This document shows positions 1 through 35,356 of a stretch of DNA of 35,356 nt, in pieces. Each line of letters opens with the position of its first letter. Positions within the stretch are counted from its first letter, which is position 1. The DNA comes from a virus. Lineage: Duplodnaviria > Caudoviricetes. Below the pieces are notes generated by a model. It was not told the origin of the DNA. It ran no database searches and was given only the letters and a program-made list of their open reading frames with translations. The position numbers and the translations under genes are program-made. The DNA is taken from positions 1-35,356 of IMG/VR virus record IMGVR_UViG_3300031965_001336. The stretch is one strand, 5' to 3'.

Positions 1-1101
1 ATGCTGCGCCTGCTTCGGCGGCATCTGAAAGAGTGCAACCACCGCTCGACGAAATACCGCCGTTGCGCCTGCCCAATCCACGTCTACGGAACGCTCCGCG
101 GAGAAAAAATCAGGAAGTCCCTCGACCTCACGTCGTGGGAAGCGGCGTCGGAGCTCGTGAACGCGTGGACGGCCGCCGGGGAAATCGGCGTCGTGAAGCC
201 CGACGCGCCGAGCGTGAAAGAAGCGGTCGCGAGTTTCTTCGAGGACGCTGCGGCGCGGAAGCTCAAAGACGCGACGATCGGAAAATACAGGGTCCTCCTC
301 GAAAAGCAGCTGCTCCCCTGGTGCGCGGCGCGCGGGATCGTTCGCTTGAAGCAGCTCAGCGTCGATGAGCTCACGAAGTTCCGCGCATCCTGGCCGGACG
401 GCGCACTCTCGATGCGGAAGAAACAGGAACGGCTTGCCGCGTTCTTCCACTTCTGCCGTCAGCGCGAGTGGGTGAAGGGGAATCCGATTCTCTCGATCAA
501 GCTGCCCGAGGCGTCGTCCTCACCGACCCTCCCGTTCTCGCACGACGAGATGAAGAAGATCCTGGAGGCGCCCGAGCGTTATCCGACCAGAAACAGCTTC
601 GGGCACGACAACCGGGCGCGGGTCAAGGCGCTCCTGCTCCTCCTCCGGCACTCCGGGCTCCGCATCCGCGACGTGGTGTGCCTCCGGCGCGATCGGATCT
701 CCGACGATGGAAAGCTTTTCCTTTACACGCAGAAAACAGGAACGCCCGTCTGGCTGCCCCTGCCGCCCGAAGCGGTCGAGGCCCTCGGCGCGATCGAAAA
801 CGGCGGCGGCGATTTTTTCTTTTGGACCGGACGGGGCCTTGAAAAGAGCGCCGTAGCCGACTGGCAGCGCGCGCTTCGCCGATTGTTCAAACTCACCGAC
901 ATCGAAGGAGGGCACGCGCACCGCTTCCGGGACACGTTCGCGGTCGAACTCCTTCTCGTCGGCGTACCGATCGACACGGTTTCGATCCTCCTCGGACATT
1001 CGTCCGTGAAGATCACCGAGAAGCACTACGCCCCGTGGGTGAAGGCGAGACAGCTCAAGCTCGAAGCGGAGGTGCGGAAGGCCTGGAGGGTTTCCGCTTG
1101 A
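1..1101 (+). CDS. int: Tyrosine recombinase / phage integrase
   Basis: Catalytic motifs SGLRIRD, K in TQKTG, HRFRDT, LLGH and HY; N-terminal H/C-rich arm-binding-like segment. Confidence 0.95.
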   Translation: MLRLLRRHLKECNHRSTKYRRCACPIHVYGTLRGEKIRKSLDLTSWEAASELVNAWTAAGEIGVVKPDAPSVKEAVASFFEDAAARKLKDATIGKYRVLLEKQLLPWCAARGIVRLKQLSVDELTKFRASWPDGALSMRKKQERLAAFFHFCRQREWVKGNPILSIKLPEASSSPTLPFSHDEMKKILEAPERYPTRNSFGHDNRARVKALLLLLRHSGLRIRDVVCLRRDRISDDGKLFLYTQKTGTPVWLPLPPEAVEALGAIENGGGDFFFWTGRGLEKSAVADWQRALRRLFKLTDIEGGHAHRFRDTFAVELLLVGVPIDTVSILLGHSSVKITEKHYAPWVKARQLKLEAEVRKAWRVSA

Positions 1102-1354
1102 CATCGCCGAGTATTCGTGGGATGGTCGAGGTAAGTATGTTTATGGCAAGGACGGCAGTTGGAACAGATCGGAAGAGTCCTGGTTATATGCGCATGCTTG
1201 TCTGACATTTTTCCAAGCAAGGAATTCGGGATAGCAGCCGCAATCGGCGTGCTGATTTACGAGGCAGTCGGCTTTATCAAACACCACCAGAGGCCGACGA
1301 AAATCACGAAGCTCAATCTAAGAACGAAGCAAAGGCCGGCAAAACGCCGGCCTA

Positions 1355-1530
1355 AAATTTTTGCCGCCGATTTTTCCTTTTCTCCCTTACTAGTAACTAC
1401 GTCGTAGTAATAACAATACTTATTGTTATAGGAGTGTGTACAACTGCCCGATTCGGGCGTTTCAGTGAGGTTTTTCGCGGGTTCGGCCTGTGCACAGCGT
1501 GGGGATAAACGCGGGATAACGTGTTCGTAA
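1355..1530. other. AT-rich palindrome cluster with degenerate DnaA-type boxes (candidate origin or recombination site)
   Basis: Palindromes at 1387-1396, 1396-1408 and 1410-1429; TGTGTACAA 1435-1443, TGTGCACAG 1489-1497, TGGGGATAA 1500-1508. Confidence 0.4.
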
Positions 1531-1531
1531 A

Positions 1532-2200
1532 TCAGAGGAACCCGAACTTCCGCAGGATGTAGTGGTCCGAGATCGCGTGAATCGCCTTCGTCGCATGTCC
1601 CATCGCGTCCGTGAGGATGTCGAAGCTCTCGTGAATGAACTCCTCGATGTCGCGGTTCTCTCGGTCCGCCGTGAGCCCAATCCCTACTAGCTCCAGCGCG
1701 AATTTGAAGACCACGCGCGCCGACCGCTTTAGCTGACTCAGCTCGATGCCGATGACGCCCACGTGAGCGTCGCTCAACTTCTCGACCACGAACTTGGCTG
1801 TCTTGTGTAGAAAATGACCGCCATAGAGGTTCCGCTGGTCGCCGATGAACTCCGCCCTCTGGTTGAAGAACTTGATCGCGGCGTCCCACTCCTCCTGGTG
1901 CTCTGCGGGAAACGTCCCATAAAGGGCCTTCATCTCGCCGGTGCTGTTGATCTGATTCAGGGCGCCGCGGATCTCATCGATCGTCGCGAACGCCCGCCGG
2001 ACGAAGTAGAGCTCCCGATACTGCTTCCCGGCTTCGTCCAGGTCGGCGATCTCCCGGTTGGCGGAGCCGGCGACCTCGATTCGGAGGTCCTCGTAGAACA
2101 CGATGAGCCGTGCGAGCTGGATGTTGAATTCCTCGTCCGGCGTCTCAAAAAGGGGCCGGACTCGCTTCACTCTCGCTGTGTACTTCAGAGGACGCCCCAT
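1532..2200 (-). CDS. Hypothetical helical protein, candidate HEPN-family RNase
   Basis: 222-aa ORF with GGAGG SD; RNLYGGH matches the Rx4-6H motif in a helical-looking context. Confidence 0.55.
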   Translation of the reverse strand: MGRPLKYTARVKRVRPLFETPDEEFNIQLARLIVFYEDLRIEVAGSANREIADLDEAGKQYRELYFVRRAFATIDEIRGALNQINSTGEMKALYGTFPAEHQEEWDAAIKFFNQRAEFIGDQRNLYGGHFLHKTAKFVVEKLSDAHVGVIGIELSQLKRSARVVFKFALELVGIGLTADRENRDIEEFIHESFDILTDAMGHATKAIHAISDHYILRKFGFL

Positions 2201-2332
2201 CAGGACCTCCGCATTTCGCGTATAACGCTATTAGCCGGGTTTTCCGAGCAGGCGGGCACAACATTGTCCCGCACCGGGTGGAAACTGGCCTAAAACCGCC
2301 GATTTGGGTCGCTGTCGGAGAAGGACTGCTCG

Positions 2333-2404
2333 CGGGCCTGGGAGGAGTCGAACCTCCGTGCGAGACCGGTTTTGGAGACCGGGCAGTCGCCGAGACTCAG
2401 GCCC
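2333..2404 (-). tRNA. trnW: tRNA-Trp(CCA)-like with reduced D-arm, no encoded CCA end
   Basis: Acceptor GGGCCTG/CAGGCCC plus G discriminator; anticodon arm CCGGT-CTCCAAA-ACCGG; T-arm GGAGG-TTCGACT-CCTCC; D-arm AGTC-TCGGC-GACT. Confidence 0.85.
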
Positions 2405-2408
2405 CGAC

Positions 2409-2762
2409 CTACTCGTCCCAGGGCGCGAAACCGATTCGGCGCCTGGGCGGGTCTGGTGCGTCGGCAGGTTCGAGATCTGTGAGCGTCCAGCGGGGTGACG
2501 GCCTCAGCCACATCGAATCAGCGAGCGGGATCTCGAACGGCCGGTGAGACTCGACTTCCGCGATGAGCCTCTCGCGCTCACGAAACGCTCTGTCCGCTGC
2601 GGCGAACGCATCCGAGACCCACGGCTGCGACAGGATCTTCTGAGCCTCGACCATGGCCGGCGCGTAGGCGCGGTACATCTTCTCGACCTCGACCCAGTCG
2701 ATGCTCGCCCTGATCCTCTCAACCTCCTGGGCCGCTCTCAGCACCGTCGCGATCGTGCTCAT
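2409..2762 (-). CDS. Hypothetical protein ending RRRIGFAPWDE; probably co-transcribed with the tRNA
   Basis: GGAGG SD before ATG 2762; extended -10 TGATAAAAT upstream; stop lies 4 nt before the tRNA. Confidence 0.65.
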   Translation of the reverse strand: MSTIATVLRAAQEVERIRASIDWVEVEKMYRAYAPAMVEAQKILSQPWVSDAFAAADRAFRERERLIAEVESHRPFEIPLADSMWLRPSPRWTLTDLEPADAPDPPRRRIGFAPWDE

Positions 2763-2814
2763 TGAACCCTCCGTCACAGGCAATTTTATCACGCGCTCTG
2801 GTTGGAGTCCGGTT

Positions 2815-2844
2815 AAAAACAGGCCCCACCATCAGGTAGGGCCT
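2815..2844 (-). terminator. Intrinsic terminator of the DUF932/JAB operon
   Basis: Minus strand AGGCCCTACC-TGAT-GGTGGGGCCT followed by GTTTTT. Confidence 0.75.
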
Positions 2845-2892
2845 TTCTCGCTCAGACTGGAGCGAGACAGTGCGGTCGATCGGGACCGCAGG

Positions 2893-3195
2893 TTACGTGC
2901 GAGCCTCCGCCGCTTCCTCGTACTCGGCGTAGGCGGCGAGCACGAGTTCTCTCACGCGCTCCTGCGCGGCCGTGTCCACGACCGGCCGGAGCAGCGCGAA
3001 CGACCTGCGCTCACCGTTCACCGAATACTGGCGAGCGGGGAACGTCACGTTCCGGCCGCTGCCGGTCCGCCGTTCCCAGATCGCGAAGCCGATCAGCTTG
3101 AGCCCTTCGAGCGGGCCTTCGGTGAAATGCAGCTCCGCGTCGCCGAGCTTGCCGGGGGGATTGCCTTTCTCGTTCGGAGTGATTTTGACGATCAC
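2893..3195 (-). CDS. Hypothetical protein, possibly SpoVG-like nucleic-acid-binding fold
   Basis: 100 aa, AAGGAG SD, GTGA overlap with the upstream stop; beta-strands then helix with a VTFPAR motif reminiscent of SpoVG. Confidence 0.6.
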   Translation of the reverse strand: MIVKITPNEKGNPPGKLGDAELHFTEGPLEGLKLIGFAIWERRTGSGRNVTFPARQYSVNGERRSFALLRPVVDTAAQERVRELVLAAYAEYEEAAEART

Positions 3196-3635
3196 AGTTT
3201 GGCTCCTTCCTTGAAGCTGTAGTAGTGGTTGTCGTGCCCGATGATCACGTGGTCGAGGAGATCGATTCCGAGGAGACCGCCGGCCTGCGCGAGCCGCGCG
3301 GTCAGCTCCACGTCGTCCATACTGGGCATCGGATCGCCCGAAGGGTGGTTGTGGCCGACGCAGATCGTCGCGGCGTTGCCGAGGATTGCCGCCTTGTAGA
3401 CTTCGCGCGGGTGCGCGTGCGTCGCGTCAATCGTCCCGCGCGAGACTTCGTGGTAGGCGATCACCCGCAGCTTCGTCGTCAGCAAGACGACGACGAACAC
3501 CTCCACCGGCTCGTTTTCGAGAATCGGTCGGAGGAACTCGGCGGCTTCCCTGGGGACTTTTAGGATTCTGCGGGCGTCGAAGGTTGGCAGGTCTTGGCGG
3601 GGGCGGTACTCGATACGCAGTTCTCTGACTCTCAA
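3192..3635 (-). CDS. RadC-like JAB/MPN domain protein (TTG start)
   Basis: E...HPREVYK and HNHPSGDPMPSMDD...LLDHVII motifs; AAGGAGGTGA SD before TTG 3635; the track ORF is over-extended into the upstream gene. Confidence 0.92.
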   Translation of the reverse strand: MRVRELRIEYRPRQDLPTFDARRILKVPREAAEFLRPILENEPVEVFVVVLLTTKLRVIAYHEVSRGTIDATHAHPREVYKAAILGNAATICVGHNHPSGDPMPSMDDVELTARLAQAGGLLGIDLLDHVIIGHDNHYYSFKEGAKL

Positions 3636-3651
3636 TAACTCATCACCTCCT

Positions 3652-4368
3652 TCAGTTGTAGCGGGCGAGAAACGGGGCGAGCTTGGCCGTCGCCTGGAAC
3701 CTGCGGACGGGCTCGAGCGCCTGAAATGCAGAAGTGAAGGCGTTGGAGAGCGAGAACATCGTCCGCGGCTCAAACTCTGCGTACTTCGGCCGGAAGTAGT
3801 TCTCGTGAACCTCTCGCGCGAGTTTGCGCGGAGCGTGGAGCTCGCCGGCGATGAAGGCGTCGTAAATGACCCCCTTCGCCCGAGTGTCCGGCAGCTCGAA
3901 GCCCTTCCAGGCATCGATCTGCCTCTTCATCGGCTCGAAGTGTCGCTGCATCCGGGTGATCGCGAAGTCCACCACTTCCACGACATCCAGGTTCTTGGAG
4001 TGCTTCCTGGTCACTGGGGTGAAATCGCCGTGGAACGCCAGGTTGTCGCAGACGAATACGCGGTAGCCCACGGTGAGCCCGAGGGAGAACGTCTTGTCGT
4101 GCGAGTTCCGGCAGCCGATGGCGAACCGGACTCCGGATTCCTCCACGCCGACTTCGAGGACGCCGAACATCCGCATTCCGTCCGGCGTAACCGCGTACTG
4201 GTCCCGCACGACTTCCAGGTTGCGCAGGCCGAACGATTCAACGATTGCCTGCACGATCTGGTGGTGTGGAATCGGCTTCCACGTTTCCGTGGCTTCCGGA
4301 GTGGCGATCGCGAGTAGCTCCTGCCGGCCGACGAGTTCCGTGCCTGCGTGCGAAATTAGTCCTTCCAT
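3652..4368 (-). CDS. DUF932/DUF945-like protein of mobile elements
   Basis: TPEATETWKPIPH, RNSHDKT and GYRVFVCDNLAF motifs; AAGGAG SD. Confidence 0.85.
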   Translation of the reverse strand: MEGLISHAGTELVGRQELLAIATPEATETWKPIPHHQIVQAIVESFGLRNLEVVRDQYAVTPDGMRMFGVLEVGVEESGVRFAIGCRNSHDKTFSLGLTVGYRVFVCDNLAFHGDFTPVTRKHSKNLDVVEVVDFAITRMQRHFEPMKRQIDAWKGFELPDTRAKGVIYDAFIAGELHAPRKLAREVHENYFRPKYAEFEPRTMFSLSNAFTSAFQALEPVRRFQATAKLAPFLARYN

Positions 4369-4405
4369 CAGTTCATCTCCTTTTTGCGGGATTGACGAGA
4401 TCTGA

Positions 4406-4621
4406 TCACGCGACCTCCCAGTCCGCGACCGCCTCGCGAAGACGCCGGAGCGCCTCCTGAACGTCCTCTGCGGTCGCTGAACGCAGGGCCGCGTGGTAGT
4501 GCTGGAGCCCTTCGAGCGGCTCGAAGTTCACGGTGCTCTCGAGCTCGTCCAAGAGCGCGTTGCCGATCGCGCGGAAGTCGAGCGCCGTGGCTCTCGTCCC
4601 GCGCATCACTCTTGCGCACAT
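4406..4621 (-). CDS. Hypothetical protein, first gene of the accessory operon
   Basis: GAGGTGA SD before ATG 4621; helical 71-aa ORF. Confidence 0.6.
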   Translation of the reverse strand: MCARVMRGTRATALDFRAIGNALLDELESTVNFEPLEGLQHYHAALRSATAEDVQEALRRLREAVADWEVA

Positions 4622-4716
4622 AGGGATCACCTCTTTTCTGTTTTGAATTGTGAAGGTGCGAAGGGGTCAGTCCCCCTCAGGCCCGGACTGAATTGACGAG
4701 TTGATAAGGAAACAAC

Positions 4717-4921
4717 TGTCCGGGCGTGAGGAGGCGGGACCCTCCGAACTGGCGGCTTCCCTCGGGAGTGCCGCACGGGCGCATGTCGGACCCGTGTGTT
4801 CGGCGATCGAATCGGGGCTTACTCCCTTCCGCTCCGGAAAAGGAAAATCAAAACGGAGCGGCTGCCTCTATAGGGGTCAGGGAAACGCGCCAGGTCGGAG
4901 GGCCGGACAAGGTATCCGGCC
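4717..4921. ncRNA. Multi-stem structured element (RNA or ssDNA), unassigned
   Basis: 4740-4754 pairs with 4888-4902; 4717-4723 with 4903-4909; inner hairpins including 4829-4836/4854-4861. Confidence 0.5.
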
Positions 4922-4929
4922 GCGCCGCG

Positions 4930-5154
4930 CTACGGGATGTCGAAGTTCCAGCGGATCTTGAGCCAGTTTACGAGCATCACCAAGAGCGCGCCGACGGTGA
5001 TCTTCCCCGGAATCGTAGCAATCAGCAGGTCCACGATCCGCACGTCCGCGATCGCGGGGAAGTTGCTGACGAACGATGTCACGAGAAAGGCGAGGCCGAA
5101 GAGCACTGCGTACTTCACGCCCTTCCCGAGGTTCATCCAATAAGAAAATCTCAT
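4930..5154 (-). CDS. Putative holin (two hydrophobic segments)
   Basis: 74-aa membrane protein directly downstream of the endolysin. Confidence 0.6.
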   Translation of the reverse strand: MRFSYWMNLGKGVKYAVLFGLAFLVTSFVSNFPAIADVRIVDLLIATIPGKITVGALLVMLVNWLKIRWNFDIP

Positions 5155-5178
5155 CGTGGTTATGAAGCGTTGCGACCT

Positions 5179-5742
5179 TTACTTCAGTCCTAAAGCGATC
5201 TTGAGCTTCAGGATCAGTGACCGGAGAGTGTCGAGGAGCGAGATGAGCTTCTGGATCTCCGCCTGCTTCGCGGCTTGAGCTTCTTCTTTCCGCGGAGGGT
5301 CGAGGAGCCGCTCGCCCCAGTCGTCGTGGAGCAGCGAGCCGGCACAAGTTTTCCAGGGCGTGAAGTGCCGGTGGTGGTAGACCATCGTCGTCAGATTCGG
5401 GTATCGGTCGAGCCACTTCTTCAGCCGCGCCTTTAGCGTTTCAATCTGCGCCGCGGTCGGGAACTCGATGTCGAAGTCCCCGGCGAGGCAGACGGCGAGC
5501 GATTGCACGTTCATCGACTTCCCGTCGGTGAGCTGGTTGCAATGCGCGCCTTCCTCGAAGTCTTCCCGATACTTGAACTCCGTCCCGTCCGCTTCGATGA
5601 AGATGTGATAGCCGCCGTAGTAGCCGAGCGTGCTCTTCGGAAAGGCGAGGGATTTGTGGTAGGCGTTCACGGCCCAGAACTGCGGGCCGGTTTTCAGCGG
5701 AGCGTCGGTGCAGTGGATCAGGACGTACTTCGGGTCGTTCAT
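5179..5742 (-). CDS. Endolysin, N-acetylmuramoyl-L-alanine amidase (Amidase_2 / T7-lysozyme-like)
   Basis: IHCT, GYH, GAHC, VCLAGDF and HH...KTC Zn-amidase motifs; amphipathic C-terminal helix. Confidence 0.92.
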   Translation of the reverse strand: MNDPKYVLIHCTDAPLKTGPQFWAVNAYHKSLAFPKSTLGYYGGYHIFIEADGTEFKYREDFEEGAHCNQLTDGKSMNVQSLAVCLAGDFDIEFPTAAQIETLKARLKKWLDRYPNLTTMVYHHRHFTPWKTCAGSLLHDDWGERLLDPPRKEEAQAAKQAEIQKLISLLDTLRSLILKLKIALGLK

Positions 5743-5789
5743 CTCCTAATTCATCGTAGAACTCCAGCGGGAAAGCACAAGTCCGCTTC

Positions 5790-5978
5790 TTACCACCGAA
5801 ATTTGTCCTTGATGAAGGACCACAAGAACGAGGCGACCACCGCGACGCCGGCCGCCCAGCCGTAGACCCAGTCAAGGCGCGACTTGATCGTCTTCACGTC
5901 CTGTCTGAGCTCCTTCAGCTCACTCAAGACCATCTCCCAAGCCTTCCCTTTGTAGAACTCTTCGTTTTCGGGCATCAC
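5790..5978 (-). CDS. Small coiled-coil plus C-terminal TM protein, holin-like
   Basis: 62 aa, coiled coil then hydrophobic helix; upstream of the endolysin; overlaps the upstream stop. Confidence 0.6.
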   Translation of the reverse strand: MMPENEEFYKGKAWEMVLSELKELRQDVKTIKSRLDWVYGWAAGVAVVASFLWSFIKDKFRW

Positions 5979-6622
5979 AGGCCGGTCGGGTTGAATGCGG
6001 CCCTTTGTTTTCTCTTCGGCGCTCCACCGAGCGGCAGCGCTTCAGGGGTCGAGACGTAGCCTGCGGGAGCGCCTCCTGGCCGTCGCGCGAGCGACGCGAG
6101 AAGCGCGCTCTGCGGGACCAGCGCTCCGAGGTTCTGTCCTGGGTCGTTCCGTTGAACCCCAAGCGGCGGCTGCGGGGTCGGAACGGGCGCGGACCCTGCG
6201 CCTGGAGCAACCGGTGCCATAGGAGAAACTGCGGGAGGCGTCGGAACGACCGCGCGACTTGTCCGCGTCTGCGAGGGAAGGAGACTCGAGAGCGCCGCAG
6301 GCGACACGGCCGTCGCGCTCTGCGGCGGCGTCTGCGGGGGGATCGGTGTTTGCGGCACGTAGCCGGCCGGGAAGTCTTGAAGCCGTTCCGCACCCGTGAT
6401 GTTCCCGAGAAGATTCCCGATGAACTCCTGCGGTCGCCTGAGCACGTCCGCGAATGACTGCTTCGGATTGCCGAAGAGCGTCGCGGCGGTCGTCGCCGCG
6501 GCCCGGAGCTGCGGAGGAAGGAACTTACTCGCCACGGCGAAGATCCCGGCCGACTTTGCGGTCCGGCCGAGGTCCTGAAGGGCCTGCGGGCTGACGAGAC
6601 TCCGATTTTCTGATTGCGGCAT
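5975..6622 (-). CDS. Pro/Ala-rich protein, putative internal virion (ejection) protein
   Basis: 215-aa low-complexity ORF at the end of the virion module. Confidence 0.5.
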   Translation of the reverse strand: MPQSENRSLVSPQALQDLGRTAKSAGIFAVASKFLPPQLRAAATTAATLFGNPKQSFADVLRRPQEFIGNLLGNITGAERLQDFPAGYVPQTPIPPQTPPQSATAVSPAALSSLLPSQTRTSRAVVPTPPAVSPMAPVAPGAGSAPVPTPQPPLGVQRNDPGQNLGALVPQSALLASLARRPGGAPAGYVSTPEALPLGGAPKRKQRAAFNPTGL

Positions 6623-6646
6623 TTCTTTGGTGAATTGGTTTCGACC

Positions 6647-8056
6647 TTACTGATTGGCCTCCGAGAGCGATCCGGTGAGGACCGCCTTTCGGGTTGGATA
6701 GCGGAGGGGGCTTGCGACGTTCAGGACTGCTTGGAGGTACGGATTTTGTCCGCCGATCCGGAGGGAAGGCAGGTTGCCTTTCGAGGTCTTGTAGAGGATC
6801 TGCGCGAGCGCTGATTTCACGCCGGGATGGTCCATCACGGTCGCGAGCAGCACCTTCGGGTTCGCCGCGAGCGCGATCGTGCTCTTGAGTCCGAGCACGT
6901 CGCGGTTCCCGGTTCTCCGCACCGCGTCCTCTAGCGCGTCTTCAAGCGCGATGAGCCGGGTGTCACGCGCGTTCAGTTCGCCGATTTCGGGCACTTGCCG
7001 GGCGATCTCTTCCTTGATGCCGCGGGCGAGCGCCTTCTCCGTTTCGATGCCCGCGGTCCGTTCCTGTCCGTACTTGCCGCGCAGCTCTCGATACGTGCCG
7101 CTCTTGAGCTTTTGCGCCTCATCCACGGGAATGCGGGTAGGAACGCGCGCGTCCGGATTCGTCTTGCTCGGACGGGAATGCTGCGGATGAGTGAGGAAGT
7201 CCTGGATCTTCCGGTCGATCGCAGAGAGATCCTCTTGGGGGCTCACCTGTTCACTGAATCGTTCCTTGAGTCCCTTCGTGCGCTTCACGACCGTTCGCGG
7301 GTCAACGAGCACGCCCCGGTCCTTCGCGCCGCCGATGCTCTCGGTGATCCGCGTGTTCACGTCCTCGATCCGCCCCTGGACTTTCTCAAGACCCCTCGGG
7401 CTTACTGTCACGCCCTCCTCAAGCCCCGCGCGCACGACATCCACTTTCGGGTGGGCTTTCTGAACCGACTTGCTCGGCTTGAGCGAGCTCCCGAAGAGCC
7501 GGACGGCCGTGTTCTCGACCCTTGGAGCGACCAGAGCGGATTTCGCAGCAGTCGCCGCGACGTTGCGGGGTAGGAGAAGCGGATCTGTCACTCCGGACAC
7601 TTTCGTTGCGATCTCTCCGCCCCTGCCGAGCGAGCCCACCTTCGATACCGTTCCGGCGCCCTTCAAGAGAGCGCCCGCACCGCCGGCAACCGTCGAGAGG
7701 TCCGCGAGAAACCCGACCGGGTCTTGGTAAAGCGTCTTGCCGACGTTCTCAAGTCCGCCGTAGCGCTCCTTGAAGTGTTCGCCGAGCGTGTCCGCGTACT
7801 TCTCGTGCTCTTGCTCTCCGGGAACGAGCTTCTCCAGCGCGCCGAGACCGAGCGATCCGAGACCCTTCACTGTTTGGACCGGGTTGGTCACCGTGTCGAA
7901 GATGCTCTTGAGGAAATTGCCGCCGCTTGACGCAACGTTTCCAAAAAACCCGCCGACACTGCGCGGTTCCGAGGCATCGGCTGCCGCGGATTGCAGTCTC
8001 GCGGCCGTCCGGCCCGTTCCTGCTCCTCCCTGTAGGCGTTGTAGAGTGCGTCCCAT
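6647..8056 (-). CDS. Putative ejection / DNA-transfer protein
   Basis: 469 aa with Gly/Ala-rich N-half and helical C-half; podovirus position after tail genes; TAATG coupling. Confidence 0.6.
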   Translation of the reverse strand: MGRTLQRLQGGAGTGRTAARLQSAAADASEPRSVGGFFGNVASSGGNFLKSIFDTVTNPVQTVKGLGSLGLGALEKLVPGEQEHEKYADTLGEHFKERYGGLENVGKTLYQDPVGFLADLSTVAGGAGALLKGAGTVSKVGSLGRGGEIATKVSGVTDPLLLPRNVAATAAKSALVAPRVENTAVRLFGSSLKPSKSVQKAHPKVDVVRAGLEEGVTVSPRGLEKVQGRIEDVNTRITESIGGAKDRGVLVDPRTVVKRTKGLKERFSEQVSPQEDLSAIDRKIQDFLTHPQHSRPSKTNPDARVPTRIPVDEAQKLKSGTYRELRGKYGQERTAGIETEKALARGIKEEIARQVPEIGELNARDTRLIALEDALEDAVRRTGNRDVLGLKSTIALAANPKVLLATVMDHPGVKSALAQILYKTSKGNLPSLRIGGQNPYLQAVLNVASPLRYPTRKAVLTGSLSEANQ

Positions 8057-9684
8057 TAGAGTGATTCAACCATTGGTCCCGACTTCTTGTCCGGAATGAG
8101 GGTGTAGACCTTTGCCGCGATCTGGTCACGCGTGAATTCCTGGTAATCCTTCGAGAGCTCGTCGATGATTTGCTCCCGCGTCATACTCGTTGCGAGCTGC
8201 GTGATGTCGTCTTCAAGGTCGGCGTTGGGATCGGAACCGCTCGACGGCGAGTAGACGGGGAGACCGCCTGCGGTCTTGCCTGACTTGAGGTCGTCGATGC
8301 GCTGCTCGTACGTCCCGCGCGCGCTGTCATGGGCGATCGTAAGCGCATTCATTTTCGCCCCGGCCGTCGCCTGCATGTTCTTGAGGGCCTGAGAGGTCAA
8401 GAACTTCGTGTTCGAGAAGATGCGCGCCGCGTTGAATCCGAACGTCTCGGCCCAGCTCTGCGCGTACTTCTGCACCGTCGCATACTCGCCCTCGCGCACG
8501 ACTGATTCGGGGTCCATGATTTTCGCGAAGGCGTAGATCATGCCGATGTCATCCGCGGGGTTGGTGGTCTCCGGTTTGATCGACGCCATGAATTGCCAGC
8601 CGGGCAGCGCCGTCGTGTACTGCTTCACGATCGGGTCTTGCCGATAATCGTCGGAGACTCGATCGAGTGCCGACTGAAGCTGGTTTTGGTTGAGACCCGC
8701 AGCCTGAATCTTCGCCTTCCGATTCGCGTCGAGGTTCTGGTATTCGTTAAAGCTCACGGGCTCACGACCGGCCGCTCGCTCCTGCGTCGCGTAAAAGTTG
8801 TACTCGCCGACGACGCCCGCTCCGTAGTCCGGTTTGAGGAGACTCGGAAGGAGCGACAGGAGCGTCTTCTTCTCGGCCCCGCGCGATTCCGCAGCCTTCG
8901 TCACGAAGTCAAAGACGCCCTTCAACTCGTCCTCGCTCGCATCTCCCTTGAGCTTGTTCAGCGCCGAACTAAGGCCCCCGGCGAAGACATTGCCCGTCTC
9001 GGCGATCTCCTTGTCGCCCACGCCGCCGCCCAGCAACCCGCGGACCCCAAGGTTCCCCCTGACTTCCTCGAGCGCCTTGTCCCGCGCCTTTTCGTAGAGC
9101 TTCGTCGTCTCGGCGCTCTGCGGGGCGACTCTCGATTCCGGCGTGCCGAAGACGGATTGATACGCGCTCCGCGCCTTCGCCGCCTCGGTCCCGTAGTCGA
9201 ACGGCTGGTTTGCTTCTTGAAGCGACTTCTGGAGCAACGCCTGGAGCGTCACGGCTGTCTGATCCTGCGGCGGCTGCGCGGCTGGCGGCTGCGCGGCCGG
9301 CGCCTGCGTCCCCGGAGGCACGGCGAACACATTCGGGTTCACGGTCGTCGATGCAGACGGAGGAGACGCGAATGGAGACGCCGCGGGTTTCTGCACCGAC
9401 GGCCTCGCTGGTCTTGACGCGGAAGGAACGGGTGTCCACGGCACCTTCCCAGTAGGAGGAACTGGCGTGTAGTTGAGGCCCGGTATCGGCGTGTAGTTCA
9501 GCGCCGAAGGTTTCGTGGACTGAAGCGGACTCGCTGCCGATGAGGGGGTTTGCGGCGCGGGCTTCGTCGGGGTGCTTGTCGGTGCGGGAAGACCCGGAAA
9601 GAAATTTTTGAGACTCGAACTCAATCCCGAGAGCGCCTGGTTGAGTTGGTCGAGAAGAGGATTTTTCGTCGCGCTAACCGCCAC
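8056..9684 (-). CDS. Putative ejection protein with Pro-rich N-terminus (GTG start)
   Basis: 542 aa; LNYTP x2 and AAQPP x2 repeats; YAFAKIMDPESVVREGEY segment; position in the virion module. Confidence 0.65.
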   Translation of the reverse strand: MAVSATKNPLLDQLNQALSGLSSSLKNFFPGLPAPTSTPTKPAPQTPSSAASPLQSTKPSALNYTPIPGLNYTPVPPTGKVPWTPVPSASRPARPSVQKPAASPFASPPSASTTVNPNVFAVPPGTQAPAAQPPAAQPPQDQTAVTLQALLQKSLQEANQPFDYGTEAAKARSAYQSVFGTPESRVAPQSAETTKLYEKARDKALEEVRGNLGVRGLLGGGVGDKEIAETGNVFAGGLSSALNKLKGDASEDELKGVFDFVTKAAESRGAEKKTLLSLLPSLLKPDYGAGVVGEYNFYATQERAAGREPVSFNEYQNLDANRKAKIQAAGLNQNQLQSALDRVSDDYRQDPIVKQYTTALPGWQFMASIKPETTNPADDIGMIYAFAKIMDPESVVREGEYATVQKYAQSWAETFGFNAARIFSNTKFLTSQALKNMQATAGAKMNALTIAHDSARGTYEQRIDDLKSGKTAGGLPVYSPSSGSDPNADLEDDITQLATSMTREQIIDELSKDYQEFTRDQIAAKVYTLIPDKKSGPMVESL

Positions 9685-9710
9685 TCCTTTTGCCTTGCAT
9701 TTTCATCGAA

Positions 9711-9738
9711 AGTATAACAAACGTCCGTCAAATGGAAA
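9711..9738 (-). promoter_or_regulatory. Putative promoter for the ejection and lysis genes
   Basis: Extended -10 TGTTATACT; weak -35 TTTCCA at 16-bp spacing. Confidence 0.45.
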
Positions 9739-11059
9739 CGGGGACGGCGACCAACGTCCCGCCGATCGTGTAGCACACGTACATGAACGAATTGAAGTGC
9801 AGCACTCCCTTCACGGTTTCCTCGATCGCCTGCTCGGAGGCGATCACGATCGAGGCGTCCCGCACGAACTTGACAATTTTCTTATTGCTCGAATCCGAGG
9901 CGTAGTGAAACTTCTTGTCGTAGGTGGCCATCAGATCCGGCAAGGCACCTGACCAGGCGACCGTATCGACAAGGGCGTAGGTCGAAGGGTCGTAGCGGAT
10001 AAGCCGGTTCCCGCTGTAGCCGCCTGGGATGGCCGCGTAAATCTTGAACGCCGCATCGGCCATCGCCACGTCGCTGAAAACGCCATCGGGGTACTTGTTC
10101 GCGGTGTGGCCAAACCAGTTTTCAGTCGCCGTCCCGCCGGAGTGTGAGAGTTCGAGACGATACGTCGTGTTCGCGGAGACCGCCACGGTCAATCCGCTCA
10201 CGGTCCTCCAAGTCTTATTCTCGTCAATACTGAAGTTCCCGCTCGCGAGCGTCGTGCCGCCGTCCGACGACTTGATCGCCCAGTTGATCGTCGCCGTCGC
10301 ACCTGCGTTCGCCTTCATGAGGACCGCGAACGCGGTGATCGCGGTCACGTTCGCCCCGGTCTTGAAGGTCTGATGTTGCGTCCCTCCCGAGTTGATGTCG
10401 AACTGCGTGTTATCGAGCGACTGCTGCGAATCAATCCCGTTCCCCGACGCTCCGACGCTCAACCCCACGAGGTTCGCGCCGTCGAAGGCGATCCCCTTCG
10501 TGAGCGCGAGCTCGTGGAACGGCGCGCGGACGCGGGACTGGAATGCGAGGCCGAAGTCCCAGATCGCGAGATATCGGTTTCCGGCGTCTGTCTCGTACGA
10601 ACCAACGACACGATCGTTCGTGACGGCCACGCCGAAGATGTTCGCGATCGCCTCACTTCCCGCGAGCCCGAAACTCGCGTTCAGGAGAAACGCATCCTGA
10701 TACGGCGACAAGAGGTCGAGCGTGTTGAATCTCCGAAGCGCGTAGTTCGTCCCGTCCCAGGTGATGACGTAGATATAGTCGTTCAGCGACTTGTCGTAGC
10801 CGGTGGCGACCTGCTTCACGTCCGCGGCTGTGACGTTCAGGTTCATCGCGACGAGGAGCGCGTCCGTCCCGAGCTTGTCCCTCGTGATGGCCCGCGGCAT
10901 GACGTTCCCCGAACGAGAGATGACCTCCGCCCCGCCCCGGATGTCCTTCAACGTCACGGGGTCCTCGAAGAGCGCTGGCGCGTCCTTGTTCCGGAGGAAC
11001 TTGTCGCGCCCGAGCGTCTCCCACTGGATTACCTGTCCGTCACGAATGATCGCCATCAC
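9728..11059 (-). CDS. Tail or receptor-binding-type virion protein
   Basis: 443 aa, beta-rich with an inserted Thr/Ser/Gly-rich domain; overlaps the nozzle stop. Confidence 0.6.
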   Translation of the reverse strand: MMAIIRDGQVIQWETLGRDKFLRNKDAPALFEDPVTLKDIRGGAEVISRSGNVMPRAITRDKLGTDALLVAMNLNVTAADVKQVATGYDKSLNDYIYVITWDGTNYALRRFNTLDLLSPYQDAFLLNASFGLAGSEAIANIFGVAVTNDRVVGSYETDAGNRYLAIWDFGLAFQSRVRAPFHELALTKGIAFDGANLVGLSVGASGNGIDSQQSLDNTQFDINSGGTQHQTFKTGANVTAITAFAVLMKANAGATATINWAIKSSDGGTTLASGNFSIDENKTWRTVSGLTVAVSANTTYRLELSHSGGTATENWFGHTANKYPDGVFSDVAMADAAFKIYAAIPGGYSGNRLIRYDPSTYALVDTVAWSGALPDLMATYDKKFHYASDSSNKKIVKFVRDASIVIASEQAIEETVKGVLHFNSFMYVCYTIGGTLVAVPVSI

Positions 11060-12477
11060 GCCGCTTTCTGTTTCTTCGTGAGCTCGCCGCCCTTTGCGTC
11101 GGCCAGATAGATGCTTGCCTTGTAGATCTCGCGCATCTCCTTTCCGGAGACCTCGTGGAACCGGAGCGCGAGGTCGCGGCCTCGCGCCCTCAACGAGAAT
11201 TCCGTGATGGTGCGGTCGATTTGGCCGAGCTCTTTGTACTTGCCTCCGTCCACCGAGTAGTGAACCGTCGCCGGGCTCTTCGGCAGGTTCGAGCTTCTGA
11301 CGATGACCTTCGCCACCGTGCTCTCCACGAGCGGATCTCCCAGCTCGATCAGGCCCGTTTCGTGCTCCATCTCGATCGGAGTCGTGTCGTATTTGTAGCC
11401 GTCGGCCCAGAGGAAGGTCTTGCCCGATGTCGAGCCGAGGTAGAGCTTCAGAAGGTTGTCCGTCCCGATGAAATCAGAGACGGCCTTGATCGCGTGCGCG
11501 AGCGGCTTGATCGTCCACGTGTCCTGAAGAGTGTCGTAGACCAGCGTACAGTTCGAGTGAACTCTGCCCGCGACCGTCACGTCGCCGATGAACAGGCAAT
11601 ACTTGTTCCCGTCCTTGAACGCGACCACTGCATACGGGTCGGTGATGGCGTCGATGAAGTCCTGGATCTTGAGCGAGATGAGTTCCGGGTAGCGCGAGGC
11701 GAACTGGTAGATGCCCTTGCGGTTGAAGAAGTAGACGATGCCCCCGATGTTCACGATCGAGCGCTTGCTCGTCGTGCCTACGTCGAGCGTGGTGTAGCGA
11801 ACGGTCAGCGGGTTGTTTTTCTGGTCCACCTGGTATTCCCAAATGGAGAACTCCTTGAAGATCATCAAGCTGTCGAAGAGCGGGACGAGCGCCATGTTCC
11901 GGTCGCCGTCGTTATTGTTCACGTCGAAGTTATTGAATGCCGGCCAGTTCTCCGGATCTCCGACCGCGCTGAAGTAGACCGTCGAGTAATTCGGCGAGAC
12001 GCCCGTGACGTACACCCGGTCCTTGTAGAGCGCGCCGATCGTGCCGTTCGGCGGGCTCCCGCCGATGTTCCCGAACGTCGTCCCGTCCCATTTCTTCGGG
12101 GTGTCGGTGCCGTTCCACCGAAGCGCGAGGTTCTTGTACGTGACCCAGATCGGGGCGACGGTCGTGGAGAGACCGGTCGCGCCGGTGATCGCGTCCCAGG
12201 TTCCGCCTCCGATGTTGGCCTGGTACACCTTCCCGCCGCTGTCGCGGAGGAGATAGCGCGTCGTCGTCGCGCCGATCTTGTAGAACGGATAAAGCGAGAG
12301 GACCGTATCGACGGTGGGCTGATCGAGGAAGGGGGAGTAGCCCTTGTCCTTCTTGAGCGTGCCGATCTCGTCGAGGTTGACGTTTTTCGAGATCCTCCCT
12401 TCTTCGAGCTTGTTGAGGATCGGCGAGACCCGGCGGTTCATCCCGCCGTGGAAGGAAACGATGTCTATGGGGATCAG
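11056..12477 (-). CDS. Tail nozzle / tail tubular protein B (P22 gp10-like); probable CTG start
   Basis: Beta-propeller-like sequence (YFSAVGDPENW, LMIFKEFSIW, VYFFNRKGIY); frame is open upstream of ATG 12441 giving IPIDIVSFHGGMN, which resembles the usual N-terminal F.GG.N motif. Confidence 0.75.
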   Translation of the reverse strand: MIPIDIVSFHGGMNRRVSPILNKLEEGRISKNVNLDEIGTLKKDKGYSPFLDQPTVDTVLSLYPFYKIGATTTRYLLRDSGGKVYQANIGGGTWDAITGATGLSTTVAPIWVTYKNLALRWNGTDTPKKWDGTTFGNIGGSPPNGTIGALYKDRVYVTGVSPNYSTVYFSAVGDPENWPAFNNFDVNNNDGDRNMALVPLFDSLMIFKEFSIWEYQVDQKNNPLTVRYTTLDVGTTSKRSIVNIGGIVYFFNRKGIYQFASRYPELISLKIQDFIDAITDPYAVVAFKDGNKYCLFIGDVTVAGRVHSNCTLVYDTLQDTWTIKPLAHAIKAVSDFIGTDNLLKLYLGSTSGKTFLWADGYKYDTTPIEMEHETGLIELGDPLVESTVAKVIVRSSNLPKSPATVHYSVDGGKYKELGQIDRTITEFSLRARGRDLALRFHEVSGKEMREIYKASIYLADAKGGELTKKQKAA

Positions 12478-12492
12478 GTCATGTGGCCCTGC

Positions 12493-13671
12493 TTACACTC
12501 CCGGCGGGTTGAAACCGTCGTAGAGCTCGTCCTCGATCGAGGCCCCGAACATCGGGACCGTGCGCGGGATCTCGGGGTAGCGGTTTTTGATTTCGAGCAG
12601 CATCTCCTCCACGTCGTTCTCGAAGAGCGTCCCGTAGTAGTTCGCCACGTCGAACTTGTTGTCGCTCTCGAACGCGCGCTTGAGCGCCCAGTTCACCATC
12701 GTTTGCTCATACCCGTAGGGCAGATCCGGCACGTCGTCATCGTTCGCGAGCCGCGCCGCGAGTGCCGCGAAGCGAGGTCGCATCCCTCCGGATGTCGCGG
12801 TGGGCTTCGGGAGCGGGACGATCTTGTTGCCTTCGTAGTAATACTTCGGGCTTGACTGGCTGTAGACCGCCTGCGGGTGGTCGAAGGTCGAATCGATCGG
12901 GTCCGCCGGGTAGTAGTCCACGCCGTTGTAGCTGAAATCCCAGCGGGTCGGCCGCACGAAGTTGCTGGGCAGGCTGTACGCGCGCTGGCTCGCCACGAAC
13001 GCGATCGCGGCTCCGCTCCCGTCCGTGCCGTACTTGCCGTAGTAGTCGATCCCGAGGCTGATGATCCTCCGCACCATCTTCGTGATGTAGCCCTCGTTCA
13101 GCCACTTGATCACCTCCTTCCGGTCGAGAATCTTGCTCGACTGCTTGCTGAAGAGCTTGTATACGGAGTCCACGAGACCGGCGAGGGTCGTGTCGCCATA
13201 CCCCGTCGCCGGGACCTCCGCCGAGTAGCCGGAGAACGAGGAATCGATCGAGTTCTTGTAGCGGATTTTGTAAAAGTCGGTCGCGTTTCCCGCGGAGTCC
13301 TTGTACGTTGTCGCATCCTCCTCGACGGTGATAGCGACCGTCGTGAGGACGGAGTAGCTCCCACCTTGCGAGGCCGCGCGCGATATTTCGATCTGGTCGT
13401 AGTCGAGGACGGTGACGGGGGTGTCGGTCGAGTGGTCGAATTTGAGGCCCGCAGCAAGCGTGATCAGCGTGTCGGTGGGCACCGTGCTCGCGTGCGTCTT
13501 CACGATCTCCGCGTCTTCAGAGCCGTACGTGCCGATGAGGAGCAGCGTATTCACCGCGATCCCCTTCGTGTTGATCACGTTGAGCGTCGTCGCTGCCGCG
13601 TTCGCCTGCTGGGTAAGCGAGGTGTCTTGGGACTGCTCGATATCGGGATGCCGCCACGAGGTGATGATCAT
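12493..13671 (-). CDS. Head-tail adaptor (tail tubular protein A-like) with extra N-terminal beta domain
   Basis: C-half has KWLNEG, YSLPSNF and DDVPDLPYGYEQTMVNWAL adaptor-type motifs; directly upstream of the nozzle. Confidence 0.7.
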   Translation of the reverse strand: MIITSWRHPDIEQSQDTSLTQQANAAATTLNVINTKGIAVNTLLLIGTYGSEDAEIVKTHASTVPTDTLITLAAGLKFDHSTDTPVTVLDYDQIEISRAASQGGSYSVLTTVAITVEEDATTYKDSAGNATDFYKIRYKNSIDSSFSGYSAEVPATGYGDTTLAGLVDSVYKLFSKQSSKILDRKEVIKWLNEGYITKMVRRIISLGIDYYGKYGTDGSGAAIAFVASQRAYSLPSNFVRPTRWDFSYNGVDYYPADPIDSTFDHPQAVYSQSSPKYYYEGNKIVPLPKPTATSGGMRPRFAALAARLANDDDVPDLPYGYEQTMVNWALKRAFESDNKFDVANYYGTLFENDVEEMLLEIKNRYPEIPRTVPMFGASIEDELYDGFNPPGV

Positions 13672-14711
13672 GTGTTCGCTTTGTCTTGTTTCGCACCTCC
13701 CCCTGGTGTGACGGCGACCGCCCGGCCGTGGGCCTTCACTTCAAACGCTTTCACTACGGCGTTCCTGATCTTCAGCGCGAGCTGGTCCGCTTCGCCGAGG
13801 ATCGAGACGATCACGAAACTCCTCTGAAGTTCGGCCGCGATCATCTGATCTATGCGCGTGAGAACGCTCGCGATGGCCATGCTTGTCCCGGTCTCGCTAC
13901 GAATCGCCGCGTCGGTCTCCGCGAGCTGCGACACGATCGTCGCCGCCACGTCCTCGACGAAGGTCTGCGCCATCGAAATGAGCCAGGCCTTCCGAACGGT
14001 GGACACGCTCGCCAGATACTTCGGGTCGGCCGTAACGGTAATGCCGGTAGGCGTCCCGCCGAACATCCGGGCCGCGTTTCGTTTCCATATCTCCTTCGTC
14101 GGCATGTTCCGCACGACCGAAGCGTCGTTCCGCATCGGCGCGAGGAAGATGAGCCCCCGTTCGGTCCCGTTCATCCGGCGGAACATCCCCGCCCTGATCT
14201 CCGCCGGGCTTCTTTGGTAGTTCCAGATGCGGCACTCCGTCAGCTCTCCATCGAAGAAGTCGCCGCCATACGCCTTGCCGAACTTCAACGGCTCCGAGCT
14301 GTTTTCAGAAGCCCCGGCTCCCGTATCACTTTGGGTCTTCGCGAGCTCGAACCCGTCGCGGTAAAAGAAGATGGAGGCGGAGGTCAAGTCGAGGCCCGTC
14401 TGCACGATCGCCCAGTGATGCCACGCACCGTCATCCACGTTCCCGACGTTGGTCCGCACGTAGATTCGCTTGCCTCCAACGTTGTTCTCCCCAATTCGCC
14501 ACGCCAAGTCGCCAGCAGAGAAGCAGTCGGCGGTAAAGATGTCGTAGCCAGGAAACAGACCGGAACCCAGTTGCTTCGAGCAGACGTACTTGCACCCCGT
14601 CGTCGCGTTGATCTTCGCCCAGAACTCGACCGTGACCGCGTCGAGCTGCGCCAGGTCGAATACGTCACCGAAATCGATGAAGGAAGTGGAGCCGTTGAAC
14701 TTGAGGGCCAT
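13668..14711 (-). CDS. LamG / concanavalin A-like domain virion protein
   Basis: ALKFNG, TVEFWAK, DGAWHHWAIV and FDGELTECRIWN motifs. Confidence 0.88.
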   Translation of the reverse strand: MALKFNGSTSFIDFGDVFDLAQLDAVTVEFWAKINATTGCKYVCSKQLGSGLFPGYDIFTADCFSAGDLAWRIGENNVGGKRIYVRTNVGNVDDGAWHHWAIVQTGLDLTSASIFFYRDGFELAKTQSDTGAGASENSSEPLKFGKAYGGDFFDGELTECRIWNYQRSPAEIRAGMFRRMNGTERGLIFLAPMRNDASVVRNMPTKEIWKRNAARMFGGTPTGITVTADPKYLASVSTVRKAWLISMAQTFVEDVAATIVSQLAETDAAIRSETGTSMAIASVLTRIDQMIAAELQRSFVIVSILGEADQLALKIRNAVVKAFEVKAHGRAVAVTPGGGAKQDKANT

Positions 14712-15149
14712 CTACGCCGTCTCGAACCTCATCCCTGCGTAATTCTTCGCGTGGTTGCCTTCGGTGCCGTCGAGGGTTGTGCCGGTCGCGTTCTTGACCG
14801 CAACTTTCCAGTGGCTCGGCAGGGTCCCGACCTTTGACGTGTCGATGCTGAAGATGTAGGTCGTGGCGTTCGCGTTCGCGACGAAAGAGCCGAGCGGTTC
14901 CGAGTTCAGCGCCGAAGAGTCGTCGTAAGTCGTGCCTCCGTCACTTGAGCGGATCAGATACACCTCGATCCGGCCGGTCGCGCCCACGCCGCTCGCCCCC
15001 GTCTTGATCTTGAGCTGGATGATCGCCGAGATGAACTTGTTTACGGAGTTGTCGATCGCGCTCGAGGTCGCGAACGTCGCGTCCGCAAGCGATGCCAGCG
15101 TGATCGTGATCGCGTTGTTGTTGTTGAAAAGCTGCTGGATCGTCGCCAT
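14712..15149 (-). CDS. Virion structural protein (beta-sandwich-like)
   Basis: 145 aa, Thr/Ala/Ser-rich; translationally coupled on both sides. Confidence 0.6.
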   Translation of the reverse strand: MATIQQLFNNNNAITITLASLADATFATSSAIDNSVNKFISAIIQLKIKTGASGVGATGRIEVYLIRSSDGGTTYDDSSALNSEPLGSFVANANATTYIFSIDTSKVGTLPSHWKVAVKNATGTTLDGTEGNHAKNYAGMRFETA

Positions 15150-15152
15150 CTC

Positions 15153-15722
15153 CTATTGAAGCTTGACTTTTATCGACGCCTGGAGCTGGTCGCTTGCCTG
15201 AAGCACGCGGCTCACGCTCAAAGCCACGGTAGCGATGAGTTTGCCGCTGGTCCCCGAGGCTACGTCCGTCAGGAAAAGGTAATCGGCCGCCGACCACGCA
15301 GTCCCGCCGCTGTTCTGAAAAGTCTTCTGCGCCGAAGTGACCTGGTAATCGCCGGTGTCGAGCGCGAGGGTCGGCCAGTCCGTCGTGTTCCGCGCGAGCG
15401 CGATCCGCGCATAGCCGGTTCCCGCGACTTCCGTGATGCCCGTGAGAATCACCGTCTCGGCCGGGACTCCCGGAGTGCCCCCGTTGTTTCCGAGGCCCAC
15501 GTAGAAACTCGTCGGCGTATTCTGATTCCTAAAGTACGAGTCAAGGATGTTCTGCTCGCCCTCGTCCATGAGGCCGTTCAGCATGGCCTCGACATCCTTC
15601 GCTTCCCAGATGACCTTCCCGTTTCTGATGTGGCGAACGTCGGCCGTCACCCGAATCCACGGGTGCCGCTTTCCTCGAAGCGCCCGCAACGCGAGCTGGA
15701 TGCGCCGAATGAAGTCACTCAT
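15153..15722 (-). CDS. Minor tail / virion structural protein
   Basis: EVAGTGYARIAL and TFQNSGGTAW...GKLIA pattern seen in phage minor tail proteins; ATG 15722 overlaps the upstream stop. Confidence 0.65.
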   Translation of the reverse strand: MSDFIRRIQLALRALRGKRHPWIRVTADVRHIRNGKVIWEAKDVEAMLNGLMDEGEQNILDSYFRNQNTPTSFYVGLGNNGGTPGVPAETVILTGITEVAGTGYARIALARNTTDWPTLALDTGDYQVTSAQKTFQNSGGTAWSAADYLFLTDVASGTSGKLIATVALSVSRVLQASDQLQASIKVKLQ

Positions 15723-15939
15723 CGGAGTCGTTCTCTTTGGCGAGTCGCCCCTTTTCTTCAAGCCGCCTGATGATCTCGGCTGTAGCTTCATCCGGTTCGG
15801 CGAACGCTTTCTTCAGCCTCTCCGCTGTCGCTTCGGACTTCTTGCACAGAATCTTCACCTTGCGTTCCTTTGCCAGCGCAAGGTGTCGCTCCTCGATCTC
15901 GCAGAGCTCACCCCGCGAATTGATCGCGTAGTAAGTCAT
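15715..15939 (-). CDS. Hypothetical phage protein
   Basis: 74 aa, overlaps both neighbours. Confidence 0.6.
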   Translation of the reverse strand: MTYYAINSRGELCEIEERHLALAKERKVKILCKKSEATAERLKKAFAEPDEATAEIIRRLEEKGRLAKENDSDE

Positions 15940-16178
15940 GACGGCCCGAACACCTTCTTTCCCCGACCGTGAATCTCGAAGGCCTCCCGCGCGAGCCCCG
16001 AGTTCCTGTCTTGGCTCTGACGGACGGCTTCGCGGTGGTTCCGCTCCGACACCGCGTTATTCTTCTTGACGATGGTTTCGGCTAACGCGCCGATGACCGC
16101 GGGCTTTCCCTTCCCATCCTTCTTCTGGATGTGTTCGAGGTGCCGTATGTCGTTGTTGAACTTCTTGATCTGGTCCAT
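15936..16178 (-). CDS. Hypothetical phage protein
   Basis: 80 aa, ATGA overlap with the downstream gene. Confidence 0.6.
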   Translation of the reverse strand: MDQIKKFNNDIRHLEHIQKKDGKGKPAVIGALAETIVKKNNAVSERNHREAVRQSQDRNSGLAREAFEIHGRGKKVFGPS

Positions 16179-16191
16179 TCCGTTTCCGAGG

Positions 16192-16221
16192 GGTGGCCCG
16201 GCGTCTCACGCGCCGGACCAC
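16192..16221 (-). other. GC-rich hairpin after the capsid and decoration genes (mRNA stabiliser or attenuator)
   Basis: Minus strand GTGGTCCGGCG-CGTGAGA-CGCCGGGCCAC; no U-tract. Confidence 0.5.
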
Positions 16222-16237
16222 TGACTCGGGAACCGAA

Positions 16238-16717
16238 CTAGCCCGGAAGGTATTCGATGCCCGGAAGGTACGGGTACGGCGTGTTGAAGTAGGTCACCGT
16301 CAAGCTTGCGGTATCGAGCGCGGTGGTCGCTCCGGTGAAGGTGGAACCGGTGCCGTTCTCGATGATGATGAAGCCAATCAGGACCTCGCCGTCCGGGATC
16401 TCCGGCAGCGTGCAGGCCGCGAGTGTAGCCACGTCATAGCCGCCGTTCCGCCTTGTGAGCGTGCCGTCGGCCTTGACTGTGAACGCGACGCAACCCTTCT
16501 TGGTGTCCGCGATCGTGCCCGAGAGAGCCGCCATGTCTGCGGCGGCCTTCGTGGCCGGAGCGCCGTCCACGATGAAGTGGATCGCATTCGCCGATTTCAC
16601 GAGCGCCGAAGTAGCAGCCTTAATCGCGAGTCCGCCTGAGTTGAAGACGAAGCTCGAGAGCGCGCGTTGCACCTTGCTGAACGAGTTCGGGTAGCGCGGA
16701 TCTAATGTTCTAGCCAT
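16238..16717 (-). CDS. Putative capsid decoration / cement protein
   Basis: 159 aa, Ala/Thr/Gly-rich, immediately downstream of the major capsid gene. Confidence 0.6.
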   Translation of the reverse strand: MARTLDPRYPNSFSKVQRALSSFVFNSGGLAIKAATSALVKSANAIHFIVDGAPATKAAADMAALSGTIADTKKGCVAFTVKADGTLTRRNGGYDVATLAACTLPEIPDGEVLIGFIIIENGTGSTFTGATTALDTASLTVTYFNTPYPYLPGIEYLPG

Positions 16718-16747
16718 GTGTGTGTGATGTTTTGTTTTCGACTAGAC

Positions 16748-17956
16748 CTAGACCGTGAAGGTGCCGTTCGTGAGGGCGAAGTTGCCGCGAGCCCGGCGCA
16801 AGCCGAGGTTCACGTACTCCTTCAGGAAGCCCTCCCAAATCGCCTTCCCGCTAAGCCGCAAGATCGTTCCCGACCCGTCGTACTCAAGCCACTTGAGAGG
16901 CGAGAGTTGCGCCAACGTGAACGCCTTGAAGTCAACGCCGTAGATCGTGCCGTCGGGCACGTCGTATTCGAGCACCGCGGCGACCTTCCGGCCGGCTGCG
17001 GCGAATTCGAGACCGCTGAACCCTCCCGTCAGCTCGACGGAGTTCACGATCCGCTGGAGCGATTGCGCGTCAGCCACGAGCCGGTTGTAGGGCGAGATGT
17101 TCATGAACATCGCCGACACCTTCCCGTACTCGTCCGACTGCATCAGCATCTTCTGGAGTTTTTGCTCCAGTTCGCGGGCCGCGTCGTAGGTGGTCGCACT
17201 CGCGAAGACGTTCGGCTTCCACCACGGGTTGGTCGAACGATTCACGGTTTGAAACGTGTTGGTCGTAAGACCGATCGCGGCCAGGAGACCGTCCGGCTCG
17301 ACGCCGGTCGTCCCGTCGGGGCCGACGATGTAGACGCTGTCGGCGTTCGCCCACGTGCGGGCCGCGGCGAGCGTGACTCCCGTGTCGGAGTCAACCGATG
17401 AGATCTCAACTGCGGAGCCCGACCCGATCTTCAGGAACATTCCTGGCGCGAAATACTTCGTGCCGGCAATGTCCGCATTCGGCGTTGAGCTGTTGACCAC
17501 GAGTGCGGTGGAGTTCGTCCCCCCGCCGTTCGCGGTCGTGATGAGGCCGTTTGTCGCGCCGTTCTGCAGGAACATCCGGTTCATCTGCTTCGCGTGCGCG
17601 GTCCTCATCTGTTCCTCGTTCAACGTCATGAGGTTGGCGAGCGCCTGCTCGCTCGATCGTGCCGTTTCGAGGTCCGCGTCAGCCACGGAGAACCCCGTGA
17701 AGAGGTATTTCGGGCTGATTTCGAGGCGGCCGGTTGCGGCGTAACCGGTCGGGAGCGTATCCGTCTTGCCAACCGCAGCGGTGCCGGAGTGCATCGACTT
17801 CACGACAGTGATCAAAAACTTGTCGTTAATCTTTTCAACTCCGACGTTCTTCTTGAGGTTGGCGAGAAGCGGCGTCTCCTTTGCGTACTGGTCCTCGATG
17901 TTCGGGGCCAGGATTTGCTTCAGATAATTCTGAATCTGCGCTACTGGAATGAGCAC
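16748..17956 (-). CDS. Major capsid protein (GTG start)
   Basis: 402 aa after the scaffold gene; HK97-like pattern (ETPLLANL, MNRMFLQNG, EPDGLLAAI, EYDVPDGTIY) with a beta insertion. Confidence 0.85.
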   Translation of the reverse strand: MLIPVAQIQNYLKQILAPNIEDQYAKETPLLANLKKNVGVEKINDKFLITVVKSMHSGTAAVGKTDTLPTGYAATGRLEISPKYLFTGFSVADADLETARSSEQALANLMTLNEEQMRTAHAKQMNRMFLQNGATNGLITTANGGGTNSTALVVNSSTPNADIAGTKYFAPGMFLKIGSGSAVEISSVDSDTGVTLAAARTWANADSVYIVGPDGTTGVEPDGLLAAIGLTTNTFQTVNRSTNPWWKPNVFASATTYDAARELEQKLQKMLMQSDEYGKVSAMFMNISPYNRLVADAQSLQRIVNSVELTGGFSGLEFAAAGRKVAAVLEYDVPDGTIYGVDFKAFTLAQLSPLKWLEYDGSGTILRLSGKAIWEGFLKEYVNLGLRRARGNFALTNGTFTV

Positions 17957-17971
17957 TAATGAGGCCTTGCT

Positions 17972-18745
17972 TTATTCCTCCGATGAGTTGTTTTTGAAGA
18001 ATTCCACTGCTTGTGCAGTGCGCTCTTCTTCCGTCTCGGCCTTCTTGCGAGTGCCCGGTGTCGTCTGGACTTGCGAACCGCGTTCCGTCTTCAAGACCTT
18101 CGCCTTGATTTCAGGGAACTTGTCGTAGAAACCCGCGTGCACTTTCCGGTACGTCTGTTCGAGGTCCACGAGGTATTCGCCCTCGCTCTCGCCCTGGACA
18201 TACACGGTGAGTGACGGGTCCTTTTCGACTGCGGCGCGGATCTCGTCGAGCTTGAACGGAGGTTCGCCGTGCTTGCCGGCGTACTTCTCCGTGAGGGTCT
18301 TCACCGCGGAGTCGAGCTGTGCGCTCGCGGTCCGCGACTGGTAGCCCTCCTGGAACTCGTTCAACTGCTTCTGGAACGCTTCCAGTTGCGGCTTCGTGAC
18401 GAAGCCGAGCTCCTGAAGAATACGAACCGCTTCCTGTGCCTGCGGATTGCCCGCGAACGCATCGGTGACGGTTTTCTCCGGCTTCTTCAGATTGCCTTGC
18501 TCGTCGATGATCCCGTCCTTGACCAGCTTCGCAATGAGCTGAGACTTCTTCGTGAATTCAGGCTGGAACGATTTGTAATCGTTCGCCGACTTCATGAATT
18601 CGCGAAATTGATCGACAGAGTATTTCTGCCCGTCGAGCTCGTACTCTGTGGGCGCCGCCGGTGGGGTTGTGGTTTGCTGGCCTCCGCCAGTTCCGCCGCC
18701 ATCGCCTCCGCCTCCTGGAGTCGTAGTTTTTGTTGGATCGTCCAT
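17972..18745 (-). CDS. Capsid scaffolding protein
   Basis: Disordered N-terminus, YELDGQKYSVDQ...EFTKKSQLIA motif and coiled coil; between portal and capsid; likely start MDDPT at 18745. Confidence 0.8.
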   Translation of the reverse strand: MDDPTKTTTPGGGGDGGGTGGGQQTTTPPAAPTEYELDGQKYSVDQFREFMKSANDYKSFQPEFTKKSQLIAKLVKDGIIDEQGNLKKPEKTVTDAFAGNPQAQEAVRILQELGFVTKPQLEAFQKQLNEFQEGYQSRTASAQLDSAVKTLTEKYAGKHGEPPFKLDEIRAAVEKDPSLTVYVQGESEGEYLVDLEQTYRKVHAGFYDKFPEIKAKVLKTERGSQVQTTPGTRKKAETEEERTAQAVEFFKNNSSEE

Positions 18746-18950
18746 GTGAATGAACGGACTCTGTTCTTTTCCGCCGACCTTTCCACTGTCCTTGCGGCCT
18801 GGTGGTTGCCTTGCTGTGCGGAAGAGTCCTGGAGTTTCGGGAGATCTCTCTCCCACGGCTGGCCCCGGCGGGGAGGATTACGCCGGCAAGGCTTGTCGGA
18901 TCACCCTCACCGGGACGGAGCCATGCGTGGAAGAACGATGGCGGGATCTG
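18746..18950 (-). ncRNA. Long structured 5' leader of the scaffold-capsid transcript
   Basis: About 200 nt between a predicted promoter and ATG 18745; minus-strand GCCTTGC (18886-18892) can pair with GCAAGGC (18808-18814); CCGAC/GTCGG, CCGCC/GGCGG and GTTCTT/AAGAAC pairings are possible. Confidence 0.45.
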
Positions 18951-18955
18951 CCTTT

Positions 18956-18993
18956 AGAGTAACAGTCGGGTGGTGTTTGTAAACTGTGGATAA
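18956..18993 (-). promoter_or_regulatory. Promoter with adjacent perfect DnaA box
   Basis: TTATCCACA-G-TTTACA-16 bp-TACTCT with extended TG. Confidence 0.6.
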
Positions 18994-18998
18994 GTAGT

Positions 18999-20717
18999 TC
19001 AGGCTGCCGCCGCGGGTGGCTGCGCTGGCGCCTGTTCGACCTTGATGCCCAGCGTCTTCAGAATCTCAAGACGGAGCTCTGGCGGGAGCGCGGCGAATTC
19101 GGGCGTCTCGACGATGGAAACCCCGTGCGCCTTCTCCTCCTGGAGCTTCTCGAGGATCTCGTTCACGTTCGAGAATTTGAACCCCTTCAGGACTTCCTCT
19201 TTCGGCAGGTAGCCCTTGTCGCCGAGCTGGAGCAGGGTGTCCCGCTTGCCCTCCGCCGTGTAGGCGAGGCCGCTTTCGATCTCCACCTTCACCCCGTACT
19301 TCGAGGAGATCGGGATCGCGTCGCTCTGCGGATTCTCCGCGGCCATCGACACGCCGGAGACGAGCTTGAGCGACTGGCGCGTGCCCTCCCTGCCGATGTA
19401 GTTCACGTCCACCGGCTCCTTGAAGTACCGGTCGCCGCATTCGAGAATCTTCTGCGCGATCTCGCTCAGCGTGTCGGAGAGCCGGTCGATCGAAGTCTGC
19501 TGATTCTGGAACTCGGCGTTCTGGAGACTTTCAAGCGCGCGATACGCCTTCACGCCTGGAGGAATCTTGCCGAAACTGATGACCGAAGTCCCGATCTCGT
19601 CCATAAAACCCTTGAGTATCTCGACCATATCGGTCGCGACGGTCGGTGTCGGACCGGGCTGCATCCATGTGGGTGGATTCGGCCCTTCGTACTCGATCAT
19701 CTCGCCGTTCTCATTCAGCACCCGCTCAACCTTCGAGAGCTTGGGCTTGAGGAGCCGCGCGACTCCGACGGTCCGCGCGTAGCCTTCGATCATCGCGGCG
19801 ATGATGTCGATCCCGCGATTTAACGGAATCAGGTCGTCGAACGGCGATGGCTGATACAGCGGACCCTCCTGCGGCGTGTATGCCACGAAAGGAATCTCCG
19901 TCAGCTCAGTTTTGTCCTCCCGGAGAATCTCCCCCTCACACTCCGTGATGAGGTCAAACGTGTCCCCCGACTTAACCCAAATCTCATTTAAGAATTGCCG
20001 CGCGACTCTCGGATCGGTGATCGCAGTTGTATGGCCGCGACCCTGTTCCCGGAGCTTGATGTTCTTCCAGTCCGAGAGCGCAAGCCGATCGGACGGCTTG
20101 AGACGAGCCGTCACTTCGGGGTCGTAGAGCGGTTCCCCCTCGGCATCCTTTACGTTCTTGATGTATTCGAGTGTTCGCGAGACTCCTTTCCTGAGCCACG
20201 ACGACTCGCGGAGTTCACCGATCCCCATTTCATGCCAGATGTCATACGGCTCGTATGTGTCTAAAAAGATATTTCCGTCAGCGTCGCCGCCAATCTCCGC
20301 GTAGCCGACGTTGTAGCGGAACCCGTGCGAGACGAGCTTCCTGATCTGCCGCCTCAACCCGAGGAAGTACCAAAGGGCATCCATCCATTCCGAGACGCCG
20401 CGGGCGTTCTCGTCGAACTTCTCAGTCAGCGCCGCGTCCATCCCTGGCTGCGGATAGATCACCCAGCGCGGATCGCGCGACACGACCAGGTTCACGAGAC
20501 TCTTGATCTGCTTTTTCGCGCGGGGGATGGGCCGGACCTGGATGCCCTTCGGGAACTTGATCGGTTCGAGCTGGCCGAGCTGGTTGACCTGCTTTACGAA
20601 GTGGTTGTTCTCCCAGAAGTTGTCCGAGAGATACCACCGCATGTCGAACTTCTGGCGCGACTGGCGGCCGTACTCGATGATGTCCTTCGCTAACTTTTTG
20701 TTGGCGGTGTCAGCCAG
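18999..20717 (-). CDS. Portal protein; probable CTG start at 20717
   Basis: About 570 aa between TerL and scaffold; IPFVAY...FDDLIPLNRGID portal-type segment; frame is open 25 codons upstream of ATG 20642 to a CTG that follows a TGA. Confidence 0.85.
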   Translation of the reverse strand: MADTANKKLAKDIIEYGRQSRQKFDMRWYLSDNFWENNHFVKQVNQLGQLEPIKFPKGIQVRPIPRAKKQIKSLVNLVVSRDPRWVIYPQPGMDAALTEKFDENARGVSEWMDALWYFLGLRRQIRKLVSHGFRYNVGYAEIGGDADGNIFLDTYEPYDIWHEMGIGELRESSWLRKGVSRTLEYIKNVKDAEGEPLYDPEVTARLKPSDRLALSDWKNIKLREQGRGHTTAITDPRVARQFLNEIWVKSGDTFDLITECEGEILREDKTELTEIPFVAYTPQEGPLYQPSPFDDLIPLNRGIDIIAAMIEGYARTVGVARLLKPKLSKVERVLNENGEMIEYEGPNPPTWMQPGPTPTVATDMVEILKGFMDEIGTSVISFGKIPPGVKAYRALESLQNAEFQNQQTSIDRLSDTLSEIAQKILECGDRYFKEPVDVNYIGREGTRQSLKLVSGVSMAAENPQSDAIPISSKYGVKVEIESGLAYTAEGKRDTLLQLGDKGYLPKEEVLKGFKFSNVNEILEKLQEEKAHGVSIVETPEFAALPPELRLEILKTLGIKVEQAPAQPPAAAA

Positions 20718-20731
20718 TCATGTGCCTTGCT

Positions 20732-21001
20732 TTACTCTTCCTCGAAATCCTTGCCGCCCCGTGCGAACTCGTCCTCCACCACTTTCAGGGCGAGAGCCGG
20801 GTCGAGGTCCTCGAGCGGGACCGCCGGGATCTCCGGCGGCTCGTCCTTGAATCCTTTTTTCTCGACCTTCCGGGCGAAGAGATACTCCTCAAGATTCCGC
20901 GCCTTGATCTTCGTCGTCAGGTCGCGGAGCTGCCGGTCGTGCTGAATCTCCCGGAACACGAAGAGGCCGGTAAGGATGAACAGCACGACGTACTCGAACA
21001 T
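20732..21001 (-). CDS. Small protein with N-terminal TM segment
   Basis: 89 aa; hydrophobic N-terminus and acidic tail; A/C-rich leader. Confidence 0.7.
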   Translation of the reverse strand: MFEYVVLFILTGLFVFREIQHDRQLRDLTTKIKARNLEEYLFARKVEKKGFKDEPPEIPAVPLEDLDPALALKVVEDEFARGGKDFEEE

Positions 21002-21026
21002 GTGTGGTGGTACAACCGGTGTGCGT

Positions 21027-21254
21027 CTACGACTGCGGTCGCTTTTCCTCGATGGCAGCGATCGCGTCCTTCTTAGTTTTGAACGCTACGGCAAGACCGA
21101 GCTGAGCGCCAAGTTCGTTGAGCTGCTTGAGCTTCATCGTTTTGAGCGCGGCGAATTCGGGAATGTCCGCGGGCGCGATCGCGTCCGCCGCCTTCGGCTT
21201 CGGTTCAGCGTCGCCCTTCGGCTGCTGGCCGTCGATGTTGGTGCTGATTGGCAC
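21027..21254 (-). CDS. Rho-N / HeH-like domain protein
   Basis: MKLKQLNELGAQLGL...KKDAIAAIEE pattern. Confidence 0.65.
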   Translation of the reverse strand: MPISTNIDGQQPKGDAEPKPKAADAIAPADIPEFAALKTMKLKQLNELGAQLGLAVAFKTKKDAIAAIEEKRPQS

Positions 21255-21305
21255 GTTAATTACTTCACGTTTGCTTTACCCCGACCTTTTCAACCATTGC
21301 CTCTT

Positions 21306-21342
21306 ATCGTAAAGCTCCCTCCCGCACCGTCAATGTGCACAA
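21306..21342 (-). promoter_or_regulatory. Promoter upstream of the portal cluster with adjacent DnaA-like box
   Basis: TTGTGCACA-TTGACG-16 bp-TACGAT. Confidence 0.6.
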
Positions 21343-21343
21343 C

Positions 21344-22963
21344 TCACTCCTCGCCGTAGTCCTCGTCGTGCTGACGCCGGCTGAGCGTCTCGATGTCGCG
21401 CTGCACGGCGTCGGACTTCACCTCCTTGTCGGTGAGCGGCTTCCTCGGCCGGTCCTTCACCGAGGCCGGAGCGTTATGACGGATCATGAGCGCGATCGCG
21501 TCGGCGAAGATCTCGTCGTCGTTCTTGCCGCTCATCGCCTCCGGCCGCCCTTGGCGGTCCCTAACGAAGGTAAGGCACTCCTGGAGAAGATCGCGGTCCG
21601 GCCAGTATTCGGTCTCGGCGATCGCGGTGAGGAGCTCCGCGAGCATCACGGGCCGGCTTTGCGAATCCGTCTTCCAGCCGTATTTCCTCCGCGGCTTCCG
21701 CGTCACCTCGTCGAGAAGCTCCTGGAAGTGGAGGTTGGGGTAGCCCATCTCGACGAGCTCGCTGTTCACCCAGAGCCCGTCCTTGTTCACCTCGACGCCC
21801 ATGTAGGCGTTGTTGTAGAACGCGCCGAGAAGGTAGGCGCCCTTCGCAAACTCGTCGGGCGGAACCTGGCCGCGCCATTTCGCGACGAGCCGACCCGTGC
21901 CGGCTTCGCGCACCCGGAGGACGGACCAGTCGCCGCCGACGATCCCCTCCGCCACGTCGCCGCCGACGACGTAGCCCTTGTACTCGTCGGGCGTTTCCCA
22001 AATCCGCAGCGGGCCGTTCTGGTCCTGGACGAACCGGATGCCTTCGGGCTCGCGCTTCAGGAACCCGCGCGCGGCCGGCTCGACGGCTTTTCTCAAGAGC
22101 ATCGCGATCCGGTCGTTGTCGAAATACGATGAGCCCGTGGCGAGAAACGCCTCGTCGGGCGTCTCCGGATACTCCTGCTTCAGCATCCGCTTGTCGGTGA
22201 ACTCGGAGGCGATGACCTGAAACTGCTCGGGGGTGTAGAACTCGCGCCAGCCGAAGAACCGAGGCTTGAAGCGCACGAGTCCCTGCTCGGCGAGATGCCA
22301 CGTCTCCTCGTAATGGTTCCCGTAGCCGTTCGCGGTCGATTCGATGAACGCCAAGCCGCTCTCGGCGTCCATTTGCCGCAACGTGCCCTCGATGATCTCG
22401 GACGCGGACATCTTCTCAAGGTCCGGGTAGTGGGCGGCCTCGGAGAACAGAAGCTTCTGCACCGTGCTGCCGCGCCCTCCCGTCCTCGCCGATGCGGTGC
22501 CGCACGCGAAGTGCGCGAGGTTGTGCCGCAGCTCGTAGTTGCCGTCCTCGTCACGGGCGAACGTCCGCCGGGCGAGACCTTCAAGGCGGTTCGGGTTTCG
22601 GCGATCGCCTTCGGCAAGCGCGAGCTTCCGCGCCGCCCACGACAGCATGAACCAGCGGTAACGCTTCCGGAACTGCCGCGTGGCCTCGTCCTTGTAGCTG
22701 ATGACGAATGATTCGGTGGGATCGCGGGTCAGAATGTCGTCTGCGGCAAAAATGCCGAGAATGAGACTCGTGAATCCTTCCTTGCGGGCTTTCAGGACGA
22801 TCTCGCGGACCGCGGCAAGTAGACCGCGGTTTTCAATGTCGTAGTCGCGGCAGAGATCGTCGTAATAGCGGTTCTGAACGTCGCGGAACTTAAACGGGAC
22901 CAGCCGCCCGGTCTTGGGCTCATCGATCAGGAAGTTGTCCTCGATGAACCGGCGGTACTTCAC
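21344..22963 (-). CDS. terL: Terminase large subunit
   Basis: LKARKEGFTS Walker A variant, LLFSEAA Walker B, IESTANG, nuclease GGDVAEG and NDDEIFADAIA. Confidence 0.95.
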   Translation of the reverse strand: MKYRRFIEDNFLIDEPKTGRLVPFKFRDVQNRYYDDLCRDYDIENRGLLAAVREIVLKARKEGFTSLILGIFAADDILTRDPTESFVISYKDEATRQFRKRYRWFMLSWAARKLALAEGDRRNPNRLEGLARRTFARDEDGNYELRHNLAHFACGTASARTGGRGSTVQKLLFSEAAHYPDLEKMSASEIIEGTLRQMDAESGLAFIESTANGYGNHYEETWHLAEQGLVRFKPRFFGWREFYTPEQFQVIASEFTDKRMLKQEYPETPDEAFLATGSSYFDNDRIAMLLRKAVEPAARGFLKREPEGIRFVQDQNGPLRIWETPDEYKGYVVGGDVAEGIVGGDWSVLRVREAGTGRLVAKWRGQVPPDEFAKGAYLLGAFYNNAYMGVEVNKDGLWVNSELVEMGYPNLHFQELLDEVTRKPRRKYGWKTDSQSRPVMLAELLTAIAETEYWPDRDLLQECLTFVRDRQGRPEAMSGKNDDEIFADAIALMIRHNAPASVKDRPRKPLTDKEVKSDAVQRDIETLSRRQHDEDYGEE

Positions 22964-23463
22964 GCGTAATCGTTGCGGTCTTTCTCCGGATCGGGTCGCG
23001 TGACCTCCACCTCCTGCTTGTCGCGCATGTCCGTCACGTTCTTCGCCACGAAGATGAAGCTCGCCGGCGGAGCTGCACCCGAAAGCCCAAGTGAGATCAG
23101 GAACTCTTTCTGTAGTTCTTTCGCCTCTTTATAGGCCTTGCAAAACTCGGCGAGCTCTGGAAAATCCTTCGCCGGAGTCCCGTCCTCGTCCTCTCCTTTC
23201 TCCGCCCATCGCCAGAGGGTCGTGTAGTCAACCTTGATCTTCTTGGCGAAGCCGTAGAGCGTCGGCAGTCGGTTCGCGATCAGCCGGAACTTCTTGCTCT
23301 CTTTCTTCACGTCCCCGTTCGCGAAGAACTCTTTGGCCTGTTCCGCGATCTCCCGACGATACGGTTCGAGGGAGAAAAACTCCACGAGCTGCTTGCAGTA
23401 CTCGGGTTTGAACTTCGTCGGCCGGCCGCCGGGGTGTTTAGGCTTGGGTGCCTTTTTCGTCAT
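22960..23463 (-). CDS. terS: Terminase small subunit
   Basis: GRPTKFKPEYC, HTH TLYGFAKKIKVDYTTLWRW and IFVAKN..DMRDKQEVE; GTAA-adjacent overlap with TerL start. Confidence 0.88.
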   Translation of the reverse strand: MTKKAPKPKHPGGRPTKFKPEYCKQLVEFFSLEPYRREIAEQAKEFFANGDVKKESKKFRLIANRLPTLYGFAKKIKVDYTTLWRWAEKGEDEDGTPAKDFPELAEFCKAYKEAKELQKEFLISLGLSGAAPPASFIFVAKNVTDMRDKQEVEVTRPDPEKDRNDYA

Positions 23464-23629
23464 CGAGCGTCCCATGCTTCAAGTCCCACAGCTCCGCGCG
23501 CACTGCGAGGAGCGAGAGCACCAACGCGACCGACCAGTGCGCCTGGAACCAGACCGTCACGAGAAGGCCGATCTCGACGAGCATGCGAAGGAGTGTGTAT
23601 TTTGGCTGGCGGGTGAACGTGCGGGGCAT
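23438..23629 (-). CDS. Small membrane protein, first late gene, probably leaderless
   Basis: 63 aa with two hydrophobic stretches; ATG 7 nt after the predicted -10. Confidence 0.6.
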   Translation of the reverse strand: MPRTFTRQPKYTLLRMLVEIGLLVTVWFQAHWSVALVLSLLAVRAELWDLKHGTLDDEKGTQA

Positions 23630-23636
23630 TGATTTC

Positions 23637-23664
23637 ACTTTAGTACACCGGTGGATTTTGGCAA
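23637..23664 (-). promoter_or_regulatory. Putative promoter of the packaging operon
   Basis: TTGCCA-16 bp-TAAAGT. Confidence 0.5.
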
Positions 23665-23709
23665 GCTCACGATTGGTGGACATTCAAGGGCAAGATCGGG
23701 TATAGATCG

Positions 23710-24017
23710 ACAGAGGCCGACCCCAACCCACAAGAGGTTGACGCCGGCCCAAACTGGCGTTTTGTCCAACGGGACAGGTCCTGGGCACCCTGGAAGTAAG
23801 GTGTAGGGGACGAGTCCTCAGCGGACGATTCCAACGCCCCGTACGAACCGACCCTTTCAGGGTCGGCCGGAGGTCCCTATCAGGGACTGGACGGACGGCT
23901 CGCGCTACACACTCTCACCTCTGCGCGGAGGGGTGACAAAGGAGTAGCCGGGCCGCGGAGAAGCAGCACGAAGAACGGCGCTTCACTTTCCACTTCCGCG
24001 CAAGGTGGAGGTGTGAC
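23710..24017 (+). ncRNA. Highly structured ~300-nt leader or ncRNA with SD-sequestering hairpin
   Basis: Follows TGGACA-18 bp-TATAGA; hairpins 23848-23866, 23873-23887 and 23915-23936; 23988-23995 pairs with 24003-24010 over the SD. Confidence 0.55.
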
Positions 24018-24239
24018 TTGCGAGCGCTGTTTTCAATCATCGCCCTCTCGCTTCCCGGGATCTCCGAGGAATCCCTTGTCACTATCGCTGCGCTAGTCCT
24101 GCTCGTCCTGAGCATCGCAACCGTGATCTGGCCGAAGTTCACGGGGCTGGTGAAGATGATCTGGGCCGACTTCCGCGCGGCGGTGAGGGAAATGCGCGAC
24201 TTTTGGCAGGAGCTCCGGCAGAACCGCGGCGTTCCCTAA
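24018..24239 (+). CDS. Small hydrophobic protein (type I toxin-like or moron)
   Basis: GGAGGT SD 5 nt before TTG; strong TM helix followed by an amphipathic charged tail. Confidence 0.65.
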   Translation: MRALFSIIALSLPGISEESLVTIAALVLLVLSIATVIWPKFTGLVKMIWADFRAAVREMRDFWQELRQNRGVP

Positions 24240-24320
24240 GAACGTTGCCGCCCGGCCGGGCTTGGAATACTATCCCCAGCTACGCGGGAACGCGCCCAAT
24301 AACCACAGAGAGGCCGAAGC

Positions 24321-24986
24321 GTGGGTCTTCTAGACAATCTTCTCGCCGCTTACGAGAAACACAAAGATGGCGTCAACCTGGCGCTCCTCACGGTGATCGC
24401 CGCTGCGGGAATATCTGGAACGCTGTATTTCCAGAGCCTCTCCACTCAGCTTCAGAACGCCAATCAAACGAACGCGTCCAACACCTCACGCCTCGAACTC
24501 GACCACCGCGCGCTCGCTGGGCGGGTCGAACTTCTCGAAAAAGCAGCCGTTGGTTTGGTCGCCAGTCTCGACAAAGCCACCGCGACTTTTGAAAAGGCCA
24601 TTTCCGATCCTCGGAGTAAGACAAATTCCGCTGAACTTCAAAAAACGCTCGACGAGCTTCAGCGCGCCGCCGATAATTTACGCGTTACCAGCGAAACTAC
24701 CAAGATACTGTCCAACAGCATCGCACTCAGAGAACTCGATCCCGCCGTTCTGGCGTACCTGGCTCGCAGCAGCAATTACGCAGCGCTAGTAAATGCACCC
24801 ATGAACGAAGCGCTGCTACGAGACTACTTGTTGGCTCAAGCTTCAGCCGACGCTCCTCCCCAACAGCGTTGGGGGATTATCGTAGTCGCTGTCTTGATAT
24901 CCCTCGGCCTCCTACTCGCGTATCTTCTCGGTTGGTCCTCCTCTCGAAATCGGAAAACAGATTCATCAAAGAGCAACGCATCTTGA
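24321..24986 (+). CDS. Moron membrane protein (TM-coiled coil-TM)
   Basis: 221 aa on the opposite strand, visibly lower GC; own promoter TTGCCG-17 bp-TACTAT and GAGG SD. Confidence 0.75.
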   Translation: MGLLDNLLAAYEKHKDGVNLALLTVIAAAGISGTLYFQSLSTQLQNANQTNASNTSRLELDHRALAGRVELLEKAAVGLVASLDKATATFEKAISDPRSKTNSAELQKTLDELQRAADNLRVTSETTKILSNSIALRELDPAVLAYLARSSNYAALVNAPMNEALLRDYLLAQASADAPPQQRWGIIVVAVLISLGLLLAYLLGWSSSRNRKTDSSKSNAS

Positions 24987-25013
24987 ACAACGCTCGCCTG
25001 AAGGCGAGAGGTT

Positions 25014-25199
25014 TCACCCATAATTTCGCCACGGCTCCGTCGCCCGCTCGACTTCGATCTGCCGGCAGAGCATCGCGTTCTCGGCGACCAGGAAGCTCGC
25101 CCAGAACGCCCAGCCCGCGACTTCCCACTTGCCTGCGGCGAGATTGATGAAGCCTGCGACGAGCCCGAGGATCAGGCAGATGATGTGTGTCCTCGTCAT
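25014..25199 (-). CDS. Small membrane protein
   Basis: 61 aa MTRTHIICLILGLVAGF... with two hydrophobic segments; ATGA overlap. Confidence 0.55.
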   Translation of the reverse strand: MTRTHIICLILGLVAGFINLAAGKWEVAGWAFWASFLVAENAMLCRQIEVERATEPWRNYG

Positions 25200-25498
25200 C
25201 TTGGGATCGATGATAAAATTAGAGGATGAACCGAGCATCTTGCAAATGCGGCGCTTGGCTGGGGATTGGCTGCATCTGCTTCCACTCGATCTCGATCTTC
25301 GGGAAGAAGGCGGAAGGAGTCGCTGACCACCTTGCTCTCGGCGATCAGCCGGCGGTTGAAGTAACCAACTACCACTCGACCGAGGCGCACTATGTGGACT
25401 GGCCAACCTTGGGCAATCGCTCGGAGTGGGTGATTCCCGGCGTCAGGTCCACCGGCAGCAGTTCCAGCACAAACTCGCTGGGATAGACGCTTCCTCAT
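25196..25498 (-). CDS. Hypothetical protein (uncertain)
   Basis: ATGA overlaps at both ends, but no recognisable motif and a competing + strand ORF at 25226-25486. Confidence 0.3.
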   Translation of the reverse strand: MRKRLSQRVCAGTAAGGPDAGNHPLRAIAQGWPVHIVRLGRVVVGYFNRRLIAESKVVSDSFRLLPEDRDRVEADAANPQPSAAFARCSVHPLILSSIPR

Positions 25499-25908
25499 AC
25501 GAGTGTTGCCTGTTTGCTCCCCCGAGCCTCGACTCGTTCCGGGTTCGACTCGCCGAAGGCCTCAACGACTGCCTTGCACTCCTTCACGTCGAACATGCCG
25601 ATGTGCGCCTGGATGTGAGGCATCTCGAGCCGTCGCGCGAGTTCTCGATAAGCGGCCGACCTCGACATCTTGCCCCGCCAGAACTTGTCGAACGCGGAAT
25701 GCGCGCGCTTCTTCCACTCCCGAAGCTCTGCGTTCGCCATCCGGCCGAGCGGGACGTGAGCCCGACTGTTCTTGTGAACTCCCACGTAGGCGTCGCACTC
25801 CGGATACTTGCCGCACAGCCAAATCTTTCCGTAGCTCCTGCCGTAGATGACCGCGCTGTCGGTGAGCCGCGCCTCCGAACCGCAATAGGGACACACCACT
25901 TGCGTCAT
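25495..25908 (-). CDS. DUF3268-like zinc-finger protein
   Basis: CPYCG...CDAYVGVH...PLGRMANAELR...AHSAFD...AY..LA...HIGMFD..EC. Confidence 0.9.
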   Translation of the reverse strand: MTQVVCPYCGSEARLTDSAVIYGRSYGKIWLCGKYPECDAYVGVHKNSRAHVPLGRMANAELREWKKRAHSAFDKFWRGKMSRSAAYRELARRLEMPHIQAHIGMFDVKECKAVVEAFGESNPERVEARGSKQATLV

Positions 25909-26210
25909 GTGATGAGCCGTGCTTGCACTCGATCCGGCGCCTCGGCCCGCTCCGGCCTCGCCGGCGGCAGAACGATTCGCCTCGACCCGACGAGCCGGTA
26001 GAAATAGAGCGTCGGATGCTCGGGGTCCTTTTCACTCACGATTCGCTCCGGCCGCCCCTGTTTCTTGAAGCGGTCGTTCAGGTCCCACACTCTCGCGGAG
26101 ATTCGCGCGATCCCGAGATGATCCGAGCCGTAGACGACGCGCATGATCTCGTCCGTGCGGTGCGGGCGGCCGTCGGAGAGGAGTTCGAGAAGTTTCTGTG
26201 CCTGGGTCAT
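25905..26210 (-). CDS. Winged-HTH protein
   Basis: MTQAQKLLELLSDG...ISARVWDL...YRL pattern; start 26210. Confidence 0.7.
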   Translation of the reverse strand: MTQAQKLLELLSDGRPHRTDEIMRVVYGSDHLGIARISARVWDLNDRFKKQGRPERIVSEKDPEHPTLYFYRLVGSRRIVLPPARPERAEAPDRVQARLIT

Positions 26211-26224
26211 ACCTCCGTTCCCGC

Positions 26225-27640
26225 TCACAGCAACTTGATCAGTTTCTCCCGTGAGTAGGAGTGATCGACGAGCACGATCTCGATCAAGAGCTGCGCTCTC
26301 TCGGCCCTCGACATCTTCGTGACCGCCTCGCGGAGCGGCTTCTCCCAGTTCGTGCTCTTGAACCCCTGCTTCCGCTCTGAGTCGTAATACTGCTGCGTGA
26401 CCTTCGGCTTGATCCCGCGCCGGCGGCACACGGGGGCAATCACCATCGTTCCGCGGCTGATGCCCACTTCGAGGAGTATGTTGAACGCTCCTTCGGAAAG
26501 CGGCCAGCCGACCTTGCCGATCGCCCGGACGAGCCCGCGCTCGGCCGCCTCCTTCTTCGCCTTCTCGCGCTTGATCGCCGCCTTACGGCGGGCGATTTCC
26601 TTCTGCTTAAGCCTATAGACCGTTCCGGGCCGCGACCCGTGAACCGAGCAACTCTTGTCGCAGCAGATCCGAATGATCTCGCCCACTCCATCGTCCGCTT
26701 CGCCAGCCACGATGAGTGCTTTCTGTTCGGACTTGCACGTATCCCTCTCCGAGAAGAGTTTGCGATAGTTGTCCCGTTTCAGGACGCCCTTCGGGTGATT
26801 CGACACCCATCCCCCTGCGACGAGGGCCAGCGCCTCGCCGCGTTTCTTGAAGTCTGCCTTAACGATCTCCAAGTGCGCAGCGAGCTTCCGGCCGAAGCAC
26901 GTCGGATCACCGCACTGAGCGGCTTCCTTCTCTCCGAAAAGCGTCGGACCGGTGCGCTTCGTGCAGTCCGCGCACGGCGCGAACGCGGCGACCGCCGCTT
27001 CGTGGTTCTTCCACGGCGGCGCGGCCGACAGCTTGCGGAACGTGAGCTCCTGTATCCACTCCCTGAGTTCGGTGAGGTCCACTCTTCGCCGCTCACTCAT
27101 GAACCGCAGTGCTTTCTCCTGGTCCGCTTCTTCAAGGCGTGCGATTAGGACCGCGTGCCCGGCCGAAAGTTTTCCGCTGCGGAAGCCCGCGGCGGCCTTC
27201 TTGCCGAGATTCGTGAGATGGAGCCGCTGGCGGACATACGCGACGCTCTTGGCGGTCCTCGCCGCCACGGATTCGACTTCGAGCTTTCCCTTTTCGATGA
27301 GCTCTCGGTAAGCGTTCCCCTCGTCGAGCGGGTGCACGTCCTCGCGGTGAAGGTTCTCGATGATCTGCACCTCCCGCGCTTCTGCGTCGTTGAGGTCATC
27401 GATCCGCGCGGGGATCTCGTCGAGACCGGCGAGTTTCGCTGCCCGGAACCGCCGGTTGCCCGCGACGATCTCGAATTTCTTGCCGTCCTTCGCCTTCGGG
27501 CGCGCGATCACAGGGACCAGCACGCCTTTCTCCTTGACGCTCGCGACGAGGTCGTCGAACGCCGGTCCCGCGAAGTCCTTGCCGCGCGGGTTGGTGCTCG
27601 ACTCGTAGGCGAGCGCGATCTTAATTTGCTGTAATTGCAT
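26225..27640 (-). CDS. ParB/RepB/Spo0J-family protein with extended Cys-containing C-terminus
   Basis: NPRG...LVASVKEKGVLVPV...IVAGNRRFRAA...IENLHREDVHPLDE followed by an HTH. Confidence 0.9.
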   Translation of the reverse strand: MQLQQIKIALAYESSTNPRGKDFAGPAFDDLVASVKEKGVLVPVIARPKAKDGKKFEIVAGNRRFRAAKLAGLDEIPARIDDLNDAEAREVQIIENLHREDVHPLDEGNAYRELIEKGKLEVESVAARTAKSVAYVRQRLHLTNLGKKAAAGFRSGKLSAGHAVLIARLEEADQEKALRFMSERRRVDLTELREWIQELTFRKLSAAPPWKNHEAAVAAFAPCADCTKRTGPTLFGEKEAAQCGDPTCFGRKLAAHLEIVKADFKKRGEALALVAGGWVSNHPKGVLKRDNYRKLFSERDTCKSEQKALIVAGEADDGVGEIIRICCDKSCSVHGSRPGTVYRLKQKEIARRKAAIKREKAKKEAAERGLVRAIGKVGWPLSEGAFNILLEVGISRGTMVIAPVCRRRGIKPKVTQQYYDSERKQGFKSTNWEKPLREAVTKMSRAERAQLLIEIVLVDHSYSREKLIKLL

Positions 27641-27670
27641 CGGTGTGGTTGTTCTGCTTCGTTTTACCTC

Positions 27671-28024
27671 CTAGATATCTTCCTCGTCGTCCGTCTCAGG
27701 ACCTTCGTCGTCGTCCTCCGGCTTCTCCGCGCGATCGCGCGCTCTGCCGCACGTCCGGTACGTGTGGCCAGGCTTTCCGCACTTCCCGCACTTTCGCTGG
27801 CCGCGCTCTCCGTGCGGCCTGCCCCCCCCTAATCCGGCCCTGCCGGCGATCTTTCTCTTGAGCTCTTCCTTAGAGAGGACGCGACCCGGCAGCGATTCGC
27901 CTTTTGGCTTCCGCCCCCGTTTCGTTTCGGGCTTCGGCGCGGGCGCGCCGCCCCCTTCGACTTCGGCAAAGAGCTTGCCCTCGTGGACAAGGTAGTTCTT
28001 GCCGTTGATGGTGTATCCGTTCAT
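27671..28024 (-). CDS. Basic protein with CCHC zinc knuckle and acidic tail
   Basis: KRGRKPK and CGKCGKPGHTYRTC (Cx2Cx4Hx4C); start MNGYT overlaps the upstream stop. Confidence 0.75.
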   Translation of the reverse strand: MNGYTINGKNYLVHEGKLFAEVEGGGAPAPKPETKRGRKPKGESLPGRVLSKEELKRKIAGRAGLGGGRPHGERGQRKCGKCGKPGHTYRTCGRARDRAEKPEDDDEGPETDDEEDI

Positions 28025-28716
28025 GTGATTGTTTTGTGTTCGACCGTCACCTCCGCGTCCCACGGCAAAAGTCCGAACCCAGCGGCCGTCACCGCTTCGC
28101 GCGGGGCGGCTGAAAGCACGATCGTCGCGCGGTCGTCGTGCTGTTTCAGGTTCTCCTTCTTCACGCTCGAGACCAGCGCCCAGAACTCCAGCCGACCGCC
28201 TTCCTCGTAGAGGACGCGAATGAGCTGCTCCTTCGGGAGCGCGGCGAGCTTCATCGCCTCCGTGATGTTCTGCGAATGAAGGATCACCTGGACCGACTTG
28301 TCCGGCGATTCGAGGTTCCTGATGGAGACCTCCTTGACCTTTGCGTTGAATCGGATGTCTTGCATGGGATTGGGTTGGTGGAAGTAGAGATTCTGTAGGT
28401 GCGCTGCGAAGTCGTGGTTATAGGTGGCGAGATTGTGGACCCAGCGGGTGATGAAGATCGTGAGGCTGTAGGGTCGGTCGGGTCCGCGGTACAGGTGATG
28501 CTGTTCTAGTCGGCGGTTATCCTGCGTGTACCAGCATTCCTCCGGTGATCCCTTCACCTCGCCCTTCCACGTCCGCACCTTCCGCACGTGGAAGCACTGT
28601 TGGACCCTCGCCGGGCAGTCGCAGGTCAGCGTCCCGTCCGCGTGCTCCGTCACCCAACGAAAGGTGTTCGGTTCGCTCCGCGACGGGATTTTGAACCTGC
28701 GGACCGCCCGGCTCAC
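28021..28716 (-). CDS. SWIM-like Zn-finger protein fused to an internally duplicated domain
   Basis: CDCPARVQQCFH; likely internal start at ATG 28365. Confidence 0.6.
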   Translation of the reverse strand: MSRAVRRFKIPSRSEPNTFRWVTEHADGTLTCDCPARVQQCFHVRKVRTWKGEVKGSPEECWYTQDNRRLEQHHLYRGPDRPYSLTIFITRWVHNLATYNHDFAAHLQNLYFHQPNPMQDIRFNAKVKEVSIRNLESPDKSVQVILHSQNITEAMKLAALPKEQLIRVLYEEGGRLEFWALVSSVKKENLKQHDDRATIVLSAAPREAVTAAGFGLLPWDAEVTVEHKTIT

Positions 28717-28719
28717 GGC

Positions 28720-29136
28720 TTAGAAGGGCAGATCCTCTCTCCCGGTGTTTTCGCCGAGCTCGACTTCCGGGATCTCATCCGCGGCCGGCGCGCCGCCGTT
28801 CTTCGCGGCGGGCCTCGGCCCGAGCTGTATCCTCTCGACGATGACCTCCGTCTGCTTCCGCTTGTTCCCTTCCTTGTCGTCCCACGTGCGGGTCGCCAGT
28901 CGTCCTTCGATGAGGACGAGCGAGCCCTTCACGAGATACTTCGTCGCGATCTCGGCGGTGCGGCCCCACGCGACGATGTTGTGGAACTCGACCTCCTCCT
29001 GCTTCTGCCCGTCCTTGTTCTTCCACGTGCGGTTCGTCGCCACGCCGAAGCTCGTGACTTGCTTACCGCTGTTTGTTGATTTCAGGACGGGGTCGGCCGT
29101 GACGCGGCCGACGATGATGACACTGTTCAGGTTCAT
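28720..29136 (-). CDS. ssb: Single-stranded DNA-binding protein
   Basis: MNLNSVIIVGRVTADP, EFHNIVAWG, KGSLVLIEGRL and C-terminal EDLPF. Confidence 0.97.
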   Translation of the reverse strand: MNLNSVIIVGRVTADPVLKSTNSGKQVTSFGVATNRTWKNKDGQKQEEVEFHNIVAWGRTAEIATKYLVKGSLVLIEGRLATRTWDDKEGNKRKQTEVIVERIQLGPRPAAKNGGAPAADEIPEVELGENTGREDLPF

Positions 29137-29168
29137 TGCTGTGTTGATTGATTGCTGCGTTGATTGAT
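29137..29168. repeat. 16-bp tandem duplication forming the ssb leader
   Basis: TGCTGTGTTGATTGAT / TGCTGCGTTGATTGAT (one mismatch). Confidence 0.9.
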
Positions 29169-30007
29169 CACGCGGCTCTTCGACTGAGCCGGTAGAAATC
29201 CGTCCGACCGTTCCAGCTTGAGAGCGTCTTCGCCGCGAGAAAGGCGTCAAGGTCGTCTTCCATCGCGCCTTTCGTCTCGTCGAGGAACTTCGCCTCGAAA
29301 GCCAGGTAAGACGGATAATCTGTTTTCCGTTTCTTCTCCATCCGGGCGACGTACTCCTCCTCCGTTTCTTTGGCGAGGCGCACGGCCCAGCGACCTTTGT
29401 ATTTCTTTCCGGTTTCTTCGGTCGCCGCCGCGCCGTAGCCGGCGGTCTGGAGACGCACGCTGTTGTAGAGCGCGCTCGACGACTTGAGGTCCACGACGCA
29501 GAGGCCGCCGTCGATCATCGCCTCTATGTCCATTTGTCCGATGTAGTGGTGCTTCCGCGAGTAGACGATCCGCTCCGAAGAAACGAAACGGACCTTGTGT
29601 TCTTTCGTCCAGTCGAGAAAGCCGTTCACCCCGATCAGAACCGCCGGGTCATCGGGCATCTCAGGCGGCTCCTTGTGACCGGGCAGGTTCAGCTTGTACT
29701 TGATGTACCCCTCGCACCAGTCGTGCATCGCGGTCCCGACATTCGCCGCTTCCTCCTTTCGCCTGGAGTGCTGCTGGACCGCCTCGAGGATCATTTCCTC
29801 GCTGAGCTCCTGGCCGACGAACGGCCGGAGGTATTCCTCGCAGAGCCCGACGGCCCACGGGATGAGCCCCCGGCTCTTGTCGATGATGCCGATGATGCCG
29901 GTGACCGACGGGGGCCGCTCGCCGTTCGCGATGTAGACGTGAGTGTCCGGGAAGAACCGAACCTTCACCTTGCCCTTGTAGAGGGCGACTTCAACGACGT
30001 TCCCCAT
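29168..30007 (-). CDS. PD-(D/E)XK exonuclease, partner of the SSAP
   Basis: PSVTGII, GTAMH, SERIV, GQMD...VDLKSS and LQTAGY. Confidence 0.88.
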   Translation of the reverse strand: MGNVVEVALYKGKVKVRFFPDTHVYIANGERPPSVTGIIGIIDKSRGLIPWAVGLCEEYLRPFVGQELSEEMILEAVQQHSRRKEEAANVGTAMHDWCEGYIKYKLNLPGHKEPPEMPDDPAVLIGVNGFLDWTKEHKVRFVSSERIVYSRKHHYIGQMDIEAMIDGGLCVVDLKSSSALYNSVRLQTAGYGAAATEETGKKYKGRWAVRLAKETEEEYVARMEKKRKTDYPSYLAFEAKFLDETKGAMEDDLDAFLAAKTLSSWNGRTDFYRLSRRAA

Positions 30008-30692
30008 GCCAGTTGGCTTTTTCTTTTCGGCACCTCCGACATAAGGGCTTCTTTCCCTGCTTCACGTAGAAGTCACGCTCCGCCTTCGTGATCGGCTCCC
30101 CGCAGCCGTGGCACTGGTATTGCGGCGTCCCGTTCGATGGCGCGCCACTCGTCGGTGTCGGCCCGACGCCGATCTCCCGGAACTCGTTTTTGCCGTATAC
30201 GTCGGATGCGATGCCGAGCTCCGAGGCGCACTTCTTCAAGGCGTCGGTCGCCGCGGCTTTGAGGTCGTTGCCGTAGTCGAGCGGCACCTTCGAGTCCTTC
30301 TTCAACTTCACGTCCGCGCGGCCGAACTGCATTTTGACGATCATCGGCTCTCGGGTCTTCGGGTCGCGGATCGTCAGCCGCCCCTTCACCCAGACCTGCT
30401 CGCCTTCGCGGCCGTGCTCGACGATCTCGAAGTCCCAAAGCCATCCGAAGACGAAGTTGAGGACTTTCTTCACGTAGACGCCGGTCACGTAGTCCCACGT
30501 CCCGCCGCCCTTCGCCGGGCGCGTGTAGATGTGGTTCTTCGGCGTGCGCTGGAAGATCTTGATGATCTGCTTCGGTGTGAGGGGCGCCGCGACGAGCGTC
30601 AGCGACTTGCCCTGCTTCTCGATGAATTCTTCCTGTTGGAGTCCGCCGGATTGCGCTTTCGCGGCAGCGGACTGATTTTGTTTTTGAGTCAT
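29991..30692 (-). CDS. Rad52/Rad22 (Sak)-family single-strand annealing protein with C-terminal Zn finger
   Basis: YV..VLNFVFG..W, DLKAAATDALKKCASELGIASDVY and CHGC...CRRC. Confidence 0.9.
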   Translation of the reverse strand: MTQKQNQSAAAKAQSGGLQQEEFIEKQGKSLTLVAAPLTPKQIIKIFQRTPKNHIYTRPAKGGGTWDYVTGVYVKKVLNFVFGWLWDFEIVEHGREGEQVWVKGRLTIRDPKTREPMIVKMQFGRADVKLKKDSKVPLDYGNDLKAAATDALKKCASELGIASDVYGKNEFREIGVGPTPTSGAPSNGTPQYQCHGCGEPITKAERDFYVKQGKKPLCRRCRKEKANWHGERR

Positions 30693-30702
30693 GTCTCTTG
30701 TG

Positions 30703-30804
30703 ATTCGGGAGGGTGAGAGAGACCTTCGCAGATAACTCTCAGTCCCTTATCGGGCATCCTTCGGCAGACGTTGCCATCTCCCTAAGATGTTTTCCCTCCC
30801 GAAT
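30703..30804 (-). ncRNA. Multi-branched structured leader of the SSAP gene
   Basis: 11-bp closing stem ATTCGGGAGGG/CCCTCCCGAAT enclosing several hairpins, one with a GCGA tetraloop. Confidence 0.55.
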
Positions 30805-30862
30805 GCGAACGTGCTTTTGGTTTTTCGACTTGCTATTTGCGCGGAGACGGCCGCGCGCCGAT

Positions 30863-31015
30863 CTACGAAACTGCGATGAGGATGAGGAGGGCTGCGGCCA
30901 CGCGGATTACGATGGGGATCGCGTCGGCGGCCCAGGGCCTCAAGGTCCAGACGGGGGCGTAGACGGCGCCGGTCGGGGACCATTCGCGGTGTTGGAAGAC
31001 TTGTCTCACTTTCAT
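30863..31015 (-). CDS. Small protein with C-terminal TM segment
   Basis: 50 aa MKVRQVF...ALLILIAVS; ATGA overlap. Confidence 0.5.
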   Translation of the reverse strand: MKVRQVFQHREWSPTGAVYAPVWTLRPWAADAIPIVIRVAAALLILIAVS

Positions 31016-31320
31016 CGTATCTGTTGCCACCCGCACACGAGAACATCTCCGACGATCAGTCCGTCGTTGTTGTACGGATACTTTTCGATCGGATACCATT
31101 CTCGCCAGATCTTCGAGGCCACCTCGTTGACCGGAAGTCCATTGAGCTTTCCGTTGTCGTTCACAACTATCGCCTGCCGCGCTCCTCGTCCGTATGCCGG
31201 CTTTAGCTGAATGTCGATCGTGCCTCCGACCATTTCGCGGAGCTCGGTGAGGCCGAACTTTTTGCCGTCATGTGGCCTGACCTTTTCCACTGTTCCATCG
31301 GCTTTTATCAATTCTGCCAT
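31012..31320 (-). CDS. DUF3846-like protein
   Basis: LTELREMVGGTID...VNDNGKLNGLPVNEVAS...IVGDVLV. Confidence 0.85.
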   Translation of the reverse strand: MAELIKADGTVEKVRPHDGKKFGLTELREMVGGTIDIQLKPAYGRGARQAIVVNDNGKLNGLPVNEVASKIWREWYPIEKYPYNNDGLIVGDVLVCGWQQIR

Positions 31321-31359
31321 CGACTAGTGACTGTTTTTGTTTTCGACCTTTACCCCTTC

Positions 31360-31413
31360 ACGATAGCAAGTGGTAGATAACTGTCAAACCGCACTCCGCA
31401 CACCTGTGGATAA
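31360..31413 (-). promoter_or_regulatory. Early promoter with DnaA boxes
   Basis: TTGACA-16 bp-TATCGT (extended TG); TTATCCACA at 31405-31413 and TTATCTACC inside the spacer. Confidence 0.65.
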
Positions 31414-31539
31414 CTGCTTCCGTCGTTTGGCCCTGTATCTGCGCTGGATTTCCCGGCGCCTGGTCTTTCTCGTCTTCCAGTATTCCCGGAACCAAGCGTT
31501 GTATTCCTCGTCCGTCTCGAACTGGCTCCTGTTCGGCAT
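31384..31539 (-). CDS. 51-aa basic protein absent from the ORF track
   Basis: MPNRSQFETDEEYNAWFREYWKTRKTRRREIQRRYRAKRRKQLSTGVRSAV, translated by hand. Confidence 0.6.
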   Translation of the reverse strand: MPNRSQFETDEEYNAWFREYWKTRKTRRREIQRRYRAKRRKQLSTGVRSAV

Positions 31540-31650
31540 CCCTTTCAGTGAAACATAACGGCGTGGGCGACGCGAGGCCGGGGTGTTGATAACTCTCGGC
31601 GCGAAGCGCCGGCCCGCGGCCGATGATTTGCATTACGGCCTCGCGCCGCC

Positions 31651-31905
31651 ATGCTCACCACGCGAACCGACCGCATTTCCGTCCGATTCATCGTCCATCG
31701 CTACGACGACGGGACCCCGTGGCTGGGTATCGAGTCCACGGACGGGAAGGTGCTACCCATGCTCGCGGACGGGTTCTTCCGACTCGAGCTCAAGGCGGGG
31801 ACGACCTGGGAAGAAGCGGGGAGGATCGCGGAGGTGCTGGACGCTGTGGTGGAGTCGCTGGCGGTCACGCGGTTCCTGCCGGCGGTGAACGAGCGGCCGT
31901 TTTGA
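31651..31905 (+). CDS. Hypothetical protein
   Basis: 84 aa with protein-like composition; stop abuts the convergent gene. Confidence 0.6.
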   Translation: MLTTRTDRISVRFIVHRYDDGTPWLGIESTDGKVLPMLADGFFRLELKAGTTWEEAGRIAEVLDAVVESLAVTRFLPAVNERPF

Positions 31906-32109
31906 CTACTCCTCGTCCTCACGCTGCCGGTGGCGCCCCGATGACAACCGCGGGCCTCCGGCGCTCACCCACGTCTCGAAGTTCAGGATGTCCTTGATGG
32001 TCTGGTCCGAGACGCCATACTCGTGCGCCAGCTTGAGCACCGGGTCTCCTCGCGCAAAGCGCTCACGGATCGCGCGGGCGTCGCCGCTGCGGATGCGAGC
32101 CGTGGTCAC
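31906..32109 (-). CDS. Small HTH protein
   Basis: AIRERFARG...LAHEYGVSDQTIKDILNFETW; GTGA overlap with the vsr stop. Confidence 0.7.
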   Translation of the reverse strand: MTTARIRSGDARAIRERFARGDPVLKLAHEYGVSDQTIKDILNFETWVSAGGPRLSSGRHRQREDEE

Positions 32110-32540
32110 GCCGCCTTCTCGCGCAAAAGCGCGAGCGACCGGGCCAATCGGTCCGCCGCACGAGCCCGGCCGGTCGTGGTCTTCAGCGCGTGTTCCCACA
32201 CTCGCAGCACTTTCCATCCGCGCCTTCGCAGCTCGCGCGCATTTCTCCGATCGCGGCGTCTGTTGCCCGCGACCTTCGCGCTCCAATACGGCCGGTTGTC
32301 TTCGGGCATCCGGTAACAGCGCGGGCATCCGTGCCAAAAACAGCCGTCGATGAACACCGCGAGCCGCCAGGAAGAGAAGACGAAATCCGGCTTGCCTGGA
32401 AGGAGTAGATGGCGGCGCCATCCGGTGATGCGCCGGGAACGGAGAACACCGACGAACGTGATCTCAGTCGTCCGGTTCCCTCGGGACCGGATGCTCGACA
32501 TATTGTGCGAACGCTGCGCGCGCGTGAGCCAATCAGCCAC
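32106..32540 (-). CDS. vsr: Very short patch repair endonuclease
   Basis: RSHNMSSIR, PGKPDFVF, FIDGCFWHGC, YW..K...N..RD and GWKVLRVWEH. Confidence 0.96.
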   Translation of the reverse strand: MADWLTRAQRSHNMSSIRSRGNRTTEITFVGVLRSRRITGWRRHLLLPGKPDFVFSSWRLAVFIDGCFWHGCPRCYRMPEDNRPYWSAKVAGNRRRDRRNARELRRRGWKVLRVWEHALKTTTGRARAADRLARSLALLREKAA

Positions 32541-32547
32541 GGAGATC

Positions 32548-33141
32548 TCACTTCTTCCGACGCACCTTCTCGAACTTCTTCTCCAGCCACTCCAGGACGT
32601 AAAGCTGATCGTCTATCGTAGCGCGCCGCACCTGGGCGACGACGTGAATTCGGTCCGGCCGCGCCAGGGCGATGTTCTGAAGGCCCTCGTTGCAGTTCGT
32701 GCATTGCGCCCGGAGGTTCTCGGCCGTGTCCGTGCCGCCCTTCGACTTGTCGATGATGTGGGCAAGGGCGAGCCGGATCGTCCGGCCGGGGTGATACGGG
32801 TCAGCGTCACCCGCGGCGGCTCCGCACATTTGACACGTGTAGCCGTTGCGGTCCAGGACGTAGGCGCGCGTCTCCTTCGAGATCCCCCGAGGAAGCGCGG
32901 GTCTCCGCTTATCGCTTTCGAGGATGTATTCGCCGGGCTTCAGATTGCCGCGGTCCTTGTGCGAAAGGATCGGATAGCCGTATTCGTCGCGGAGCTCGCG
33001 GAGACGCCGCGCCCACTCCGAAGCGTTGCCCGACGCCTTGCGGATCTGGTCCGAGGTGACTACCTGCCCCTTGTTCCCGAGCAGGAACTCGAGGACGCGC
33101 CGCCTAGACCCAGACCCGATTTCCCTCGGAATCTGCGACAT
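32548..33141 (-). CDS. HNH endonuclease with N-terminal winged-helix-like domain
   Basis: CQMCG...HIIDKSKGGTD..ENLRAQCTNCN; N-terminal WARRLRELRDEYG helix. Confidence 0.88.
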   Translation of the reverse strand: MSQIPREIGSGSRRRVLEFLLGNKGQVVTSDQIRKASGNASEWARRLRELRDEYGYPILSHKDRGNLKPGEYILESDKRRPALPRGISKETRAYVLDRNGYTCQMCGAAAGDADPYHPGRTIRLALAHIIDKSKGGTDTAENLRAQCTNCNEGLQNIALARPDRIHVVAQVRRATIDDQLYVLEWLEKKFEKVRRKK

Positions 33142-34129
33142 CCGCGTCTCCGTGAAACAGGGCGCCTTGCGCGTATCCGGGTTCCCGGCGCACCTTACCG
33201 ATTAGCGCGGCACGTATCGCCTGTCCGACCAGACGCGCGACGGGTGGAGGGAACGCATTGCCGATCTGACGATAGGCGGCCGTCTTCGCCCCGACGAAGT
33301 TCCAATCGTCCGGGAAGCCCTGGATGCGCGCCGTCATGCGGACGGTAAGCCGCGGCTGCTTGGTCGATGGGAAATCCCTGCCCGGCGGTTCGTCCGCCAC
33401 GCCGTGCCCGTCCACCCCGAGTTTCGCCCACTCCCGCTTTGCTCTGGTGGGACCGAGGTCCGGGCCGCCGTGCTTCTTCGAGCCGCCAACCAGCGTCGGC
33501 GCGACCCCGTTCGCGCGCCGCGCCCAGGCTTTCGCGCCTCTCCACCGACGCTCGGCCATGAGGTCCGCAAGCACCTCACCGACCGTCGGCGTTTTCTTCA
33601 CCTCTCCGGGCCACGCGAAAGACGCCAGACGATCTCCGCGAAACGCGACCAGGATGAACCGCGGACGGAGTTGCGGCACTCCGCACGACGCCGCGTTCAC
33701 GACCCGCCAATCGGACTCGTAGCCGAGCCGCGCGAGAGTGTTTTGAACCCGCCTGCGATACACCTTGAATTTCTCCGATGCGAAGCCGCGCACGTTTTCG
33801 AGCATCACCGCAGCGGGCTTCATCTCCTCGATCAGCCGCAATGCCTCGGGAAACAGGTCGCGCTCATCGCGCCGCCCGAGCTGCTTGCCGGCGATCGAGA
33901 ACGGTGGGCACGGCACACCCCCCGCGAAAAGGTCCACGCCGCGGAACGTGCGCCCGCTCACTTCACGCACGTCAGATTCGAGAATGCGCCACTTCGGGCG
34001 GTTCGCCCTGAGCGTCGCGCACGCCTTCTCGTCGATCTCGACGGCAGCCGCGAGCTCGAACCCTGCCTCCTCGAGACCGAGTGCCTGGCCGCCGCCTCCC
34101 GCGCAGATCTCCAGGACGCTGAGAGTCAC
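33104..34129 (-). CDS. C5-cytosine DNA methyltransferase (NaeI/NgoMIV-like, likely GCCGGC)
   Basis: EICAGGGG, GGVPCPPFS, ENVRG, PQLRPR, TLVGGSKKHGGPDLGPTRAK target-recognition region and QIGNAFPP. Confidence 0.95.
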   Translation of the reverse strand: MTLSVLEICAGGGGQALGLEEAGFELAAAVEIDEKACATLRANRPKWRILESDVREVSGRTFRGVDLFAGGVPCPPFSIAGKQLGRRDERDLFPEALRLIEEMKPAAVMLENVRGFASEKFKVYRRRVQNTLARLGYESDWRVVNAASCGVPQLRPRFILVAFRGDRLASFAWPGEVKKTPTVGEVLADLMAERRWRGAKAWARRANGVAPTLVGGSKKHGGPDLGPTRAKREWAKLGVDGHGVADEPPGRDFPSTKQPRLTVRMTARIQGFPDDWNFVGAKTAAYRQIGNAFPPPVARLVGQAIRAALIGKVRREPGYAQGALFHGDADVADSEGNRVWV

Positions 34130-34145
34130 GCTGGACCTCCCATCC

Positions 34146-34361
34146 TCACACTCCTTCGATGTTCTCGGGGATTTCGAGCGGCAGCGAAAGCTGCCGCGTC
34201 TCGTAATCCTCGAGCAGCCGACGCACGCCGTATCGTCCGAGCCAGCTCATCGAGCGCTCCGTCTTCTTCGCCATTTCGGCGAGGCGCTCGTGTTCCCGCG
34301 CGGCCAGAACCACGCTGACGCGAAGGAGTCGCCGCCGACGCTTCTTCGGGGACTTCTTCAT
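34146..34361 (-). CDS. Ribbon-helix-helix (CopG-like) regulator
   Basis: RVSVVL...HERLAEMAKKTERSMSWLGRYGVRRLL. Confidence 0.8.
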   Translation of the reverse strand: MKKSPKKRRRRLLRVSVVLAAREHERLAEMAKKTERSMSWLGRYGVRRLLEDYETRQLSLPLEIPENIEGV

Positions 34362-34367
34362 GCGAGT

Positions 34368-34386
34368 GTGCCGCACTGTGCGGCAC
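34368..34386. promoter_or_regulatory. Perfect palindrome, candidate RHH operator
   Basis: GTGCCGCAC-T-GTGCGGCAC 6 nt upstream of the RHH ATG; TTGACA on the minus strand at 34424-34429. Confidence 0.7.
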
Positions 34387-34486
34387 GTTGCTGCACAAGA
34401 GAATTGGCCCGCGTGGGGGACCCTGTCAAGGGAAATCTGAACGAGCCCACGAGTCCTGTGAAACCCGTCGGCCCAGGGAGTACGCC

Positions 34487-35356
34487 CTAAACCTGAAACC
34501 CCGCGGCCCTCGCCGCCGGGACCTCGGGCGGACCCAGCCGGTGCGACATGAACTCGTCCCTTGAAATAGGCGGAAGCCCGAGCTGCGTGATGAGATCGCG
34601 GTCCCGCTGCCACGTGCCCGAAAGCAGGAGTATCCCCTCCCGCGCGAGCACGTTCCTGGTGCCACGGTCGCCGTCCGCCCGCACGCGGCGCATAAAGTCG
34701 CGCTGCTCGGCGACACCCTCGACCACCTTTCGGCTGATCGGCCGATCCGTCACTTCCCGGAACAGCGTCATCATCCGCTCGTTGCCGCTCGCCCCCGCAG
34801 AGATCCTCCTCGCGATCTCGGCAGACACCGTCTGCCAGAAGTTCTCCGGATACGGCTGATCCTGGACCAGCCACAGAACGTTCTGCCGGCCGTTCGCCGT
34901 GATTCCGCGCTTCTGATCTCGGTTCGGCGCGCTGAGGTATTCCGGCTTCGCGATGAACACGCCGAAGGAGCAACGGGAGGTGGTCTCGTTCGCGGAGATC
35001 AGGATACAGGCGCGCCCGGACGCTTCGGGAGGGATCATCCAGGAGGTGCTCTGGCTGAACTTCACATCCACTTCTCGCCCGGCGACCGACAAATCGAGCA
35101 CGGTCCCGCGCGGAAGTTCTAGTTTGCTCCGAAGGTCGATCTCCACGCACGTGCCGATATACGTCTTCTCCGAATTCTGAAGCTCGTGATGAAAGCGGCG
35201 CCCTGTCTTCGGTGTCTTGATGACGCCGTCGATGCAGTCGCGCAGGAGATCCCCGACCAGCGCTTCAAGGCGCGCAGCTCCGCCGCCCGCAGCGATGAGC
35301 GCATCGGCAATCTGCCTCAGCTCGGCGTAGTCGGGATGAGCGGGTGTAATCGGCAC
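34487..35356 (-). CDS. NaeI-family type II restriction endonuclease
   Basis: SEKTYIGTCVEI, D...DVKFS...WMIPPEA, NRDQKR and LFR...DFMRRVR..G.R..L..EGI. Confidence 0.88.
   Translation of the reverse strand: MPITPAHPDYAELRQIADALIAAGGGAARLEALVGDLLRDCIDGVIKTPKTGRRFHHELQNSEKTYIGTCVEIDLRSKLELPRGTVLDLSVAGREVDVKFSQSTSWMIPPEASGRACILISANETTSRCSFGVFIAKPEYLSAPNRDQKRGITANGRQNVLWLVQDQPYPENFWQTVSAEIARRISAGASGNERMMTLFREVTDRPISRKVVEGVAEQRDFMRRVRADGDRGTRNVLAREGILLLSGTWQRDRDLITQLGLPPISRDEFMSHRLGPPEVPAARAAGFQV

Follow-up and report, generated by a model that had tools for sequence, protein, structure and literature searches.

A six-letter motif, CA(A/G)GGC (CARGGC), lies at Shine-Dalgarno (SD) distance ahead of the apparent non-AUG starts of late virion genes in the window (the whole 35,356-nt stretch of phage DNA analysed), and both motif and spacing are conserved in three relatives. 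The complementary hexamer, GCCUUG, occupies the tip of a predicted hairpin encoded between the portal and scaffold genes, and the stems of this hairpin carry compensatory changes. We put at about 50% the probability that a phage RNA acts as a surrogate anti-SD by pairing with CARGGC, licensing the late non-AUG starts. The RNA would be expressed from a putative promoter, and its loop would pair with the motif and activate initiation; these steps were deduced from sequence.

Late genes and their start motif

The four genes concerned lie on the minus strand. They are the portal gene (18999..20717), with an apparent CTG start at 20715-20717 and an in-frame TGA directly upstream; the major capsid gene (16748..17956), starting with GTG at 17954-17956; a virion protein gene behind an SU10-type adaptor, likely the nozzle (11056..12477), with an apparent CTG start at 12475-12477; and the gene for likely ejection protein 1 (8056..9684), starting with GTG at 9682-9684. 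The portal label derives from two weak profile matches (phrog_156 and PF16510), and the capsid label from a match to phrog_14242 and one to NF033394 above its cut-off. The nozzle was named from a generic virion-protein match (phrog_3287) and its place behind the adaptor (PF24175), and its alignment yielded no matching solved structure. The ejection gene was named from position alone, its profile match (phrog_13634) being of unknown function. The likely scaffold gene (17972..18745, minus strand; ATG start) was recognized by position and conservation, and profile searches gave no match for it.

On the minus strand, the CAAGGC core occupies 20724..20729 before the portal start, 17964..17969 before the capsid start and 9692..9697 before the ejection-position gene, and CAGGGC occupies 12486..12491 before the nozzle-position gene. 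The spacers to the portal, capsid, nozzle and ejection starts are 6, 7, 8 and 7 nt, and in three of the four cases a TAA ends 0-1 nt before the motif with its leading G, all as described in the initial annotation. That annotation had given the motif as the 7-mer GCA(A/G)GGC. The hexamer is conserved, but the leading G (20730 at the portal) is specific to the window, being present at 4/4 window sites and 5/18 sites in relatives. The stretch around the capsid start (17938-17995) contained no change among the differences listed against a relative of about 89% identity. The first in-frame ATG of the portal, capsid, nozzle and ejection genes is at codon 26, 55, 13 and 366, and the residues N-terminal of it align with AUG-starting orthologues; we infer from this that the start codons are non-AUG. 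The probable leader of the ejection gene holds little besides the motif. A putative -10 box, TATACT (9711..9716, minus strand), read by eye in four phages, would make this leader very short.

It is the location of the motif at starts, not its overall count, that is special. The 7-mer matched 16 times in the window, both strands counted, where 11.5 +/- 2.9 matches were expected, and 10 of 100 shuffles reached 16. CARGGC occurs 30 times on the coding strand of the 35,356 nt, so that the chance of finding it among the five positions that give this spacing before any one gene is about p = 0.004. In the four phages it stands 6-10 nt ahead of 17 non-AUG starts, the SD-like placement that is characteristic of alternative-SD systems, and the variability of this spacing is incompatible with a fixed splice or frameshift. 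More broadly, frameshifting, readthrough, reinitiation after upstream ORFs and splicing were rejected as a general rule, because neither the reading frames nor the spacings agree from one gene or phage to the next. Opening of an inhibitory structure at the target genes was also rejected, as no consistent structure was seen and motif accessibility ranged from 0.19 to 0.73 over 15 sites.

Conservation in relatives

The motif-bearing set comprises four uncultured phages, the window and three relatives (L001, L018 and L019) with capsid identities of 62-67%. The initial annotation regarded the motif as a dedicated signal for non-AUG late genes. This view is supported by conservation, since in the held-out relatives the motif preceded all 10 available orthologous starts, every one of them non-AUG. 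In relatives it also precedes five late genes that start with AUG. The capsid start was GUG in 4/4 phages and the nozzle start CUG in 3/3, while the portal started with CUG, AUA, GUG and GUG across the four. Over 22 start-proximal sites the sole variable position was the third, A (17) or G (5), a variation that fits base pairing because a U partner tolerates both. None of the 15 non-AUG motif starts inspected had GGUCG upstream, and at none of them did canonical anti-SD pairing reach -6.5 kcal/mol. The third ejection-position gene (5975..6648, minus strand) carries AAGGTCG (6642-6648) and ATG in the window, whereas in two relatives it has CAAGGC, 8 nt and GTG. Two GTG starts were without the motif, those of the window terminase, which overlaps a stop codon, and of the second ejection gene of L001, directly behind a stop codon.

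CARGGC was found at 0/9 AUG-starting orthologues in more distant phages (L020, L021, L048 and L166), a control weakened by the distance and AT-richness (GC 0.32-0.38) of these motif-free relatives. One of these AUG-type phages, L048, has a single CAGGGC, 7 nt upstream of an internal ATG. Pattern scans of viral contigs for further family members gave 23 and 11 loci, in which the relatives were the two known contigs only; alignment scans added only AUG-type phages, and a single portal query found none. The nozzle profile matched one of 401 Paceibacteria genomes, an already known MAG, and capsid matches among GenBank phages reached only 22-23% identity.

We also considered that the starts might be mis-called and the motif incidental, with AUG initiation reaching these frames through readthrough, frameshifting or short upstream ORFs. 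This we regard as barely credible in view of the motif at 10/10 held-out orthologous starts. Out-of-frame ATGs do lie just upstream of the window portal, window nozzle and L019 portal starts, yet their use would require shifts of opposite sign (+1 and -1) in different genes, and L001 and L018 lack them. The adaptor and nozzle genes share a frame in two phages, L018 being an exception. The in-frame ATG at codon 8 of the L019 portal and the ordinary whole-window motif count remain in favour of mis-calling. If our reading of the starts is true, gene callers truncate these late proteins; among 19 close homologues of the nozzle, 6 have been annotated from the downstream Met.

A conserved element with a predicted complementary loop

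A guide RNA was among the readers suggested at the outset, and a conserved non-coding element of about 200 nt between portal and scaffold (18746..18955, minus strand) provides a concrete candidate, its pairing with the motif being predicted only. The element doubles as the 5' leader of the operon that encodes scaffold and capsid. A putative sigma70-type promoter (TTTACA, 16 nt, TACTCT; 18956..18983, minus strand) was read by eye in the window, where it falls below the threshold of the promoter scanner; the scanner calls the same place in L018 (10/12) and L021 (12/12). On the same strand, folding and covariation predict a long hairpin with internal loops (18844..18939; model match 18846-18938), with the candidate guide GCCUUG at its tip (18887..18892). 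An internal CAAGGC (18808..18813), 79 nt behind the loop, is a candidate pseudoknot or parking site. It is followed by a second predicted hairpin (18783..18805), consisting of a stem, a CAGG/ACA internal loop, a short stem and a GCAA loop, and by AAGGUCG (18775..18781), 29 nt upstream of the scaffold AUG, which complements UCGACC in the helix-26 loop of 16S rRNA.

The tip GCCTTG is invariant in the four motif-bearing phages while the stems differ. Among three sequences, 15 stem pairs had changes on both sides, a number reached by 0/500 shuffles; controls with slid alignments gave at most 3. With filters off, an RNA model built from three copies placed the element of L019, which had been held out, at the top (16.4 bits, E 0.038); under default filters it missed this element. 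The model had no match in L020, L021 or L166 and none in 150 genomes, a scan that contained no positive control. Rfam 15 covariance models gave no match at the element in the window or L001 at E up to 5. The window hairpin also has a GGTGATCC stretch, which could have bridged to a canonical anti-SD; this was rejected, since the stretch is not kept in L001.

All four phages have the internal CARGGC, 74-79 nt behind the loop, and in each of them it could form 7 bp with the loop of the same element, the extension beyond the core coming from flanking bases that differ. The internal site alone could account for the conservation of the loop. All four phages share one core, so that loop and motif were compared through their flanks. 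The three start sites of L019 extend their pairing with their own loop (3/3) and not with that of any other phage (0/3 each). For L001 (3/7) and L018 (4/8), extension with the own loop was no better, and the 5' G of the window fits three loops equally. The UUG half of the loop was predicted to be weakly paired inside the hairpin in the window and L019 (P unpaired 0.48, 0.11 and 0.06 in the window), and the full-length L019 fold has the loop paired to an internal site.

A phage RNA-binding protein was another of the readers suggested at the outset. In this scheme CARGGC would be recognized by a protein of phage or host that promotes initiation, and the loop would pair only internally or titrate the protein. 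The conserved internal CARGGC (4/4 elements) would suit such a reader, and the CAGG/ACA internal loop of the second hairpin resembles a protein site. However, none of the window's genes stood out as coding for a candidate, the A/G variation fits G-U pairing, and the L019 start sites match the flank of their own loop. We consider a protein reader decidedly unlikely.

The host ribosome

The host is likely a member of the Paceibacteria (Patescibacteria), an assignment through SSB that is weak (best match 60% identity in one genome, G033, in a within-phylum search only). The first suggestion, that a divergent host 16S 3' end reads the motif, was unsupported in the sampled genomes, which do not include the true host. 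Of 301 genomes searched, 142 contained the helix-44/45 anchor, and just one of these had GCCYTG in the interval 22-50 nt from it; that copy lies about 18 nt after helix 45, beyond the expected 16S end. CARGGC was found at -18..-4 of 1/939 crudely called host ORFs (0/614 and 1/325), and the 3' strand of helix 28 read GCCTTG at 0/14 readable loci. Reading by host rRNA, whether by the 3' end of an unsampled host or by helix 28, thus appears quite improbable, and it would leave the phage loop unexplained. Its appeal lies in the SD-like spacing and in the Flavobacteriia, where, in the accessible text of one report, an alternative anti-SD covaries with the SD of one gene (PMC7797042).

In Paceibacteria, the 16S stretch that joins helices 44 and 45 was read by eye as CAAGGC in 133 of 143 matches. 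The loop might bind there and block the ribosome, with only CARGGC mRNAs able to displace it. We find this very improbable, because a given hexamer has a chance of about one in three of occurring in a 1.5-kb RNA and displacement would not require SD spacing; moreover, this 16S stretch is buried close to the decoding centre.

Also by eye, CACCTCCT is missing from 79 of the 143 16S ends in Paceibacteria, in agreement with an anti-SD detection of 48% in Parcubacteria in the available portion of PMC9297842. That portion leaves open how start sites are chosen in Parcubacteria without an anti-SD. AAGGUCG is a host leader signal, present in untranslated leaders 20-42 nt upstream of ATG, and its complement UCGACC was in the helix-26 loop at 16/16 anchored 16S loci (20 fetched); this complementarity offers a direct test of start-site choice in such lineages.

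Proposed mechanism

In the mechanism that we propose, the GCCUUG loop at the hairpin tip would pair with CARGGC 6-10 nt ahead of the start, replacing the anti-SD tail, of which the likely Paceibacteria host makes no use. Weak CUG, GUG and AUA starts would then be translated once the RNA had been produced late in infection, and the choice of start codon would tune output. The internal CAAGGC may keep the loop parked close by until a target takes its place. The RNA might be held on the 30S subunit by pairing of its own AAGGUCG with the helix-26 loop, the least certain of these steps. Against a surrogate anti-SD, the element is also the scaffold leader, and the scaffold AUG would compete for the mRNA channel.

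In most known cases, sRNA pairing at a ribosome-binding site is repressive, which weakens the surrogate anti-SD reading. The same loop could pair with CARGGC to repress or delay, as a multi-target antisense RNA tuning the levels of portal, capsid, nozzle and ejection proteins. All of the pairing evidence fits this equally well, and loop-displayed anti-RBS motifs are proposed to occlude ribosomes in cuckoo and RNAIII-type RNAs (PMC4615179, accessible part). Still, we hold repression to be unlikely. Apart from CARGGC, no positive signal is visible at the targets (GGUCG absent and anti-SD pairing weak at 15/15), and their start codons are weak. The capsid, the most abundant product, shares a transcript with the RNA, and repression has no need of the 6-10 nt spacing seen at 17/17 sites.

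A surrogate anti-SD could be part of a natural orthogonal translation system. AAGGUCG would dock on helix 26 of a 30S subunit without an anti-SD, and GCCUUG would serve as the replacement, so that virion genes with a private RBS and non-AUG start would be read only by RNA-loaded ribosomes and be silent in the prophage. We advance this fuller scheme tentatively, as a possibility somewhat short of probable. In engineered orthogonal ribosome-mRNA pairs, a private RBS is read only by a matching anti-SD built into the 16S rRNA; here, the anti-SD would come on a separate viral RNA.

Comparison with known systems

The following likenesses rest on the accessible parts of the reports cited. The cuckoo sRNAs of Alphaproteobacteria (RSs0680/CcsR, SmelC397) present a CCUCCUCCC loop to the canonical SD (PMC4615179). 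Like these and RNAIII-type RNAs with C-rich loops, the phage element combines an invariant RBS-complementary loop motif with compensatory stem changes and several mRNA targets. Cuckoo sRNAs have 2-4 short, adjacent, similar hairpins, each with CCUCCUCCC in its loop, and are linked to repression (PMC4615179). The phage element instead has one hairpin of about 95 nt beside an unlike short one, and its GCCUUG loop faces a private motif ahead of non-AUG starts. The ASD2/SD2 pair of Flavobacteriia rpsU likewise involves a non-canonical motif at the SD position of few genes in an SD-ignoring lineage, but its partner is the 16S 3' end (PMC7797042), whereas here the complement is phage-encoded and no sampled 16S end fits.

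Plant-virus 3' CITEs (BTE, TED, kl-TSS) are viral RNAs that recruit ribosomes or factors and pair through a loop with a distant site (PMC5382211); the phage loop is complementary to distant viral RNA sites, the likeness being one of complementarity only. CITEs are eukaryotic, lie in the 3' UTR, bind eIF4 and serve one 5' target followed by scanning (PMC5382211), whereas the phage element is bacterial, forms the 5' leader of an operon and has 3-8 targets at SD spacing. In calicivirus TURBS, the mRNA tethers the small subunit by pairing with the loop of helix 26, a precedent for AAGGUCG, which complements the corresponding loop of 16S rRNA. TURBS act in cis on 18S rRNA after upstream translation, at a stop-start overlap and, in the account available, with no second guide loop (PMC3542737); AAGGUCG lies in untranslated leaders.

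Significance

No description of the CARGGC motif, the phage RNA or bacterial GGUCG-helix-26 pairing was found in the literature searched, a search that most subscription papers lay outside. If the surrogate anti-SD reading is true, it offers a programmable 6-nt guide for non-AUG initiation. It would also mean that a virus supplies the part of the ribosome that selects start sites on a separate RNA, an arrangement of which the same literature held no description, and it would explain how capsid and portal are kept off until late infection in a temperate phage.

Conserved motif at non-AUG starts

The initial annotation had placed a GCA(A/G)GGC motif before the non-AUG starts of four virion genes, and all four copies were confirmed in position. 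The whole-window count was ordinary (16 vs 11.5 expected, with at least 16 in 10 of 100 shuffles), and what was special was the position before starts, the chance of the hexamer falling within a 5-position window of a given gene being about p = 0.004. In three relatives, L001, L018 and L019, with capsids 62-67% identical to that of the window, CARGGC (R, A or G) lay 6-10 nt upstream of all 10 orthologous starts, every one non-AUG: in L001 the portal opens with ATA, the nozzle gene with CTG, and the capsid and ejection genes with GTG; in L018 the nozzle gene has CTG and the other three have GTG; in L019 portal and capsid both have GTG. The leading G of the 7-mer was not conserved: the relatives have it at 5 of 18 sites. 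Three more non-AUG motif starts (one L019 gene and, in both L001 and L018, the third ejection gene) brought the total to 17, and the motif also preceded five AUG-starting late genes. It was absent at all nine starts in four distant, AT-rich phages, where those genes begin with ATG; one of them, L048, has a CAGGGC ahead of an internal ATG. Two GTG starts lacked the motif, and translational coupling would suffice there because each adjoins the upstream stop.

Start codons were chosen as the codon behind the motif, the start region being fixed independently of it. An in-frame stop immediately preceded the chosen codon in 4 of 15 cases, and the first in-frame ATG came at codon 13 to 399 in 14; the remaining start, the L019 portal, is ambiguous, with an in-frame ATG already at codon 8. 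The residues ahead of the first in-frame ATG align with AUG-starting orthologues. We regard an artefact as highly improbable. Out-of-frame ATGs opening ORFs of 2-7 codons, possibly decoys, occur at three of the four window non-AUG starts (20718-20721, 12480-12482 and 9699-9701, minus strand) and at the L019 portal (1380), and are missing in L001 and L018. In L001 the capsid gene (start 9992) and the second ejection gene share their first 12 bases (GTG, then Pro-Lys-Ile codons), with an in-frame stop directly before each.

A predicted phage RNA with a matching loop

A non-coding stretch between portal and scaffold (18746-18955, minus strand) was conserved in all four motif-bearing phages and had no match in Rfam. 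The promoter scanner called a site upstream of it in L018. The corresponding position was also called in L021, a motif-free phage with only a short leader there, but not in the window. A DnaA-box-like sequence, TTATCCACA (18985-18993 and 31405-31413, minus strand), adjoins the putative late promoter on its upstream side, and similar boxes stand ahead of promoters in L001. A GroES-like gene, below curated cut-offs, lies between portal and element in L001 (8582-8842), and one similar by eye lies behind the L019 capsid (8121-8411). A small ORF (KSKAQHGFM / SEKQQHFFG) between portal and late promoter is shared by L018 (8522-8690) and L021 (8839-9054) and missing from the window.

Every copy was predicted to fold into a roughly 95-nt hairpin with GCCUUG at its tip (18887-18892 in the window; z -2.2, -2.0, -3.5 and -2.0). 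Across the window, L001 and L018, 15 pairs were changed on both sides, a number reached in none of 500 shuffles (slid controls at most 3); three sequences make a small set, and the structure was itself derived from them. In the predicted folds, L001 and L018 display all of their 8-nt loop, the window and L019 half of theirs. A three-copy model missed L019 under default filters; with filters off it ranked L019 first (E 0.038) and found nothing in L020, L021 or L166. Between groundwater relative contigs and the window, 12 of 245 letters differ over the element and 105 of 963 over scaffold and capsid start. In the window, L001 and L018 the hairpin 3' strand has a second downstream partner of similar strength (strand and partners at 18818-18826, 18848-18856 and 18925-18934, minus strand), which suggests a two-state conformational switch. 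The internal CAAGGC and following GNRA-capped hairpin (18783-18813, minus strand) resemble the host 16S linker and helix 45 in size and order, and a CAGG/ACA internal loop there recalls the SRP domain IV loop; both may be chance.

Among 22 start-proximal sites the sole variable core position was the third (A in 17, G in 5), which faces a loop U, and predicted loop-site duplexes ranged from -9.8 to -15.1 kcal/mol. Each element's own CARGGC, 74-79 nt behind the loop, lengthens the duplex to 7 bp, using one flanking pair in the window, another in L001/L018 and a third in L019. The three L019 start sites extend with the L019 loop but not with any of the other loops; no such preference was seen in L001 (3/7) or L018 (4/8), and the window's G flank fits three loops. 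This pattern is suggestive of pairing and falls short of proof, since the core of motif and loop never varies. We give roughly even odds (about 0.5) that the loop activates translation by pairing with CARGGC; that a protein reads the motif is unlikely.

Host rRNA and a second leader signal

The window phage, from its gene content, is temperate and podovirus-like: the 35.4-kb record carries an integrase, tRNA-Trp, recombination genes, terminase, portal, capsid, SU10-type adaptor and endolysin. It is probably a prophage, because identical DNA lies within an 81-kb metagenome contig. The tRNA-Trp(CCA) near the integrase (2332-2404, minus strand), with an unusual D arm, is a possible attachment site. 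The right end (32548-35356, minus strand) encodes a NaeI-type endonuclease, a cytosine methyltransferase and an HNH nuclease, which with a Vsr-like repair gene (3192-3914) make up a restriction-modification cargo. We infer a Paceibacteria (Parcubacteria) host from the sole match among species-representative genomes (a Parcubacteria MAG, capsid 53% identical), AAGGTCG leaders shared by the phage and that class, and SSB matches, weak, the top four within the phylum coming from our class sample.

That sample held 301 class genomes, with the helix-44/45 anchor in 142 (143 matches). By eye, 64 matches retain the anti-SD CACCTCCT and 79 have it changed or lost, agreeing with the 48% detection in Parcubacteria given in PMC9297842. 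In many ends retaining CCTCCT the tail could fold back onto AGGGAG just downstream. The divergent host 16S 3' end put forward earlier as reader found no support in the sampled genomes: GCCYTG occurred in one of 142, about 18 nt past helix 45; the helix-28 3' strand read GCCTTG in none of 14 readable loci (of 20); and, with ORFs from a crude caller, CARGGC stood at -18 to -4 in none of the 614 taken from nine host genomes and in one of the 325 taken from three genomes picked by SSB similarity. The phage's true host lies outside this sample, and a host rRNA there reading CARGGC is quite unlikely. Most bacteria have CAAGGT where 133 of the 143 Paceibacteria 16S matches read CAAGGC, identical to the phage motif. 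That the loop binds these 16S ends is very unlikely.

AAGGTCG is frequent ahead of the phage's other genes, about 19-36 nt from the start (in the window at 18775-18781, 6642-6648, 21282-21288, 31344-31350 and 5173-5179). In host leaders AGGTCG ranked top of 3,699 hexamers (12 vs 1.9 expected, 614 ORFs) and recurred in the second set (7 vs 1.3, 325 ORFs); the Paceibacteria motif AAGGUCG(A) sits 20-42 nt before AUG. The 16S helix-26 loop was UCGACC, the complement of GGUCGA, in all 16 anchored loci (20 fetched). PMC9297842 describes h26 as highly conserved in Parcubacteria, touching the SD helix and having no known role there, and PMC3542737 describes ribosome tethering by the calicivirus TURBS via h26 pairing. 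In Paceibacteria, many of which have lost the anti-SD, AAGGUCG(A) may tether ribosomes without an SD.

Upstream of 15 non-AUG motif starts GGUCG was never found. The third ejection gene has AAGGTCG with ATG in the window vs CAAGGC with GTG in L001 and L018, so the two signals seem able to replace each other, an argument for CARGGC acting positively. That the same loop pairs with CARGGC and represses is rather unlikely.

Proposed mechanism and novelty

For activation, firing of the late promoter would yield the element RNA, which would present GCCUUG to CARGGC as a surrogate anti-SD, in cis for capsid and nozzle; portal and ejection genes would be reached in trans or through read-through transcripts. 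At its end the element carries AAGGUCG, some 25-30 nt past the internal CAAGGC, and the RNA would dock on the 30S subunit via h26 pairing; this step is the weakest because the downstream scaffold AUG would compete for the mRNA channel.

The phage RNA would work like a 3' CITE (PMC5382211) and, with its motif, like an engineered orthogonal RBS pair; its architecture somewhat resembles that of cuckoo RNA (PMC4615179), but it lacks what defines each. With an alternative SD/anti-SD pair (PMC7797042) it shares the SD-like spacing of the motif, but a complementary 16S 3' tail and regular use of the motif by host genes were not found in the sampled genomes. A term search of PMC10783764 gave no mention of the lineage concerned, and no description of motif, RNA or mechanism was found in the literature searched, mostly outside subscription journals.

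By sequence comparison, CARGGC is a real, conserved and private signal of initiation position with a matching phage RNA; the family is small, and the function of signal and RNA is a proposal. If the RNA activates, it would be a new category; if it represses, it would be antisense control in a new form.
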